Shown piece after piece: positions 1 to 64,000 of a stretch of 64,000 nt of DNA. The notes beneath the pieces are model-generated. The model was not told where the DNA came from. It saw nothing but the letters and a program-made list of their open reading frames with translations, and searched no databases. This DNA comes from Candidatus Fermentithermobacillaceae bacterium. Its GTDB lineage: Bacteria; Bacillota; Sulfobacillia; Fermentithermobacillales; Fermentithermobacillaceae. How positions within the stretch are numbered: position 1 is the first letter of the stretch; every line of letters starts with the position of its first letter. The position numbers and the translations under genes are program-made. The stretch spans positions 2,059-66,058 of the forward strand of contig DUSI01000047.1 in NCBI GenBank assembly GCA_012842685.1, given 5' to 3'.

Positions 1-1221
1 GCTCCGGTTGTAGGCGAAGTCTTGAACTTCGCCCGTGGCGAGGTCGAGCGTCACTACCTTGCTGCCCGTTATCTCGCCGGTTACGCCCGTCGCAGGGTCT
101 CCCGCCCCGAAGGCGGCCACGTACATTTTGCCCTCGCCGTCAAACCCCTTGGGCGCGAAGTCGAATCTCATGGCCGCGGTGTGGGGTTTGAAAGTGGCGA
201 GAGGCTGCTCTACGGGCGGGTGCTCCGCCATCAGGAAAGCAGGTGGGGCCTCTTGTCCCGCCGAGCGAAACGCAGGGTCGGTGATGGGGATGCCCCCCAC
301 GTAGTCGGGCCACCCGTACCAGCCGTCCCGGACGATTTCATACACGCAGTCCGGGGCGTTCGCGACGGGCCTGACCCCCCGGTCGTCGTAGCCCTGGTCG
401 ATGGCGATGAGCCTGCCTGAGGGGTCAAAACGTAAGGCGAAGGGGTTCCTGAGCCCCCACGCGTAGACTTCCGCGCCATTTCCGTCCGGCCTCAGGCGGA
501 TGATCACTCCGCTTGCCTTCAGGCTGCCGGGTATGACCTGTCCCGGCGAAGTAGCTGTCCCAAATGGGGAAAACCCACCTGTGACCGCCTTGTCCATGGG
601 ATTCAGTGTCCTCAGGTCCAGGGACTCGTAGTTCTGTCCGGCAAGCTTTATGTCTTTACCCGGTATGTCGCAGAGCGCCGGGTTCTCCGCGGCCCATCCG
701 AAACGGAAATTGTCGTCGCCCACGACTCCGGAGTTCGTCGTGGTGCCGTTGCCGAGGTAGATCCAGCCTTCGTCATCGAAGGCTATCTCTCCGGTGAAGT
801 GGTCCCCGTAAGGCAGGCCTGTGAGGAGGTCCACGCGGGAACCGTCTCTCATCACGGACAAAGTGCCTTTGTGGGCGATGTACAGCTCACCATCTATGAA
901 CTTGATGTCGGTCGCGGGGGAATTGAGACCGTCTACCACGGTTTCGGGGGTGCCGTTTTCTACCCGCAGGACCCTGCCGGGCCCCACTTCCTTAGGGCCA
1001 TAGGCGTACCCAGCTTCCAGGACATACATCCTGCCTTCCTCGTCCCATGCGATGGCCGTCGGGAAAGTGAGCCCTGTGACCACGGGTTCAATCCTGTAAC
1101 CGCCCGGGAGCATCACTTCAAAGGTTTCCTCGGCTTGTATGGGGGTGACCCTCAGCGTGAGGAAAGAGACGACCACAAAGACAACGACGAGTATGGACAG
1201 AAAGACCCTCTTCGCCATCAT
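1..1221 (-). CDS. PQQ-dependent sugar (glucose/sorbosone-type) dehydrogenase, soluble beta-propeller family; N-terminal signal/TM; C-terminus runs off the window start
   Basis: Manual translation of the - strand from ATGATG at 1221-1216 gives MMAKRVFLSILVVVFVVVSFL...EPVVTGLTFPTAIAWDEEGRMYVLEAGYAYGP...GELYIAHKG...GWPDY.... This resembles the sorbosone/glucose dehydrogenase (GSDH) fold. It is not in the ORF track because it is open at the window edge. It overlaps the upstream gene by 4 nt. Confidence 0.6.
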   Translation of the reverse strand, partial: MMAKRVFLSILVVVFVVVSFLTLRVTPIQAEETFEVMLPGGYRIEPVVTGLTFPTAIAWDEEGRMYVLEAGYAYGPKEVGPGRVLRVENGTPETVVDGLNSPATDIKFIDGELYIAHKGTLSVMRDGSRVDLLTGLPYGDHFTGEIAFDDEGWIYLGNGTTTNSGVVGDDNFRFGWAAENPALCDIPGKDIKLAGQNYESLDLRTLNPMDKAVTGGFSPFGTATSPGQVIPGSLKASGVIIRLRPDGNGAEVYAWGLRNPFALRFDPSGRLIAIDQGYDDRGVRPVANAPDCVYEIVRDGWYGWPDYVGGIPITDPAFRSAGQEAPPAFLMAEHPPVEQPLATFKPHTAAMRFDFAPKGFDGEGKMYVAAFGAGDPATGVTGEITGSKVVTLDLATGEVQDFAYNRS

Positions 1222-1643
1222 GCTCGCCGCCTTTCGGGGATTCTCTCACGGAATGCATGAAAGACCTCGCCGAGGACGAGCCCGTACACCAGGTAGGCAG
1301 CCAGTACTTTGAGCCACCTGGAGGCGAGGGTGAACTGGGGAGGGAGCCCGATCCAGAGAGGCACAAGGGTGAGAGGACCCAGGACCCACGCGATTAGGCC
1401 CGTGACGAGGCCGCCTGCCACGGCGCTGCTCCGCTGGGGCAGAAATGCCGCGGCGAAGAAGGCGAACGCCACGCCGAACACGAGGGATAGGAGGATGTGG
1501 GGTATCCACCCTGTCGACGGTCTCGGGGGGAGGCCGAGAAGCAGGCTGAGCGGGGTGAGGACCCACATAAGCTGGAGCATAATCCCGGATACAAGGCCTC
1601 CGGCGAGGCCCGCCAACACTCCGGCGTACAAGGTAATTCCCAC
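1218..1643 (-). CDS. hypothetical polytopic membrane protein (about 4 TM helices)
   Basis: 141 aa ORF, hydrophobic helices throughout. GTG start is preceded by AAAGAGGGGA. It has an ATGA-type overlap with the downstream dehydrogenase gene, so the two are an operon. Confidence 0.55.
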   Translation of the reverse strand: MGITLYAGVLAGLAGGLVSGIMLQLMWVLTPLSLLLGLPPRPSTGWIPHILLSLVFGVAFAFFAAAFLPQRSSAVAGGLVTGLIAWVLGPLTLVPLWIGLPPQFTLASRWLKVLAAYLVYGLVLGEVFHAFRERIPERRRA

Positions 1644-1699
1644 GCCTTGATCCCCTCTTTCGGGAAAGCTTTGTCACGTCTAGTATTGAGAACTACCCT

Positions 1700-2224
1700 T
1701 CAGGTCATGCTATTCCGCCGGGATTCGAGGGCTCTCTCCAGCCTCTGAGACTGGCATTCGCAGGCGATCTCCAGCACCTTGTAGGATATTTCCAGGTGCT
1801 TTTCGGTGATGGCCTCTCCCGGATACTCGCGGAGGTATATCCCGGGGTGTATGAGGTTCCTTATCACCCTCACCACTTCCACGTAGTCGCCTACCTTGGC
1901 GTCGTGGGGGTCGAGGTCATCTACGTCTTTGTGGCTCGAAGGGAGCCACTCAAGGCTCTTGGCCACGACGAGGAGCTGGGATAGCCCCCATTCCTTCCGG
2001 GGCCTCCGGAGCTCTTTCGCCTGGGATCTGCGCCTGAGGTGGGCGACTTCTCCTGCGAAGCACTCCGCCATGGCGAGGAGCGCAGCTTCCAGGGCAGACG
2101 CCAGGAGCACGCAGCTCGCCAGGTAGGCGCCCGACTTCCGGCAGCGCTCTGCCTCGTCCCTGTAGAAAGCAAAGAGGGCCAGGATCTCGCAAAGGGAAGT
2201 TACGCTTCCTTTTTCATCTTTCAA
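1700..2224 (-). CDS. hypothetical alpha-helical protein with a C-terminal R-x6-H (HEPN-like) motif
   Basis: The track ORF is 1700..2380, but its N-terminal 50 aa are P/G/R-rich (likely non-coding). TTG at 2224 is preceded by GGGGGAG, so the start is most likely there. C-terminus: ...GDYVEVVRVIRNLIHPGIYLREYPGE.... Confidence 0.45.
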   Translation of the reverse strand: MKDEKGSVTSLCEILALFAFYRDEAERCRKSGAYLASCVLLASALEAALLAMAECFAGEVAHLRRRSQAKELRRPRKEWGLSQLLVVAKSLEWLPSSHKDVDDLDPHDAKVGDYVEVVRVIRNLIHPGIYLREYPGEAITEKHLEISYKVLEIACECQSQRLERALESRRNSMT

Positions 2225-2378
2225 AGGCAACTCCCCCGACGGATAGCCGGTAGTCTTCTTCCCTTGAAGTTTTTGCAGCGCAGGTCCCCGTATTCCTGAT
2301 GGGTACCCGGGGCGCGGTGCCGGTGCCGGTAGTTGGCAGATATTGCCAACGCGCGCGCGGGCGTGATAGGATCGTGCC

Positions 2379-3014
2379 ATGCAACGCAGGCTGGACGTCC
2401 TGATCTACATTGTCTCTGCTGTATTCCTCATTGGAGCCGCTTGTATCTGGTGGCAGGGAGTGCGGCCTTCGGGAGCCACGGCCGTACTTGAGGAGATCGG
2501 TCCCCTGCCCGGGGCCGAGGCCCCGAAAGAGAACCCTGGACCTCACGAAGAGCCCGCGACAATCGTGGTGCACGTGGGTGGGGCCGTCAAGCACCCCGGT
2601 GTTTACCACCTCAGAGAAGGCCAGCGGGTCTACGAAGCGGTCGCTCTGGCAGAGCCTGAAGAAGATGCCGACCTCGATCTTCTCAACCTGGCGGCACTCC
2701 TAAGAGACTCCCAGCGTATCATCGTGCCCAGGAAGGGAGAGACACCCTCGACCGGAGCATTTGCGGGAGGGGGAGACGGGGAGGGGCCGGGGTCCTCCGG
2801 TTTGGAAGGGGGTCCCTCATACCCCATCAACGTCAACACCGCGACTCAGAAGGAGCTTGAGGCTCTGCCCGGGATAGGGCCCGTCCTTGCCAGGGCCATC
2901 ATCGACTACAGGGAGAAGGCCGGTCCTTTCAGAAAGGTCGAGGAACTCCTCAACGTATCCGGGATAGGGGAGAAGATCCTCGCGAGGATATCTCCGTATC
3001 TCGTAGCTGAATGA
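2379..3014 (+). CDS. comEA: competence protein ComEA (SLBB + helix-hairpin-helix DNA-binding domain, N-terminal TM)
   Basis: C-terminal NVNTATQKELEALPGIGPVLARAIIDYREKAGPFRKVEELLNVSGIGEKILARISPYL is a classic ComEA HhH module. Confidence 0.85.
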   Translation: MQRRLDVLIYIVSAVFLIGAACIWWQGVRPSGATAVLEEIGPLPGAEAPKENPGPHEEPATIVVHVGGAVKHPGVYHLREGQRVYEAVALAEPEEDADLDLLNLAALLRDSQRIIVPRKGETPSTGAFAGGGDGEGPGSSGLEGGPSYPINVNTATQKELEALPGIGPVLARAIIDYREKAGPFRKVEELLNVSGIGEKILARISPYLVAE

Positions 3015-3104
3015 GGGAAGTGAGGCTACCCAAGCCGTCTCTATCCAGGCATTAAGATACATATTTCCCCATGTAGACGGGCAAACCACACAGGTAATGA
3101 CTTG

Positions 3105-3134
3105 TTGACAACCCGCTTTTTGCCTCACTATAAT
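3105..3134 (+). promoter_or_regulatory. sigma-A type promoter of groESL (-35 TTGACA 3105-3110, 18 bp spacer, -10 TATAAT 3129-3134)
   Basis: Consensus hexamers read directly from the sequence, immediately upstream of CIRCE. Confidence 0.7.
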
Positions 3135-3143
3135 ATGCCTCGG

Positions 3144-3170
3144 TTAGCACTCGCACCGCTTGAGTGCTAA
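3144..3170 (+). promoter_or_regulatory. CIRCE operator (HrcA binding site) TTAGCACTC-N9-GAGTGCTAA
   Basis: A perfect CIRCE inverted repeat lies between the promoter and groES. Confidence 0.95.
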
Positions 3171-3221
3171 TAACAGGGAAAGAATGCGAAGAACTACCGT
3201 TAAAGGGGGTCATTGTTGGTG

Positions 3222-3512
3222 GTGCTCAAGCCTCTAGCTGACCGCGTGGTCGTGAAGCCGATCAAGGCGGAAGAGATGACCAAGGGAGGAATCGTCCTGC
3301 CCGATACCGCCAAAGACAAGCCGCAAGAGGGCGAAGTCATCGCAGTAGGTACCGGCCGTATCCTTGACAACGGCACCAAGGTTCCTCTCGAAGTCAAGGT
3401 CGGCGACAGAGTGGTCTACTCCAAGTACAGCGGCAGCGAGATCAAGATCGACGGTGAGGAGTACCTCATCATCCGCGAAAGCGAGATCCTCGCCATAAGG
3501 CAGAAGGAGTAG
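3222..3512 (+). CDS. groES: co-chaperonin GroES
   Basis: [43 protein letters not shown].... GTG start at 3222 with AAGGGGG RBS. The track ORF starts 9 nt earlier. Confidence 0.95.
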
Positions 3513-3566
3513 CCGCTTTAGAGGGGCTGCCCGTTAAGATTATCTAGCTAGGAGGGACTGACAGAA

Positions 3567-5186
3567 GTGCCCGCAAAGATAATTGCGTACGACGTAGAGG
3601 CGCGTAAAGCCCTTGAAGCCGGAGTCGCCGCGGTTGCCAACGCGGTGAAGGTAACCCTGGGTCCGAAGGGTCGCAATGTAGTGCTGGACCGCAAGTTCGG
3701 GTCTCCGGTGATCACCAAGGACGGCGTCACCGTAGCGAAGGAAATCGAGCTTTCGGATCCTTATGAGAACATGGGTGCCCAGCTCTGCCGCGAGGTCGCG
3801 AGCAAGACCAACGACGTGGCAGGCGACGGTACCACCACCGCGACTGTCCTCGCTCACGCCATCGTCCGGGAAGGCATGAAGAACGTGGCCGCCGGCGCCA
3901 ACCCCATCTTCCTGAAGAGGGGCATTGACAAGGCCGTCGCCAGGTGCGTCGAAGAGATGAAGAAGATGGCCATCCCGGTCGAGACCAAGGAAGACATCGC
4001 GAACATAGCCGCCAACGCCGGTAACGACAAGGAGATCGGCAACCTCATCGCCGACGCCATGGACAAGGTAGGTAAGGACGGCGTCATCACCATCGAAGAG
4101 TCCAAGGGAACGGCCACCACCGTCGAAGTCGTCGAAGGAATGGAGTTCGACCGCGGTTACCTCTCGGGTTACTTCGTGACCAACACCGAGGCCATGACCG
4201 CCGAACTCGAAGACCCCTTCATCCTCATCTACGAGAAGAAGATCTCCGCAGTTGCCGACATCCTGCCGCTTCTTGAGAAAGTAGCCAGGGCAGGCAGGCC
4301 GCTCCTCATCATAGCCGAAGACCTTGAGGGTGAGGCTCTCGCTACCCTCGTCCTCAACAAGATCCGCGGTACCCTGCAGGTCTGCGCCGTCAAGGCGCCC
4401 GGATTCGGCGACAGGCGCAAGGCCATGCTCGGCGACATCGCTGTGCTCACCGGCGGCCAGTTTATCTCCGAAGACCTCGGCGTGAAGCTTGAGAACGTCG
4501 ATCTCAGCATGCTCGGCCAGGCCGCCAGGGTCAAGGTCGCCAAGGAGAAGACCACCATCGTGGAAGGCAAGGGCTCCAAGAAGGACATTGAGGCCCGCAT
4601 CGCCCAGATCCGCAAGGAGCTCGAAGAGACCGATTCCGATTACGACCGCGAGAAGCTCCAGGAGAGGCTCGCCAAGCTCGCAGGCGGCGTAGCGGTCATC
4701 AAGGTCGGCGCCGCTTCGGAGACCGAGCTCAAGGAGAAGAAGCACCGCTTCGAGGATGCCCTCTCGGCTACCAGGGCCGGCGTTGAAGAGGGTATGGTAC
4801 CGGGCGGCGGCACCATCTTCATCAACGTCGCTCCGGTTATCGACGAGCTTGACCTCACCGGCGACGAGAAGGTCGGCGCCATGATCGTCAAGAAGGCCCT
4901 CGAGGAGCCGCTCAAGCAGATCGCCAACAACGCCGGTCTTGAGGGTTCGGTTATCGTCGAGAAGGTCAAAAACTCGGGCAAGAAGGGTTGGGGCCTTGAG
5001 GTTATCTCCGGTGAGTTCATCGACCTCGCTAAGAACGGCGTAGTCGACCCGCTCAAGGTCGTCCGTTCGGCCCTTGAGAACGCTGCATCGGTGGCGTCCA
5101 TGGTCCTCACCACGGATTGCCTCATCGCCGAGAAGCCCGAGAAGGAGAAGACCCCGCCGTACCCGAACCCGGATATGGATTACTAA
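3567..5186 (+). CDS. groEL: chaperonin GroEL (group I, Cpn60)
   Basis: 539 aa with AAVEEGIVPGGG...[10 protein letters not shown]-type GroEL motifs. Confidence 0.97.
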
Positions 5187-5207
5187 ACCGGCGGTTTGAA
5201 CGCGAAC

Positions 5208-5246
5208 AAGGTCCGGGACCCCGTCCCGGGCCTTTGACTTGTTTGT
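5208..5246 (+). terminator. rho-independent terminator after groEL (GGTCCGGGACCCCGTCCCGGGCC hairpin + TTTGACTTGTTTGT)
   Basis: GC-rich inverted repeat followed by a T-rich tract, directly after the groEL stop. Confidence 0.7.
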
Positions 5247-5486
5247 AGCGGAGCTTGCCCCACCCTTACTTGAGCGCCCACGATGGCTCTTACTCCCTTT
5301 CGCCCCTTATCGGTCTTCTACCATCTATACCCGGGAGGCGACAAAGCTCATGAGATCTTGCCGGAAGGAGGGTGACAACACTGGAACATTTGTGGATCCT
5401 TTACGTCTAGAACGGGGAAGACTTCCAGGCTTTTTCGTATGTACATAGGAGTACAAGGTTCGGCTTAAGGTTGGGGAGGAGACAGC

Positions 5487-7061
5487 ATGCAGCGATTTCC
5501 GGTGAGATGGGCAGTGATCACGGTTCTGGTCCTGGCTATCGTAGGCCTCGGCTATTGGGGTGTAAAAGCTATGATAAGCGAGGGCCAGCCAAAGCTGGTC
5601 ATGGCGACCAAGCCCGTGATAGTAGGAGATATCGAGGTTGTAGTGTGGGGCTGGGGTACGCTTACGGCGAAAGAAGAGCGGGATGTGGTGACCAGCGCGG
5701 AAGGCGTAGTTAAGGAAGTGTTCTTCCAGGCAGGTGACCCGGTACAGAAGGGGCAAGTGCTCGCGACTATAGATCCGGGCACGCTTTCCATGACCATCCG
5801 TTCCCTCGAACTCGAGATCGAAGGCAAGAGGCTTGAACTTGCACGCCAGTTTGGCGTTTCTCCAGACGAGGTCGAACACGTCGATCCGGCTTCTGCGCTG
5901 ATTGTAAGGAGCCCCATGAGCGGCACCATCTCCGGGCTGGGGCTTGCTTCGGGCTCGACGGCCTCGGGCGAGATCTGCAAGGTTGTTGACGACAGGAGAC
6001 TCGTCATCCAGATGCAAGTGCCCGAGTTCATCTACAGCGCCGTAAGGGTAGGCACTCCCGCTTACTTTACGCCAAAACGGTTCGAGGGGCGTGTGCCGGG
6101 GACCGTTACGAGAGTTGACTCCATCCCCGTAAAGACCGATCAGGCGTACATGTACAACATATGGGTCGAGATAGGGAACCCGGGGCTTCTGAAAGTCGGC
6201 GACGAGGGCACGGTAGCTTTTGACGCTCCCGGGGTCGAGTATCAGCCGACGGCCAAGATCACGTCCTTCGGGGCTCAGGAATCAGTGACGACTGCCGTGT
6301 CGGGTAGGGTCAAATCGGTTTTTGTGAGAGACGGTCAGTGGGTGAACGAGGGTGACCCGATACTCGAGTTGGAAGAGGGTGGAGCCCTCATCCAGGCGAT
6401 GACGCTCCAGCTTGAGTTCAAGAAGAAGGTCGCCGAGCTCGAAGACAAGAAGGCTCAGCTGTCCAACCTGACTGTGATATGCCCCATGGATGGCGTGGCC
6501 ATGGAACAGAACTTGACCGTAGGGATGACCGTGGGTAAGGGGAGCCGGGTGACCCGCGTTGCCAACTTCCAAGAGATGAACCTCATGCTCAGGGTCGACG
6601 AGATTGACGTCCCCAAGGTACAGGAAGGGCAACAGGCAGAGGTCGTTGTCTGGGGACGTGAAGGGCAGCAGGCGGTCCCGGCGGTAGTGAGCAAGATAGG
6701 AGCCACGGGCGACCTGAGAGATGGATATTCCTCGTTCAACATCACCTTGTCTGTTCCAAACCCAGGCTTCCTGCGGCCCGGCATGGGCGGCGAAGCCAGG
6801 ATCTTTGTATCCAGGAAAGAGGGCGTGCTCCTCTGCCCTGTGGAGGCACTGTATAAAGAGGACAATCAGTGGTATGTCGACGTGAAAACCGGCGAAAACG
6901 AGAGGACTCCAGTTCAGGTTGAGGTCGACGCCATGAACGACATGTACGCCGAGATAATAAGCGGGCTCACCGAGGGCCAGGAAGTCGTGGTCGGCATGAC
7001 CAAAGACCCCAATGATCCCTCCATGGGAGGACGGACCGGAGTGATTAGACGCATCTACTAA
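5487..7061 (+). CDS. HlyD-family efflux transporter periplasmic adaptor subunit (membrane fusion protein); internally duplicated
   Basis: 524 aa with an N-terminal TM helix. There are two biotin-lipoyl-like hairpin segments, each followed by a coiled coil and a beta-barrel. Confidence 0.85.
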   Translation: MQRFPVRWAVITVLVLAIVGLGYWGVKAMISEGQPKLVMATKPVIVGDIEVVVWGWGTLTAKEERDVVTSAEGVVKEVFFQAGDPVQKGQVLATIDPGTLSMTIRSLELEIEGKRLELARQFGVSPDEVEHVDPASALIVRSPMSGTISGLGLASGSTASGEICKVVDDRRLVIQMQVPEFIYSAVRVGTPAYFTPKRFEGRVPGTVTRVDSIPVKTDQAYMYNIWVEIGNPGLLKVGDEGTVAFDAPGVEYQPTAKITSFGAQESVTTAVSGRVKSVFVRDGQWVNEGDPILELEEGGALIQAMTLQLEFKKKVAELEDKKAQLSNLTVICPMDGVAMEQNLTVGMTVGKGSRVTRVANFQEMNLMLRVDEIDVPKVQEGQQAEVVVWGREGQQAVPAVVSKIGATGDLRDGYSSFNITLSVPNPGFLRPGMGGEARIFVSRKEGVLLCPVEALYKEDNQWYVDVKTGENERTPVQVEVDAMNDMYAEIISGLTEGQEVVVGMTKDPNDPSMGGRTGVIRRIY

Positions 7062-7091
7062 GAGGGGCCGGTCCTAAAAGGAGGGATACGG

Positions 7092-8252
7092 GTGCGCAGC
7101 ATAGACGTCTTGAGAATATCCGTGAGGGGACTCACCGGTAACAAGATGCGGTCGGCCCTCACGATGCTGGGGGTCATAATCGGGGTCGCCTCGGTGATCG
7201 CCCTGGTGTCCATAGGCGAAGGCGCAAGGCGCGACGTCATAGAGAACTTCGAGAGCATAGGCACCAACATCCTTAGGATGTACATGCAGCGGTGGGATGC
7301 GAGGCTTACCCTTGAGCAGGTCAACAACATCAAAGAGCGCGTCCCCGACATGGAGATGATCATGCCTGTCGTGAGCTGGGGCGCTCAGGTTACCTACGAG
7401 GGTAAGCAGCGCTGGGCGTCGACCATGGGGGTAACACCTATATTCCCGAAGATCAGGGAACACGAGGTTTACATAGGAAGATTCTTCACTGATGTTGAGA
7501 TGGAGATAGCCCGTCCCGTGTGCGTGTTGGGGTGGCAGGTGGCACAAGACCTATTCGCGGGAAGGAATCCCGTGGGGAAGACCATCTACCTTGACCAAAA
7601 GCCGTTCCAGATAATCGGCGTCTTGGAGGAGAAAGGCCAGTATCTCGGCGAGGGCATCGACCACATGATAGTCGTGCCCCTCACCTGCGCCCAGCGCGGC
7701 AGGGGTACCAACAGGGTCGACGAGGTCTTCATGAAAGCCAGCAGCAAAGATACGGTCCCGGTTGTGAAGGTCACCGTGGAGCGTATCTTCGAGTCCAAGT
7801 ACGGCCCGAACTCGGTCTACGTGTGGACCCAGCAGGAGATGCTCGACCAGCTGCAGGAGGCTACGAGAACCATGACGCTGATGTTGGGAGCCATCGCGGG
7901 GGTATCCCTCCTCGTAGGTGGCATCGGGGTCATGAACATCATGCTGGTCGCCGTCGCGGAGCGTACCAGAGAAATCGGCCTCCGGATGGCGGTAGGAGCA
8001 AAACGGATCCACGTGATGCTCCAGTTCCTGTTGGAAAGCGCCATGCTTTGTTCCCTGGGCGGGATAGCTGGGATAGCTCTCGGCCTGTTTGCGTCGGGGA
8101 TGGTCCAGAGGATGGGTCCCCGGACCCTTGTGTCGCCCACCTCCATAGGGGTGGCTTTCGGCTTTGCCGTGCTGGTGGGATTTGTGTTTGGAGTTTACCC
8201 CGCCTACAGGGCATCCAGGCTGGCGCCCGTGGAGGCCTTGAGGAGCGAGTAA
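7092..8252 (+). CDS. ABC transporter permease, FtsX/MacB-like (4 TM helices plus a large extracytoplasmic domain); no ATPase domain
   Basis: 386 aa. The MRSALTMLGVIIGVASVIALVSIG N-terminal helix and C-terminal FtsX helices are typical of MacB/YknZ-type permeases. GTG start with AGGAGGG RBS. Confidence 0.85.
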   Translation: MRSIDVLRISVRGLTGNKMRSALTMLGVIIGVASVIALVSIGEGARRDVIENFESIGTNILRMYMQRWDARLTLEQVNNIKERVPDMEMIMPVVSWGAQVTYEGKQRWASTMGVTPIFPKIREHEVYIGRFFTDVEMEIARPVCVLGWQVAQDLFAGRNPVGKTIYLDQKPFQIIGVLEEKGQYLGEGIDHMIVVPLTCAQRGRGTNRVDEVFMKASSKDTVPVVKVTVERIFESKYGPNSVYVWTQQEMLDQLQEATRTMTLMLGAIAGVSLLVGGIGVMNIMLVAVAERTREIGLRMAVGAKRIHVMLQFLLESAMLCSLGGIAGIALGLFASGMVQRMGPRTLVSPTSIGVAFGFAVLVGFVFGVYPAYRASRLAPVEALRSE

Positions 8253-8303
8253 GGGGCAACTCGCGCGGGATAGCAATTTCTGGAAGGAATTGTCGGCGGC
8301 GGC

Positions 8304-10832
8304 GTGGAAAAATGTCCCATGCCGTCGCTTCCTGTTTACGCGGAACAGCGCCATCCAAGAGGCCTAAGCCATTGGCTCCCCTTGCTCCTGCCAGGTCTCC
8401 TGGCCCTTCTAGGAGCAACCTACCCACGGATACTCCTGAGGTGCCTGAAGATATGTGCGGGACCGGCCTTCTTGGCCCTGGCGTGGTGGTGTATCCCACG
8501 GAAGACCCCGGGTGGCATGAGGCTGCGGCTCTCCGGCACTAATACCGTCCCGATGCCCTTCGTTGCCGGTATCCTCTTGTGCGCTGCCGGCCTCCTCTTG
8601 GGGATGGCCCGGGGGCTTGCGTGGGAAGGGCGCATATTGCAAGTCTCGCAGCTCGCGCGTGCCGGAACGCCGGAGGAACTTGTCCTCATCCCGCTGGAGG
8701 AACCCCGGCCGGAGTACGGCTCGCGGTACTCCTTCCGGGCACTGGCGTATCCTCCCGGCCTCGAGGGGCACTCATGGTTCGGCGTGGAAGCCCGTGTTTA
8801 TACCTCCGATGCCTCGAAGTTTGCTCCGGGGCTTACGGTGTACTGCCGGGCCGCCCTCGAGCTCCCCGCCTCTGCCATGAATCCCGGAGGCTTTGACTAC
8901 CGGGGATACCTTCTGGGAGAACGGATCCTGGCTCTGGCAATGGTAGAGAGCGTCCTGGAGCGTCGTGGAGGGGAGTCCGGTCCTTCTCGGTCTCTTCCGC
9001 CATGGACTTTACTCCGTTGCCTTACGGCAAGAGGCCTGGCGGCGCTGGTGGGTCGTATGTCCCGGGCCATTGAGTCGGGTTTTCCGGAGGAGGATGCCGC
9101 CGTCCTGAAGGCGGTTTTCTTGGGCGTGAGGAGTGGGCTGTTTCCGGAAGAGTCCCGGGACTTCAGGAGGTCGGGCTTCTACCGGTTTGTCGGGCTGTGC
9201 GGGTTCCACGTGGACCTCCTCTTTGGCCTCGTGGAGAGGGGCGTGAGGCGGCTCACAAAGAGGCCTTCCTTTTCGAGGCTGGCGGCCCTTTTGGTTGCCT
9301 GGGTCTACGGTTCGGTTTCCGGATGGCCTGCCGGGGTGACAAGAGCATTTGTCTGCGGCTCGCTCAGGAGCTTTGCCCCGGCGCTTAGGCGCCGGTACCA
9401 CCCGCTGGCAGGGCTCGGGGCGTCGGCGCTTGTGGTCGCGTGGACCTTGCCGTTTCCCCTCAAGAACATAGGCTGTATCCTGACCTTCGCGGGCTCTATG
9501 GGGGCATGGCTTGGCTCGGTGTACGAGGATGTCCTCAAAGCGCGTCATGAAGCCTCTCATCCCTTGAGAGCGGCGCCGGTCCGTTCTCTAACCGCGTGCG
9601 TCGCGCTCCTTCCGGTCATGGCGGCTCACTTCGAAGAGGTCTCTATCGTGTCTTTCGCCCTAAGCGGGCTGTGGGGAAGCCTTGCGTCGGTCATGGTCCC
9701 GGCGGCTGCCCTTGTGTCTTTCGTCCCTCTCCTCGGCGCCGCATTCGGATGGATCCCCCACGTGCTTCTCAAGGGAGCTAGGGCTATCGCGGCTCTCTCG
9801 GCGAGGGCGCCCTTATCCAGCGTCTGCCTGCCGGCTCCCGGCTGTCTTGAGGTGGCTGCCTGCTGGACCCTTCTTGCGGTCCCTCTTGCGTCTAGCGGGA
9901 TCTTGGGGAGGATCCGGTGGGGAGAAGACGCGGATTTTTATTACAGGCGCAACATGCGCCTTAGGGCGCTCCGGATGGCGGGCGTCCTCGGCTCGGCGGC
10001 CGTACTCTTGGTTTCGGCCTTCTGCAGGGTGTATGCCGTCTTTCCCGAAGTGACCTTCCTCTATGTGGGCCAAGGGGACTGTGCCGTCGTAAGGTGCGGG
10101 CGGTCAGTGATGATCGTAGATACGGGTACGGCCTCGGCCTTCGAACGGCACGTGCTGCCGTATCTCAGGGCCCGGGGGATACGCCGCGTGGATCTCTGCG
10201 TGATATCCCACCTGCACGAGGATCATGCGGGAGGTCTGGCCGCCCTGTGCGCGGGCTCCACCGTTGGCGCCGTCGCCGTAACCCCCGGTTTTCGAGAGGA
10301 CGCCGAGGCCATGATCGCTGGAGACGGGAAAGGGCAGGGAAACTCCATGCCCCGGGTGGTGGAGGTCGCTGCGGGCAGCACATACCGGTGGGCAGGTGCC
10401 GTCCTGGATGTCCTTCTCCCTGAACAGGGAAGATACTCCACTGATGAGATCGCGAATGAGTCCAGCCTAGCTTTCGTCCTCAAAGTGGGTAAAATGGAAG
10501 TTGAGTTCTGGGGCGATGCCCCCGCGAAATCGATCTCGGACGTCTTGGACAGATTCAGCGGGGCTCTCACTGGAGAGGCAGGAGGGAAGCAAGTAGTAGT
10601 TAAGGTGCCTCACCACGGGAGCCCAGACGCCTACGTCGAATCCCTTTACGTCCGCCCGTACGGGGAAGTCGTTTCCGTTATTTCGGTGGGAGCAAACCCT
10701 TACGGTCACCCGTCAAAACTTGTGGTAGAAGCCGCGAGCAGAGGGGGAAAGACGCTGAGACTTGACGAAAAAGGCGCGGTGACGGTGAGGAGCGTATTGG
10801 GAAGGACCGTCGTGCGCACATTCTTACCGTAG
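8304..10832 (+). CDS. comEC: DNA internalization competence protein ComEC/Rec2 (competence domain + metallo-beta-lactamase domain)
   Basis: 842 aa. Polytopic N-terminal half, C-terminal MBL motif VISHLHEDHAGGL and VKVPHHGS. The exact start is uncertain. Confidence 0.85.
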   Translation: MEKCPMPSLPVYAEQRHPRGLSHWLPLLLPGLLALLGATYPRILLRCLKICAGPAFLALAWWCIPRKTPGGMRLRLSGTNTVPMPFVAGILLCAAGLLLGMARGLAWEGRILQVSQLARAGTPEELVLIPLEEPRPEYGSRYSFRALAYPPGLEGHSWFGVEARVYTSDASKFAPGLTVYCRAALELPASAMNPGGFDYRGYLLGERILALAMVESVLERRGGESGPSRSLPPWTLLRCLTARGLAALVGRMSRAIESGFPEEDAAVLKAVFLGVRSGLFPEESRDFRRSGFYRFVGLCGFHVDLLFGLVERGVRRLTKRPSFSRLAALLVAWVYGSVSGWPAGVTRAFVCGSLRSFAPALRRRYHPLAGLGASALVVAWTLPFPLKNIGCILTFAGSMGAWLGSVYEDVLKARHEASHPLRAAPVRSLTACVALLPVMAAHFEEVSIVSFALSGLWGSLASVMVPAAALVSFVPLLGAAFGWIPHVLLKGARAIAALSARAPLSSVCLPAPGCLEVAACWTLLAVPLASSGILGRIRWGEDADFYYRRNMRLRALRMAGVLGSAAVLLVSAFCRVYAVFPEVTFLYVGQGDCAVVRCGRSVMIVDTGTASAFERHVLPYLRARGIRRVDLCVISHLHEDHAGGLAALCAGSTVGAVAVTPGFREDAEAMIAGDGKGQGNSMPRVVEVAAGSTYRWAGAVLDVLLPEQGRYSTDEIANESSLAFVLKVGKMEVEFWGDAPAKSISDVLDRFSGALTGEAGGKQVVVKVPHHGSPDAYVESLYVRPYGEVVSVISVGANPYGHPSKLVVEAASRGGKTLRLDEKGAVTVRSVLGRTVVRTFLP

Positions 10833-10907
10833 CCGCGTAGGAAAAGCAGCTTATCACGGAGAAAACCTTGAAGAGCCAGCCCTCATCGAGACCGGAGTGA
10901 TTAACAC

Positions 10908-12152
10908 ATGGAAACTTACAGGCGCAGGAAGGACAAGCCCGGTGCGCCCGTCTTGGCGGCGGTGCTGTTCGGGCTTTTCGTCATAGCGTCTCTCCTTTTT
11001 CGCCATGAAGTAGTATCGGGGAACGTGTGGGCCATGGGAGTGCCTCTGGGCGGTCTTCCCCGGCGGGAGGCCGAAGAGGTGCTCCGCGAGAGAATTCAGG
11101 AGCTTAAAGAAGGCCCCATAGTCTTCGTGGCCGGGAGCAAGACTTTCGAGGTAAGTCCACAGGAGATCGGCCTTCACGTGGACGAAAAAGAGATCCTGAG
11201 CTCTCTCGACGCGTACGTATCGGCGGCTCCCCGACTGTGGTCTTCCCTTTTCTCCAAGAGGGGAGCGAAGACGGTCATGGCCGCTCCCATAACCATAAAG
11301 CTACCCGCCGCCGGGGATATCCTAGGCGAGATCGCGCGGGCGCTTTCTTCAAAGCCGGAGAGATCCCGGTACGATTTCGAGGGTCGGGACCTGGTCGTTG
11401 TGCCCGCTTCTCCAGGGCAGGTCGTGACCGAAGAAGACGTAGCCATGGCCCTCCAGAGCATCCAGGGTACCCGCGTCGAGGTCCCCTATACCCCTGTAGA
11501 AGCGCCCGAGAGCGAGGAGCTTCCTGCGCTGTCTCTCCTGGCCGAGTTCTCCACCGAGTACGACGTCGAAGACACTGACAGGAACGTGAACCTGGCCCTC
11601 GCCGCCCAGGCGGTTCACCTCAAAGTCCTTGAGCCGGGACAAGTCTACAGCTTCAACAAGGAAGCGGGCGAGAGGACCGTGGCAAAAGGGTACCGGTACG
11701 CCATGGTTGTCGTGGGGGACCGGTTGGAGCCAGGCCTCGCCGGCGGGATATGCCAGGTGACGACCACTTTGTTTGACGCCGCCGCCCTGGCGGGCCTGGA
11801 TTTTCCGTTTGTGACCGCCCACGGGATACCCGTGGAGTATGTGCCTCCGGGCATGGACGCCGCGGTCGCGTGGGATTACCTTGACCTCAAGATAAAGAAC
11901 AACACGGACGAAAAAGTGGTTTTCGGCGCGTGGGTTGAAGACGGGCTCGTGACGGTGAGGGTCTTCGGAAAGCCCGATGGGTATACATACGAGATCGTAC
12001 CGGTCACGGTTGCCGAGTACCCCTCGCCCGGAAAGCGGCCGGGTCTCCTGGTCGAGACGTATAGGGTCAAGAAGCTGAACGGCGTGGAAGTAGAACGCGA
12101 GCTCATAATGCGCAACACTTACTTGCCATCCTATCCGCCGCCCACGAGGTAG
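10908..12152 (+). CDS. VanW family protein (YoaR-like)
   Basis: N-terminal TM helix, peptidoglycan-binding-like region, and the VanW core ...GGGICQVTTTLFDAAALAGL.... Confidence 0.85.
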   Translation: METYRRRKDKPGAPVLAAVLFGLFVIASLLFRHEVVSGNVWAMGVPLGGLPRREAEEVLRERIQELKEGPIVFVAGSKTFEVSPQEIGLHVDEKEILSSLDAYVSAAPRLWSSLFSKRGAKTVMAAPITIKLPAAGDILGEIARALSSKPERSRYDFEGRDLVVVPASPGQVVTEEDVAMALQSIQGTRVEVPYTPVEAPESEELPALSLLAEFSTEYDVEDTDRNVNLALAAQAVHLKVLEPGQVYSFNKEAGERTVAKGYRYAMVVVGDRLEPGLAGGICQVTTTLFDAAALAGLDFPFVTAHGIPVEYVPPGMDAAVAWDYLDLKIKNNTDEKVVFGAWVEDGLVTVRVFGKPDGYTYEIVPVTVAEYPSPGKRPGLLVETYRVKKLNGVEVERELIMRNTYLPSYPPPTR

Positions 12153-12160
12153 GGAGACTT

Positions 12161-13171
12161 ATGAGGTCCACCGACGCCCAGACCCTCATAGCCTCCGGAG
12201 ACCTTGAATGTCGGGAGAGGACCGCCACCGGGTACCTCATAGTCGGCGAAGAGGTCTACTGGCACCGGAAGATCATAGATAGCCTCTCCAGGCTCTTCCC
12301 GAACGGGGCCGAGAACCTCTCGGGCGAGGACACGAGCTGGGATTTCCTCAAAGAGAGCCTCGTACAGCCCTCGTTTTTCGGGCCTTCCCTGTGGGTCGTG
12401 AGAGACGCGCAGGTTCTCCTAGAGCGAAAGGAAGCCGCAGGGGTGGATTACATCGCTCCGGGGAACTGCCTTGTCTTGTCGTGCCCGGTGAAAGATAACC
12501 CGGCCAGAAAGGAGTTCTTGGAAGCCTGGGATAGGCTAGGCGGGATAGTAGTAAGCGCGAGCGTACCCTCGTTCACGGAAGCGGTCCGTTGGGTTGAGTC
12601 TTCTCTCCTGAGTGAGAACCTGAGGATTTCCACCGAAGCCGCAGAGCTCCTCGTGAATATTGCCGGGAGGAGCATGGACCGTCTTGAGCAAGAAGTGGCG
12701 AAGATCGCCTTGTACATGGGGCCGGGCGATTCTCCTCCGGTCAGACCGAGGCCTGTGAGCCCAGAGGTTGTCCTGGCCTGTGCCTCTCAAGACCCAGAGA
12801 AGACTGCTTTTGGTTTGGTGGACGCGGTGGCCGGAAAAAACGGTCCCAGGGCAGCGATGGAGCTTCAGGACCTAAAGAGCCGCTCATCAGGACTAGTCCC
12901 TGTTATCTCGCTCCTCGCCTCCCACTTTGCCGTGATGTGGAGAGCCAAGGAAGCCACTCGAGAGGGCGTGTCCCAGGCGGACCTTCCAAGAGTGCTGGGG
13001 GTTCACCCCTACCTGGCCAAGAAAGCCTTGGCCCAGTCCCGCTCCTGGAGTTTTCGGGAACTGGAAGCCGCCTTTCGGCTCCTCCTCGAGGTGGACGAAA
13101 GCCTCAAGACAGGAGCTATGGAGCCGGACCGGGCGATAGACTACCTGCTGGCTAACATCTGCAAGGGATAA
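12161..13171 (+). CDS. holA: DNA polymerase III subunit delta
   Basis: 336 aa. The comEC...holA-rpsT synteny is as in Firmicutes. Helical C-terminal domain. Confidence 0.8.
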   Translation: MRSTDAQTLIASGDLECRERTATGYLIVGEEVYWHRKIIDSLSRLFPNGAENLSGEDTSWDFLKESLVQPSFFGPSLWVVRDAQVLLERKEAAGVDYIAPGNCLVLSCPVKDNPARKEFLEAWDRLGGIVVSASVPSFTEAVRWVESSLLSENLRISTEAAELLVNIAGRSMDRLEQEVAKIALYMGPGDSPPVRPRPVSPEVVLACASQDPEKTAFGLVDAVAGKNGPRAAMELQDLKSRSSGLVPVISLLASHFAVMWRAKEATREGVSQADLPRVLGVHPYLAKKALAQSRSWSFRELEAAFRLLLEVDESLKTGAMEPDRAIDYLLANICKG

Positions 13172-13177
13172 GCAAGA

Positions 13178-13206
13178 CAAAATAGACCGCAAGCGGTCTA
13201 TTTTCT
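13178..13206. terminator. bidirectional rho-independent terminator between convergent holA and rpsT (ATAGACCGCAAGCGGTCTAT hairpin flanked by A- and T-tracts)
   Basis: Perfect 8 bp stem with an A-run upstream and a T-run downstream. Confidence 0.7.
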
Positions 13207-13235
13207 GGAAAACCCGATGGTGAGACTCACATGCC

Positions 13236-13490
13236 CTAGAGCAGTGCGGCCAACCTGGACTTATACCTGGATCCGGTGTTGGGCTTGAGTACGCCCTTGC
13301 TCACGGCCTTGTCTATGGCCTTCTGGGCCATGCGGTAAAGCCGGACCTTTTCTTCCTGATCGGCCGTAGTGGCCGCGGCCTGTCTGAACTTACGGATATA
13401 GGTCCTTACCTGAGACTTTATCGCCTGGTTCCGGCGGCGACGCTTTTCGGATCTCCTGATATCTTTCTCGCTGGACTTTATGTTAGCCAA
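13236..13490 (-). CDS. rpsT: 30S ribosomal protein S20
   Basis: (M)ANIKSSEKDIRRSEKRRRRNQAIKSQVRTYIRKF.... TTG start at 13490 with GGTGGAGGTG RBS. The track ORF extends 11 codons further upstream. Confidence 0.9.
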   Translation of the reverse strand: MANIKSSEKDIRRSEKRRRRNQAIKSQVRTYIRKFRQAAATTADQEEKVRLYRMAQKAIDKAVSKGVLKPNTGSRYKSRLAALL

Positions 13491-13597
13491 AAACGGCACC
13501 TCCACCATTACTACTGACACCACAGAATCTTAACACGCATTGGTTCTGCGGCGCAACAATGGGTGGAGGTGCGTGCACCTTTCCCCGAAAAGCCTTC

Positions 13598-14443
13598 TCA
13601 GGGGCTCAGCTTCTTGAGCTCCTGCATGTAGGTGTCTATCGACTTCACGAACGAAGCGGTTCCCAGCGCGACCTTGCTGCTGTCGCCTCCGGCTGCCTCC
13701 TTGGCTCCCTGGGCCGCCAGAGCGAGATCGGAGATGATGCTTACCGCTCCGGAATGGGCCGCCTTGAGGCCGCTTTCCACTGTCATGCCCTCAAGCTCCG
13801 ACTTCAAAGCAGAAAGCTCCGATTCCATGTTGGAGATCATGACCTGGCTTTCCGTCCCAAGGTATTGGGCATCCCAGAAAGCGAGGAGAGACTGGATGGC
13901 GGTATCGGCTTTGACAAAGGCGTTCTGGATTGCCTCTACTTGCGTCTTCGGCCCGGTTATCGTAAACGACCTGGAAGGGACCTCAGTGGTCGCCACGTAG
14001 AGGGTGTCGCCTGCAGCGACCACGCTGCCTGCCAATTTGGGCTGGGCAGCCTGAGCCAGTTTGTTTGCCGCTTCCTTCGAGCCGGTAATCCCGCAGTATA
14101 CCTTGTAGAGGGGGTCGGGGCTCATGACCGCTGCGCCCACGCCTTTCGCGATGGCTGCCTGGGCGGCCTTTTCTGCGTTCTCCATGGTGGAGAAAGCGCC
14201 GATCTGGACTCTGTAAAGGGTCACGGGCTTGGTCTGGATCTGGACGGTCGTGGTATCAGTGCTTCCCGAAGGCGTCTGGATCTGGCCGCCGCTCACGGGT
14301 TCTCCTCCGGCGGGCCTGTCGAGAAGCGCCGAGAGGAAGTACCTCCCTATAAGGTAACCCGATCCTACGAAGGCGAGGGCGACAAGGACGAATATGAGCT
14401 TGCTGCCAAGGCCCTTGCTTTGGCCCAGACGGGACCTCCGCAC
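13598..14443 (-). CDS. SPOR (sporulation-related repeat) domain membrane protein with an extra C-terminal helical domain
   Basis: N-terminal TM helix. YRVQIGAFSTMENAEKAAQAAIAKGVGAAVM is a SPOR fold signature. GTG start with GAGGAGGTG RBS. Confidence 0.7.
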   Translation of the reverse strand: MRRSRLGQSKGLGSKLIFVLVALAFVGSGYLIGRYFLSALLDRPAGGEPVSGGQIQTPSGSTDTTTVQIQTKPVTLYRVQIGAFSTMENAEKAAQAAIAKGVGAAVMSPDPLYKVYCGITGSKEAANKLAQAAQPKLAGSVVAAGDTLYVATTEVPSRSFTITGPKTQVEAIQNAFVKADTAIQSLLAFWDAQYLGTESQVMISNMESELSALKSELEGMTVESGLKAAHSGAVSIISDLALAAQGAKEAAGGDSSKVALGTASFVKSIDTYMQELKKLSP

Positions 14444-14498
14444 TTCTTCGCACCTCCTCGATACTTGATAAGGGTTCCGACGCAGCTCGATTCAATGT

Positions 14499-15857
14499 TT
14501 ATGTCCCGTTTTGCCGGGTCATACCAAGCTTGGACGATATATAAGTCCTGGCAGATCCCACGAGGTACAGGGAACCTGAGATGAGTAGCATGTCATCCTC
14601 TCCGGTCCTCTTGAGCCCCTCGTCGATGGCCTTGCGGAAATCGGGTTCAACGTCCACAGACCTCACGTAGCGCCTCGCTTCAGAGGCGAGGATTTCCGGA
14701 TCCAGGGCCCTGGGGGTATCGGGCTTTGTCGCGATGATCTCGTCGCAGTGGGGCGCTATGAGGGCCGTGGCTTCTTTGTACGACTTATCTCCCAAGATGC
14801 CGAGGACGCACACGGTCCGCTTCTTGGGGAAACTGGAGAGAGTGTCGCTTAGAGCTTTGGCTCCCTCTGGGTTGTGGGCCCCATCGAGAATTATGAGCGG
14901 TCTCCTGGACATTACCTCCATGCGTCCCGGCCATCTTGTCCTGGCTATCCCGTGTCTAACGGCCGCCCGGTCCAAGCGGAACCTGCCTTCTCTGTTCTTG
15001 GGCTTCCCGACCTCGAGAGCCGCGACGGCGACCGCGGCGTTCTGCTGCTGGTGCCTTCCCAAGAGAGGCACTTGCAGGTTTTCGTAGTGGAAACCCGGTC
15101 CCCGGACGTCAATGACCTGGCCTTCCATGGAGTAGGAGATCTCCTCCCAGGTCACGTCCGCCCGCCTCTTGTCTGATACGGTGAACAGGGGAGAGCCCAG
15201 CTCGCGGGCCCTTTCCTCGATCACCCGGAGCGCCTCGTCGTCGGAAACCCCTGTGACGACGGGCACCCCGGGCTTTATGATGCCTGCCTTTTCCCAGGCG
15301 ATCTTGCCCAGGGTGTCCCCCAGGCGGTCGGTGTGGTCGAAGGAAACGGTAGTGATCACCGACACCGCCGGGATCACGATGTTGGTCGCGTCAAATCTCC
15401 CTCCGAGCCCTACCTCGAGGGCGACGAAATCGCACCCCTCCCGCGCGTAATACAGGAAGGCGAGAGCTGTCACCACTTCAAACTCGGTGGGGTGTTCTTG
15501 GCCCTCACTCAGCATCTGTTCCACGGCCGGTCTCACGACCCCCACCAGTTCCACCAGCTCTTCCCGGGAGATCATCTTGTCTCCGATGCAGATCCTCTCT
15601 CTGAAGTCCTCTAGGTAAGGGGAGATGTACCTTCCTGTCCTGTACCCGTTGGCCGAAAGGGCGGAGGCCACCATGGCGGTCACCGAGCCCTTCCCGTTGG
15701 TCCCCGTCACGTGGATGTATTCTGAACGCCGCTCAGGATTGCCAAGGAGCTCCGCGAGCCTCCTCACGCGGTCCAGGCCGAGCTTGGACCCGAACCTCAT
15801 GGTGCTGTGTATCCAAGCCAGCGCTTCTTCGTAGATTTCGCTTCCTATTCCAACCAT
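14499..15857 (-). CDS. folC: bifunctional folylpolyglutamate synthase / dihydrofolate synthase
   Basis: 452 aa. HVTGTNGKGS P-loop and Mur-ligase-type domains. valS-folC synteny. Confidence 0.9.
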   Translation of the reverse strand: MVGIGSEIYEEALAWIHSTMRFGSKLGLDRVRRLAELLGNPERRSEYIHVTGTNGKGSVTAMVASALSANGYRTGRYISPYLEDFRERICIGDKMISREELVELVGVVRPAVEQMLSEGQEHPTEFEVVTALAFLYYAREGCDFVALEVGLGGRFDATNIVIPAVSVITTVSFDHTDRLGDTLGKIAWEKAGIIKPGVPVVTGVSDDEALRVIEERARELGSPLFTVSDKRRADVTWEEISYSMEGQVIDVRGPGFHYENLQVPLLGRHQQQNAAVAVAALEVGKPKNREGRFRLDRAAVRHGIARTRWPGRMEVMSRRPLIILDGAHNPEGAKALSDTLSSFPKKRTVCVLGILGDKSYKEATALIAPHCDEIIATKPDTPRALDPEILASEARRYVRSVDVEPDFRKAIDEGLKRTGEDDMLLISGSLYLVGSARTYISSKLGMTRQNGT

Positions 15858-15897
15858 TGCCGCATCCTCCCCCGGGAGGGTCCCTCCGGCGGAATTC

Positions 15898-18528
15898 CTA
15901 GTTAACGCGTCTTAGCATGTCTATCCTGGCTCTAAGGGTCTCCAGCTTGGCGGTAGATTCTTCGTACCTCTTTTTCTGGGCTTCGACGATCTCCTTAGGC
16001 GCCTTGGACAGGAAGTCCTCCTGGGATAACCTGGCGCGGGTCCTCTCGATGTCCTTCTCCAGTTCGCCCATGGTCTTCTGGAGCCGCTGGATCTCCTTAT
16101 CGATATCGATCACGCCCTCGAGAGGCAGATACACAGTAGCGCCCTTTGCCACGCTCGCTAGTGCCTTGTGCACGTCCGTGAGTTCCTCCATGTCCCCGAG
16201 GCGCACGGGTTCCGCCCACGCCAGCCTCTGGATGTAGGGGATCATCTTCTCCCAGCGCGCAGGTTCGACCGCTGCGATTATGGCGGGAGCCTTTCTACCG
16301 GTCCCTATATTCACCTCGGCCCTCATGTTCCGGAGCGCTTTGGTCGCCTCGATGAGGGCCTGGGCTTCCTCTTCCGCCTCAGGGTCAAGTTCCCACCGTC
16401 CAGGCGCCGGGTAGGGGTGGATCATCAGGCTGCCTTCCTTGCCAGGCACTCGTCCGGGGAGGTAAGACCACAGCTCTTCTGTTACGAAAGGTATGAACGG
16501 GTGGAGGAGCGCCAGGGAGTCCCTTAGCACCGTCCACAAGACCGCCTGGGTTTCTTCCTTCAGCTCTTCCCGGGACATGTCTTCCTTGGCGATCTCGATA
16601 TACCAGTCGCAGAACTCGTTCCAGACGAAGTCTATGATAAGCCCTATGGCTTCTCCGGGTTCGAAGTTTTCCAGGGCGTCGTTTACGCCTCTTATGGTCC
16701 GCTCAAGGCGAGAGAGGATCCACCGGCCCGCGAACCCCTTGGGCGAGACTTTCTCCGGGGGACTAAAGTCTTCGAGGTTGGCTAGGCAGAACCTCGCCGC
16801 GTTCCAGAGTTTGTTCACGAAGTTCCTGGCCCCTTCAACCTTCTCGTCGTAGAGGCGCATGTCGTTGCCCATGGCTGTCCCCGCGATCAAGGAGATGCGC
16901 AAGGCGTCGGCCCCGAACTTGTCGATGACCTCAAGGGGGTCTATTCCGTTCCCCAGGCTCTTGGACATCTTCCGTCCAAGGGCGTCCCTGACTATCCCGT
17001 GGATAACCACCGTGTGGAACGGCTCTCTCCCGGTGAACTCCAGTGACGAGAAGATCATCCGGGCTACCCAGAAGAAGATGATGTCGTAGCCGGACACCAG
17101 GACGTCGGTGGGGAAGAAGTAATCGAGGTCAGCGGTCTTCTCGGGCCATCCCATGGTGGAGAAGGGCCAGAGCGCCGAGGAGAACCACGTATCCAGCACG
17201 TCTTCGTCTTGCCTCAACGCGCCGCCGCAGTCCGGGCAGGATTTCGGTTCTTCTCTCGCTACTATCGTCTTCCCGCACGAATCGCAGTACCAAGCAGGGA
17301 TCCTGTGGCCCCACCAGAGCTGCCTCGAGATGCACCAGTCGCGGACGTTTTCCATCCAGTTCAAGTAGATCTTTGTGAAGCGCTCGGGGACGAACCTGAC
17401 TTTCCCTTCGCGCACCGCCTTGATGGCGGGCTCGGCCAGGGGCTTCATCCTCACGAACCATTGCTCGGATATCAGGGGTTCAACGTTTGTGTCGCACCTG
17501 TGGCAGCGTCCGATGGAGAGCTTGTAGGGCTCGGTCTTAACGAGGAAGTCGCCTTCTTCGAGGTCCTTGAGCAGTGCTTTCCTGCATTCATAGCGGTCCA
17601 TACCCTCGTACTTGCCCGCGGCAGACGTCATCTTGGCATGGGTGTCTATCACGGTTACGAATTCGAGGCCGTGGATCTTGCCCATTTCGAAGTCGTCGGG
17701 GTCGTGGGCGGGCGTTACCTTCACCGCCCCGGTCCCGAAGGAAGGATCCACGCGGTCGTCGGCGAAAATCGGGAGTCTCCTCCCGATGATGGGAAGGATA
17801 GCGTGTCTCCCGATGAGATGGGAATACCGCTTGTCATCCGGGTTCACGGCGATCCCGGTATCTCCCAACATGGTCTCGGGCCTGGTCGTGGCCACTACCA
17901 CGTACTCATCTGAGCCTTCCAGAGGATAGCGGATGTACCACAGGAACGAGTCCACATCCTCGTGTTCCACTTCGATGTCGGAGATAACAGTGTGACAGCT
18001 GGGGCAGAAGTTCACCATGTAGTTTCCTTTGTAGATGAGCCCCTTCTCATAGAGCCTCACGAATACCTCAGTAACCGCTCTTGAGCAGCCTTCGTCCATC
18101 GTGAAACGCTCACGAGACCAGTCGCAGGAGGCCCCCAGGCTCTTTATCTGGTCGGTTATGATGTTCCCGTATTTCCTCTTCCAATCCCAGGCCCTCTCCA
18201 GGAACTTCTCGCGGCCGAGCTCCAGCCTGGATGTACCCTCTGATTCGAGCATCTCCTCTATTTTCGCGTGGGTGGCTATGGAAGCGTGGTCGGTCCCGGG
18301 CAGCCAGAGGGTCTCCCGCCCCGACATCCTCATGTGGCGGATTATTGTGTCTTGAATGGTGAGATCCAAGGCGTGTCCTATGTGGAGCGACCCGGTGATG
18401 TTGGGAGGGGGCATGACCAGGGAGAACTTTGGCTTTTGGGATCCAGCCTCCGCCTTGAAGAGATCGTTTTCCATCCAGTAACGGTACCATTTTTCTTCGA
18501 AAGACTTGGGTTCGTAGGCTTTGGGCAT
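15898..18528 (-). CDS. valS: valine--tRNA ligase
   Basis: HIGH motif PPPNITGSLHIGHAL, KMSKS motif, C-terminal coiled coil. The start was set to ATG at 18528 (MPKAYEPKSFEEKWY) with GAAGGAG RBS. The track ORF starts 28 codons upstream, inside the T-box terminator. Confidence 0.95.
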   Translation of the reverse strand: MPKAYEPKSFEEKWYRYWMENDLFKAEAGSQKPKFSLVMPPPNITGSLHIGHALDLTIQDTIIRHMRMSGRETLWLPGTDHASIATHAKIEEMLESEGTSRLELGREKFLERAWDWKRKYGNIITDQIKSLGASCDWSRERFTMDEGCSRAVTEVFVRLYEKGLIYKGNYMVNFCPSCHTVISDIEVEHEDVDSFLWYIRYPLEGSDEYVVVATTRPETMLGDTGIAVNPDDKRYSHLIGRHAILPIIGRRLPIFADDRVDPSFGTGAVKVTPAHDPDDFEMGKIHGLEFVTVIDTHAKMTSAAGKYEGMDRYECRKALLKDLEEGDFLVKTEPYKLSIGRCHRCDTNVEPLISEQWFVRMKPLAEPAIKAVREGKVRFVPERFTKIYLNWMENVRDWCISRQLWWGHRIPAWYCDSCGKTIVAREEPKSCPDCGGALRQDEDVLDTWFSSALWPFSTMGWPEKTADLDYFFPTDVLVSGYDIIFFWVARMIFSSLEFTGREPFHTVVIHGIVRDALGRKMSKSLGNGIDPLEVIDKFGADALRISLIAGTAMGNDMRLYDEKVEGARNFVNKLWNAARFCLANLEDFSPPEKVSPKGFAGRWILSRLERTIRGVNDALENFEPGEAIGLIIDFVWNEFCDWYIEIAKEDMSREELKEETQAVLWTVLRDSLALLHPFIPFVTEELWSYLPGRVPGKEGSLMIHPYPAPGRWELDPEAEEEAQALIEATKALRNMRAEVNIGTGRKAPAIIAAVEPARWEKMIPYIQRLAWAEPVRLGDMEELTDVHKALASVAKGATVYLPLEGVIDIDKEIQRLQKTMGELEKDIERTRARLSQEDFLSKAPKEIVEAQKKRYEESTAKLETLRARIDMLRRVN

Positions 18529-18540
18529 CTCCTTCAACAC

Positions 18541-18862
18541 CGCACATTCACCTCGCGTCATAGTTATGGCCCCTTCACCACAAGGGCGAAGGGGCCTCGT
18601 TCGCGGTACCACCTTGCTTCCGGTAGGGACGCACGGCGCTTGCTTTACATCCCCAGACGCTCAAACGACCATAAACCCGCATCCTTGGGGCCTATCCTAC
18701 CGGCACTCTCGGCCTTAACGCGGCCACGCGCACGGGCGTTTCCGCCCGCGTCCTCAGGGGCGACCTTCGGCAGTCTCTTCCCGCAGGGCTCCCACCATAT
18801 GCCCCGCTCTCTGAGGGAGAACCTCTGCCTACTCCTCCCCGTCATCGGATTTCCCTACTAGT
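18541..18862 (-). promoter_or_regulatory. T-box riboswitch leader of valS (probable GUC Val specifier; antiterminator AAGGUGGUACCGCG; terminator hairpin)
   Basis: The - strand carries the conserved T-box AAGGTGGTACCGCGA (UGGU bulge matching a discriminator A), an AGAGA K-turn motif, and a candidate specifier loop ...CCGAAGGUCGCC.... It ends in a GGCCCCTTC...GAAGGGGCC hairpin just before the valS RBS. Confidence 0.85.
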
Positions 18863-18869
18863 TGGCTGT

Positions 18870-18898
18870 ATTATAGCAAGGAGACCTCCCAGGGTAAA
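18870..18898 (-). promoter_or_regulatory. candidate promoter of the valS T-box leader (-35 TTTACC, 17 bp spacer, extended -10 TGCTATAAT)
   Basis: Read on the - strand: GCTTTACCctgggaggtctccttgcTATAAT. Confidence 0.55.
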
Positions 18899-18956
18899 GC
18901 AACCCTTAATCGTCCTTCTAGTACTTACGAAGGAAAAAGAGGGAGGCTTTTCCGTA

Positions 18957-20163
18957 GTGAGGATATTGCCAATCTACAGCGTACAGCCGGGAATGCGTCT
19001 GGGCCGGTCAGTGCTGGATCAAGATGGCCGGCTCATCGTAGCTGCAGGGGTTACGCTGACGAGGCGTCTCCTCACTTTGCTCGAAGAACAGGGCTATACC
19101 GCGGTGTACATAGCCGACGGCTTCGACGACGTTGAGCTCCCCGAAGTGGTGCGCCTCGAGACCAAACACGAGGTCATAAAGAGCATAAGACAGTTCGTCG
19201 AGTCCGAGGCCCTTTACGACAAGCGGCTGGCAATGTCGCTTACGTATAGAGGCGGACCTCCCGCCCCCAATATGGTCAGCAAGGCCAGATATGATGCGTG
19301 CCTGAGTATAGTCAGGGCGGCCGAGATGCTTGTCACCGACATTTTGTCCCAGACAGAAGTAATAATCGGCATGGTAGATATAAAATCCCTGCACGACTAC
19401 AGTTTTGCCCACGCGGTCAACGTCGCCCTGATATCCCTAGTAGTTGGCAGGATGATGGGGTATGGGAAGAGGGAACTCAGGGAACTCGGGATCGGAGCCC
19501 TCCTTCACGATATAGGCAAGACCGCCGTCTCGAGCTCCATTTGGCTAAAGCCCTAGGGCCTTACGAGAGAGGAGTTCGAAATAGTCAGGGATCACCCCGT
19601 GGAGGGATTTGAGATATTGAGGAAGACTTCCCTCGGCCTCCTTCCGGCCCACGTGGCTTACCAGCACCATGAGCGCTGGGACGGGAGCGGCTACCCCCGA
19701 GGTCTCCGCGGCGAAAACATCCTCGCTTACGCAAGGATCACGGCCGTGTGCGACGTATTTGACGCCATGACGTCCGACCGTCCCTACAAAGGCGAGGCAT
19801 CCCCTGGAAGCCCTCTCGTTCATCGTGCAAAACTCGGGCGTTTTCTTTGACCCGAAGGTAGTAGGCGCGTTTTCTCGGGTGGTGGCTCCTTTTCCCGTCG
19901 CCACAGGGGTAATACTCTCAACGAACGAGACCGCGGTGGTGAAGAGCCTCAACCCTCACGATCTGGAAAGGCCGGTAGTCGCGGTAACCAAAGACCCCGA
20001 TGGGAATTACTACCCCAGCCCCAGAACAATAGATCTCGTACTCCACCCCGAGATACAGATAGTAAGCTACGCCGAATGGTACACGGCTCCCAACATAGAC
20101 GAGATGTTGGCGATGAGCGGCATCCTCGCGGGACCTTCGGACAGGAAGATCTCCTCCGGCTAG
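18957..20163 (+). pseudogene. HD-GYP domain phosphodiesterase (c-di-GMP), disrupted by an in-frame TAG at 19554-19556 and a +/-1 frameshift near 19795-19805
   Basis: Three consecutive track ORFs (18957..19556, 19599..19850, 19825..20163) together encode one HD-GYP protein. Motifs: LLHDIGK, HHERWDGSGYPRGL, DRPYK. The first two ORFs are in the same frame, separated only by TAG (...IWLKP*GLTREEFEIVRDHP...). The third continues in another frame as PLEALSFIVQNSGVFFDPKVV. Confidence 0.65.
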
Positions 20164-20243
20164 CCCCCGGTCATATCACCCCATCTTGACAAGTATCCTT
20201 ATTTGGTGCTGGGTCTTGGTACGCGTTATCCGGGGGTGGTCCG

Positions 20244-21497
20244 GTGAGGCTTGGTCCGGAGGCTGTCTGCCGGGTGTTTCGAGAGAGACCCCGTGTCCTC
20301 CTGAGGGAGACTCTCGGCCATCTGAAAAAGGGCTTGGTTTTCCTCCTGGTGTGCTCCGGATTGGGGGTTGTATCGCTTCTTGCGCCATTTGGAGCCGCCC
20401 GGATGCACGGCGGGATGCCTGCAGGATTTGTCCGGCCGGTCTCCGGGGAAACCGGGTCCGCTCCGAGAACCACACCTCAGGAGGCAGCCTGCCGGATGCT
20501 TCAGGACCGTTTCCGCGTCCTTCTTGACGGCCAGGTGGAAAGCATCAGGGCTAACTACGACACCTCATCCGAGCCGGGCCTCTGGACACTGGAGAGGGAG
20601 GAAGCCCGGGTCAGGTACCTGAGCCAGTGGGCCGGTGAACGCGGCCTCAGCATCGTTGACGTCAAAGCGCGGATAGAGATCGACGGAGTATCGCCCGCGA
20701 ACTCGGGCGGCGTCTGGGTGGAGCTCACGGAGCACGCGCTGTACACGTATGCCCCCAAGCAGGGCGAATGGACTCACACCTTTGGCTCAAGGGCGGTGCA
20801 CGTCATGGAACTTGTGCTTTGCGGGGGCGAGTGGAAGATCCGGCGCGACTGGTACTCTGACCCGCTGGCCGGCGAACACGGACTAGAGCCATGTAAGTTC
20901 CCGGACGGTTGGGATGCCGGCAAGACCCGTGAGGACGGCAATCTCCATGCGTCCCAGGGGTCATTCTCGAACAAGGCGGGGCAATACGACAGGGAGGCTG
21001 CCCTGGAGTACGCCATAAGGTACGCGGGCGTGCCCGCCGTAGAGGGTTCGGGCAGGTATAACCCGGCATACAAGGTTTACACGTTCGCGGGCGGAGACTG
21101 TGCCAACTTCGCGTCTCAAGTGCTCCATGCAGGAGGTCTCAAACAGGGCTACGGGTGGCACTACACGTCGGAGGGGAGCGCCGCGTGGGTTAGAGGAGAA
21201 GACCTGGTCTGGCACCTTCTGTCTACCGGCAGGGCAGAGAGGATATACTCTGGGGATTTTTCGGGGGCAGTAGAACCGACCGCCGAATACCCATACGGGG
21301 CCGTCTCCGTTCTAGAACCCGGCGACCTCATCGCTTATGAAACCAAAGGCCAGATATGCCATGTCGCCGTGGTTGTAGGAAAAGACCCTGCCGGCTACGT
21401 CACAATAGCCAGCCATACGGCAGATAGGCTCTTTTTCCCCTGGGATGTGGGCTGGAACGACACAACCGTGTTTTGGCTCCTGAAGATCGTGTACTAG
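20244..21497 (+). CDS. putative amidase-domain (NlpC/P60-like, Amidase_6-type) protein with N-terminal TM segment
   Basis: C-terminal ...YNPAYKVYTFAGGDCANFASQVLHAGG...GDLIAYETKGQICHVAVVVG... is the putative-amidase-domain signature with a catalytic Cys. The start is uncertain (GTG at 20244 or ATG near 20400). Confidence 0.7.
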   Translation: MRLGPEAVCRVFRERPRVLLRETLGHLKKGLVFLLVCSGLGVVSLLAPFGAARMHGGMPAGFVRPVSGETGSAPRTTPQEAACRMLQDRFRVLLDGQVESIRANYDTSSEPGLWTLEREEARVRYLSQWAGERGLSIVDVKARIEIDGVSPANSGGVWVELTEHALYTYAPKQGEWTHTFGSRAVHVMELVLCGGEWKIRRDWYSDPLAGEHGLEPCKFPDGWDAGKTREDGNLHASQGSFSNKAGQYDREAALEYAIRYAGVPAVEGSGRYNPAYKVYTFAGGDCANFASQVLHAGGLKQGYGWHYTSEGSAAWVRGEDLVWHLLSTGRAERIYSGDFSGAVEPTAEYPYGAVSVLEPGDLIAYETKGQICHVAVVVGKDPAGYVTIASHTADRLFFPWDVGWNDTTVFWLLKIVY

Positions 21498-22759
21498 AGG
21501 TTGTCTGCCGTACTGTAGCGGTTCCCGCCGTCTACCTTGGCCAGGTACATCGCCTTGTCGGCCAAGCGTACCAGATCGCGCCCGCTCGTGGAGTGCTTGG
21601 GGAAGGAAGCCAGGCCGGCGCTTATTCCGAAATCCACCCTGACGCCTTGTACCTTCAGTGGGTTCTGCCCCAGATCCTCCAGGACCTTGTCCATCATCCC
21701 GGCGGCCCCAGAGAGATCCGTGCCGATGCATATCACTATGAACTCGTCTCCACCGTAGCGGATGACCTTGTCGCAGGACCGGGCGGCCGATTTTAGGATC
21801 TTCGCGAGGTGCTGGAGGACCATGTCGCCCACGTCGTGCCCCATCCGGTCGTTTACGCTCTTCAGGCCGTCTACGTCGATAAACACGATGGAACACGTAT
21901 CCTGTTCGGGAGACAGCTTCCCAAAATCGTTCTCCAGCCATCTTTCGAGGTAACGTACGTTCAGGAGGCCGGTAAGCGCGTCGGTGTTAGCTTCCTTCGA
22001 CTTGATCTCCAGCTCCTGCTCAAACTTGAGCTGGAGCCAGAGGACGAATATCGACGCGAACACGAAGATTATGCCCGCGAGGCCCATGTATGTGGCGAGA
22101 AGGACGCCTGCCATGTTTATGAGGTACGAGAGGGCGAATGTCTTCCGCCTCTGCGTAAACCACAGCCTGAGGAACACCTCGCGCCACTTGTGTTCCTGGT
22201 CAAGGGCCACGGCGGTCGAAACGAACGTGTAGTTGGCCAGCTCAAAAGTCAGGACTAAGAGGAACACAAGCATGAGCTGGTGTATCGGTAATCGCCCCGC
22301 TGGGGTGAGCCTGGCAATCCTGGCCCAGACGCTTGCCACGACGAGGCTCAAAGTAAACTGTGAGGCGTTGAAAATGGTGTTCAAAATGGCCTTTTTCTGC
22401 GTCACGAGCTGGGTCATCACGGCCGATACCAGGCTTATCACACTGAGCCGGGGGCCAAAGGTCCAGAGTGCCGCATAGACCACCGGATCTGCCAGAGCTA
22501 TGCTGTTGCCGTCGGGAAATCTCACGGACAGGTGCTGCCCTACTACGGCGAGGCCAAGGTACACGATGGTTGTCCATGTGTCCGGGAAGGCGCCCTGTTT
22601 GACGACATACAGGAACGCCCCGCACCCGGCGACGGAAACGGCTATCATATACCCGGCGATGGCCCGTATGTTCTTACCAGTGCCGTATATTTGTAACCAT
22701 CTGTTCAACCCTTGGCACCTCTCAGCCGGCGTAGTGCGCGCCCTCAAAAACCCGCCCAA
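21494..22759 (-). CDS. diguanylate cyclase (GGDEF) with N-terminal polytopic membrane sensor domain
   Basis: C-terminal LTGLLNVRYLE...RYGGDEFIVI... is an intact GGDEF active site. About 6 TM helices N-terminal. The start may be the internal ATG (MIAVSV..., near 22648). Confidence 0.85.
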   Translation of the reverse strand: MGGFLRARTTPAERCQGLNRWLQIYGTGKNIRAIAGYMIAVSVAGCGAFLYVVKQGAFPDTWTTIVYLGLAVVGQHLSVRFPDGNSIALADPVVYAALWTFGPRLSVISLVSAVMTQLVTQKKAILNTIFNASQFTLSLVVASVWARIARLTPAGRLPIHQLMLVFLLVLTFELANYTFVSTAVALDQEHKWREVFLRLWFTQRRKTFALSYLINMAGVLLATYMGLAGIIFVFASIFVLWLQLKFEQELEIKSKEANTDALTGLLNVRYLERWLENDFGKLSPEQDTCSIVFIDVDGLKSVNDRMGHDVGDMVLQHLAKILKSAARSCDKVIRYGGDEFIVICIGTDLSGAAGMMDKVLEDLGQNPLKVQGVRVDFGISAGLASFPKHSTSGRDLVRLADKAMYLAKVDGGNRYSTADNL

Positions 22760-22805
22760 TGATATATCGACTTCACGCTAGTCCGAATAAAGCCTCTATC
22801 TGCAT

Positions 22806-22832
22806 AAAAACAAAAACCGCTCTACGCGGTGC
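22806..22832 (-). terminator. rho-independent terminator of the tRNA operon (ACCGCGTAGAGCGGT hairpin + TTTTTGTTTTT on the - strand)
   Basis: Inverted repeat and T-run read on the - strand, directly downstream of tRNA-Glu. Confidence 0.7.
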
Positions 22833-22894
22833 GTCTTGATAGCGGAACGAGGGCGGCATTGCGCCTTCGGGAGCTGCCAGGGCCTTGAATGAGA

Positions 22895-22970
22895 TGGTGG
22901 CCCCAACGGGACTCGAACCCGTGTTACCGCCTTGAAAGGGCGGTGTCTTAGACCTCTTGACCATGGGGCC
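22895..22970 (-). tRNA. tRNA-Glu (anticodon TTC), CCA encoded
   Basis: Reverse complement GGCCCCATGGTCAAGAGGTCTAAGACACCGCCCTTTCAAGGCGGTAACACGGGTTCGAGTCCCGTTGGGGCCACCA folds as a cloverleaf with anticodon loop CTTTCAA. Confidence 0.9.
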
Positions 22971-22983
22971 ACTTCAACTAAAT

Positions 22984-23058
22984 TGGTGCGCCCGGGGTGC
23001 ATCGAACACCCGACCAATCGGTTATGAGCCGACCGCTCTGCCACTGAGCTACGGGCGC
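22984..23058 (-). tRNA. tRNA-Met (anticodon CAT; elongator-type, could alternatively be lysidine tRNA-Ile2), CCA encoded
   Basis: Reverse complement GCGCCCGTAGCTCAGTGGCAGAGCGGTCGGCTCATAACCGATTGGTCGGGTGTTCGATGCACCCCGGGCGCACCA. G1-C72 pair present, so it is not an initiator. Confidence 0.85.
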
Positions 23059-23066
23059 ACACATTT

Positions 23067-23141
23067 TGGCTCCCCGAGTAGGATTCGAACCTACAACCCT
23101 CCGGTTAACAGCCGGATGCTCTACCGTTGAGCTATCGAGGA
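23067..23141 (-). tRNA. tRNA-Asn (anticodon GTT), CCA encoded
   Basis: Reverse complement TCCTCGATAGCTCAACGGTAGAGCATCCGGCTGTTAACCGGAGGGTTGTAGGTTCGAATCCTACTCGGGGAGCCA. Anticodon loop CTGTTAA. Confidence 0.9.
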
Positions 23142-23153
23142 GCGGCACGTCTT

Positions 23154-23183
23154 AATATACCCACATCGCTTTGTCTTTGTCAA
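23154..23183 (-). promoter_or_regulatory. sigma-A promoter of the tRNA-Asn/Met/Glu operon (-35 TTGACA, 18 bp spacer, -10 TATATT) about 10 nt upstream of tRNA-Asn
   Basis: Read on the - strand: TTGACAaagacaaagcgatgtgggTATATT. Confidence 0.7.
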
Positions 23184-23299
23184 GTATTTTGGGCAGTTCA
23201 AGTCATTGTACCGGAGCACAGGCGCGATGGCTCTGCATACATTCCCACTTCCGGGGATAACCTCTCTTTGAGTCTATAGGGCTCGTCTGGAGGTGAGAA

Positions 23300-23644
23300 A
23301 TGGTGCGTGGTAACTCGTGGATAGGCGCCGTGGTGAGGTTCATAGTCTCGGCGATCGTGCTCATGGTGATGGGCCTGGTTCTCCCGGGATTTCGTCTATT
23401 CGGCTTTGTAAATGCGCTAATAGCTGCTGTAGTGATCGCCGCCCTGGGATGGGCAATCGAGGCCATCCTCGGAGAACGGGTTTCACCGCAGTCCAGGGGA
23501 CTTATCGGCTTCATCGTGGCGGCCGTCGTGATCTACGTCGCCCAGTTTGTTGTGCCGGGCATGTCCGTCACGATCCTGGGAGCGCTCCTTGCATCGCTGG
23601 TAGTGGGCATCATAGACGCTTTCGTGCCCACGGTGATACGGTAG
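23300..23644 (+). CDS. small polytopic membrane protein, phage-holin-4-2-like family
   Basis: 114 aa, 3-4 TM helices, WIGAVVRFIVSAIVLMVMGLVLPGF...FVNALIAAVVIAALGW pattern. Confidence 0.55.
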   Translation: MVRGNSWIGAVVRFIVSAIVLMVMGLVLPGFRLFGFVNALIAAVVIAALGWAIEAILGERVSPQSRGLIGFIVAAVVIYVAQFVVPGMSVTILGALLASLVVGIIDAFVPTVIR

Positions 23645-23741
23645 CGGTACCCTTGTAAACAAAAGGTGTAGCGATAAGCAGCCGGGCCGGCTTCTCGGGC
23701 GAATTATCCTCCCCCGAGTTTCATATCCAAGGAACTAGGGG

Positions 23742-24860
23742 GTGAGGAGGGTTAGCTCCGTCGAGAAGCGCAAGGTCCGGCTGCTTGTCGCACAAGGACT
23801 ATCAATCATACTGCTCCTCGCTTTTTCTCTATCGGTAAAGGTAAGTCCGGCCGTCCCGGCGCTGAGCGGCCCCGCCGCGGAAGTGGATCAGGACCTCAGG
23901 ACGCTCTCGGTCTTTGATTTTCTGTGGAAGAAGGACAGCCTCGCCAAAGAAGTGCTGAGGCTCGCGTTCCCCATGCTGAGGTACGCCGAGGAAGGCAGGC
24001 ACGATGGCCATGAGGCGCCTATACTCTTCAGGGTGGCCGGGTATTTCCTGGGCTTCATCCCGCAGTCAGCGAAGGACCTGGCTTTTGGGGGATTTCCAGG
24101 ATTTCTCCTGGAGAGCGAGGCGCTCGAGGCTTCAGTAACCCTCTACGACCCCAGGAAACTGGAAGACGACTGGGGGTATACCCCCGTCATGTTCTCCCTC
24201 CCACCGGGCGAGGCGCCTCCCACAGCCGCACTTCTGTCGGGCGGTCCTCTGGTGGCCATCTACCATACCCACGCGACAGAGTCGTACCTGCCCGAGATCG
24301 GGAAGACCCAAGCGACTGAGGCCTTTTCTTCCAATATGTCCAAGACGGTGATGCGCGTGGGCGATCTTCTAGCCCAAGAGCTCGAGACCCGCTACCGGAT
24401 CCCGGTCCTCCACTCCAGGACTGTCCACGATGCCGAGACAAGAGTGGGTGCGTACTACAGGTCGGAGCAGACGGTAAGAGCGATCCTTGACAAGTACCCT
24501 TCTTGCACCTACCTCATAGATCTCCACCGGGACAGCCAGCCGCGGAGCATAACCGCCGTGACGATCAGAGGCAAGCCTTACGCAAGGGTCCTCTTCGTGG
24601 TAGGGACGGACAATCCGAACTGGGTGAAAAACTACGAGTTCAGCCGCAAACTCAGTGAGAAGCTGGAAGAAGCCTATCCGGGGATATCCAGGGGCGTCTT
24701 CTATGAGTCGGCGGTCTACAACCAGAAGTACAGCCCCAATGCCATCCTGGTAGAATGCGGTGGGGTCGGCAACACCATGGAAGAGTGCGAAAACACCGTA
24801 AAGGCGCTGGCTTGGGCGCTCGCGTCCCTGATCCTGCCTGCGGCCCCCGATGCTCCCTAG
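23742..24860 (+). CDS. spoIIP: stage II sporulation protein P (SpoIIP, engulfment amidase/endopeptidase)
   Basis: N-terminal TM; conserved VAIYHTHATESY...DLHRD... SpoIIP signature. Confidence 0.85.
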   Translation: MRRVSSVEKRKVRLLVAQGLSIILLLAFSLSVKVSPAVPALSGPAAEVDQDLRTLSVFDFLWKKDSLAKEVLRLAFPMLRYAEEGRHDGHEAPILFRVAGYFLGFIPQSAKDLAFGGFPGFLLESEALEASVTLYDPRKLEDDWGYTPVMFSLPPGEAPPTAALLSGGPLVAIYHTHATESYLPEIGKTQATEAFSSNMSKTVMRVGDLLAQELETRYRIPVLHSRTVHDAETRVGAYYRSEQTVRAILDKYPSCTYLIDLHRDSQPRSITAVTIRGKPYARVLFVVGTDNPNWVKNYEFSRKLSEKLEEAYPGISRGVFYESAVYNQKYSPNAILVECGGVGNTMEECENTVKALAWALASLILPAAPDAP

Positions 24861-24874
24861 CGGGCTACGCCTGA

Positions 24875-24940
24875 TTGACACTTCTCCTTGTCCGGTGCTA
24901 TTTTTCATCTAGGTTAGCACTCTCGGGAGCAGAGTGCTAA
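24875..24940 (+). promoter_or_regulatory. hrcA operon control region: -35 TTGACA (24875-24880), weak -10, and a perfect CIRCE TTAGCACTC-N9-GAGTGCTAA (24914-24940)
   Basis: Second perfect CIRCE in the window, followed by AGGAGG and the GTG of hrcA. Confidence 0.9.
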
Positions 24941-24957
24941 AGGAGGGGAGGCGGGAC

Positions 24958-25977
24958 GTGACTCTCGACGAAAGAAAGGCTCGCGTTTTGCGAGCAGTCG
25001 TAGAGGAGTACATCGAGACCGGCATGCCGGTGGGCTCGCGAGTGATCGCCAAACGGTACCGGTTGGGAGTAAGCCCCGCGACCATCAGAAACGAAATGGC
25101 CGACCTCGAAGATACAGGCTATCTCGATAAGCCCCACACTTCTTCAGGACGCGTCCCTTCCGACAGGGGATACCGGTTCTACGTTGACGAACTCATGCCC
25201 AAGAAAAAGCTCACCGCCGACGAATCCAGGGCTATCGAATCCTTGTTCCGGACAAAGATGCGAGACGTCGTCTCTTTTCTCCGGGAAGTCGTGAGGGTGG
25301 TGTCTGAGACTTCCCATTACCTCGGGTTCGTGCTGGGACCCGACTGCGAGTCCGTGACGTTCAGGAGCATCCATATCCTCCCCGCGTCTTCAGAGAAAGC
25401 CCTGCTCGTGCTCATAACCGATATAGGCTTCGTGGAGACGTGCCTCATAGAGAGCGATGTCCCCAGCGAGGAACTCGCCGGGATTTCCGAGATGCTCTCC
25501 CGAAACCTTACCGGAGTGACCATGGACCGGGTTGCCGACAAGGCGTACAGCCTACTGAAGGAAGAAACGTCCAGGTACGCCATGATCGTAGACCAGGTCG
25601 TAGAGTTTTTGCGGAGCGTCACGATGTCGGAAGGCGAGAGGCTCTATGTGGGAAGCCCGGTGAACCTCTTGAACCTACCCGAGTTTAGGGATGTGGAACG
25701 GCTCAAGGGAGTCATGGCGGCCATCGAGTCAAACGGCATCCTCAAAGCCATCCTCACGAGGTCCCACGACGAGACCAGTCCGACCATCCGGATAGGAGTC
25801 GAGAACGAGGACGAGTCGATAAGGGATATTTCCATGGTCTACGGGACGTTCAGCGCTGGGTCCACCGAAGGAAAGGTCGGCATCTTGGGACCCAAGCGGA
25901 TGGACTACTCCAAGGCCGTTGCCATAGTCAGCATGCTTGAAGACAGGCTCTCCGGCTATTTCGCCAGGAACAGGTAG
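24958..25977 (+). CDS. hrcA: heat-inducible transcription repressor HrcA
   Basis: (V)TLDERKARVLRAVVEEYIETGMPVGSRVIAKRY... is the canonical HrcA N-terminus. GTG at 24958 lies 11 nt after AGGAGG. The track start (24934) lies inside CIRCE. Confidence 0.9.
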   Translation: MTLDERKARVLRAVVEEYIETGMPVGSRVIAKRYRLGVSPATIRNEMADLEDTGYLDKPHTSSGRVPSDRGYRFYVDELMPKKKLTADESRAIESLFRTKMRDVVSFLREVVRVVSETSHYLGFVLGPDCESVTFRSIHILPASSEKALLVLITDIGFVETCLIESDVPSEELAGISEMLSRNLTGVTMDRVADKAYSLLKEETSRYAMIVDQVVEFLRSVTMSEGERLYVGSPVNLLNLPEFRDVERLKGVMAAIESNGILKAILTRSHDETSPTIRIGVENEDESIRDISMVYGTFSAGSTEGKVGILGPKRMDYSKAVAIVSMLEDRLSGYFARNR

Positions 25978-26039
25978 GCCGGAAAGCGCCGGGTGACCAA
26001 GGCCCCGGACCCGATACTCGAAGTACTTAGGAGGGACTC

Positions 26040-27623
26040 ATGTTGACTCTAAAGGGCCACGCGGCAGAAGCTTCCGAGATCAACGAGAAACTCGCGGCAC
26101 TCCTCACCAACGCTAACGCGGTGCGGGCCATCGCCTCGGCGGTTGAGGGTACGATCGGGCCCAAAGGCCTCGATACCCTTCTGGTCGACCGGTTCGGCGA
26201 GGTCGTCATAACCAACGACGGGATGACCATCCTCACCAAGATGGATGTGAACCATCCCGCGGCCAAGATGGTCATCAACACCGCCAAAGCCCAGGAAGAC
26301 GAAGTCGGTGACGGCACCACGACGGCCACCATCATGGCCGGCGCCCTTCTCACGGAAGGGGTGAACCAGGCGGCGCGCGGCGTGCCGGTGACCCGGATCA
26401 TCGACGGCGTGCGCCAGGGGATCCAGAAGGCAATTGAGATCGTGTCCGAAAGGGCGATCAAGATAAACGACGTGGATGACCCCATGCTTTACCAGGTCGC
26501 CCTGGTGGCAGGCCGGGACAACAGGGACATAGCGGAACTCGTGGTCAAGGCGGCCAAAATGGTCGGCAAGGAGAAACTCCTCGACCCGCGCTTTAAGCTT
26601 TCCGAGACCATCGTGGCCAAGGAAGGCGCGGAAAACGAGGTTTTCGCAGGGATAATCATTGACAAGAAGCGCCTCAATGAGGAGATGCCCGAATCCCTGG
26701 ATGAACCCAAGATCCTGGTGGTCGACGACGCCCTCGAACCCGAAGAGGTAGAGGAAGAAGCCCTCTCCACCGAAGTGGGATTCCAGAGGTACCTTGAACT
26801 CCAGGAAGAGTTCAAGGCCAACCTGGACAAAGTGGTAAAGATGGGCGTGCGGTTTATAGTTGTCGACAAGGGGATCTCCGATATCGCCGAAGAGATGCTG
26901 ACCGACGCCGGAGTGATGGTGGTCACCAGGGTGTCTTCCGGTGAGCTCCGCAAGGTTTGCGAGCACACGGGCGCCCGCGCCATAAAGAGGACCGGGCTAA
27001 AGAAGTCGCCCGAGGAGCTTGCCAAGTACCTGGGCGGGGCTGAGAAGGTCTACGAGGACCAGAAGCTCGAGAACGTAAGGATACTGGGCGGAAATGGGAA
27101 GCCCATGGCGACCATCCTGGTGGGCGCGACTACGGGGGAAGTGAGAGGCGAAAGGGAGCGTATCTGCACCGACGCGGCGTCATCGGTCCAGGCTGCCATA
27201 AAAGGCGGCGTAGTGCCGGGAGGCGGCGCCATCGAGCTGGCGTGCGCCCGAGAAGTAGAAAAGATGCGGCTCGGCCAGAAGGGCATGCAGGCCTACGGCC
27301 TTCTCTGCGTAGTTGAGGCTCTGAAGCGGCCGCTGGCACAGATCGTTGCCAACGCGGGGTTTAACCCCCTTGAGAAAGTCGGCGACGCCATGGCGAAGCA
27401 GACAGAAGAAAACAGCGACCGGCTGGCCGTCGATTGCGACACCGGAGAGATAGTGGACATGGTGGATATAGGTGTCATAGACCCGGCGCCGGTCAAGACC
27501 CATGCCCTCAAGGCCGCCATGGAGATCGCTTGCGCGATTCTCAGGATCGACACCATCATCAAGAAGAAAGAGGAAGGACCAGAACCTTCCCAGGGTGACT
27601 CGGCGGAGGATATGGACTTTTGA
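26040..27623 (+). CDS. archaeal-type (group II / 'group III') chaperonin, thermosome/CCT family, encoded inside the hrcA-dnaJ operon
   Basis: 527 aa. [65 protein letters not shown] and ...[11 protein letters not shown]... match thermosome/TCP-1 signatures, not GroEL. No GGM tail. AGGAGGG RBS 5 nt before the ATG. Confidence 0.9.
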
Positions 27624-28792
27624 GGAAGGACTACTATGAGATACTCGGCGTTCCCAAGAACGCCACCCAAGAAGAGATAAAGAGGGCCTTCAGGCAGCTC
27701 GCTAAGAAGCACCATCCCGATGCCAACCCGGGAGACAAAGAGGCCGAGGCGCGTTTCAAAGAGATAAACGAGGCCTACGAGGTGCTCTCTGACCCCCAGA
27801 AGCGGGCCAACTACGATGCCTACGGACATCCGGACGGGCCCTTCGCCGGCGGGGCAGGGGGTTCTGCGGGCGGCGGCCGGACGGCCGGCGATCCTTTTGG
27901 CAGGGTCTTTGGGGATTTCGGCGGCTTCCCGTTCGGAGACCTCTTCGAGGGGTTCGAGGAGATCTTCGGCGGGGGCAGGAGGCAGGCCGATACCGGACCC
28001 CGCAGGGGTGACGACCTCGAGCTGGAGCTGGACATAACCCTGGAAGAAGCCTTTACGGGCGTGGAGCGCGACATAAGGATCCCGCGGACCGAGAGGTGCC
28101 CGAGGTGCCAGGGAAGCGGCGCCGAGCCGGGGACCGAGACAAAGACGTGTCCTACCTGCCACGGGAGCGGACAGGTGAGGACCACGAGGGTTACCATGCT
28201 GGGCTCCTTCGTGACGATCACCACGTGTTCAAGGTGCGGCGGCACCGGCAAAGTCGTCGAGAAGCCATGCCGGGAATGCGGCGGTAGGGGCGACGTCTCC
28301 AGGACCAAGACAGTCACAGTCACTGTGCCGCCCGGGGCAGATTCGGGACTCAGGCTCAGGCTCCAGGGACAGGGTAACGCCGGCGTAAGGGGCGGCCCTC
28401 CGGGGGACCTATATGTAGTCGTGTTTGTAAGGCCCCACGAGCGTTTCCAGCGCCAAGGGGATGACCTCATACTCGACCAGGTAGTGAGTTTCCCTCTCGC
28501 GGCCATAGGTGGAACCGTGACGGTCAAGGGTATAGACGGAGAGTTCGAGATGGACGTGCCCGCCGGGACCCAGCCGGGGGCGGTCCTCAGGCTCAGAGGC
28601 AAGGGTATGCCGCGCCTCAGGTCCAAAGGAAGAGGCGACATGCTGGTCAGGGTTAACGTGAGGGTCCCCACCAAGCTTACGAACCGGGAAAAAGAGATCT
28701 TGAAGCAGATCGGAAAGCTGGACGGAGAGACCTTCGCCGATACGAGGTCGTTTTTCGACAAGCTGAGAGGGGCTGACGGAGGGTCCAAGTGA
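27620..28792 (+). CDS. dnaJ: molecular chaperone DnaJ (type I: J domain, G/F region, four CxxCxGxG zinc fingers)
   Basis: (M)[33 protein letters not shown]...; [35 protein letters not shown] start overlapping the chaperonin stop. Confidence 0.92.
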
Positions 28793-29544
28793 GCAAGAAC
28801 CAGAGCCATACCCCGCCCCTATATTTCGTCGATCCCTCCATGGTTTTGGGGAGCCAGATCGTCCTTACCGGGGACGCCTACCGGCACGCCCTGGCCCAGC
28901 GGCTCTCGCCGGGTGAAGTTTTCAGGGCCGTCTTGGGCGAGACCGAGTATACCGCGGAAGTCGAGGGGATCCTTCCGGGAAAACTCGTGGCGTCCATCAC
29001 CGGCCGTGTGCGCGTAAGCCCGCCGCCCGTCAGGATCCACCTTTACGCAGCCCTGCTTAAGCACCAGAATCTGGACCTCGTGGTGGAGAAGGCCACGGAG
29101 CTCGGTGTTTCCTCTTTCACGCCCATCGTGACCGCGAGGACCATACCGCGGCTCAGTCCGGAAAAAGCGGCTGCGAGGCGGGAGCGCTGGATAAGGGTTG
29201 CAAAGGCTGCCGCCGAGCAATCGGGCAGGGGGACGCTCCCCGATGTCCGCGACGTGAGCACCCTCGAACAGATCCTCGACCGGGGGGTGCCTGGCGTGCG
29301 TCTCCTCGCCCACGAGCACGAAGGGCTAACGGTGCCCATCGGCGTGGCGACCCGGGGACACGCCGAAGCTTCCATCATCGTGGGGCCCGAAGGCGGCCTG
29401 GATGCCTCTGAGGTAGAGATGGTCCTTTCGAAAGGCTTCACGCCCGTCTCTCTCGGCCCATACATCCTGAAGGCCGAGACCGCAGGGATAGCCGCGGTGG
29501 CGGTGCTTATGAGCTTCATGTCGGCCGGTTCTACGGAGAGGTAG
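28789..29544 (+). CDS. rsmE: 16S rRNA (uracil1498-N3)-methyltransferase RsmE
   Basis: 251 aa. PUA-like N-terminus and SPOUT domain. Position after dnaJ matches Firmicutes synteny. Confidence 0.85.
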
Positions 29545-29576
29545 CACCCACATAAGCTCTACCGGGTGGTACCTTT

Positions 29577-30293
29577 ATGTTCGTCCTCAAGCGGAAGTAT
29601 CTGTGGGGGGCCGTTTTGTCGGCGATCCTGTGGGCGGCATGCGTTCTTAACCTCTTGGGGATGTACCATGCAAGGGAGGCAATGGCCGGCGTGGCCCCCA
29701 TAACCCGGGGGTACTCGGGACGGCCCTACGTCTCGCTCATGTTCAACGTCGACTGGGGAGAAGAGCATATCCCCCCTCTCCTCGATATATTGGCCTCGAA
29801 AGGCGCGCTCGCGACGTTTTTCCCGACCGGAACTTGGGCCGAAAAGAACCCGTCTCTCCTCCAAAGGATAGTGGCGGAAGGGCACGAGATCGGTAACCAC
29901 GGAGGAGCCCACAACCACATAGAGAGGATGGGAAAACAGAGCCTCCAGCGCCTCATCCAGAGCGGCGAAGAAAGGATCTACCAGGCCTGCGGCGTCTATC
30001 CCTCCAAACTTTTCGCGCCGCCTTACGGAGAGTGGTACGATAAAATAGTGGAGTACGCGCTGGAACTCGGATACCAGACGGTGCTCTGGACCGTGGACAC
30101 CGTGGATTGGAGACTGCCCGAACCTGAAGCCATCTGGAAGCGGGCCCTCGCCGGGGTCGTCCCAGGCGCTTTGATCCTCATGCATCCAACAGAACCCACC
30201 GTATCTGCGCTACCCACCCTCATAGACGGCCTCAGGGAAAAAGGCCATACAATAGTGACTGTGTCGGAGAACATATCTGACCGCCTGCGGTAA
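29577..30293 (+). CDS. polysaccharide deacetylase family (NodB-homology) protein, PdaB-like
   Basis: N-terminal TM; ...MFNVDWGEE...GHEIGNHGGAHNH... is the NodB catalytic motif. Confidence 0.8.
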   Translation: MFVLKRKYLWGAVLSAILWAACVLNLLGMYHAREAMAGVAPITRGYSGRPYVSLMFNVDWGEEHIPPLLDILASKGALATFFPTGTWAEKNPSLLQRIVAEGHEIGNHGGAHNHIERMGKQSLQRLIQSGEERIYQACGVYPSKLFAPPYGEWYDKIVEYALELGYQTVLWTVDTVDWRLPEPEAIWKRALAGVVPGALILMHPTEPTVSALPTLIDGLREKGHTIVTVSENISDRLR

Positions 30294-30358
30294 AGATATA
30301 ATGTTGGAAAACGACGAAGCTTCCAGCGACTAGAAAGGTAAGGTAAAGCGCTTTGCCC

Positions 30359-31633
30359 ATGAGGACCGTTTCCTTCCGCACTTTTGGATGCAAGCAGAAC
30401 CGCTACGACACCGATTTTCTCAGGGAGAGCTTCGAGAAAAAGGGTTTCAAAGTCGTCCAGGGCGACGCGGACGTGGTAGTCATAAACACTTGCGCGGTGA
30501 CCTCGAGGAGCGCCCAGAAATGCCGCCAGGCCATACGGGCCGCGGCCAGAAGAGGCGCCAAGGTGGTCGTGACGGGCTGTTACCCACAGATCGCCGCCGG
30601 CGAGGTAAGCCGGATCCCGGGGGTTATGGTGGTCTCGGGAGTGAGGGAGAGGAGCCGTCTCCCCGACCTCGTGCTCGAGGCTCTCGAGCGCGGTGAGCCC
30701 ATCGTGGATGTGAAGCCCCACGTCCAAGACGAGGAGTTCGAGGATACCCCGGTGGAGAGACCCGACCTTACCCGGGCCTTCCTCAAGATCCAGGAAGGGT
30801 GCGGAGACTTCTGCACCTACTGCATAGTCCCCTACGCGAGGGGGCCTTCCAGGTCGAAAAGCCCAGAAAGCGTCGTCGAAGAGGCGGAGAGGCTCGTGAG
30901 GAGCGGTTACAAGGAGATAGTCCTGACGGGTACCCACATCGGCCTCTACGGCGGGGGAGGCGCGCTGCCGAAACTCATCGAGCGTGTGAGCCGGATCGAC
31001 GGGCTCATACGTATCCGCGTAAGCTCCCTGGAGCCCCACGACGTGACGCCCGAACTTATCGACTGCCTGAGGCTGCCCAACGTATGCCAGCACCTCCACC
31101 TCCCACTACAGAGCGGGAGCGACCGCATCCTGCGCATGATGGGGCGGAGATACGACGTGGCGCTCTTCATGGACATCGTCCGGAAGGCGAGGAAGGTCGC
31201 ACCGGACCTGGGCCTTACCACGGACATAATCGCCGGGTTCCCGGGGGAGACCGAGGCCGATTTCCAGGAAACCTTGTCCGTCATGAAAGAGGCGGCTTTC
31301 TCGAGGGTTCACGCTTTCAAGTATTCGGACCGTCCGGGGACGCGGGCGTCCGGCTTCAGGGACAAAGTGCCCGAGAGAGTAAAGGAAGAAAGGGTTTCGC
31401 AGGTGATTGCCCTGGGACGGGAACTTTCGGAGGATTTCCACCGTAGACTTGTTGGTAGGGATTTCGAGGTCCTGGTGGAGGATGACCGCGAAAAGGACGG
31501 ACTTCTGGCCGGCTTCACGAGGAACTACGTGAGATGCCGGTTCCCCGGCGATGATGACCTCAAGGGGAAAGTGATAGGTGTTACGGTGCAAGAAGCCGGT
31601 CCCACGGACGTAACCGGTATCCCTAGACGCTGA
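30359..31633 (+). CDS. mtaB: tRNA t6A37 methylthiotransferase MtaB (radical SAM MTTase, YqeV-like)
   Basis: FGCKQNRYD MTTase N-domain and radical SAM CGDFCTYC motif. ATG at 30359 (the track starts 2 codons earlier). Confidence 0.85.
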   Translation: MRTVSFRTFGCKQNRYDTDFLRESFEKKGFKVVQGDADVVVINTCAVTSRSAQKCRQAIRAAARRGAKVVVTGCYPQIAAGEVSRIPGVMVVSGVRERSRLPDLVLEALERGEPIVDVKPHVQDEEFEDTPVERPDLTRAFLKIQEGCGDFCTYCIVPYARGPSRSKSPESVVEEAERLVRSGYKEIVLTGTHIGLYGGGGALPKLIERVSRIDGLIRIRVSSLEPHDVTPELIDCLRLPNVCQHLHLPLQSGSDRILRMMGRRYDVALFMDIVRKARKVAPDLGLTTDIIAGFPGETEADFQETLSVMKEAAFSRVHAFKYSDRPGTRASGFRDKVPERVKEERVSQVIALGRELSEDFHRRLVGRDFEVLVEDDREKDGLLAGFTRNYVRCRFPGDDDLKGKVIGVTVQEAGPTDVTGIPRR

Positions 31634-31639
31634 TTTAGG

Positions 31640-32749
31640 GTGATGAGCGTGCTCAGACTGGGAGTTATTTTCGGCGGGAGATCTGGCGAACACGAGATTT
31701 CGGTGATGAGCGCTTGTTCGGTTATGGCGGCTGCGAAGCAAGCAGGTTTTCAGGTGGTCGCCATCGGGGTGACCAGGCAAGGGCAGTGGGTTTACCTGAG
31801 GGACGGAGAGGCCTTCTTGGAGGCCGGGCATCCGGAAGTGGCGCCAGAGATGGGCCCGTCCTGCTTCCTGCTTCCCGATCCGGACAAGAAGGGCGTGTGG
31901 GTAAACGGCGGGGGGACCATGTTCCTCGTGGAGATAGACGCGGTCTTCCCGGTCCTCCACGGTCCCTATGGCGAAGATGGTACTCTCCAGGGACTCCTGG
32001 AGCTATCGGGCATACCCTATGTAGGCGCCCCGGTCTTGGCATCTGCCGTGTGCATGGACAAATACACGACCAAACGCATCCTGGCTTCCCACGGCGTCCC
32101 TCACGTGCCTGCCATACCCGTCGAGCGGTATGCCTGGAGGACGAAGAGGGAGGAGGTACTTGCGAACCTCCTCGAACGCGTGAGCTACCCGCTTTTCGCC
32201 AAACCTTCCGGGTCCGGGTCGAGCCTCGGAGTTACCAAAGTGAAGAGCCCGGACGCCCTGGCAGGTGCCCTCGATGAGGCATTTCTCTACGATACGAGGG
32301 CTCTCGTCGAGCCTGCCATGGAGGGATGTCTGGAGGTGGAGTGCAGCGTCCTGGGGAACGAGGAACCGGTTGCGTCCATAGCAGGGCAAATCCTCCCTCG
32401 TCGCGAGTTTTACGACTATGAAGCCAAGTATCTTGAAGACACCACCGAGCTGGCGATCCCGGCCAGGCTGGACCCTGAGATGATGGAGATGGTCCGCGAG
32501 CTGGCGGTCCAGGCGTTCCTGGTAACCGGGTGCAAGGGTATGGCGAGGGTGGATTTCTTCGTTGACCTCAAGGCGAGAAAGGCCTACGTGAACGAGCTCA
32601 ATACCATCCCCGGTTTCACTCGCGTAAGCATGTATCCTAAGATGTGGGAAGCCAGCGGGCTGTCGTTCCCGGAACTCGTGAAGAGGCTGGTGGACTTGGC
32701 CCTTGAGCGCCAGACCCAGTCGTGGCGCGAGGTCTACCGAAGAACATAG
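31640..32749 (+). CDS. ddl: D-alanine--D-alanine ligase
   Basis: ...LGVIFGGRSGEHEISVMSA..., ATP-grasp domain. The true start may be GTG at 31649. Confidence 0.9.
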   Translation: MMSVLRLGVIFGGRSGEHEISVMSACSVMAAAKQAGFQVVAIGVTRQGQWVYLRDGEAFLEAGHPEVAPEMGPSCFLLPDPDKKGVWVNGGGTMFLVEIDAVFPVLHGPYGEDGTLQGLLELSGIPYVGAPVLASAVCMDKYTTKRILASHGVPHVPAIPVERYAWRTKREEVLANLLERVSYPLFAKPSGSGSSLGVTKVKSPDALAGALDEAFLYDTRALVEPAMEGCLEVECSVLGNEEPVASIAGQILPRREFYDYEAKYLEDTTELAIPARLDPEMMEMVRELAVQAFLVTGCKGMARVDFFVDLKARKAYVNELNTIPGFTRVSMYPKMWEASGLSFPELVKRLVDLALERQTQSWREVYRRT

Positions 32750-32762
32750 CCCTAAGTCCTGA

Positions 32763-32792
32763 TTGACCTAGGGAATTGACATATTGTACAAT
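32763..32792 (+). promoter_or_regulatory. candidate sigma-A promoter of rpsU (-35 TTGACC, 18 bp spacer, -10 TACAAT)
   Basis: Hexamers read directly from the sequence. About 55 nt leader to the rpsU RBS GGAGGGAGGG. Confidence 0.55.
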
Positions 32793-32847
32793 CCTCTGTG
32801 TTATTCGGGAGCGGGAGAAACTCCTGCGGCGGAGGGAGGGACAGAGT

Positions 32848-33033
32848 TTGCCAGAGGTTAGGGTTGGCAAGGATGAGAGCTTCGAGAGCGCCCTACGCCG
32901 CTTTAAGAGGGAGTGCCAGAAGGCAGGCATCCTCCGGGATGTGCGCAAGCATGAGCACTACGAGAGCCCGAGCGTGAGACGGAAGAAGAAGTCGGAGGCT
33001 GCGCGCGCCCGCAGCAGGAGGCGTGGATACTGA
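32848..33033 (+). CDS. rpsU: 30S ribosomal protein S21
   Basis: (M)[63 protein letters not shown] start at 32848. The track ORF carries a spurious N-terminal extension. Confidence 0.9.
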
Positions 33034-33095
33034 TCCGGCCCCTAAGCGGCCGTTTGGGCGGTTCTTCTTGAAAAGTTCGAAATCAAGATGAAAAA

Positions 33096-33136
33096 GGAAG
33101 GGCGGGGGAAACCCCGCCCTTCCGGCTTTTCTCTTG
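33096..33136 (+). terminator. rho-independent terminator after rpsU (GGAAGGGCGGGG-GAAA-CCCCGCCCTTCC + GGCTTTTCTCTTG)
   Basis: Perfect 12 bp stem with a GNRA-like loop and a T-rich tail. Confidence 0.8.
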
Positions 33137-33249
33137 CCTGCGGATCGAAGTTTAAGGCTTTCTCCGCGTTTCCGCTGAAGCCCATCTCTGGAAATAGGGA
33201 CGCTAAAGCAATTGACCCATGCCCCTCTCATAGACATGAGTGAGGGGGA

Positions 33250-33525
33250 GTGGTCGTGCTGAGGAAAATCAAACAGGACCTCGCGGAGATCCTGGAGCTC
33301 CCCTTAGACGTGAGCCTAGACCTTCCGAAAATCGTCATCGTGGGGGAGCTCGGCGTGCTCATCCAAAACCACCGCGGCCTCATCCAGTACTCGCCCGACC
33401 GCATAGTGATTGGTGTCGGCTCGGGCCAGGTAACGGTGACGGGCGATTCTCTCAAGATAAGCGAAGTCAACCAGGAAGACATGCTCGTGAGAGGCCGCAT
33501 AAAGACGGTCCAGATGTCCACCTGA
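33250..33525 (+). CDS. yqfC: sporulation protein YqfC (YabP/YqfC family)
   Basis: 91 aa. ...LDLPKIVIVGELGVLIQNHRGLIQYSPDRIVIG... is typical of YabP/YqfC. Followed by yqfD as in Bacillus. Confidence 0.8.
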   Translation: MVVLRKIKQDLAEILELPLDVSLDLPKIVIVGELGVLIQNHRGLIQYSPDRIVIGVGSGQVTVTGDSLKISEVNQEDMLVRGRIKTVQMST

Positions 33526-33546
33526 AGATCCAGGAGACCGGGAGGT

Positions 33547-34716
33547 TTGTACTTGTCCCCGGCTAGGCTAGGTTACTGGTTCACAGGGTACGTGCTGGTG
33601 GAGGTCCGCGGCAAGAACCCGGAACGGCTGGTAAACCTCTGTCTCGTGTCAGGCTTTCCCGTCTGGGGGTTCTCCGCGGATGAAGGGGCCGTCTATTTCT
33701 ACACGACTCTCCCCAAGTACAGGTCCATCAGGAAACTCGCCAGGAAATCCAGATGCATCCCGCGCATAAGGAGGCGCTTTGGACTCCCTTTCATCGTCGC
33801 CCGGGTGAAGAAGAGGCCTGCATTCTTGCTCATGGCCTCGCTCATGTTCGCGCTCTTTGTCTACATGGCGGGCTCGACGTGGTCGATCCAGGTGAAAGGC
33901 AACGAAACCGTGCCAAGAGAAGAGATCCTCAAGACGGCGGCTTCGGCCGGGCTCGTCCGCGGAGCAAGAAAGAGCGATATCTCTCCTTCCGAAGTGGAGG
34001 CCGCCATCCTCAGGGCTCATCCCGAACTCACCTGGGCGTACGTACATTTCCAGGGGACGCTCGCGGTTATCGAGGTGGTTGAGAAAACGAGACCCCCGAC
34101 CGAACTCCCCGGGGACGTGGTGGCGGCCAAAGACGGCGTGGTGACTTCAGTGCTGGTCCTCTCTGGAACCCCAGTGGTCGTCCCGGGGCAGACCGTAAGA
34201 GCGGGCGATGTGCTCATAAGAGGCGCGCCGGGAGATGCCCGGAACGGAGCTCGGGGTACGGTTCTCGCGCGAACGTGGTACGAAATCTACAGGGAGGTCG
34301 AGCTTTTCTCAAGCGTGCCTGTGAGGACGGGCAGAAAACTGGAGGTCAAGGTCCTGAGATACAGAGGGACCGAATTCGTCCTTGGCGGGAGACACAACGC
34401 CTTCGAGTGGTATGAAGTTGAGGATTACCCGGAGATTGTCCTCTTTGAAGGTAGCCCTATGGAGATTTCGGTCATAAGCAGGGTTTTCTACGAAACCGCG
34501 TGGGTGAGGCGGGAGGTCACCGAAGAAGAAGCGGTAGGGCTCGCCAAGCAGGAAGCCCTCGAGACCATAGAAAGGAAATTGCCTTCCTCCGTTAAATTGG
34601 TAGACTTAAGCTGTGAGACAGTCTCTCTAGGCGAAGGTGTGATCGGCATAAGGCTCGTCCTTTCCGTGGAAGAAGACATAGCTCTCGTCAGGCCGTGGTC
34701 TGGACGGGAAGGTTGA
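33547..34716 (+). CDS. yqfD: sporulation protein YqfD (stage IV sporulation, YqfD family)
   Basis: 389 aa, central TM helix, conserved yqfC-yqfD-phoH order. Confidence 0.8.
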   Translation: MYLSPARLGYWFTGYVLVEVRGKNPERLVNLCLVSGFPVWGFSADEGAVYFYTTLPKYRSIRKLARKSRCIPRIRRRFGLPFIVARVKKRPAFLLMASLMFALFVYMAGSTWSIQVKGNETVPREEILKTAASAGLVRGARKSDISPSEVEAAILRAHPELTWAYVHFQGTLAVIEVVEKTRPPTELPGDVVAAKDGVVTSVLVLSGTPVVVPGQTVRAGDVLIRGAPGDARNGARGTVLARTWYEIYREVELFSSVPVRTGRKLEVKVLRYRGTEFVLGGRHNAFEWYEVEDYPEIVLFEGSPMEISVISRVFYETAWVRREVTEEEAVGLAKQEALETIERKLPSSVKLVDLSCETVSLGEGVIGIRLVLSVEEDIALVRPWSGREG

Positions 34717-34736
34717 ATGGAGGTTGATCACCTAAC

Positions 34737-35717
34737 TTGCCGTCACAAGAAAACCACATAGTCTTCGAGCTTTTGGACAACGGTGAGATGTTCCGCCTGT
34801 TCGGTTCCTACGACGAAAACCTTGCCCTGCTTGAGGATGGTCTCGACGTGAAGATCGTCGCCCGCGGCAAGAACCTCACCGTCTACGGGAGCGAGGAAGC
34901 TCTCGAAGTGGCCCAAGCGGTCTTGAGGCACCTGATAAGTCGCGCCAAATCGGGGCACAAGGTGACAACCCAAGACGTACGCTATGCCATCAGGTCAGTG
35001 CGGGAAGGGAACGAGCTCGCCGAGTACGGAGATACCATCCTCGTGAACGTCCGTGGCCGGCCCATCGGACCTCGTACTCAGGGTCAGAAGGAATACGTCC
35101 AGGCCATCAGAGAGAATCCCCTGGTTTTTGGGATAGGACCTGCGGGGACGGGCAAGACCTACCTGGCGGTAGCTATGGCGGTGGCCTCGTTCAAGAAAAA
35201 GGAAGTCGACCGGATTATCCTCACAAGGCCTGCCGTCGAAGCAGGGGAGAGGCTCGGGTTCCTTCCGGGGGATATCCAGGAAAAGGTGAACCCCTATCTG
35301 AGGCCTCTTTATGACGCGCTGTTCGATGTCTTGGGGATTGAGACTTTCCAGAAATACATGGAGCGGGGGCTCATCGAAGTCGCGCCCCTCGCCTACATGA
35401 GGGGACGGACCCTCGAGTCGTCCTTCATCATACTCGACGAGGCCCAGAACACCACGCCCGAGCAGATGAAGATGTTTCTCACCAGGATGGGGCTCAACTC
35501 CAAGATGGTGGTTACAGGCGACATTACCCAGATAGACCTACCCAAGGGGACGTACTCGGGACTCGAGCAGGTGAGGATCGTATTAAGGGATATACCTGGC
35601 ATAAGCATCGTGTACCTGTCCGACAGAGATATCGTCCGGCATGAGCTGGTGTCAAGGATCATAAGGGCTTACGAGAAATACGAAACCAAAGCCCGGAGTG
35701 AGGAGCCCAGAAACTAG
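34737..35717 (+). CDS. phoH: PhoH-family ATPase (PhoH-like / YbeZ)
   Basis: Walker A GPAGTGKTYLAVAMAV; conserved PhoH C-terminal domain. Confidence 0.9.
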   Translation: MPSQENHIVFELLDNGEMFRLFGSYDENLALLEDGLDVKIVARGKNLTVYGSEEALEVAQAVLRHLISRAKSGHKVTTQDVRYAIRSVREGNELAEYGDTILVNVRGRPIGPRTQGQKEYVQAIRENPLVFGIGPAGTGKTYLAVAMAVASFKKKEVDRIILTRPAVEAGERLGFLPGDIQEKVNPYLRPLYDALFDVLGIETFQKYMERGLIEVAPLAYMRGRTLESSFIILDEAQNTTPEQMKMFLTRMGLNSKMVVTGDITQIDLPKGTYSGLEQVRIVLRDIPGISIVYLSDRDIVRHELVSRIIRAYEKYETKARSEEPRN

Positions 35718-37807
35718 TGGTAGCGAAGCCAGAAAAAGAGGCGCGATCCAAGAACAATAAGGACAAGTTGTCGTTTCAGGCGGTGCTCAACGAGATAGCC
35801 CGCTGGAGATGGGAGATCATCTGGGGCGGCGCTGCTTTTCTCGTTATGTTCACCACCTTTTTCCTATCGCTAATGCCCCAGCCGGTGGGGCTTCAGGCAG
35901 GCGACGTGTCGCCGATAGACATCAAGGCTCCGAGAGAAGTCATCGATGTCGCCGCCACTGAGGCCCTGCGCCAGCAGGCTGCCGCAAATGTACCCGAGCA
36001 GTGGGAAAAGGACCCCAAGGTCCTGGCCGACCTTAAGGCCCAGGTGTCTACCTTCAGGGAGACGGTGGCCCGCCTGCAGGCGGGAACCCCGACCACGCAG
36101 GAGATCATCGGGTCGCTCAGGCCTTTCCTGGGCGAATCCATGTCCGACTCCGATATCATCGCCCTGGCTGCGTCCCAGCCTGAGCTCTTGGACATAGGTA
36201 TAGCGAAGCTCATCGCCGTCTTGGAAGAGGGGCTTGGGGCGGGGATTAAGTCCGAAAACCTGGCTTCGGCGAAGGCCGAGATGGTTGCGGCGCTCGCCTC
36301 TTCTCCCGAGATCCCGGCGTCTATCTCCAAAGCCCTCGGGTCTTTCGTCGAGAAAAACCTCAAAGCCAACTGGGTGCTCAACGAGGAGAGCACGGAGAGG
36401 GAGAGGCGGAAAGCGGCCGAAGCCGTGGAACCAGTGAGGATCCGCAGGGGGCAGTTTATAGTACGCGAAGGCGATATCGTAACCGACGAGCAGATGGCGA
36501 TCCTCGAGGAGCTAGGCATGGTGGGGCCGCGGGTCCGCTTCACCGCGGTCGCCGGAGCTCTCCTCATGTCGGCGCTGGTTATCGGGATTGTCTACTTCTA
36601 CCTAAGGGCCCACCACCCGGATGTACTGGGTTCTCAGAAAGTGGCGGTCTTGTCTTCTGTGCTCATGGTCAGCGTCGTGGCCATCGGGGGTATGGCGGCC
36701 TTCAGCGGGTTCCTCATACCTGCCGCGACGGGGGTACTCCTGGTATCGACGCTTTTCGACAGGCGGTTTGGGGTGCTCTTCAGCGCCTGCATGACTCTGG
36801 TCGCGGGGACAGTCACTGGGTTTGACGTGCGATTCATGGCTCTGGCTCTCTCGGGCGGGCTCACCGCGAGCCTCATCCTGAGGTCCGACTGGAACAGGAT
36901 GCACCTCATCCGGGCTGGCTTTGTTGTCGCGCTGACAAACACCGCCACCTATATCGGGCTGGGTCTCACGGGGACGGTACCCTGGGACGACATCCTGTCG
37001 TGGCGGGATATGCTCATGGTCATGGTGGACGGCCCGTTCTCGGCCGTCCTTGCGGTGGGGCTCTTGCCCCTGTTTGAGGCGGCTTTCGGGATCATAACCC
37101 CCATTAAGCTCCTGGAGCTTTCAAACCCGGAGCACCCGCTCCTCCACAGGCTCCTCCTCGAGGCGCCGGGTACTTACCACCACAGCATAATGGTGGCCAA
37201 TTTGGCCGAGGCGGCCGCCATGGCCATCGGCGCAGACAGCCTCCTGGCCAGGGTAGGGGCGTATTACCACGATATAGGCAAGATAAAGCGCCCGTACTTC
37301 TTCACGGAGAACCAAATCCAGGGTATGGAGAACCCTCACGACAAGATGAGCCCAACGCTTTCGGCTACGGTCATCATGTCCCACGTCAAGGACGGGCTGG
37401 AGCTGGCGCGGGAGCACAAGGTGCCTCAGGTGATACAGGACTTCATCGTGGAGCACCACGGCACCATGCTGGCTTCGTACTTCTACAACAAAGCCGCCGA
37501 AAGCTCCGACCGGGTCCCTGAAGAGTGGGATTTCAGATACGAAGGGCCGAGACCCAGGAGCAAGGAGACGGCCGTCGTGATGCTGGCCGACGGGGTGGAG
37601 GCGGCGGTCCGTTCCCTTTCCAAGCCGACGCCCGCCAGGATCGAATCGGTTGTCCGCAAGATCATAAACGACCGGCTCCTGGACCACCAGCTCGATCGCT
37701 GCGACCTTACTCTCAAAGAGCTGGACATCGTGTCGGAGACATTTACCAAGGTGCTTGCGGGCATGTTCCACACGAGGATAGAATATCCCGAGCAAAAGGC
37801 AAAGTAA
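35717..37807 (+). CDS. pgpH: cyclic-di-AMP phosphodiesterase PgpH (7TM receptor with intracellular HD hydrolase; YqfF-like)
   Basis: 696 aa. Extracellular N-domain, 7 TM helices, C-terminal HD domain HHSIMVANLAE...YYHDIGK.... GTG start overlaps the phoH stop by 1 nt. Confidence 0.85.
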   Translation: MVAKPEKEARSKNNKDKLSFQAVLNEIARWRWEIIWGGAAFLVMFTTFFLSLMPQPVGLQAGDVSPIDIKAPREVIDVAATEALRQQAAANVPEQWEKDPKVLADLKAQVSTFRETVARLQAGTPTTQEIIGSLRPFLGESMSDSDIIALAASQPELLDIGIAKLIAVLEEGLGAGIKSENLASAKAEMVAALASSPEIPASISKALGSFVEKNLKANWVLNEESTERERRKAAEAVEPVRIRRGQFIVREGDIVTDEQMAILEELGMVGPRVRFTAVAGALLMSALVIGIVYFYLRAHHPDVLGSQKVAVLSSVLMVSVVAIGGMAAFSGFLIPAATGVLLVSTLFDRRFGVLFSACMTLVAGTVTGFDVRFMALALSGGLTASLILRSDWNRMHLIRAGFVVALTNTATYIGLGLTGTVPWDDILSWRDMLMVMVDGPFSAVLAVGLLPLFEAAFGIITPIKLLELSNPEHPLLHRLLLEAPGTYHHSIMVANLAEAAAMAIGADSLLARVGAYYHDIGKIKRPYFFTENQIQGMENPHDKMSPTLSATVIMSHVKDGLELAREHKVPQVIQDFIVEHHGTMLASYFYNKAAESSDRVPEEWDFRYEGPRPRSKETAVVMLADGVEAAVRSLSKPTPARIESVVRKIINDRLLDHQLDRCDLTLKELDIVSETFTKVLAGMFHTRIEYPEQKAK

Positions 37808-37826
37808 GAAAAGCGGAGGCCGTGAA

Positions 37827-38306
37827 GTGGCTGTTGACGTTCAGTTTTCAGACGTCCGTCTTTCCCCGGAAGAAGAGGAAGAGTTTTCGCGCCTTGCGGA
37901 AGAAGTCGTAACTCTCTGCCTTGAGGCCGAAGGCCGGGCGGATGGAGAATGGGAAGTGTCCGTCGTCTTCTCCTCTGACCAGTTCATCGCGCGCCTCAAC
38001 AAAGATTACAGGGGCATCGAGGGTCCCACCGACGTCCTCTCCTTCGCCCTTACCGAAGGCGAGGAGCCAGAGGCCTTTCAGGAGGAAGGGATGCCTTTCT
38101 TTCTCGGCGATATAGTTATCTCTCTGGATACAGCCAGGTCCCAGGCCCAGAGCGCCGGTAGGGCTTTTCTCGAGGAGGTCGCGTTCCTTCTCATCCACGG
38201 CACCCTGCATCTCTTGGGGCACGATCACGACACTGTCGTGAAAGAGGCGGTAATGTGGAAGCGCCAAGACGAGATCCTGAAGGAGTACCTGAGCCGGAGG
38301 ACATAA
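37827..38306 (+). CDS. ybeY: rRNA maturation endoribonuclease YbeY
   Basis: HGTLHLLGHDH zinc motif. Confidence 0.9.
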   Translation: MAVDVQFSDVRLSPEEEEEFSRLAEEVVTLCLEAEGRADGEWEVSVVFSSDQFIARLNKDYRGIEGPTDVLSFALTEGEEPEAFQEEGMPFFLGDIVISLDTARSQAQSAGRAFLEEVAFLLIHGTLHLLGHDHDTVVKEAVMWKRQDEILKEYLSRRT

Positions 38307-38848
38307 GGGCATCGCGTGCTTTAAGGCCTTCCTTTCCGCCGGTTGTAACGAGTTTTGTCCACGCCATGGAAGGCCTTTCTTACGTCTACCTGACCCAGAG
38401 GAACATGCGCATCCATGTCTTAGCCGCCGCTTTGGTGGGCGCGGCGTGCATTTTCTTGGGTGTCGGCAGGGTTGAGGTGCTGATGGTGCTCCTCGCATCT
38501 GCGGGGGTCCTGGTCGCGGAAGTCGTGAACACCCTGACCGAGTCTCTGGTCGACCTGTTGGAACCCAGGTATCATCCTGCCGCCAAAGTGGTCAAGGACG
38601 TCGCTGCAGCAGGAGTGCTCATCGCTTCAGTTTTCGCCGTTTTCATCGGTTTCGTTGCGTTTTTTCCTGCTCTCATGGAGCTCCCCTTAAGGTTCAAGGG
38701 TCTCGTAGAGGAGCGACTTGCCCTTTTCATCGCCTACATCTGTGTGGCGGTGGTGCCGTCCCTGGTCGGGCTTTTCTTCGTCGAGTTCCGCTCCCCGGGC
38801 AAGCGTCCGTCGTCTTGCCCAGCATGTGGAGATAAGGAGGGCAAGTAG
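38255..38848 (+). CDS. dgkA: diacylglycerol / undecaprenol kinase DgkA with an approximately 55 aa C-terminal extension
   Basis: ...FVHAMEGLSYVYLTQRNMRIH... and ...AKVVKDVAAAGVLIASVFAV... match the DgkA family. Overlaps ybeY by about 52 nt if the ATG at 38255 is used. Confidence 0.75.
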   Translation: MEAPRRDPEGVPEPEDIRASRALRPSFPPVVTSFVHAMEGLSYVYLTQRNMRIHVLAAALVGAACIFLGVGRVEVLMVLLASAGVLVAEVVNTLTESLVDLLEPRYHPAAKVVKDVAAAGVLIASVFAVFIGFVAFFPALMELPLRFKGLVEERLALFIAYICVAVVPSLVGLFFVEFRSPGKRPSSCPACGDKEGK

Positions 38849-39612
38849 TGCTTTACCAGACTGAAGGTATAGTGCTTTCGTCCTCAGACCTCGGCGAGCA
38901 CGACCGGGTCATTAACCTGCTCACGGAGCAGAAGGGCCTGGTTAGAGCCGTTGTCCGGGGGGCAAGGAAACCCAGGAGCCGCCTTGCGGCCGTAACCCAG
39001 CCTTTTACCCGCGCGGATTTTCAGCTATATGGGAAAGGCTCGGCACTTGACAGGGTGATCCAGGTGTCCCTCATAGATTCTCACCCGCAGATAGTCTCCG
39101 ACTACGCGAAAGTGGTCTACGCCAGCTATCTCGCGGAGATCGCCTCGGAGCTGGTGCCGGAGCACGAGAAAAATGCAGCGGTATACCACCTCTTTACGGA
39201 CATATTGGTCGCCCTCGGGCATGCGAAAGAACTCTGGACTGTATGCAGGTGGGGAGAGCTCAGGCTCCTCGGGAGCGCGGGGTTCATGCCGCTCCTTGAA
39301 TCTTGCGCCCGGTGCGGCAGGGATCCCGGCGGCGCCGTGTATTTTTCAGCCCCCGCGGGCGGGGTGCTGTGCGATAATTGCCGTGTGGCCGAAACGGATC
39401 CGGCTTCCGCCATGAAAGTCATGCCCGGGAGCGTGAAAACGCTCTCGGTCATAGCTGCGTCTTCCACCAGGCCCAACGTAGTGGCGCGAGGCCAGGTGAG
39501 GGAAGAGGCGGCCAAGATAATGCGGGAATACGTGGCTTTCACCCTGGGCAAGCGTCCTAAATCTCTGGCTCTTGTGGAAAAGCTAGAAGGCGAAGGCGCT
39601 TCCCGGAATTAG
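38848..39612 (+). CDS. recO: DNA repair protein RecO
   Basis: 254 aa. OB-fold N-terminus and C-terminal zinc motif CARCG...CDNC. Confidence 0.85.
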   Translation: MLYQTEGIVLSSSDLGEHDRVINLLTEQKGLVRAVVRGARKPRSRLAAVTQPFTRADFQLYGKGSALDRVIQVSLIDSHPQIVSDYAKVVYASYLAEIASELVPEHEKNAAVYHLFTDILVALGHAKELWTVCRWGELRLLGSAGFMPLLESCARCGRDPGGAVYFSAPAGGVLCDNCRVAETDPASAMKVMPGSVKTLSVIAASSTRPNVVARGQVREEAAKIMREYVAFTLGKRPKSLALVEKLEGEGASRN

Positions 39613-39687
39613 GAGGAGTGGGCGCGTTTCTTAGAGAACATACGCCCAATCTTACCGGCCTAAGAGGCATGGGAGGGAGCTCTAGGA

Positions 39688-40560
39688 GTGGGCAAGTTCC
39701 TTTATTTTCGGGAGGTAGTGTCAGCCCTTCAGGATTTTTGGTTTGAGAAGGGCTGCCTCATAGGAGAGCCCTACGACATCGAAAAAGGGGCAGGCACTTT
39801 CAACCCGTTTACGTTTTTCAAGGTCCTGGGCCCGGAGCCCTGGAACGTCGCTTACGTTGAGCCTTGCAGGAGGCCTACGGACGCCCGTTACGGAGATAAC
39901 CCCTACCGGGCGGGCTACTACTTCCAGTTCCAGGTGATACTTAAGCCTCCGCCCGACATGGTCGTGGAGATGTACATAGAATCCCTGGAACGCCTTGGCC
40001 TCAGGCGTGAGGACCACGACATACGCTTCGTCGAGGACAACTGGGAGTCTCCTACCTTGGGAGCCTATGGCCTGGGCTGGGAAGTGTGGCTCGATGGAAA
40101 CGAGATCACCCAGTTTACGTATTTCCAGGAAGTGGGCGGCGTCCAGGTCAATCCGATATCGTGCGAGATTACATACGGCCTGGAAAGACTTGCGGCCTAC
40201 ATACAGGGCAAGGGCAGCATGTGGGATGTAGAGGTGGCTCCCGGGCTCACGTACAGGGACGTCTACTTGGAGCAGGAAAAGCAGTTTTCAGCGTACGGCT
40301 TCCTCCATGCCGACACCGACCTTTTGAGGAGACAGTTCGACGAGTGGGAAACGGAATGCAGGAGGCTGCTCAAGGAAGGTCTGTACCTCGTGGCCTACGA
40401 CTGCGCCCTCAAGTGCTCCCACCTTTTCAACCTTCTGGACGCGAGAGGGGCTTTGTCTGTATCCGAGCGGCAGAACTACATCTTAAAGGTGCGCGGCATG
40501 ACGCGGGACTGCGCGAGAGTCTACCTTAAGTCCAAGGAGGTGGCCAAAGGTGAGAGGTGA
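39688..40560 (+). CDS. glyQ: glycine--tRNA ligase alpha subunit
   Basis: 290 aa, highly conserved GlyQ sequence (...FYFQFQVILKP...). Confidence 0.95.
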   Translation: MGKFLYFREVVSALQDFWFEKGCLIGEPYDIEKGAGTFNPFTFFKVLGPEPWNVAYVEPCRRPTDARYGDNPYRAGYYFQFQVILKPPPDMVVEMYIESLERLGLRREDHDIRFVEDNWESPTLGAYGLGWEVWLDGNEITQFTYFQEVGGVQVNPISCEITYGLERLAAYIQGKGSMWDVEVAPGLTYRDVYLEQEKQFSAYGFLHADTDLLRRQFDEWETECRRLLKEGLYLVAYDCALKCSHLFNLLDARGALSVSERQNYILKVRGMTRDCARVYLKSKEVAKGER

Positions 40561-42640
40561 TTACCTCCTTGAGATCGGATCGGACGAGATCCCTGCCAGG
40601 TATCTCCCCGGCGCGGTAGAGGACCTCAAGGAGCGGGCCAGAGAGGCGTTTCGCTCTGCCCGGCTGAGGTTCGAAGACATTGAGACCTATGGCACCCCTC
40701 GCAGGCTGGTCCTCTACGTCAGGGGACTCGAGGACATGAGTGAAGATGCCGTTTCCAGGGTGAGGGGTCCTTCCAAGAAGGCCGCTTACGACGGGGACGG
40801 AAACCCGACGAAGGCGCTCCTGGGTTTCTGCAGGTCCCTGGGCATCGAAACTTCCCAGGTGACGCTGGAAGGCGAAGCGGGCGCAGAGTATGTCTACGGC
40901 GAGAAACACGAAAAGGGCAGGCCAGTGCAGGAAGTCCTTCCCGAGATAATCCCCGGCGTGGTACTGGGCATAGAATGCCCGCACCCCATGAGGTGGGGCG
41001 ATGGGAACTGGCGCTGGTTCAGGCCGATAAGATGGGTTGTGAGCCTCTACGATAGAGAGGTGGTCCCTCTCACGGTCGCGGGTAAGGCGGCCGGGAGGGT
41101 TACCTACGGCCACAGGGTTTTGCATCCAAAGGAAACGTACGTGCCTTCCGCCCAGGAATACTTCCAGGTGGCGAGCTCGATTTTCGTGGAGGTTGACGGC
41201 GCAAAGCGGAAAGACCGGATACTGAGCGAGGCCGGAAGGCTAGCGGCGAGCGTGGGGGGAAGGCCCGTCGTCGATGAAGAGCTTCTTTCCGAGGTCGCTT
41301 CCATATGCGAGCATCCGTCGCCCTTCATCGGGCGGTTTGACGAGAGATACCTGAGCCTCCCCAAAGAAGTGCTCATGACCTCCATGAAGCACCACCAGAG
41401 GTATTTCCCTGTAGTGGGGGAGGACGGCGCGCTACGTCCCGCCTTCATCGGAGTGCGGGACGGAGACCCAGAGGCCGGCATCGAGACGGTGAGGAAGGGG
41501 AACGAGTGGGTCCTCAGGGCCAGGCTGGAGGACGCCAGCTTCTTCTTCGAGCAGGACTTGAAAGTGCCGCTGGTCGACCTTGTCCCCCGGCTCGAAGGCG
41601 TCCGCTTCATAAAGAACGCCGGAAGCATGCGGGACAAGGCCGCTAGGATGGAAGAGATCGCCGGTTACTTGGCAGAAGCGCTTGGGCTGCCTGATGAAGA
41701 AGCCAGGGCCGCCCGGGAAGCGGCTCTCCTCGCCAAGGCGGACCTCCTCACGGCGATGGTCGGCGAGTTCCCCGAGCTCGAGGGGATAATGGGAGGCCGG
41801 TACGCAGCGATACAGGGGATGGAGCCCCTGGTCGCGAAGGCCATCGCCGAGCACTACATGCCCAAAGGAGCGAGGGATTCTATCCCCTCGAGAGGGGCGC
41901 CTGCGGTCGTCGCCCTTTCCGACAAGCTGGATACCCTCGCGGTGTCTTTCTCCCTGGGTATCGAGGTGAGCGGTTCCCAGGATCCCTTGGGGCTAAGGAG
42001 AAATGCCTTGGGCGTGGTCGCCATCGTGATGGGTCACGGCTACGACCTCACGATGGAAGACCTGGTCGGTCTGCCGCTGAAACTCGCGACCGGCGTGGTG
42101 AGCGAACCTTCTCCCGACGCCAGGTCGCGCCTGGAAGCCTTCTTGAAGGCGAGGGTGGAGACGGTCATCCATGAACGTGGCTTCCCCATCGAGGTCGTGA
42201 GGGCCGTCCTGTCGGGAGACGAGACCCGGATCGCCCGCGCGGAAGGTATGGCGAGGGCTCTCGCGGACCTTGCCGGCACGAAAGATCTGGCCGACCTCGT
42301 GACCGGGTGGCGCAGGGTCGGAGTGCTCGGGAAGGGAGGCGCTGGGAGAGAGGTTGATGAGGCCCTCCTCAAAGAAGAGGCTGAAGCCGCGCTTTACCGA
42401 GCTCTCAGGTCGTGGGAGGGCGCGCTGAAGAGGGCTCTCGAGTCCCGGGACTACGCGGGCTATCTGAGGATCCTCGTGGAGCTCAAGCCTTACATAGACA
42501 GGTGCCTGGACGAAGTGCTCATCATGACGGACGATGCGGCGCTCAGGGAAAACAGGCTGGCTCTCCTGGGATCCGTAGCCGCATACTGGAACGCTTACGC
42601 AGATTTCTCGCTGTTGAAATCGCTTGTCCCAAGCGGGTAA
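40550..42640 (+). CDS. glyS: glycine--tRNA ligase beta subunit
   Basis: 696 aa. Overlaps glyQ by 11 nt. Conserved GlyS domains. Confidence 0.93.
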   Translation: MRGDYLLEIGSDEIPARYLPGAVEDLKERAREAFRSARLRFEDIETYGTPRRLVLYVRGLEDMSEDAVSRVRGPSKKAAYDGDGNPTKALLGFCRSLGIETSQVTLEGEAGAEYVYGEKHEKGRPVQEVLPEIIPGVVLGIECPHPMRWGDGNWRWFRPIRWVVSLYDREVVPLTVAGKAAGRVTYGHRVLHPKETYVPSAQEYFQVASSIFVEVDGAKRKDRILSEAGRLAASVGGRPVVDEELLSEVASICEHPSPFIGRFDERYLSLPKEVLMTSMKHHQRYFPVVGEDGALRPAFIGVRDGDPEAGIETVRKGNEWVLRARLEDASFFFEQDLKVPLVDLVPRLEGVRFIKNAGSMRDKAARMEEIAGYLAEALGLPDEEARAAREAALLAKADLLTAMVGEFPELEGIMGGRYAAIQGMEPLVAKAIAEHYMPKGARDSIPSRGAPAVVALSDKLDTLAVSFSLGIEVSGSQDPLGLRRNALGVVAIVMGHGYDLTMEDLVGLPLKLATGVVSEPSPDARSRLEAFLKARVETVIHERGFPIEVVRAVLSGDETRIARAEGMARALADLAGTKDLADLVTGWRRVGVLGKGGAGREVDEALLKEEAEAALYRALRSWEGALKRALESRDYAGYLRILVELKPYIDRCLDEVLIMTDDAALRENRLALLGSVAAYWNAYADFSLLKSLVPSG

Positions 42641-42726
42641 AATAGCCTGGGCATTTAGGACGTTCCGCCGCCGCTTTACCGGGCGGCGTCGATTTTAGAA
42701 ATCTGAAAACGGTAGGGGGCGTTATA

Positions 42727-45378
42727 GTGACACAAAAGTGGGTTTACTGGTTTAAGGAAGGCGGAGAGCACATGCGTCCTATCCTCGGCGGGAAGGGCGC
42801 CGGGCTCGCGGAGATGACCCGCATAGGCCTTCCTGTACCGCCGGGATTCACCATCTCCACCCAGGCCTGCATTGAGTATTACAAGCAGGGGCAGAAGCTG
42901 CCTTCCGGGCTTTGGGATGAAGTCGAGGAGCACATAAAGGGCCTCGAGGAGACCACCGGGAAGAAGTTCGGCGGAAGCACCAATCCTCTCCTCGTGTCCG
43001 TCCGTTCGGGCGCGGCCATCAGTATGCCCGGAATGATGGACACCATCTTGAACCTCGGCCTCAACGAGGACAGCGTCCAGGGTCTCTACCGGCAGACGAA
43101 CGACATGAGGTTCGCCCTTGACTGCCAGAGAAGGTTCATGCAGATGTTCGGCGACGTCGTGCTGGGCGTAGATCACGACGAATTCGAACACATCCTGGCC
43201 AAGCAGCGTGAAGAGGAAAACGTAAAGTACGACCACGAGATCTCTGTAGAAGGACTGAAGAAAGTCATCGAAGGGTACCGCCGGGTAGTCAAGGAGAAGG
43301 CAGGCATAGAGTTCCCCAATGACCCGATGGAGCAGCTCCGCATGGCCGTGGAGGCCGTGTTCAAGTCCTGGAACAATGAGCGCGCCATCGTCTACAGGAA
43401 GATCAACAAGATCCCCGACGACCTCGGCACCGCGGTAAACGTCCAGATGATGGTGTTCGGTAATATGGGATCCGATTCGGGTACCGGTGTTATGTTCACC
43501 AGGAACCCGTCTACGGGCGCCAAGGAGCTCTACGGCGAGTACCTCATCAACGCCCAGGGCGAAGACGTCGTTGCCGGTATCCGGACGCCCAAGCCCATCT
43601 CTCAGATGCGCGAGGAGCTCCCCGAGACTTACGAAGAGCTCAAGAGAGTCGCGGCGATCCTGGAGCAGCACTACAAAGACATGCAGGACATGGAGTTTAC
43701 CGTTGAGCACGGAAAACTCTACATGCTCCAGACCAGGGCCGGAAAGAGGACGGCTGCCGCTTCAATAGAGATAGCCCGCCAGATGGTTGAGGAAGGGCTC
43801 ATCGACAAGAAGGAAGCGGTAAAGCGCGTGAAGCCCGAAGAGATCGCCCGCATGCTCCACAGGGGCGTTGACCCGAACGCCAAGCTGGAGGTCGCCGCCC
43901 AAGGTCTTCCGGCTTCGCCCGGCGCGGCCATTGGAGCGGTCGTTTTCAACTACAAGAAGGCCGAAGAGCTCGGCTCCAAGGGTGAGAAAGTCATCCTGGT
44001 GAGGCCCGAGACCAAGCCCGAGGATATGCCCGGTATCGTGTATGCCCAGGGCGTCCTCACCTCCCGTGGCGGCATGACATGCCACGCGGCGGTTGTGGCC
44101 CGCGGCATGGGTAAGCCGGCCGTCGTAGGCTGCGAAGCCCTCCACCTCGACATCGAGAACGGCAAGGCCGTCATCGGAAAGGCCGAGATCAAGGAAGGAG
44201 ACGTCATCTCCATCGACGGCGCTACCGGAAACGTCTATATCGGCGAGGTGCCGCTCGTTGAGCCCAACATCGGCGGCGCGTTCCAGGAGATCCTCCAGTG
44301 GGCCGACGAGGTCAAACGCCTTGGCGTGAAGGCCAACGCCGACACTCCTGAGGATGCCAAGAGGGCCCGCGAGTTCGGCGCCACCGGCATCGGCCTCTGC
44401 AGGACCGAGCACATGTTCATGGCCGCCGACAGGCTCCCGGTAGTCCGGGAGATGATAATGGCCAAGACTACCGAGGAGCGGAAGGCCGCCCTTGACAAGC
44501 TCTTGCCCATGCAGGAGAACGACTTCTACGAGATCCTCAAGGTCATGAGGGGTTACACGGTAACCATCCGTCTCCTCGACCCGCCGCTCCACGAGTTCTT
44601 GCCGTCCACAGAGGAACTGGCGGTAAGGCTCTCGGAGATGAAGCACCAGAACGCTCCCGCCGCGGAGATCGCCGAGGTCGAGAAGACCTTGAAGATGGCG
44701 AGAGAGCTCCACGAAGCCAACCCCATGATGGGCCTCCGCGGCTGCCGCCTGGGTATCTTGTGGCCTGAGATCTACGAGATGCAGGCCAGGGCGATCTTCC
44801 AGGCGACTGCCCGCCTCTTCAAGGAAGGCTACACCGACGTCAAGCCCGAGGTCATGATCCCGCTCGTAGGCGAGGCGAAAGAGCTGGAGCTGAACAGGGA
44901 GATGGTCGTCAGGGTCGGCGAGGAGGTCCGCAAGGAGACCGGCCAGAACTTCCCGATCGTGGTCGGTACCATGATCGAGATCCCGAGGGCCGCTCTCACG
45001 GCCGACGAGATCGCCAAGCACGCCGAGTTCTTCTCCTTCGGGACCAACGACCTCACCCAGATGACCTTCGGCTACAGCCGTGATGACGCCGAGGCCAAGT
45101 TCCTCCACGTGTACCTCGAACAGAAGATCCTGAAGGAGAACCCGTTCCAGGTGCTTGACCGCAGCGGCGTCGGGAAACTGGTGAAGATGGCCGTCGAGCT
45201 CGGGCGCTCGACCCGTCCCGACCTCGTGATCGGCATCTGCGGCGAACACGGTGGCGATCCCGACTCGGTCGAGTTCTGCCATATCGCGGGTCTCGACTAC
45301 GTGTCGTGCTCGCCCTACAGGGTCCCCGTAGCCAGGTTGGCCGCGGCCCACGCCGCCCTGAAGCACGGAGACAAGTAA
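42727..45378 (+). CDS. ppdK: pyruvate, phosphate dikinase
   Basis: 883 aa. ATP-grasp N-domain, central phospho-His domain (...GGMTCHAAVVARGMGKP...), C-terminal PEP-utilising TIM barrel. Confidence 0.95.
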   Translation: MTQKWVYWFKEGGEHMRPILGGKGAGLAEMTRIGLPVPPGFTISTQACIEYYKQGQKLPSGLWDEVEEHIKGLEETTGKKFGGSTNPLLVSVRSGAAISMPGMMDTILNLGLNEDSVQGLYRQTNDMRFALDCQRRFMQMFGDVVLGVDHDEFEHILAKQREEENVKYDHEISVEGLKKVIEGYRRVVKEKAGIEFPNDPMEQLRMAVEAVFKSWNNERAIVYRKINKIPDDLGTAVNVQMMVFGNMGSDSGTGVMFTRNPSTGAKELYGEYLINAQGEDVVAGIRTPKPISQMREELPETYEELKRVAAILEQHYKDMQDMEFTVEHGKLYMLQTRAGKRTAAASIEIARQMVEEGLIDKKEAVKRVKPEEIARMLHRGVDPNAKLEVAAQGLPASPGAAIGAVVFNYKKAEELGSKGEKVILVRPETKPEDMPGIVYAQGVLTSRGGMTCHAAVVARGMGKPAVVGCEALHLDIENGKAVIGKAEIKEGDVISIDGATGNVYIGEVPLVEPNIGGAFQEILQWADEVKRLGVKANADTPEDAKRAREFGATGIGLCRTEHMFMAADRLPVVREMIMAKTTEERKAALDKLLPMQENDFYEILKVMRGYTVTIRLLDPPLHEFLPSTEELAVRLSEMKHQNAPAAEIAEVEKTLKMARELHEANPMMGLRGCRLGILWPEIYEMQARAIFQATARLFKEGYTDVKPEVMIPLVGEAKELELNREMVVRVGEEVRKETGQNFPIVVGTMIEIPRAALTADEIAKHAEFFSFGTNDLTQMTFGYSRDDAEAKFLHVYLEQKILKENPFQVLDRSGVGKLVKMAVELGRSTRPDLVIGICGEHGGDPDSVEFCHIAGLDYVSCSPYRVPVARLAAAHAALKHGDK

Positions 45379-45387
45379 GTCTTCAGC

Positions 45388-45417
45388 GGGCTTCCGGCGG
45401 ATATCCGCCGGAAGCCC
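45388..45417 (+). terminator. strong hairpin after ppdK (GGGCTTCCGGCGG-ATAT-CCGCCGGAAGCCC; no clear U-tract)
   Basis: 13 bp perfect stem directly after the ppdK stop. A second 12 bp hairpin at 45436..45469 precedes the dgt RBS. Confidence 0.55.
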
Positions 45418-45491
45418 CAATGTAGGGAATTGTCAGGAAGACTCCGAATATGTCACCCGGAGTCTTCCTATTACTTGGAGGTCAGTTCTTG

Positions 45492-46505
45492 ATGGCGGGT
45501 CTGAGGAGACAGGCGATCCGGGAGCAGATCGAAGAGATGGAAGACAAGCTGCTCTCTCCCATGGCCACCCGTTCCTTTAACTCCCGGGGTAGGCTTGTGG
45601 AAGAGGAGCCTTGTCCCATCCGCACGGCCTTTCAGCGGGACCGGGACAGGATAATACATTCCAAGGCTTTCCGGAGGCTCAAGGACAAGACGCAGGTCTT
45701 TATAGCTCCCGAGGCCGATCACTACAGGACGCGTCTCACCCATACCCTCGAGGTATGCCAGATCGCCCGCACAATCGCCCGTGCCCTGAGGCTCAACGAA
45801 GACCTCACGGAAGCCATCGCCCTGGGACATGACCTGGGACATACGCCTTTCGGGCACGCCGGGGAAGAAGTGCTTAACCGCATCCATCCGGGCGGGTTCG
45901 CCCACAACCTCCAGTCTCTGCGGGTGGTGGATGTCCTGGAAAGTGGCGGACTCAACTTAACCTGGGAAGTCAGGGACGGGATAAAGTGCCACCCGTGGAG
46001 GGAGACGCCGTCCACCGAAGAGGGACGGTGCGTCCAGCTGGCTGACCGGATAGCCTACGTGAACCACGATATAGACGATGCCATACGGGGAGGCGTGATC
46101 CGGCCGGAAGACCTCCCAAAGGACGCCATCGAGGTCCTCGGCGATACCCACGGGAAGAGGATAGACACCCTCGTCAAGGCGGTTATAGAGGAGAGCCTGG
46201 AAGAAGGGAGGGTGTCCCTTACCGGCGAGGTCCTGGAAGCTCTAATGGTCTTGAGAAGATTCCTTTTCGAACGAGTCTATGTGGATTCTCCGGCCAAGAA
46301 GGAAGAGGACAAGGCCAAGGGAGTCGTCGAAGCCCTTTACCATTACTACTGCCGTCATCCCGAGATGATAAGCAGTTCCTACTCTCCGGCTTCCGATCCT
46401 ATGGTGAGGGCGTGCGATTATGTATCGGGGATGACCGACCGGTTTGCCATTCACCAGTACCGGAAGGCGTTCGTGCCGTCGACATGGGGGCTCGATCCTT
46501 CCTGA
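45492..46505 (+). CDS. dgt: dGTP triphosphohydrolase-like HD-domain protein (dGTPase family)
   Basis: (M)[33 protein letters not shown]...; HD motif ...[11 protein letters not shown].... ATG at 45492 with GGAGG RBS. The track ORF starts 14 codons earlier. Confidence 0.85.
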
Positions 46506-46534
46506 CGGAAAGATCCTTAATGTGAGGTCTTGTA

Positions 46535-48391
46535 ATGTCCAGAGGGTTTATCGAAGACGACATAACTCGCGAAGTGAGGATGAGGACCGACATCGTCTCC
46601 CTGGTCTCCGAGTACGTCAGGCTCAGGAGGACGGGCAAGAACTATGTCGGCCTGTGCCCGTTTCACGAAGAGAGGACGCCCTCTTTCACCGTGGATCCGG
46701 ACAAGCAGCTCTTCTACTGTTTTGGATGCGGCGTGGGCGGAAACGTTTTTACGTTCCTCATGAAGAAGGAGGGGCTTTCTTTTTCCGAAGCCCTGGAGAA
46801 GCTCGCCCAGAGGGCCGGCGTGCGTCTTCCTCCTCGTACGCGACATGGGGACGAACTCCGCAGAAAAGAGTACAAGAAAATCCTTGATGCCCTGGAGTTT
46901 GCTCAAGGTAGGTTCAGGGAGATGCTCTACGGTCCGAGGGGAAGAGCTGCCCTCAGGTACCTGGAGACGAGGGGGCTTTCCCGGGAGACCATCGACAAGT
47001 TCGGACTTGGTTTTGCGCCCGACGAATGGGATTTCATCGCTTCGGCCGCGAGAAGAAGCGGGTTCGATCTCGCCGATTTTTTTAGGGCCGGCCTGCTCCT
47101 GGAACGGGCGGGCGGGGGTTACTACGACAGGTTTAGGGGCCGCATAACCTTCCCCATACACGATTCGGGGGGGACCCTTGTTGGTTTCGGCGGGCGCGCT
47201 TTGGGAGATGAGACTCCCAAGTACCTGAACTCCCCGGAGACGCCGGTTTTCCGGAAGGGCAGGGAGCTATACGGGTTACACCTCGCGAAGCCGGGGATCA
47301 GGCAGAAAAACAGGGTGTGCATCGTGGAAGGGTATATGGATGTTATCATGTCCTTCCAGCACGGAATAGACTATACGGTTGCGGGGATGGGAACGGCCCT
47401 CACGAGGGAGCAGGCGAGGACGCTCCTGCTCCTCACCGGCGAGGTCTTCCTGGTCTACGACAGGGACGACGCCGGGAGGCGCGCCACGAGGCGGGCCATC
47501 GACGTGTTCAGGGAAGCCGGCGGGAGGACCAGGGTGGTTTCCCTTCCCGGCTCCAAAGATCCCGATGAGTTCTTGAAGGCAGAAGGGACCGGAGCCTACG
47601 AAAAACTGCTGGATGAGGCCCTCCCGGATATCCAGTTCATCTACTACGAGATAAGGGGCGAAAACGCCCGTCTGGGCGCAGAGGGACGGATCCGGGTGAT
47701 GGAAGCCATAGTACCGGTGTTGGCAGGGCTCTCCAGCGATACCGAGCGTTCGGTCTACATCGATGAGTTCGCGAGAGACCTTGGGGTGCCCAGAGACTCC
47801 CTGGCGCGGGATGTCGAAGCGCACAGGAGAAAGTCTGAACAGGCGAGAAAGTATAAAGAGGGGCAAAACAGGGATACTACTGGTTATGACAACCAGGTGC
47901 AGCCTGATCCTGCCATCGGCTCCAAAAGAGTCGAGCAGCCAGGAGGAAAGAAGCAGGCCGATATCGAAGTTAGCATAGTTCGGAGGAAGGCTGAAGAAGG
48001 AGTAATCCGGTGTCTCATCGAAAATCGTGAATTACTCGAATATACAGTGGGAATTCTTGGTGAGCAGGATTTCGCCGACGCGGTCTGCAGAGAGTTGTTT
48101 AAGGTCCTCCGAGAAGGTTCCCTGGATACCGTCGCAGACGAACGAATCCAGGCGCAAGTTGCAGAGCTGTGCATGAGATTTGGCGATGTTTCCCGGGAGT
48201 CGGCCCCGAGGATACTGGACGATTGCATTCGCACCATGAGGCGAGAGAGGCTTGAAGAGCTGCGTGAGACTATCGCGCTGGCTGAGCGTACAAGAGATCA
48301 TGCGACGCTAACTAAAGCGGTCGCGGACTATAATCGACTTCTTAAGCAAGTGAAATCTTTAGGAGACGCGAGTGGCGGTCCGGCGCTGTAG
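46535..48391 (+). CDS. dnaG: DNA primase
   Basis: Zn-ribbon [13 protein letters not shown]...[14 protein letters not shown] domain, C-terminal helicase-binding domain. Confidence 0.93.
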
Positions 48392-48413
48392 GCGTTCCCA
48401 GGAGGGAAAGGTT

Positions 48414-49595
48414 TTGAAGGAATTTGATCCGGCCAGTTACGAGGCAATAAAAGAGCTAGTTCAGAAGGGTCAGAAGAAGGGCTTTCTGACCTATACTGAG
48501 ATTGCCGACGCGCTCAGTCAGATGGACCTTACTCCTCAGCAGATTGACGATATCTACAAGCACTTCGAAGACATGGGGATAGAGGTCCTCAATGTGAAGC
48601 AAGGGCGGGACCTTGACGTCGATGAGAAGGCCGGCGGAGATGGCGATGACGAGCTGGGCGAGGCCCTTGGATCCGTAGCCCTCGACGCGGACGCGGAAGA
48701 GGACATGCCCGAGGGGATCCAAGTGGACGAGCCTACGGAAATAGACCTGAGCGTCCTGGAAGGGATCGCCCTGGATGACCCCGTCCGCATGTACCTCAAG
48801 GAGATAGGCCGGGTGCCTCTCCTCACCCCCGAGGAGGAGGTGGAGCTGGCCAAACGGATGGAGATGGGCGACAAGCAGGCAAAGGCCAGGCTCATAGAGG
48901 CCAACCTGCGTCTCGTCGTGTCCATCGCCAAGCGTTATGTTGGGCGCGGCATGCAGTTCCTAGATCTTATCCAGGAAGGCAACATGGGCCTTATCAAGGC
49001 CGTTGAGAAGTTTGAGCACCGGAGAGGATTCAAGCTTTCTACCTACGCCACCTGGTGGATCCGGCAGGCCATAACCAGGGCTATCGCCGACCAGGCGAGG
49101 ACCATCAGGATACCGGTGCACATGGTAGAGACGATAAACAAGCTCATCAGGACATCCCGCCAGCTTATACAGGAGCTGGGCCGGGAGCCCACGCCCGAGG
49201 AGATCGGCACCGAGATGGGTATCTCCGCCGACAAGGTCAGGGAGATCCTCAAGATCGCCCAGGAGCCCGTGTCCCTCGAGACTCCCATAGGCGAAGAGGA
49301 AGACAGCCACCTGGGAGATTTCATCGAAGACGAGGACGCGCCCGCTCCGGTCGACGCTGCTTCTTTCCTCCTCCTCAGGGAGCAGATAGAGAGCGTCCTC
49401 AAGACGCTCAACGAGCGGGAGCAGAAGGTCCTGAGGCTCAGATTCGGGCTTGACGACGGACGGGCCCGTACTCTGGAGGAGGTGGGCCGGGAGTTCGGCG
49501 TCACCCGGGAGAGGATAAGGCAGATCGAGGCCAAGGCCCTCAGGAAACTGAGGCATCCCCAGCGGAGCAAGAGGCTCAGAGATTACCTGGTGTAA
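48414..49595 (+). CDS. sigA: RNA polymerase primary sigma factor SigA (RpoD)
   Basis: Regions 1.1-4: ...[56 protein letters not shown].... TTG start at 48414 after GGAGGG. dnaG-sigA synteny. Confidence 0.93.
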
Positions 49596-49611
49596 GCCTG
49601 GGCTGAGCGCG

Positions 49612-49640
49612 AAAAGCCCCCAAAGCGGGGCTTTTTTGTT
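49612..49640 (+). terminator. rho-independent terminator after sigA (AAGCCCC-AAAGC-GGGGCTT + TTTTTGTT)
   Basis: Hairpin plus T-run read directly from the sequence. Confidence 0.8.
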
Positions 49641-49661
49641 CGCTAATGATATAATGGGTGG

Positions 49662-50381
49662 GTGTACCATGCTTCGGGGGCGATCAAGACGAAAGCGCAG
49701 ACGGACACAAGGACGAATGAGGCACGGTTTACCTCGATTTTCTGGAGCTTTTTCAAGATAGGAGCATTCACCTTCGGCGGTGGGTGGGCCATGATCCCGC
49801 TCATAAGGCGCGAGCTGGTCGAGCGGAGAAGATGGCTCGAAGACGGTGAGTTTGTAGACCTCCTCGCCATCGCCCAGAGCGGACCCGGCCCCATAGCCGT
49901 AAACACGGCGACCGTCACGGGCTACAAGATCCGTGGAAAGGTAGGGGCCGTGGCTGCCGTCTTGGGAGCAGCCATGCCTTCCTTCCTGGTCATACTTGCC
50001 TTTGCCTCGGTGCTCGTGAGGTATAAGAACGCGCCGGCCATAGACGCTGTGTTCCGGGGGATGAGGCCGGCTATCCTCGGGCTGCTCGTGGCCGCCGTGT
50101 GGCAGGTCGGCAAGAACTCGGTAAAGAGGGCGACGGACCTCTGGTACGTTCTCGCGGGAGCCGTCCTATTGTTCGTGCTCCGGCAAGGGCCCGTGACGGC
50201 GGTCTTCACCGCGGGGCTCATGGGTGTCGTGGCCGGGTATATCGAGAGGCGAACGGCCGCGGTAAAGGCCAAAGGACAAGACTCTACGACTGAAGGCGGT
50301 TCGGCCTCAGCCCGTACCCAGGGCCAAAATCCCGCCGCAGTGAACCAGAAAAGCCTCGCCGGAGACCGGGACACGGATTAG
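49662..50381 (+). CDS. chrA: short-chain chromate-ion transporter (CHR family) half-protein 1
   Basis: ...FKIGAFTFGGGWAMIPLIRRELVERRRWL... is the CHR signature. Pairs with the next gene. Confidence 0.8.
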   Translation: MYHASGAIKTKAQTDTRTNEARFTSIFWSFFKIGAFTFGGGWAMIPLIRRELVERRRWLEDGEFVDLLAIAQSGPGPIAVNTATVTGYKIRGKVGAVAAVLGAAMPSFLVILAFASVLVRYKNAPAIDAVFRGMRPAILGLLVAAVWQVGKNSVKRATDLWYVLAGAVLLFVLRQGPVTAVFTAGLMGVVAGYIERRTAAVKAKGQDSTTEGGSASARTQGQNPAAVNQKSLAGDRDTD

Positions 50382-50407
50382 CCGGGCGGGATAAGGAGGA
50401 GACTCGA

Positions 50408-50926
50408 TTGCTTCTCAGGCTCTTTCTCACGTTTGCCAAAATCGGCGCTTTCAGTTTCGGCGGCGGGTACGCGATGATACCCCTGATTTCCCACGAGGTC
50501 GTGACCGCAAACGGGTGGATCACCATGGATGAGTTCATAGACGTGGTGGCCCTCTCCCAGGCAACGCCCGGCCCCATAGCCATAAACTCGGCTACTTATA
50601 TCGGGTACAAGGTGGCGGGGTTCTGGGGCTCCTTGGCCGCGACCGCGGGAGTCGTCACTCCTTCCTTCGCCATCATGCTCATCCTCGGTTTCCTCTTCTA
50701 CAAGTATCGCGACGTGGCTTTCGTGAAAGACATATTCAGGGGGATCCGCCCGGTGGTGGTCGTCCTCATCGTGTCGGCGGCGCTCTCTGTGGTGCCGTCG
50801 ACGCTCACAGGTGTCATCCCGGGCATCGTCGCGGCCGTTTCGGCGGCCCTGATCTTGGGCTTTAAGAAGGACCCGGTCTTGGTCCTCCTCGCCGCAGGTG
50901 CCCTGGGGCTCATCCTTTACCTGTGA
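50408..50926 (+). CDS. chrA: short-chain chromate-ion transporter (CHR family) half-protein 2
   Basis: ...FAKIGAFSFGGGYAMIPLISHEVV.... Tandem SCHR pair like YwrA/YwrB. Confidence 0.8.
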   Translation: MLLRLFLTFAKIGAFSFGGGYAMIPLISHEVVTANGWITMDEFIDVVALSQATPGPIAINSATYIGYKVAGFWGSLAATAGVVTPSFAIMLILGFLFYKYRDVAFVKDIFRGIRPVVVVLIVSAALSVVPSTLTGVIPGIVAAVSAALILGFKKDPVLVLLAAGALGLILYL

Positions 50927-51052
50927 CCGGTTCTCGCCAGAAGAGGCAAGATCTCCTTGGGGGTGGGCTTCCTTTCCACATAGGGATATAATGGGGGCGC
51001 GGCCTTTGTCCCTTTGGGCGTAGGCGGTACCACTACACAGGAGGTAGATTCA

Positions 51053-52057
51053 ATGCTACGGGTAGGGGTAAACGGTTTCGGAAGCATCGGACGGCGGTTC
51101 TTCAGAGCGGCAATGGCCAGGAAAGATTTTGAGGTAGTCGCCGTAAACGATCTCACGGACCCCGGTACTCTGGCGCACCTACTCAAGTACGATTCAAACT
51201 ACGGTACCCTTCCTGAGGAAGTGAGTCTTTGCGAAGGCGGCTTTACTGTGGGAGGCCGCATGGTGAAGGTTTTGTCCGAGAGAGAACCTGGAAAGCTCCC
51301 GTGGAAAGATCTGGGCGTGCAGGTAGTCCTCGAGTCCACGGGCAGGTTCACCGACGCCGAGAAAGCCTCGGCCCACATCGACCCTGCCGGCGCCCGCAAA
51401 GTGGTCATCTCGGCGCCCGCCAAGGGTGAGGATATCACCATCGTGATGGGCGTGAACCACGATTCCTACGACCCTGCCAAGCACAACATCATCTCCAACG
51501 CTTCCTGCACGACCAACGGTCTTGCGCCCGTCGCGAAAGTCCTGGACGAGAAGTTCGGCATCGAAGAAGGATTGATGACGACGGTGCATTCCTATACCAA
51601 CGACCAGGTTATCCTGGATTACCCGCACAAAGACCTCCGCAGGGCGCGTGCGGGAGCTCTCAACATAATCCCAACCACGACCGGGGCCGCAAAGGCAGTG
51701 AGCCTCGTGCTCCCGCAGCTCAAGGGGAAGTTCAACGGGGTGGCTTTCAGGGTTCCCACTCCCACCGTCTCCGTGGTCGACTTGACAGTCCGCCTCACCA
51801 GGGCGGCGACGGCCGAAGAGATCAACAAGGCTTTTGAGGAAGCAGCGAATGGGTCGCTTAAAGGCATCCTGGGTATAACCTACGCTCCTCTCGTATCCAG
51901 CGACTTCAAAGGCATTCGCGAATCCACGGTCGTAGACGGGCTTTCCACGATGGTTATCGGGAACCTCGCGAAGATCGTCGCGTGGTACGACAACGAGTGG
52001 GCCTACTGCGAGAGGCTGTGCGACCTGATTTCCCTGATAGCGTCAAAGGGCGTCTAG
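51053..52057 (+). CDS. gap: glyceraldehyde-3-phosphate dehydrogenase (type I)
   Basis: (M)LRVGVNGFGSIGRR...SNASCTTN.... ATG at 51053 with GGAGG RBS. The track ORF starts 13 codons upstream. Confidence 0.95.
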   Translation: MLRVGVNGFGSIGRRFFRAAMARKDFEVVAVNDLTDPGTLAHLLKYDSNYGTLPEEVSLCEGGFTVGGRMVKVLSEREPGKLPWKDLGVQVVLESTGRFTDAEKASAHIDPAGARKVVISAPAKGEDITIVMGVNHDSYDPAKHNIISNASCTTNGLAPVAKVLDEKFGIEEGLMTTVHSYTNDQVILDYPHKDLRRARAGALNIIPTTTGAAKAVSLVLPQLKGKFNGVAFRVPTPTVSVVDLTVRLTRAATAEEINKAFEEAANGSLKGILGITYAPLVSSDFKGIRESTVVDGLSTMVIGNLAKIVAWYDNEWAYCERLCDLISLIASKGV

Positions 52058-52084
52058 GGCCTTTGAAACGGAGGGTTCTAGACA

Positions 52085-53269
52085 GTGGCTAAGAAGACCA
52101 TAAGGGACGCTCAAGTTAGGGACAAGCGCTGTTTCGTGCGGGTGGACTTCAACGTACCCATGAAAAACGGCGCCATTACCGACGACTCCCGCATCAGGGC
52201 CGCCCTACCCACCATCGAATACCTCATATCCCATGGGGCAAAGGTCATCCTGGCTTCCCACCTCGGGAGACCCAAAGGTCAGGTAGTCCCGGAGCTCCGA
52301 ATGGATCCGGTGGCTCACCGTCTGAGCGAGCTCTTGGGGAAGAAGGTCGTGAAGCTCAACGATTGCGTGGGGCCTGAGGTCGTCGCCTATGTTAGCGGGA
52401 TGTCTCCCGGGTCGGTGGTCCTCCTGGAGAACGTGAGGTTCTACCCCGGCGAAGAAAAAAACGATCCCGGCCTGGCTAAGGCCATGGCGGACCTTGCTGA
52501 CATATTCGTAAACGACGCCTTTGGGACTGCCCACCGCGCCCATGCGTCTACAGCCGGGATCGCGGCGTACATACCTGCTTATGCTGGATTCTTGATGGAG
52601 AAAGAGATCGCGGCCCTCGGTAAGCTCCTTGAGGATCCCGAGCGGCCGTTTACCGCCCTCATAGGGGGCGCCAAGGTCTCCGACAAGCTGGCCGTGCTCA
52701 AGAACCTCTTGGACAAGGTAGACAACCTCTTGATAGGCGGTGGCATGGCCAACACATTCCTCATGGCCCAGGGCTACGGCGTGGGCAAGTCTCTTGCCGA
52801 GCCGTCCATGGTCGGAGAGGCCAGGGAGATCCTCGATAAGGCGGCGAAGAAGGGCTGCAAGCTCCTCCTTCCGGTGGACGTAGTAGTAGCCGCGGCTCCC
52901 GAGACGGGCGTGCCCGCGAAAGTAGTTCCCGCCAGCGAGATCCCCGAGGACATGATGGCGCTCGATATCGGACCCGAGACCCGGAAGGCGTTTTCGGCGG
53001 TCGTCGAGGGTTCCAAGACTGCCTTCTGGAACGGTCCGATGGGGGTGTTCGAGGTCGAAACCTTCAGGGGCGGGACTTTGGAGATGGCTGCGGCGCTCGC
53101 GGGCGTAGACGGATTCACGGTTGTAGGCGGGGGAGACTCCCTGTCCGCCGTGGAGATGTCGGGGCTTTCGGAGAAAATCAGCCATCTTTCGACCGGCGGT
53201 GGGGCTTCTCTCGAGTTCCTCGAAGGGAGAGAACTCCCCGGCGTGGCCGTGCTCCTGGACAAGGATTGA
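52085..53269 (+). CDS. pgk: phosphoglycerate kinase
   Basis: 394 aa, conserved PGK domains. Confidence 0.95.
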
Positions 53270-53343
53270 CGCGGCTCAGGACGCCTCCGCGATGTCTCCA
53301 AAGGGCAGCGCGGAGGCATCTTAACGAACTGGGGGAATTTGAG

Positions 53344-54198
53344 TTGCGCGTTCCGCTTATCGCTGCGAACTGGAAGATGAACAAGACCGTGAGCGACACG
53401 GTATCTTTTGTGGGCGCTTTCATCCCAGAGATCCGGCCTCTCCTTGATGCGTGGGGCGAAACAAGGGGCGAGGGTCCCGCGTTGCCCGGCGGTGCTCTAG
53501 AAGAGGCTCGCGTACCTTGGCCCGAGATCCTGATCTGCCCTCCTTTCACGTCGCTCCCGGCCCTTTCCTCGCTGGTCGCGTCTTATCCCATACGCACGGG
53601 AGCCCAGGACGTGTTCTGGGAGACAAAAGGCGCTTTTACCGGCGAGATCTCTCCCACAATGCTGAAAGACCTGGGGTGCCGGTACGTCATCGTGGGCCAC
53701 TCTGAGAGGCGGCACATCATGGGCGAGACCGGCGAGATGGTCGCGAAGAAGGTGAGGGCGGCCCTGGACGCAGGGCTCAGGCCCATTCTCTGCGTTGGTG
53801 AGACGCTCGCCGAGCGGGAGAAGGGCGAGGCGCTCAAGGTGAATTCGGAGATGACTTCGGCGGGCCTTGCCAAGGTGAACAAAGAAGAGATCTCTCAGGT
53901 AGTAGTCGCCTATGAACCCGTCTGGGCCATAGGCACCGGCAAGGAGGCCCGGCCTGAAGACGCGGCGGAAGTGATCCGCGAGATCCGCGGGGCCATCGAT
54001 TCGTTGTTCGGAAGAGGCGCCTCAGAGGACGTGAGGGTGCTCTACGGCGGAAGCGTCAAGGCGGCCAATATCCGCTCGTTCATGAACAGGGAAGAGATTG
54101 ACGGCGCTCTCGTCGGTGGGGCCAGCCTTGATCCCCACGAGTTTGCCCGGCTTGTCTTCGAGGTCTCGAAAGCAAGGCCCGAAAAGCTAGGCGGCTAG
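53344..54198 (+). CDS. tpiA: triose-phosphate isomerase
   Basis: ...PLIAANWKMNKT...GHSERR...AYEPVWAIGTG.... TTG start at 53344 after GGGGGAA. The track ORF begins at 53266, overlapping the pgk stop. Confidence 0.9.
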   Translation: MRVPLIAANWKMNKTVSDTVSFVGAFIPEIRPLLDAWGETRGEGPALPGGALEEARVPWPEILICPPFTSLPALSSLVASYPIRTGAQDVFWETKGAFTGEISPTMLKDLGCRYVIVGHSERRHIMGETGEMVAKKVRAALDAGLRPILCVGETLAEREKGEALKVNSEMTSAGLAKVNKEEISQVVVAYEPVWAIGTGKEARPEDAAEVIREIRGAIDSLFGRGASEDVRVLYGGSVKAANIRSFMNREEIDGALVGGASLDPHEFARLVFEVSKARPEKLGG

Positions 54199-54207
54199 AG
54201 TGGAGGC

Positions 54208-55773
54208 ATGGATGTGACCATGAGAGAGCGACCCGTGGCCCTCATTATCCTGGATGGCTGGGGCCTCACGAGCAAAGAAGCATCTGCCGCGACGGCAGCT
54301 AGGACTCCGCGGTTTTCCGCTCTTCTCAAGGAATACCCGAGCACGGTCCTCGAGGCTTCGGGAGAGGCGGTGGGCCTCATGCCCGGGCAGATGGGAGACT
54401 CGAACGTGGGGCACCTGAACATAGGTGCCGGCCGCATCGTGTACCAGGACGTCATGAGGATCTCCCGGGACATCGAAAACGGTTCCTTTTTCAAAAACCC
54501 CGCTCTCCTAGGCGCCATGGAGCATGCGTGGGAGAGGTCTTCTGCCCTTCACCTCATGGGCCTGGTGTCCGACGGGGGAGTTCACAGCCTTGACACTCAC
54601 CTCTACGCGCTCCTCAGGATGGCGAAGGAAAACGGCGTGGGGAAGGTCTTTGTGCATGCGTTCCTGGACGGCAGAGATGTTCCGCCCCGTTCCGCGGCCG
54701 TCTACCTCGAGCGGCTGGAAAACAAGATGAATGAGCTCTCTACCGGCGCCATCGCCTCTTTGACGGGCAGGTACTGGGCCATGGACCGGGACAAGAGGTG
54801 GGACCGGGTCGAGCGGGCATACCGTCTCCTCACGAAAGGCGAAGGCCTGAGGGCGAGGACCTGGCGAGAGGCTCTCAAGGAGGCCTATGCCCGCGACGAA
54901 TCGGATGAGTTCGTGCAGCCTACCGCCATCGAGCTCCCGGGCGGGCCGGCCTGTATCCGTGACGGAGACGCCGTCATCTTCTTCAACTTCAGGGCGGACA
55001 GGGCCAGAGAGCTGACCTACGCGTTTAGTTACGATGAGTTCGAGTGGTTCGACAGGGGAAAACGCCCCGACGTTTATTACTGCACGATGATGAGGTACGA
55101 GGAGACCCTTGAGGTGCCTTACGCGTACCTGCCTCTCACCTTGGACAACACCTTGGGCGAAGTGGTATCTAAGGCGGGGCTCAAGCAGCTCAGGATAGCC
55201 GAGACCGAGAAGTACGCCCACGTGACTTTCTTCATAAACGGCAAGAAGGACGACCCGTTTCCGGGTGAGGACCGGGTGCTGATACCGTCCCCTAAGTCCG
55301 TGCCCACTTACGACCTGAAACCCGAGATGAGTGCCCCGGAGGTGACCGAGGAGGCCTTAAGGCGCATAGAGACCGACGAGTACGACCTCATCATCTTGAA
55401 TTTCGCGAACCCGGACATGGTTGGTCACACAGGAGTGTTTGAGGCCGCGGTCAAAGCCCTGGAGACCGTGGACGAATGCCTCGGGAAACTGGTGGACGCC
55501 ATACTGGCGAAGGGCGGAGTCGCCCTGGTTGTCGCGGACCACGGGAACATCGAAGATCTGGCGCCCGAGGGGGATGGAAAAGGAGCTTCCCAGACGGCGC
55601 CGTCCCACACGTACCATTCTATGAACCCCGTGCCGTGCATCCTGGTGGGCGAGAAGTACAAGAGGGCAAGACTCCGTCAGGGAGTGCTGGCGGACGTGGC
55701 CCCGACGGTCCTGCATCTCATGGGACTGCCCAAACCGCCCGAGATGGATCGGGACAGCCTTATCATTGCGTAA
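54208..55773 (+). CDS. gpmI: 2,3-bisphosphoglycerate-independent phosphoglycerate mutase
   Basis: ...PVALIILDGWG...; metalloenzyme and iPGM_N domains. The true start may be GTG at 54214 or ATG at 54220. Confidence 0.93.
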   Translation: MDVTMRERPVALIILDGWGLTSKEASAATAARTPRFSALLKEYPSTVLEASGEAVGLMPGQMGDSNVGHLNIGAGRIVYQDVMRISRDIENGSFFKNPALLGAMEHAWERSSALHLMGLVSDGGVHSLDTHLYALLRMAKENGVGKVFVHAFLDGRDVPPRSAAVYLERLENKMNELSTGAIASLTGRYWAMDRDKRWDRVERAYRLLTKGEGLRARTWREALKEAYARDESDEFVQPTAIELPGGPACIRDGDAVIFFNFRADRARELTYAFSYDEFEWFDRGKRPDVYYCTMMRYEETLEVPYAYLPLTLDNTLGEVVSKAGLKQLRIAETEKYAHVTFFINGKKDDPFPGEDRVLIPSPKSVPTYDLKPEMSAPEVTEEALRRIETDEYDLIILNFANPDMVGHTGVFEAAVKALETVDECLGKLVDAILAKGGVALVVADHGNIEDLAPEGDGKGASQTAPSHTYHSMNPVPCILVGEKYKRARLRQGVLADVAPTVLHLMGLPKPPEMDRDSLIIA

Positions 55774-55781
55774 TACCTTAG

Positions 55782-57083
<1,302 letters not shown>

Positions 57084-57160
57084 GATCTAGATCGCGGTAG
57101 ACTCAGGTCCTCTCGTGGTGCTAGAATTGGCAGTACGAGCGCGACCTGTGTTCGGAAAGG

Positions 57161-57397
57161 GTGAAAGATTTGGTTACCGTCCTTAGGGTCTTTCAGTGGC
57201 TCATCTCCATAGGGCTTATAGGCGTGGTGCTGCTCCAGCCGAGCAGGAACGCGGGGATGGGCGTTATGGGAGGCGGCTCCGAGAACTTCATGGGCCGCAG
57301 GAAGAAAGGCTGGGAAGACCTGCTCTCGAGGCTTACGGTCTATCTGGCCATAGCCTTCATGATCACCTCGATTTCCCTGGCAGTCTTGCGGAGGTAA
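57161..57397 (+). CDS. secG: preprotein translocase subunit SecG
   Basis: 78 aa, two TM helices; LLQPSRNAGMG... motif. eno-secG synteny. Confidence 0.85.
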   Translation: MKDLVTVLRVFQWLISIGLIGVVLLQPSRNAGMGVMGGGSENFMGRRKKGWEDLLSRLTVYLAIAFMITSISLAVLRR

Positions 57398-57430
57398 CGA
57401 GACGGGCTGTAGCCGCTCAAGTATGAATAG

Positions 57431-57463
57431 GACCTCGCCTCCCGCCTCACGGGCAGGCGGGGT
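57431..57463 (+). terminator. rho-independent terminator after secG (CCCGCC-TCACGGGCA-GGCGGG + GTTTGTTATT)
   Basis: Inverted repeat plus T-rich tail. Confidence 0.7.
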
Positions 57464-57509
57464 TTGTTATTCGTCCTGAAATGGCATCCTTTGCTTCGTT
57501 GGGGTAGAA

Positions 57510-58103
57510 TTGCGGCAAGCAGGCAGAAAAACATCCGGGGTGAGTGACTTGCTGAATCGCGATGAAATCGTGGCCGAAGTGCAGAAACGGATCAAGACGA
57601 AGAACCTCTTCAAGCACATTTTGGCAGTGGAAGCCGTCATGAGGCGCATTGCCCGGGAGCTTGGTGAGGACGAAGACAGATGGGGAGCCGCGGGGCTTCT
57701 TCATGACATCGACTATGAAGAGACAAAAGATGATCCTCACCACCACAGCATAGTATCCGGTCAGATAGCCGAAGAGCTCGGTTTCGACCCGGAGATAGTG
57801 GACGCGGTCAAGGCCCACAACGAAATCCACGGTTTCCCCAGGGATACGCTCATGGCCAAAGTCCTTTACTCGGCAGACCCGCTCACGGGGCTCATAGTCG
57901 CGGCGGCGCTCATATCGCCCGAGAAAAAGCTCTCCGCCATCGACGTGGATTTCGTCATAAACAGGATGAAAGAGAAATCCTTTGCAAGAGGGGCCAACCG
58001 TGATATCATCAGGGCTTGCTCCGATTTCGGCATGAGCCTCGAGCGCTTTATCGAGCTGGGTCTAGAGGCCATGCAGGGTATACACGAAGAGCTCGGGTTG
58101 TAA
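57510..58103 (+). CDS. HD-domain (HDIG-type) metal-dependent phosphohydrolase
   Basis: ...KHILAVEAVMRRIARELGEDEDRWGAAGLLHDIDYE... is an H...HD motif. The start may be a few codons downstream of the track start. Confidence 0.75.
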   Translation: MRQAGRKTSGVSDLLNRDEIVAEVQKRIKTKNLFKHILAVEAVMRRIARELGEDEDRWGAAGLLHDIDYEETKDDPHHHSIVSGQIAEELGFDPEIVDAVKAHNEIHGFPRDTLMAKVLYSADPLTGLIVAAALISPEKKLSAIDVDFVINRMKEKSFARGANRDIIRACSDFGMSLERFIELGLEAMQGIHEELGL

Positions 58104-58139
58104 GAAAGCGGCAGGCGGAGCAGAAAGGGGGCGTGGGGA

Positions 58140-58610
58140 GTGGCCAAATCGAGCGGCATCAAGATAATCGCCCAGAACAGGAGGGCCCGCCACGACTATT
58201 TCATCGAGGACGTCATCGAGGCCGGCATAGCCCTCATCGGGACCGAGGTGAAGTCCCTGAGGCAGGGCAGGGCCAGCCTGAGCGATGCCTACGCGGAGGT
58301 AGTCGGAGGAGAGGTTTTCCTCCGAAACGCCCACATTGCCCAGTACGAGCCCGCCTCCAGGTTCAACCACGATCCCCTGCGGCCGAGGAGGCTCCTCCTG
58401 CACAAGAGAGAGATCAGGAAACTCGCGGCGAAAGTGGCGGAAAGGGGGTACACCCTCATCCCTCTTTCCTTATATTTCAGGGATGGCAAAGCCAAGGTCG
58501 AACTGGCCCTGGCGAAGGGGCGGAAGAGCTACGATAAGCGCGAGGCCATCCGCGAACGGGATATCAGGCGGGATATGGACAGGAAACTCAGAGAACGGCG
58601 AGACGGGTAA
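58140..58610 (+). CDS. smpB: SsrA-binding protein SmpB
   Basis: ...IAQNRRARHDYFIEDVIEAGIALIGTEVKSLRQGRASLSDAYA... is the canonical SmpB. Confidence 0.93.
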   Translation: MAKSSGIKIIAQNRRARHDYFIEDVIEAGIALIGTEVKSLRQGRASLSDAYAEVVGGEVFLRNAHIAQYEPASRFNHDPLRPRRLLLHKREIRKLAAKVAERGYTLIPLSLYFRDGKAKVELALAKGRKSYDKREAIRERDIRRDMDRKLRERRDG

Positions 58611-58661
58611 AGGGTATCCGTAGGGGTATCCCGTCGCCTGAGCATATTGACTCGAAAGTCA

Positions 58662-58703
58662 GGGAGCCGCGGATATTACCTGCGGCTCCCTTGTCTTGTT
58701 CTT
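58662..58703. terminator. bidirectional terminator between smpB and the convergent lipoprotein gene (GGGAGCCGC-N11-GCGGCTCCC + TTGTCTTGTTCTT)
   Basis: Perfect 9 bp inverted repeat with a T-rich tract on the + strand. A small palindrome TGACTTTCGAGTCA lies on the other side. Confidence 0.65.
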
Positions 58704-58727
58704 CCAGGGCTTACTCCGCTATTCGCC

Positions 58728-60281
58728 CTACTCCAGGACCTTTTCGGTTACCATATTGAAGACCGTGACCTCGGTTTTGTCTTCGCTGAAGGTGTAGCTG
58801 GAAGCGATGAGGAGCCTATCCGTATAGGCGCTGATGCTCAGGTTGCCGGAAGCGTTGCCAAGCCGTACCGTTTCTTCCGGCCCAACAAGGTAGAGGCTGC
58901 TTTCTCCGTCCTGCCAGATAATCCCGACGACGCTGTCCAGATAGGCCGGCACCAGCCTGGCGCTATCCCACCATCCGTCGGCGACTTTGGCCGGTTCCGC
59001 GGAAGGCGAAACCTTCCAGATGGAGCCGTTGCCGGCTCCGGCGACGTTCAGGAGGGCGCCGGCTCCGTTGGGCAGGGATGCGACGGGGAAGACGTAGGCT
59101 ATGTCCTCGCCCATTTGTTCTTCGATAGCCTCAAGGCCGGCGATCCGGAGCGGCTCGCCGTCTTCCAGGCCGGCTATCCACACCGAATCGTATTCGGCCG
59201 AGATCACCTCGCCCCATCTTCCGAAGGTTACCGGACCCGACAGGAACAGTATGCCGCTTCCTCCATCTAGCCAGTAGAGCTGAGACAGGTACTGGCCCTC
59301 CAGGGTGAACCTCTTTAGGACTGTCCCATCGGGGGTCATAACCGTGATCTCTTGGCCCGAGGGGAACGGTCCGTCTTCCCCTGGGATGAAATCGTACCGG
59401 TAGACGCCGTTCGCCTGGGAGTTTTCCACGCGGTAGACCGTGTACATGGCGATATACTTCCCGTCGGGAGACCAGCTGGGGTAGAAGCTCAAGGATTCTC
59501 CGGTTTCCACAAGCGTTCTCTCTGTCCCGGTCGCCACGTCCACGACGTAGAGCCCGCTCTTTTCCTCTCCGTAAGTTGCGTAGACGATCTGGTCGCCTTT
59601 GGGCGATACGGCGACGGTCGAGAGGCCGTAGTAGGCGGGGAGGTTGTCCCGGATCACGCGGTGGCTCTTAGATTCGAGGTCGAATTCGACAAACTGCCAG
59701 CCTATCCGGATGTACACCTTGTCGCCCCCGGCGAAGATGGCGTCGTCTACCAGCTGCCCCTGTTCGGGTACGCCGAGATAGGAAACCAGGGTCGTGGTTC
59801 CGGCGCTTATGTCTCCCGTGTAGAGTGCCGTGCCTCTTTCGCCCTTATGGGGGCCCTGGTCCTGCCACCCGTGGACGGCGAACACGCACTCGGTTTCGGA
59901 GAGCCATCCGATGGGGACCCATTGCACGAGGTTGTGGCGGGTCCACGACTTGTCCGCCTCGTAGAGGGACACTGCGGCGGACATCGGGTCAGGGACATCG
60001 ATGGGGATCGCGACTACGCGGTCCGCTTCCTTCCCCTGTACCGCCGCCAGCAGGTACTTTCCGTCGGGCGATATGGAGCGGTCTTTGGACGTCGTAATGA
60101 GCTGTCCGTCTAGGGTGAACTTCACGATCTCAGCAGGTTCGAGGACCGTGACCGTCTTGGGCTCGCGTTCCTCCGGCCTCGCGCACCCTGACATAAAGGA
60201 TAGGATTGCGACGGCCAAGACGAGGAACCGGACTGCCCGGAGGATGGACCTGGACGAAAAAGAGAATAGCTTTTGGTTCAT
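58728..60281 (-). CDS. lipoprotein with TolB-like beta-propeller repeats (signal peptide + lipobox LSFMSGC)
   Basis: 517 aa. N-terminal MNQKLF...VLAVAILSFMSGCARP lipobox. Repeated ...SPDGKY.../...SWSPDGKYIA... WD40/TolB-like blades. ATG at 60281 with AAAGGTGG RBS. Confidence 0.7.
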   Translation of the reverse strand: MNQKLFSFSSRSILRAVRFLVLAVAILSFMSGCARPEEREPKTVTVLEPAEIVKFTLDGQLITTSKDRSISPDGKYLLAAVQGKEADRVVAIPIDVPDPMSAAVSLYEADKSWTRHNLVQWVPIGWLSETECVFAVHGWQDQGPHKGERGTALYTGDISAGTTTLVSYLGVPEQGQLVDDAIFAGGDKVYIRIGWQFVEFDLESKSHRVIRDNLPAYYGLSTVAVSPKGDQIVYATYGEEKSGLYVVDVATGTERTLVETGESLSFYPSWSPDGKYIAMYTVYRVENSQANGVYRYDFIPGEDGPFPSGQEITVMTPDGTVLKRFTLEGQYLSQLYWLDGGSGILFLSGPVTFGRWGEVISAEYDSVWIAGLEDGEPLRIAGLEAIEEQMGEDIAYVFPVASLPNGAGALLNVAGAGNGSIWKVSPSAEPAKVADGWWDSARLVPAYLDSVVGIIWQDGESSLYLVGPEETVRLGNASGNLSISAYTDRLLIASSYTFSEDKTEVTVFNMVTEKVLE

Positions 60282-60394
60282 TCAGTTAACCACCTTTCAC
60301 AAAGTAAGACGCCCAACGGGAAACCGGTGTTCCTGGGCGAGAGCCGTTATTGATGTTGTACACCGCTTACAAAACTGCTATCATAGAGCTCCAC

Positions 60395-60741
60395 GGGGGC
60401 GAACAGGTTCGACGTAGGTAGTCGGGTTTGAGCAGCGAGCATGGGCGCCGTACCCAACAAACGGCAAAGCAATAACTGCCAACAACAGCTACGCACTGGC
60501 TGCCTAATTAAGGCTGCCCGGTGACCGGAGAGACCGCTCTCCTATCTCCGAGTCGCCGTCAGAGAGGAGAGATACCTGCAGGAGGACGTCCGGGATCCTG
60601 TAGGGAAATGAAGTCCGGGCTGGTGGACGATGAAGCCCGCTCCGGGGCGTCACGTCTGCGAGATGAAATCCGGAGCTACGCTCGTAGAGACTGAAACCAG
60701 GCTATTTACGGACGAGGGTGCGATTCCCTCCGCCTCCACCA
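60395..60741 (+). ncRNA. ssrA: tmRNA (ssrA), tag peptide reading frame GCC AAC AAC AGC TAC GCA CTG GCT GCC TAA = (A)ANNSYALAA
   Basis: 5' GGGGGCGAACAGGTTCGACG... pairs with 3' ...GGACGAGGGTGCGATTCCCTCCGCCTCCACCA (tRNA-Ala-like acceptor/T-arm, CCA encoded). The internal tag ORF ends TAA. An extended -10 TGCTATCAT lies about 11 nt upstream. Confidence 0.9.
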
Positions 60742-60950
60742 ACCTTCCTGATAGAGATACCTGCCGTTCAAGGTGCATTGTTCCAGGGCATCGCAAGCCT
60801 GCGACAGCCGCCACACAGGGGAGCATAGAGCTTTAGGTCTCTCCGAATTCCGCCTGAGTCGCCCTGAGTCCGTTCGGAAAATCCCTGCTAAGCTGCTATT
60901 ATTCTGCGTACCGACGCCGGCGGAACTCAGAAACCGGAAGGAGGAGCGAC

Positions 60951-61577
60951 GTGAGACGCAGAGCATTGGTAGTCCTTGCCCTTGCGGCATTCATGGTGTT
61001 CGGCGTGGGCGGACAGGCGATGGCGGCATCGTACTACTGGTACAGCATTTACAGGTATCCGTGGTACCGGTACATCCAGCCACAGAGCCCCGTTCCGTCC
61101 CAGCCCTCTCCGAGCAAGCCGTCTCAGCCGGCGCCCGCTCAGCCTGCTCCCGCGCAGCCGAGCCCGTCTCAGCCGGTCACTCAACCGGCAGGGCTGACCG
61201 CGGAGGAGCAAGAGATGCTGAACCTGGTGAACCAGGAGCGGACGAAGGCCGGGCTCAAGCCTCTTACCGTGGACATGCGGCTGGTTAAACTGGCCCGGAT
61301 GAAGAGCCAGGACATGATCGCCAAGAAGTACTTCGGTCACCAGTCGCCTACCTATGGTTCTCCGTTCGACATGATGAAGAGGGAAGGGATAACCTACAAG
61401 ACGGCAGGTGAAAACCTGGCAGGCGCATCCGCGGTGAAGAGAGCCCACGATCTCCTTATGCAGAGCGAGGGGCACAGGAGAAACATTCTCAACCCGTCGT
61501 TCACCCACATAGGCATAGGGATCGTGAAGGGCGGTCCTTACGGGATGATGTTCACCCAGATGTTCATCGGGACCTAA
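60951..61577 (+). CDS. secreted CAP/SCP/PR-1 domain protein (YkwD-like) with aromatic-rich segment and Pro/Gln-rich linker
   Basis: Signal peptide MRRRALVVLALAAFMVFGVGGQAMA. SYYWYSIYRYPWYRY. (PSQP/PAQP) linker. C-terminal ...YFGHQSPTYGSPFDMMKREGITYKTAGENLA...GHRRNILNPSFTHIGIGIV... is the CAP domain. GTG start after AGGAGG. Confidence 0.8.
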   Translation: MRRRALVVLALAAFMVFGVGGQAMAASYYWYSIYRYPWYRYIQPQSPVPSQPSPSKPSQPAPAQPAPAQPSPSQPVTQPAGLTAEEQEMLNLVNQERTKAGLKPLTVDMRLVKLARMKSQDMIAKKYFGHQSPTYGSPFDMMKREGITYKTAGENLAGASAVKRAHDLLMQSEGHRRNILNPSFTHIGIGIVKGGPYGMMFTQMFIGT

Positions 61578-61594
61578 GACAGATCTCAGTCTGA

Positions 61595-61642
61595 CCTCCG
61601 CCCGACCTCCTAGAGAAGAGGGGGGCGGAGGTTGTTTTCGTT
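61595..61642 (+). terminator. rho-independent terminator after the CAP-domain gene (CCTCCGCCC...GGGCGGAGG + TTGTTTTCGTT)
   Basis: 9 bp arms with a long loop and a T-rich tail. Confidence 0.6.
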
Positions 61643-61821
61643 CCCGGCGGTCTTGGCCGCACACAACTTCGGGAGACGGGGTTGAGCATCTTACCCTTCA
61701 TAACTACGTTTACAGAAAGAGGGAACCACCGCTTAGGTTTCTTGACGGGTTCTACAGGAACGACGTATCCTAGTAGGTGATGATTGCGGCTTGCCCTGCA
61801 GGTGCTTGGGAGGTGTTGCCC

Positions 61822-62274
61822 ATGTCCGACGGCCTCGATGATGCCGTTGCCAAGATCGAGAGGCTCTTGCGCCACGTCGCCTTCATTATTAAGAAGCGCG
61901 GGCGCGACATACTCGGCGATTTTGGTATAACCAATCCCCAGTTCAACGCGCTTCTCGTCTTGAGGGAACACCCCAACATCACCATGGGCGAGCTGTGCGA
62001 CAAGCTCTATCTTGCGTGTTCGACCGCAACGGACCTCGTGGACAGGATGGAGAAAAACGGTTTCCTGGAGAGGAAGCGCGACACCCAGGACAGGAGGGTA
62101 ATCAGGCTCTCCATCTCCGAGATGGGCAAGAGGGTCATTTCGGAAGTAGTCGCCGCTAGAAGGAGATACGTATCGTCCATTCTGGAAAAGCTCACCGAAG
62201 AGGAGATTAACCAGCTGGCTCAGTCTCTGGACCGGCTGCACTCCCTGATGCTTCAGGAAGAGGTAAACTCCTGA
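61822..62274 (+). CDS. MarR family transcriptional regulator
   Basis: ...FNALLVLREHPNITMGELCDKLYLACSTATDLVDRMEKNGFLERKRDTQDRRVIRLSISEMG... is a winged helix. ATG at 61822 after GGGAGGTG. The track ORF starts 15 codons earlier. Confidence 0.8.
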   Translation: MSDGLDDAVAKIERLLRHVAFIIKKRGRDILGDFGITNPQFNALLVLREHPNITMGELCDKLYLACSTATDLVDRMEKNGFLERKRDTQDRRVIRLSISEMGKRVISEVVAARRRYVSSILEKLTEEEINQLAQSLDRLHSLMLQEEVNS

Positions 62275-62355
62275 GACGCAGAGCGTTTTACCGGCGACGG
62301 GACAGGATGGCGCACCGACAAGGTTGCGCCTCATGTATTCAGGGAGGGGTATCGG

Positions 62356-62880
62356 GTGCTCTTTATGGAGTATCTCTTCATTTTTGTAGCCCGCATCTTG
62401 GACGTGTCCCTGGCTACGGTTCGTATGCTCCTGGTTGTCAGGGGCCGCAGGTATCCGGCTGCGGGGATAGGTCTACTGGAGGCGAGCATCTACGTAGGCG
62501 CCCTCTCCCGCGTCATGAAGAACTTGGACGACCCGTGGAAGATACTGGCCTACGGGCTGGGTTTTGCCTCAGGCACTATCATCGGCAGCATAATTGAGGA
62601 GAAGCTGGCCATAGGACACGTTGCCCTGCAGGTCATCCCCGCCGAGGGTATGGCGGAAGAGCTTTTGTCGGTCCTCCGCACGGCGGGTTACGGCGTGACC
62701 GTCCTGCAAGGCAAGGGTATGACGGGGCCCAAAGAGGTCTTCCTCGTTTCGACGGATAGAAAAACCCTGCCCAGGCTAAGTTCCATAATTGAGGAATTCG
62801 CTCCTGACAGCTTCGTGACTGTCCTTGAGACCCGCAGCGTTCAGGGCGGGGTGTTTCCTTACAGGAGACAAGGCAAATAA
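62356..62880 (+). CDS. UPF0316 family membrane protein (DUF5698/DUF2179; YebE-like)
   Basis: Three N-terminal TM helices, then C-terminal ...[15 protein letters not shown]...[17 protein letters not shown].... Resembles the B. subtilis YebE family. Confidence 0.75.
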
Positions 62881-62894
62881 CCTCTAGGGAAAGG

Positions 62895-63680
62895 GTGGAC
62901 CCATTGCGAGCCGACGGAAGAGCGCCCCATGAGATTCGACCAACCAGGATTATTCCCGGATACCTCAAGTTCCCTCTGGGGTCTTGCCTCATCGAATGCG
63001 GTGATACAAGGGTGATATGCACTGCCACGGTCGAAGACAAGGTACCTCCTTTCATGAAAGGTACCGGTTCCGGATGGATAACGGCCGAGTACTCGATGCT
63101 TCCGGGGTCGACCGCTGTCCGGACAGCTCGAGATGTTTCCCGCGGGCGTCCCGCAGGCAGGACCGTCGAGATCCAGCGCCTGATCGGGAGGAGCCTGAGG
63201 GCGGCCGTCGACCTTTCGGTTGTAGGCGAGAGGACGTTCTGGATAGACTGCGACGTCATCCAAGCAGACGGGGGGACGCGCACGGCATCGGTGACCGGCG
63301 GTTTTGTGGCGCTCATGCTGGCGCTGAACGCCCTCGCCGAGAAGGAAGAGTGGGCAGTGTTCCCGGCCCTCGACTACATAGCGGCGGTCAGCGTCGGTGT
63401 TGTGAACGGTAGCCCCGTCGTGGACCTTCCGTACGCCGAAGATTTCACGGCGGAAGTTGACATGAACGTCGTGATGACGGGCAAGGGCGAGTTTATCGAA
63501 GTGCAGGGGACAGGTGAGCACGCCCCGTTCAGCAAGGAGCGGCTCCAGGAGCTCCTTGCCCTGGCCGAAGGCGGGATCCGCAGGCTCATGGAGATCCAGA
63601 AAGAGGCTCTGGGCCCGATCGCGGAGAAAATCGGAAAGCACGTGCGCCAAGAAGGCCCGAACCCTCTTGAAGCCTCTTGA
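62895..63680 (+). CDS. rph: ribonuclease PH
   Basis: ...[12 protein letters not shown]...[19 protein letters not shown]...; RNase PH family. The start may be TTG at 62904. Confidence 0.9.
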
Positions 63681-63693
63681 GGTGTAGCGCCGA

Positions 63694-64000
63694 GTGGGTA
63701 CCTTGAAATCGTCTTTCTCCCTCGTTCTTGCCACGAAAAACCCTGGGAAACTCAGGGAGTTCGCGCGGCTTTTCCGTACGCTGGACCCTAGAACCGAATG
63801 GCATCTTCTCGATCTCACGGGATTCGAGCTGCCCGACGCCCAAGAGACAGGCGAGACCTTTGAGGACAACGCTCGCATAAAGGCCCTTCACGCGGCGAGA
63901 CACACCGGGCTCATCTGCCTCGGCGAAGACTCAGGGCTCGAGGTGGATTTCTTGGGAGGAGCTCCCGGCGTCAGGTCCCACAGGTTTTCTCCTTCGGGAG
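63694..64000 (+). CDS. rdgB: non-canonical purine NTP pyrophosphatase RdgB/HAM1 (XTP/dITP diphosphatase), 3' end beyond window
   Basis: ...LVLATKNPGKLREF...; rph-rdgB synteny. GTG at 63694 or TTG at 63703. Confidence 0.8.
   Translation, partial: MGTLKSSFSLVLATKNPGKLREFARLFRTLDPRTEWHLLDLTGFELPDAQETGETFEDNARIKALHAARHTGLICLGEDSGLEVDFLGGAPGVRSHRFSPSG

Follow-up and report, generated by a model that had tools for sequence, protein, structure and literature searches.

A probable strain-level pseudogene of an HD-GYP cyclic-dinucleotide phosphodiesterase in a digester-associated Candidatus Fermentithermobacillaceae species

Introduction

The described systems closest to the locus studied here are phosphodiesterases of the HD-GYP family. 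PmGH, the c-di-GMP phosphodiesterase of Persephonella marina (PDB 4MCW), holds its metals through residues which we take to be H189, H221/D222, H250, H276/H277 and D305 (chain offset of 6), with Glu185 as the ligand of a third metal. The same HD-GYP fold is found in PA4781 (4R8Z), which has a bimetallic centre, and in c-di-GMP-bound DvhD (9RBZ), and these proteins carry REC or PAS input domains. V-cGAP3 of Vibrio cholerae (5Z7C) is built from tandem HD-GYP modules and is specific for 3'3'-cGAMP.

We analyzed a stretch of 64,000 nucleotides (the window) from a Candidatus Fermentithermobacillaceae bacterium, apparently taken from a metagenome-assembled genome (MAG). This family belongs to DTU015, a class of Bacillota that was described from a coal-fire MAG and has close relatives in thermophilic anaerobic digesters (PMC10215811). 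A first-pass annotation, made from the sequence alone, had read three consecutive open reading frames (ORFs) at 18957..20163 as a single HD-GYP gene with two independent lesions, and suggested a decaying pseudogene. Here we compare the locus with conspecific assemblies, orthologues and structures of related enzymes, and find that the gene, which belongs to a cytoplasmic HD-GYP cyclic-dinucleotide phosphodiesterase with a most probable specificity for c-di-GMP, is very probably a strain-level pseudogene segregating in a digester species of this family.

Materials and methods

The window was aligned at the nucleotide level with contigs encoding the intact protein P0001 and its 297-aa relative P0005, and with 19 other assemblies in all (20 including the window; L001-L004 and L085-L099). 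Alleles were typed by k-mers and by a SNP table of the 20 assemblies, and all lesion evidence was drawn from assembled consensus contigs. Over the region used for comparison (12957..23100), conspecific assemblies match the window at 99.86% identity or more. The structure of the intact allele was modeled with AlphaFold2 on 58 homologues and searched with Foldseek.

Results

Three open reading frames form one HD-GYP gene

Three-frame translation of 18957..20163 places the ORFs 18957..19556 and 19599..19850 in one frame, with TAG at 19554-19556 between them, while the ORF 19825..20163 carries the same protein on in the +1 frame, just as the first-pass annotation had proposed. Past the TAG, frame 0 reads GLTREEFEIVRDHP...HHERWDGSGYP...DRPYKGEASPGSPLVHRAKLGRFL up to a stop at 19848-19850, and the +1 frame reads ...KARHPLEALSFIVQNSGVFFDPKVV... 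up to a stop at 20161-20163. When both interruptions are repaired, the resulting 402-aa protein matches Pfam HD_5 (PF13487) with an E-value of 4.5e-28 (98.5 bits against a cut-off of 27.2, covering profile positions 13-170 of 170) and Pfam HD with 6.1e-17. A protein search with this translation matched thousands of HD-GYP proteins, the best being an intact 401-aa protein with 99% identity over 100% of the length (E = 2.6e-258). Because the HD_5 match and the full-length match to an intact protein are far beyond chance, the three ORFs are one gene. Except for the two lesions, the repaired translation equals P0136, the 402-aa product of the intact allele.

The gene lies on the plus strand and spans 1207 nt in the window, compared with 1209 nt in the intact allele. 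A ribosome-binding site, GGGAGG (18941..18946), is located 10 nt upstream of the GTG start at 18957 and is the same in all alleles; no variable site was found between 18347 and 19361 among the 20 assemblies, so the ribosome-binding site and the region upstream are unchanged. The middle fragment (19599..19850, plus strand) includes H213, HHERWDGSGYP and D266; its last 19 residues (GEASPGSPLVHRAKLGRFL) are read out of frame. The remainder in the +1 frame (19792..20163, plus strand) corresponds to residues 280-402 of the intact protein, comprising the last two helices of the HD-GYP domain and a C-terminal beta domain. In the public MAG record the gene is split into HHY76348.1, a 'hypothetical protein' of 199 aa, and HHY76349.1 (identical to P0130), an 'HD domain-containing protein' of 83 aa that is the middle fragment. 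These two entries should be merged and marked as a pseudogene.

The ancestral enzyme resembles structurally characterized HD-GYP phosphodiesterases

Metal ligands expected of the family are present in the intact allele as H152, H184-D185, H213, H237-H238 and D266. Together with G245-Y246-P247, they are invariant in the 12 closest orthologues; in the set of 58 homologues eight of these ten residues are invariant, and H238 and G245 nearly so (at least 90%). The GYP motif itself, HHERWDGSGYP at residues 237-247, fits the pattern HHExxDGxGYP. The AlphaFold2 model of the intact allele (pLDDT 89.5, pTM 0.88) has an N-terminal alpha/beta part followed by two long helices, catalytic helices reaching to residue 309, and a five-stranded C-terminal beta domain at residues 318-372, for which no Pfam match was found. 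Foldseek matched the model with a probability of 1.00 to 4MCW, 4R8Z, 3TM8 and 9RBZ, with PmGH, PA4781, Bd1817 and c-di-GMP-bound DvhD as the best structural matches.

PmGH is the top Foldseek match and aligns in sequence with residues 151-308 of the intact allele (E = 8e-35). Equivalents of all the PmGH ligands that we presume above, and of the GYP motif, are present. In contrast to PmGH, the protein has a different N-terminal domain and an additional C-terminal beta domain, and the window copy is interrupted. The position of the third-metal ligand Glu185 of PmGH is occupied by Tyr148, four positions before H152, which hints that the ancestral enzyme more likely had a bimetallic centre, as seen in PA4781. 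DvhD superposes on the model with an rmsd of 1.8-2.0 Å over about 160 columns (1.8 Å over 161) at 32% identity. PA4781 and DvhD have REC or PAS input domains; the family studied here instead pairs an uncharacterised N-terminal domain with the C-terminal beta domain.

Among PDB sequences, the protein matches a cGAMP enzyme about as strongly as it does a c-di-GMP enzyme, with V-cGAP3 as the best match (2.5e-36). Unlike V-cGAP3, whose HD-GYP modules are in tandem, the locus carries no pointer to cGAMP, and its conserved neighbor is a GGDEF cyclase. On this indirect basis the substrate was most probably c-di-GMP.

A two-nucleotide deletion and a nonsense mutation interrupt the gene

Between the window and the contigs encoding P0001 and P0005, only three sites differ within the gene: 19555, the junction 19791|19792, and 19935-19937. 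At 19555 the window and six further contigs (L085-L090) have A while the 13 other assemblies have C, so that codon 200 (19554..19556, plus strand) is TAG in place of TCG (S200). The second interruption is a deletion of two nucleotides, CC, after Lys278 at junction 19791..19792 (plus strand), where the window reads AAAG|GCGAGG and the intact allele reads AAAGCCGCGAGG (K278-A-A-R-H-P). Reading is thereby shifted to the +1 frame, and frame 0 runs into the stop at 19848-19850. The first-pass annotation had attributed this frameshift to a slip of one nucleotide in a C4 run around 19795-19805. That location has to be revised, as the CC deletion is the sole indel around the suspected frameshift in the alignment of the window with the 19 other assemblies, the C4 run (19801-19804) lies 10 nt downstream of the junction and is identical in all 20 assemblies, and the true downstream frame resumes already at ARHPLEAL and not at PLEAL. 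The deleted CC, at the site AAAG-CC-GCG, is outside any homopolymer or repeat tract.

The TAG was also noted to sit inside a palindrome. It does lie within CCCTAGGG, in the wider context GCCCTAGGGC, but we rejected any meaning for the palindrome, since it arose with the C-to-A change itself; the ancestral sequence, CCCTCGGG, has no such symmetry.

The two lesions differ in what they take from the protein. With the TAG, all of the protein past residue 199 is lost; this part holds four of the seven metal ligands and also the GYP motif, which is encoded beyond the stop at about 19665-19697. In the window the ligands are split over two separate ORFs. The frameshift, mapped onto the model of the intact allele, costs the protein helices 283-292 and 300-309 together with the beta domain. 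An unbroken frame giving the whole catalytic domain, which would mark a functional family member, is interrupted in the window copy by the TAG at codon 200 and by the deletion after codon 278; this copy is a pseudogene of the HD-GYP family, not a functional member.

Intact, frameshifted and doubly broken alleles occur in the species

That the gene is broken, that its lesions recur among assemblies and that they are nested can be read directly from the contigs. The intact allele (P0136, 402 aa) was found on 13 contigs, including one in NCBI GCA_029782375.1, and an otherwise intact allele with one valine missing (P0001, 401 aa) on three. The CC deletion alone, giving a 297-aa product, is present in L003 and L004 (SRR20950112 and SRR35946771) and in ENA and JGI cluster members. 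The deletion together with the TAG, giving a 199-aa product, is present in the window and in L085-L090, which come from five other runs, although related reactors or overlapping data may lie behind some of the assemblies, and the independent observations may therefore be fewer than the runs. The exact 199-aa product of the first ORF is recorded on eight contigs, among them a 135-kb contig of ENA ERZ925057 (DRR066655, 'biogas fermenter metagenome') and Logan assemblies of DRR066655, SRR18360460, SRR18360461, SRR3654270 and SRR31359994; it is also NCBI HHY76348.1, and its cluster has NCBI, ENA and JGI members. In total, 16 contigs are intact and about 15 are broken. Runs with an intact state include SRR25434697, SRR25434700, SRR29782973-80 and SRR31923776-91. 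A scan of JGI metagenome contigs with an exact pattern across the deletion site gave no match, and a protein scan of the same contigs gave only other species (at most 80% identity) and no further conspecific alleles.

None of the 20 assemblies has the TAG without the deletion. Because of this nesting, the frameshift most likely preceded the nonsense mutation, which would have struck an already dead gene. The first-pass reading of a decaying pseudogene is thus borne out by the recurrence of both lesions in independent public assemblies, by the intermediate deletion-only allele and by intact conspecific alleles.

Smaller changes were also observed. The 401-aa allele (L001 and L002) lacks the GGT of a GTGGTG repeat (V328/V329; 19935..19937, plus strand) that is present in the window and in orthologues. 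V329 is invariant in the 58 homologues and falls within a predicted strand of the AlphaFold2 model, and the valine loss in this 'intact' allele may be a further, independent impairment. On broken backgrounds we found the singleton substitutions R14C (P0131), R222S (P0134) and K75Q (P0132), the first two at residues invariant among the closest orthologues; with three substitutions only, they fit relaxed constraint.

Orthologues and the gene neighborhood are conserved

In the comparison with related genomes that had been proposed with the original reading, orthologues with 79, 69 and 59% identity have uninterrupted genes in a syntenic setting. Three MAG orthologues from Candidatus Fermentithermobacillaceae (NLA60789.1, HHY45417.1 and MGI6662296.1), labelled 'HD-GYP domain-containing protein', are 74-79% identical over the full length and are intact at 404 aa, in contrast to the window copy with its 2-nt deletion and TAG. 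A scan of a genome collection with the general peptide patterns QHHERWDG and GALLHDIGK returned, among the matches listed, only distant HD-GYP genes (at most 38% identity).

In the window, the HD-GYP gene adjoins valS (15898..18540, minus strand), which is transcribed divergently. Downstream are an Amidase_6 gene (20244..21497, plus strand) and a gene for a 404-aa membrane GGDEF diguanylate cyclase with an RxxD I-site (21494..22708, minus strand), which is convergent with the HD-GYP and Amidase_6 genes. The GGDEF gene, described as intact in the first-pass annotation, is so indeed, matching TIGR00254 with 7.4e-44 and carrying RSCD-x5-GGDEF in its sequence. The orthologue P0003 (79% identity) has the same valS / HD-GYP / Amidase_6 / GGDEF context. 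Relatives retain the valS / HD-GYP / GGDEF neighborhood, and the HD-GYP and GGDEF genes stay together also in cases of an inverted block or of a different gene in the middle. Since the neighborhood of these two genes is conserved in relatives, it is plausible that they formed a functional phosphodiesterase and cyclase pair and that strains with a broken allele have lost the c-di-GMP-degrading partner, as had been suggested from the window alone.

Some further variation was seen around the GGDEF gene. L095 and L097 (SRR29782973 and SRR29782976), which carry the intact HD-GYP allele, have a 23-nt insertion (TGTTCAACCCTTGGCACCTCTCA) at the equivalent of window position 22701, just inside the 5' end of the GGDEF gene, which is still called at 404 aa. 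Two substitutions in this gene, at 21647 and 22134, are private to the window among the 20 assemblies; one is synonymous (Q354) and the other is conservative and located in the membrane part (Ala192, Val elsewhere). The record FZPS01000141.1 (L100) has 1,595,018 bp and another gene context in one collection and is a 3,859-bp contig in another; this is probably an artefact of record naming or concatenation, and the odd context of L100 is probably not to be trusted.

Other features of the window

The leader of valS contains a T-box (18579-18854, minus strand; Rfam RF00230, 104.7 bits). A 66-aa ORF at 18645..18845 that is called in several assemblies falls wholly inside this leader and is probably spurious. 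Scanning for promoters and terminators gave nothing on the plus strand above shuffled expectation; the sole promoter-like site, at 18898-18870 on the minus strand, fits the valS T-box leader. A same-strand chain of ORFs at 57510..60113, ahead of the tmRNA, was considered as a second broken gene and rejected, as it consists of an HD-domain protein, SmpB and a minus-strand beta-propeller protein. Elsewhere, at 24934..29544 (plus strand), hrcA (24934..25977) is followed by a 527-aa chaperonin of the Cpn60_TCP1 family (26040..27623), dnaJ (27620..28792) and rsmE (28789..29544), which puts an archaeal-type chaperonin at the usual grpE-dnaK place of Firmicute hrcA operons; a relative at 69% identity (L102) has the same order. 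A literature search on the run and project accessions found no paper, and the sample metadata consist of the ENA name 'biogas fermenter metagenome'.

Discussion

The intact alleles suggest how the gene probably decayed. The ancestral 402-aa protein begins with an N-terminal alpha/beta and coiled region; the HD-GYP catalytic domain follows at about residues 140-308, and a small beta domain forms the C terminus. The 2-bp deletion after Lys278, which arose in one lineage, took away this C-terminal domain entirely, together with the final two helices of the catalytic domain, and on this broken background a C-to-A change most likely then turned Ser200 (TCG) into TAG. The longest product now has 199 aa and keeps only H152 and H184/D185. 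Because H213, H237/H238, D266 and the GYP motif are gone, such a product should not be able to act as a phosphodiesterase; from these missing ligands we infer a loss of activity, with the local balance presumably moved towards the neighboring intact GGDEF cyclase.

Could the gene nevertheless be whole in the organism, or its product restored? MAG assemblies such as the apparent source of the window may carry consensus errors, yet we consider it highly improbable that the lesions are sequencing or assembly errors, given that contigs of five other runs, processed by different pipelines, share both the A at 19555 and the 2-nt deletion, with ENA and NCBI records concurring. The position of the deletion outside a homopolymer also speaks against error, and a codon-usage-based gene map of the whole window has no other split gene in 64 kb. 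A full-length protein could in principle be made by recoding, with the TAG read as pyrrolysine or read through and a programmed +1 frameshift downstream, for example a slip of tRNA-Lys from AAA to AAG at 19788-19791. The AAA_G sequence does permit such re-pairing, which would give PYK-ARHPLEAL, one residue short of the ancestral sequence, and the ribosome-binding site and upstream region are unaltered. Recoding is nonetheless very hard to credit when both the TAG and the shift are recent polymorphisms, missing from sister strains and all orthologues. The idea that TAG might encode pyrrolysine, raised as doubtful in the first-pass annotation, can be dismissed: 13 conspecific assemblies have TCG (Ser) at the site, orthologues have Gly, Asp or Ser there, and TAG is the commonest stop in the window (59.5% G+C), ending 22 of the 55 predicted genes against 17 for TAA and 16 for TGA. 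ARAGORN identified only tRNA-Glu, tRNA-Met, tRNA-Asn and tmRNA in the 64-kb window, and no tRNA-Pyl. As for a frameshift of the prfB-like +1 or dnaX-like -1 kind, the shift is absent from all orthologues and from the 13 + 3 conspecific contigs, and the site shows no stimulator (no upstream SD-like element, stop codon or rare codon); changes at otherwise invariant residues moreover pile up on the broken backgrounds. Reversible phase variation of the phosphodiesterase by slippage at a simple repeat would account for intact and frameshifted alleles coexisting in one species, but it too has next to no likelihood, for the deleted CC is not in a repeat tract, each assembly has one allele with the alleles tracking run series, and the added nonsense mutation could not be reversed by slippage.

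A different question is whether the loss was favored, which would refine the pseudogene reading and not replace it. Inactivation may raise c-di-GMP, for example promoting aggregation in digesters, and selection may have favored broken alleles, with recombination contributing to their spread. This one gene has taken as many as three separate hits (CC deletion, TAG and loss of one of V328/V329), the rest of 12957..23100 has only about a dozen SNPs, and the broken allele appears in several unrelated run series. The allele with both TAG and deletion also occurs on at least two flanking SNP backgrounds: position 18347 or 19361 against 19555 shows all four combinations among L001-L004 and L085-L099. 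This four-gamete pattern could reflect recombination within the species, but recurrent mutation or chimeric metagenome contigs could produce it as well. A TAG nested on the frameshift is what neutral decay predicts, and the intact allele is at least as common as the broken ones. Adaptive loss is thus unlikely, and we would rate slightly lower still the chance that inactivation of this gene has been repeatedly selected in a nearly clonal digester species, with the dead allele perhaps moved between backgrounds by recombination. If true, this would be a gene-specific sweep of a loss-of-function allele, with c-di-GMP tuned upwards in engineered anaerobic ecosystems.

The pseudogene reading, by comparison, describes an ordinary polymorphic pseudogene of a well-known enzyme family and leaves current understanding unchallenged. 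If the enzyme partnered the adjacent GGDEF cyclase, c-di-GMP levels should be higher in strains that carry the broken allele. Across public digester metagenomes, the intact, frameshifted, and frameshifted and nonsense-mutated states line up as successive steps of gene decay in the uncultured class DTU015, and they provide a ready strain marker for the species.

Follow-up and report, generated by a model that had tools for sequence, protein, structure and literature searches.

The hrcA locus described here is likely to be a class I (HrcA/CIRCE) heat-shock operon that lies at the position of the Firmicutes dnaK operon and has been reduced by deletion of grpE and dnaK, leaving the order hrcA-cpn-dnaJ, where cpn encodes a group III (bacterial thermosome-like) chaperonin. 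The window, i.e. the whole stretch of 64,000 nucleotides that was analysed, is a metagenome-derived sequence from an uncultured heat-loving biogas bacterium of the class DTU015 (Ca. Fermentithermobacillia) within the Firmicutes. The features are as follows.

3105..3170, plus strand: promoter and CIRCE of the second predicted regulon member; TTGACA-18-TATAAT at 3105-3134 (consensus), CIRCE at 3144-3170
3213-3512, plus strand: groES; Cpn10 gene call on an identical contig
3567-5186, plus strand: groEL; Cpn60 gene call on an identical contig, Pfam Cpn60_TCP1 282 bits
5208-5234, plus strand: strong terminator after groEL; 12-bp stem
23742..24860, plus strand: spoIIP, the upstream neighbour; Pfam SpoIIP 1e-69
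24875..24904, plus strand: predicted sigma-A-type promoter of the hrcA operon; TTGACA, 18 nt, TG-extended TATTTT, 10 of 12 consensus positions
24914..24940, plus strand: CIRCE operator (predicted HrcA binding site); TTAGCACTC-TCGGGAGCA-GAGTGCTAA, 0 mismatches
24958..25977, plus strand: hrcA, heat-inducible repressor, 339 aa; GTG start likely, TIGR00331 310 bits against a cutoff of 197, Pfam HrcA 3e-48
25978..26039, plus strand: hrcA-cpn spacer, 62 nt; carries a ribosome-binding site
26040..27623, plus strand: cpn, group III chaperonin, 527 aa; Pfam Cpn60_TCP1 385 bits
27620..28792, plus strand: dnaJ, class A (type I) J-domain protein, 390 aa; TIGR02349 436 bits against a cutoff of 377
28789..29544, plus strand: rsmE, 16S rRNA methyltransferase; Pfam Methyltrans_RNA 4e-43, TIGR00046 144 bits

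We noted that the control regions of the hrcA operon and of groESL are built alike, with the −10 box followed after 9 nt by a CIRCE element. Both elements match TTAGCACTC-N9-GAGTGCTAA without mismatch (24914-24940 and 3144-3170), and these were the only two matches in the window when up to 3 mismatches were allowed, with 0.02 expected by chance. A perfect CIRCE was also found just 5′ of hrcA in all 24 of the related loci that have this region; the arms are invariant and the spacer is free. The site at 24875..24904 is the sole promoter-like site within 23600-31800 and probably serves as the operon promoter. A class I regulon is recognised by a CIRCE between promoter and first gene, of which there are two perfect copies here, and by a gene for the HrcA repressor, which is present (TIGR00331, 310 bits; cutoff 197). 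We infer from this layout that hrcA-cpn-dnaJ is regulated by HrcA, induced by heat and co-transcribed. The preliminary description had pointed to the perfect CIRCE before hrcA and to a canonical CIRCE-groES-groEL unit, and both were borne out, the latter with its promoter at 3105-3134, CIRCE at 3144-3170 and genes at 3213-5186. It had also inferred coordinated HrcA control of both chaperonin types, I and III; this had already been published (Techtmann & Robb 2010, as attributed in PMC5904260).

If the locus behaves as in the Bacillus subtilis model, HrcA would be bound at normal temperature to both CIRCE operators, each 9 nt past a −10 box, and would repress its own operon and groESL together. 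As unfolded proteins build up, HrcA would lose activity and both operons would be derepressed. Production of GroES/GroEL and DnaJ would follow, along with that of a thermosome-like folding cage that has a lid and is driven by ATP.

The open frame of hrcA (24934-25977) opens inside CIRCE; on identical contigs the 339-aa gene is called from the GTG at 24958, and a ribosome-binding site (AAGGAGG) lies at 24940-24950. Within the 62-nt spacer before cpn we found no terminator-like site and no stem-loop or processing structure, the fold being no stabler than that of shuffled sequence (z = +1.74). Across relatives this spacer differs in length and sequence and the ribosome-binding site alone is conserved. 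The TTG start of dnaJ overlaps the cpn stop as TTGA, and the GTG start of rsmE overlaps the dnaJ stop as GTGA; because these start and stop codons overlap, rsmE is probably co-transcribed with dnaJ. In canonical dnaK operons, too, rsmE comes next after dnaJ (or prmA). DnaJ has J, zinc-finger and C-terminal domains (Pfam DnaJ, DnaJ_CXXCXGXG and DnaJ_C). Class A is defined by a J-domain with HPD, a Gly/Phe-rich region, four CXXCXGXG repeats and a client-binding domain at the C-terminus; DnaJ fits this definition, with its HPD motif, its four repeats (one of them CRECGGRG) and its C-terminal domain. The earlier placement of hrcA and, 62 nt further on, of a 527-aa chaperonin was correct, as was the overlap of the chaperonin stop with the dnaJ start; this dnaJ is complete and of type I (TIGR02349, 436 bits). 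The dN/dS ratios of cpn (0.04-0.09) and of cpn and dnaJ together (0.04-0.15) are low, which indicates that the genes are in use.

Judged by its sequence, the cpn product is a true member of group III, separate from GroEL and from thermosome/CCT. Chaperonins of group III form hexadecamers (two rings of eight) and refold proteins in an ATP-dependent manner with no co-chaperonin. Thermosome models scored 312 and 309 bits against the window protein compared with 158-186 bits for GroEL models, with none of these reaching the cutoff of its family. Among solved structures, the best match was 9rwq (675 bits), an ancestral reconstruction that falls within group III, followed by Ch-CPN of Carboxydothermus (5x9u, 502 bits), with thermosomes at 243 bits or less. 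The identity to Ch-CPN is 49%, with a single one-residue gap. In a neighbour-joining tree of the window protein, Ch-CPN 5x9u, two thermosomes, two reconstructed ancestors and three GroELs, groups I, II and III each had 60/60 bootstraps, the window protein lying in group III. The earlier assignment to an archaeal-type, non-GroEL chaperonin is upheld by this placement. The nucleotide-sensing loop is ∼6 residues shorter than in group II: around window residues ∼157-160, alignments to group II chains open a gap of 5-6 residues and the alignment to Ch-CPN opens none. R159 aligns with R155 of Ch-CPN, an arginine at a position where group II has lysine. The shortened loop has been defined as a group III feature (PMC5635000). 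The alignment also predicts a built-in lid, with residues 223-263 of Ch-CPN aligning without gap to window 228-268, and pairs L444 with the inter-ring pivot residue Leu439.

A further trait attached to group III is a place in the hsp70 operon with grpE, dnaK and dnaJ; here grpE and dnaK are absent, and this context is a trait of the locus and no property of the group III protein. The preliminary description had stated that published group III loci retain grpE and dnaK. This agrees with the literature, where group III genes are embedded in intact dnaK operons (PMC5220055, PMC5635000), and with the relatives compared here, whereas the window locus departs from it. One exception is admitted in the literature, reportedly in Techtmann & Robb 2010.

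To place the locus, we compared its flanks with those of other genomes. The order holin_4_2-(gpr)-spoIIP-...-hrcA-grpE-dnaK-dnaJ-prmA-rsmE-mtaB is found in loci L048 and L041, and the presence of spoIIP upstream of the window operon thus marks its position as orthologous to that of the Firmicutes dnaK operon. Relatives also carry lepA, hemN and prmA there; their absence from the window locus shows that local gene order is fluid. At the same chromosomal position, loci L016, L017, L025, L026, L041-L043 and L046 have the five-gene order hrcA-cpn-grpE-dnaK-dnaJ, and these share spoIIP upstream and rsmE and mtaB downstream with the window. The six contexts of DnaK matches in other genomes were either this full operon or canonical operons without cpn. 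Seven related loci have an intact ORF of 75-110 aa between cpn and dnaJ that corresponds to DnaK residues ∼200-285 (tblastn, with E down to 7e-14); in several sister lineages this DnaK remnant spans 80 aa. Six of these seven relics have a Pfam HSP70 match, in each case at positions 224-304, and four of the six pass the Pfam cutoff. With 100% bootstrap, the relic-bearing L020 is sister to the relic-free L012 and L019. The DTU015 clade itself (the window plus 10 species genomes) also has 100% bootstrap, and all 11 species have the order hrcA-cpn-dnaJ without grpE-dnaK in the operon. The deep nodes among full-operon lineages, relic lineages and those with neither have bootstraps of 2-64%, so that grpE-dnaK may have been lost once or several times.

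The preliminary description had proposed that the chaperonin took the slot of GrpE-DnaK, that is, a single displacement event in which its gene was inserted in place of theirs. This is how the window looks when taken alone, with cpn filling the space between hrcA and dnaJ. In relatives, however, cpn lies between hrcA and grpE, which makes the window locus a deletion of grpE-dnaK from the five-gene operon. At least seven lineages, related or neighbouring, have the chaperonin gene together with grpE-dnaK, and in all of them it precedes grpE; intermediates with cpn followed by a DnaK fragment exist, and the published group III genes lie inside intact dnaK operons (PMC5220055, PMC5635000). Displacement is therefore contradicted by the five-gene relatives and by the DnaK relics in place, and we regard it as highly improbable. 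An assembly, binning or contamination artefact, such as an archaeal thermosome contig fused to a bacterial one, has next to no probability. It might be suspected from the metagenomic origin of the window and from the implausible taxon labels on several related genome bins, but the protein is of group III and no archaeal thermosome, and both flanks continue in Firmicutes gene order. The identical chaperonin protein is on 22 recorded contigs, and the six displayed places, which represent six samples (ENA, JGI, Logan, NCBI), all have the same gene order. This order, with its overlapping stop and start codons, is common to 11 species, which together with the independent contigs rules the artefact out. 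Under the deletion reading, the ancestral state would be hrcA-cpn-grpE-dnaK-dnaJ, the usual order in bacteria that have a group III chaperonin. Loss of grpE-dnaK in the ancestor of the class DTU015 would have left cpn translationally coupled to dnaJ and given the present order promoter-CIRCE-hrcA-cpn-dnaJ, probably reading on into rsmE.

Whether the deletion removed Hsp70 from the operon or from the organism is a separate matter, and an Hsp70 partner elsewhere in the genome is most likely. The alternative offered by the preliminary description, that the Hsp70 pair was relocated or lost, is the right question to ask here. The statement that the 64-kb window has no grpE or dnaK held up: no DnaK or GrpE motifs were found in its six frames, and tblastn with seven DnaK/GrpE queries from relatives returned nothing (best match 19 aa, E = 0.77). 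The 7.6 kb beyond the window upstream contained no chaperone genes, and the ±10 kb flanks of 23 related loci without dnaK in the operon contained no dnaK or grpE. Homologue searches with the DnaK proteins of L016 and L017 gave no DTU015 protein in the best 120 of 8000 candidates, which came from Negativicutes, Thermosediminibacterales, Desulfofundulus and similar groups, although a long-branch lineage would miss the top 120. We know of no role for the J-domain besides activating Hsp70. Since the J-domain of DnaJ is intact and under strong purifying selection, an Hsp70 elsewhere is probable. In the lineages without dnaK in the operon the J-domain is the best-conserved part of DnaJ (dN/dS 0.04-0.11); the HPD motif and the entire domain are conserved across 23/23 loci. 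The relics in sister lineages indicate decay in place and no translocation, so any Hsp70 elsewhere would be a second copy.

Those relics can also be read in favour of a genuine loss, in which DTU015 would lack DnaK and GrpE, the group III chaperonin and GroEL would do the work of Hsp70, and DnaJ would be a holdase that hands clients over or acts alone. In every DTU015 genome grpE-dnaK is cleanly gone and cpn and dnaJ are translationally coupled, and other non-essential genes (hemN, prmA) plus lepA are gone from the locus as well. The organisms are thermophilic, and Hsp70 losses are known in thermophilic Aquificales and hyperthermophilic archaea (PMC8215388). Nevertheless, we consider such a loss unlikely. 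Besides the conserved J-domain with its invariant HPD, the sole bacteria reported there without Hsp70 have also lost J-proteins and GrpE, whereas a complete DnaJ is present here. Operons of hrcA and dnaJ without dnaK have precedents (Thermotoga, PMC11277822; Streptomyces, cited in PMC5904260), and the stretch inspected is ∼72 kb of one genome. It is equally doubtful that the class dropped Hsp70 and GrpE and kept a canonical DnaJ coupled to the archaeal-type chaperonin, with a J-domain protein serving the chaperonin directly. If this were true, DTU015 would be the bacterial counterpart of hyperthermophilic archaea, whose proteostasis is based on the thermosome and does without Hsp70.

In the searchable literature we found no description of an Hsp70-less hrcA-cpn-dnaJ operon, and chaperones go unmentioned in the DTU015 genome paper, supplements included. 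The suggestion of an undescribed architecture thus stands for the three-gene order as such, but not for the joining of hrcA to dnaJ without dnaK, which has precedents. Group III chaperonins are thought to work with DnaK mainly since their genes always seemed to lie inside the hsp70 operon. In DTU015 and several other lineages cpn is still beside hrcA and dnaJ while grpE-dnaK has been dropped from the operon, and the link that survives in this set is chaperonin-DnaJ-HrcA, not chaperonin-DnaK. These lineages offer a natural experiment on who delivers clients to the bacterial thermosome-like cage. Should the genomes hold no Hsp70, no earlier case would be known of bacteria that retain a J-protein in its absence; should dnaK simply lie elsewhere, the operon would have undergone an ordinary rearrangement whose deletion history is clear.

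The window shares with the hrcA-grpE-dnaK-dnaJ operon of Bacillus subtilis its orthologous position (spoIIP upstream, rsmE and mtaB downstream), a predicted sigma-A promoter with CIRCE, an hrcA predicted to be autoregulated and another CIRCE at groESL; unlike B. subtilis, it carries a group III chaperonin gene in addition, lacks grpE, dnaK and prmA, and does not have lepA and hemN upstream. An hrcA joined to dnaJ without dnaK, as in the window, where co-transcription is probable, is also found in Thermotoga maritima and in Streptomyces, whose dnaK operon sits elsewhere. T. maritima has an hrcA-grpE-dnaJ operon, with dnaK in a separate dnaK-sHSP operon (PMC11277822), and Streptomyces an hrcA operon with a second dnaJ (Grandvalet 1998, by its title as cited in PMC5904260). 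In contrast to both, the window has a chaperonin gene between hrcA and dnaJ, and Thermotoga keeps grpE in the operon. Desulfurobacterium and Thermovibrio are likewise thermophilic bacteria with Hsp70 genes removed (in the window, from the operon). All three of DnaK, DnaJ and GrpE are gone there (Warnecke 2012, as summarised in PMC8215388), whereas the window keeps DnaJ, and the intact J-domain of this protein speaks against a complete loss. The closest comparison is with Carboxydothermus hydrogenoformans and other Firmicutes, where cpn lies within an HrcA-controlled hsp70 operon (Techtmann & Robb 2010; An et al. 2017). The chaperonin is of the same family, cpn directly follows hrcA, CIRCE/HrcA control is predicted to be shared with groESL and dnaJ lies downstream; the window differs in having neither grpE nor dnaK and in the overlap of the cpn stop with the dnaJ start. 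The conserved gene arrangement has been taken to indicate a CPN-DnaK partnership (PMC5635000), a view that does not hold for the DTU015 operon.

The hrcA region of the window reads, on its sequence features, as one compact transcription unit. Its elements, and the second control site of the same kind, are listed with window positions and strand.

24875-24904, + strand: sigma-A-type promoter (TTGACA, 18 nt, TG-TATTTT), the sole promoter-like site within 8 kb
24914-24940, + strand: perfect CIRCE, TTAGCACTC-N9-GAGTGCTAA, 9 nt past the promoter
24958, + strand: most likely start (GTG) of hrcA, with an AAGGAGG site in front (TIGR00331, 310 bits; cutoff 197)
hrcA-cpn spacer, + strand: 62 nt, with the RBS as its sole conserved element
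26040-27623, + strand: cpn, encoding a Cpn60/TCP-1 protein of 527 aa
27620-28792, + strand: dnaJ, whose TTG start shares TTGA with the cpn stop TGA
3144-3170, + strand: second CIRCE, 9 nt past a consensus TTGACA-18-TATAAT promoter

The hrcA start agrees with a 339-aa gene call on identical contigs. The spacer contains no terminator and folds no more stably than shuffled sequence. The GTG start of rsmE overlaps the dnaJ stop as GTGA, and DnaJ itself belongs to class A and is complete (TIGR02349, 436 bits), having an HPD-bearing J-domain, a region rich in Gly and Phe and four CXXCXGXG repeats. The window has no CIRCE copies beyond these two perfect ones, which compare with a chance expectation of 0.02 in 64 kb. 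The second is followed by groES, groEL and a strong terminator, and both regions (3105-3170 and 24875-24940) share the plan TTGACA, 18-nt spacer, −10 box, 9 nt, CIRCE. Signatures of DnaK or GrpE were absent from every frame of the 64 kb, and seven DnaK and GrpE queries taken from relatives detected nothing in the window by tblastn. The preliminary description is thus borne out on the CIRCE ahead of hrcA, the chaperonin that follows, the overlap with a complete type I dnaJ, the absence of grpE and dnaK and the separate canonical CIRCE-groES-groEL operon. The window also carries ordinary RNA genes: a tRNA-Glu/Met/Asn cluster (22895-23141, − strand), a tmRNA with the tag ANNSYALAA (60395-60741, + strand) and a T-box leader ahead of valS (18579-18854, − strand).

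The cpn product is a group III chaperonin by structure scores, alignment and tree, and is predicted to be functional. The closest solved structure is 9rwq, a reconstructed ancestor grouping with group III (675 bits), followed by 5x9u, the group III prototype Ch-CPN of Carboxydothermus hydrogenoformans (502 bits); archaeal thermosomes reached at most 243 bits, and the curated thermosome and GroEL models all scored under their own cutoffs. Identity to Ch-CPN is 49% over 502 residues with a lone one-residue gap and an ungapped lid, and Arg155 and the pivot Leu439 of Ch-CPN are retained as R159 and L444. Alignment to group II proteins requires a gap of 5-6 residues, the shortened nucleotide-sensing loop that marks group III. 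A tree that included reference chaperonins of all three groups (I, II and III) recovered each of them in 60/60 bootstraps; the protein fell in group III and not with GroEL, as its earlier archaeal-type assignment had anticipated. The dN/dS of cpn against relatives is 0.04-0.09. PDB entry 9rwq is titled 'Ancestral Group II Chaperonin (ACII)'; its score of 675 bits to the window protein, against 304 bits for 9rwp, and its grouping with group III in the tree make it probable that the entry represents ACIII, the group III ancestor of PMC12696368.

The locus is real. The identical chaperonin protein is recorded on 22 contigs, and the six places shown, each from a different sample (ENA, JGI, Logan and one NCBI bin, GCA_029782375.1), all have the same gene order; one of them is labelled a biogas fermenter metagenome. 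The nearest species genomes are labelled Ca. Fermentithermobacillaceae, in the uncultured class DTU015, whose members are thermophilic fermenters from digesters and coal-fire soils. The window and its closest relatives (L002-L008, L011 and L021) form a clade with 100% bootstrap, and in every member grpE-dnaK is missing from the operon and cpn abuts dnaJ. Elsewhere in the window, an HD-domain gene (18957-19850) appears broken into parts of 199 aa and 77 aa, as it does on the ENA contig, and is whole on a JGI contig of the same organism (297 aa); the difference is due either to a frameshift at the level of strains or to an error in sequencing.

A scan of species genomes gave 28 loci with this chaperonin, which were annotated against the window proteins and DnaK motifs. 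The order hrcA-cpn-grpE-dnaK-dnaJ is present in four (L016, L017, L025 and L026); in L022 cpn is followed by the beginning of grpE and then the contig end. DnaK homologues revealed the five-gene operon in three further lineages (L041, L042/43 and L046), two of which have lepA-hemN upstream and two rsmE-mtaB downstream, one with prmA between. Two canonical operons that lack cpn, L047 and L048, also have neighbours in common with the window, L048 with holin_4_2 and spoIIP upstream and rsmE-mtaB downstream. The relatives' operon order and these common flanking genes therefore identify the window locus, by synteny, as the orthologous dnaK-operon locus, with the home of cpn between hrcA and grpE, and with grpE-dnaK missing. 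In the relatives compared (L041 and L048), lepA and hemN separate spoIIP from hrcA, and prmA separates dnaJ from rsmE; none of these is at the window locus (23300-24934, 28792-30353), which has an additional gene, a polysaccharide deacetylase (pdaB-like), flanked by rsmE and mtaB.

Two sets of anomalies were seen among the compared loci. Contigs L013, L015 and L017 carry a Firmicutes-type operon, L013 also spoIIP, in bins labelled Pseudomonadota, Ignavibacteriales and Acetobacteraceae, which are probably mis-binned or mislabelled. Two ORFs represent dnaJ in L001 (8666-9969), and each of hrcA, cpn and dnaJ in L018 (8953-12721); the neighbouring genes are intact, so the breaks probably arose as frameshifts in assembly and do not mark pseudogenes.

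In seven dnaK-less loci a cpn-dnaJ gap of 260-370 nt contains an intact ORF of 75-110 aa derived from DnaK, here called the relic:

L009:11595-11849, relic ORF
L010:1696-1953, relic ORF
L013:4462-4716, relic ORF
L014:~11617-11943, relic ORF
L020:11476-~11740, relic ORF, abutting dnaJ
L023:9419-9700, relic ORF
L027:11583-11879, relic ORF

The relic matches DnaK residues ~200-285 (tblastn, lowest E 7e-14). Pfam HSP70 hits came from six of the seven loci, each at positions 224-304 and four above Pfam's cutoff; the relic thus covers only subdomain IIB of DnaK's nucleotide-binding domain. Its dN/dS is ~0.2-0.3 in the closest pairs and 0.5-0.6 in more distant ones, and its frame is open across seven divergent lineages. 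Its features are more those of a retained mini-protein than of a dead pseudogene. The window has no relic, and relic-bearing L020 groups as sister to the relic-free L012 and L019 (100% support). Deep branches among the other lineages have low support (bootstraps of 2-64%), so grpE-dnaK may have been lost once or several times. The loci form a graded series from the full operon, through relic only, to nothing. The preliminary description had cpn taking the slot of GrpE-DnaK; such a replacement is contradicted by the five-gene operons of relatives and the in-place DnaK relics, and the window arrangement is a clade-wide deletion derivative. The earlier observation is confirmed in full, and its interpretation partly supported.

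The deleted pair may have a counterpart elsewhere in the genome, or Hsp70 may be truly lost. Loss would accord with the relics, which show decay in place, and with the lack of dnaK both in ~72 kb of the window's genome and in the flanks of 23 related loci without an operon dnaK. We nevertheless consider it unlikely. In all lineages without operon dnaK, conservation within DnaJ is highest in the J-domain (HPD invariant, dN/dS 0.04-0.11), and the sole bacteria reported without Hsp70 (PMC8215388) also lack J-proteins and GrpE. Operons with hrcA and dnaJ and no dnaK have precedents in Thermotoga (PMC11277822) and in Streptomyces, where hrcA is joined to a second dnaJ (PMC5904260). Moreover, lepA, hemN and prmA have gone from the locus too, so local gene order is fluid. 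Our DnaK homologue searches covered the best 120 of 8000 candidates, among which a DTU015 DnaK could not surface. Hsp70 is most probably encoded elsewhere; given the decay in place of the relics, any such gene would be a second copy.

From the observed architecture, regulation can be predicted on the B. subtilis model. HrcA would bind both CIRCE sites, repressing groESL as well as its own operon; under proteotoxic stress HrcA would lose its activity, and both operons would be derepressed together. Joint HrcA control of the two chaperonin types, as proposed earlier, is thus predicted by the paired sites, but it is not new, having been reported in PMC5904260, which cites Techtmann & Robb 2010.

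According to reviews and the structural paper (PMC5220055, PMC5635000), all group III genes but one are found in the DnaK operon alongside grpE, dnaK and dnaJ, and a working link between the chaperonin and DnaK has been proposed there from this shared operon. The window arrangement weakens that gene-context argument and highlights the conserved coupling of chaperonin and DnaJ; it would be striking only if no Hsp70 turned up in searches of whole genomes. The order hrcA-cpn-dnaJ is not described in the searchable literature on group III chaperonins, which does not include the founding paper. Compared with the published loci, the protein family and regulator are the same, whereas grpE-dnaK is absent: the window operon combines a known protein family with a known regulator and is reduced by the loss of the genes that named it.
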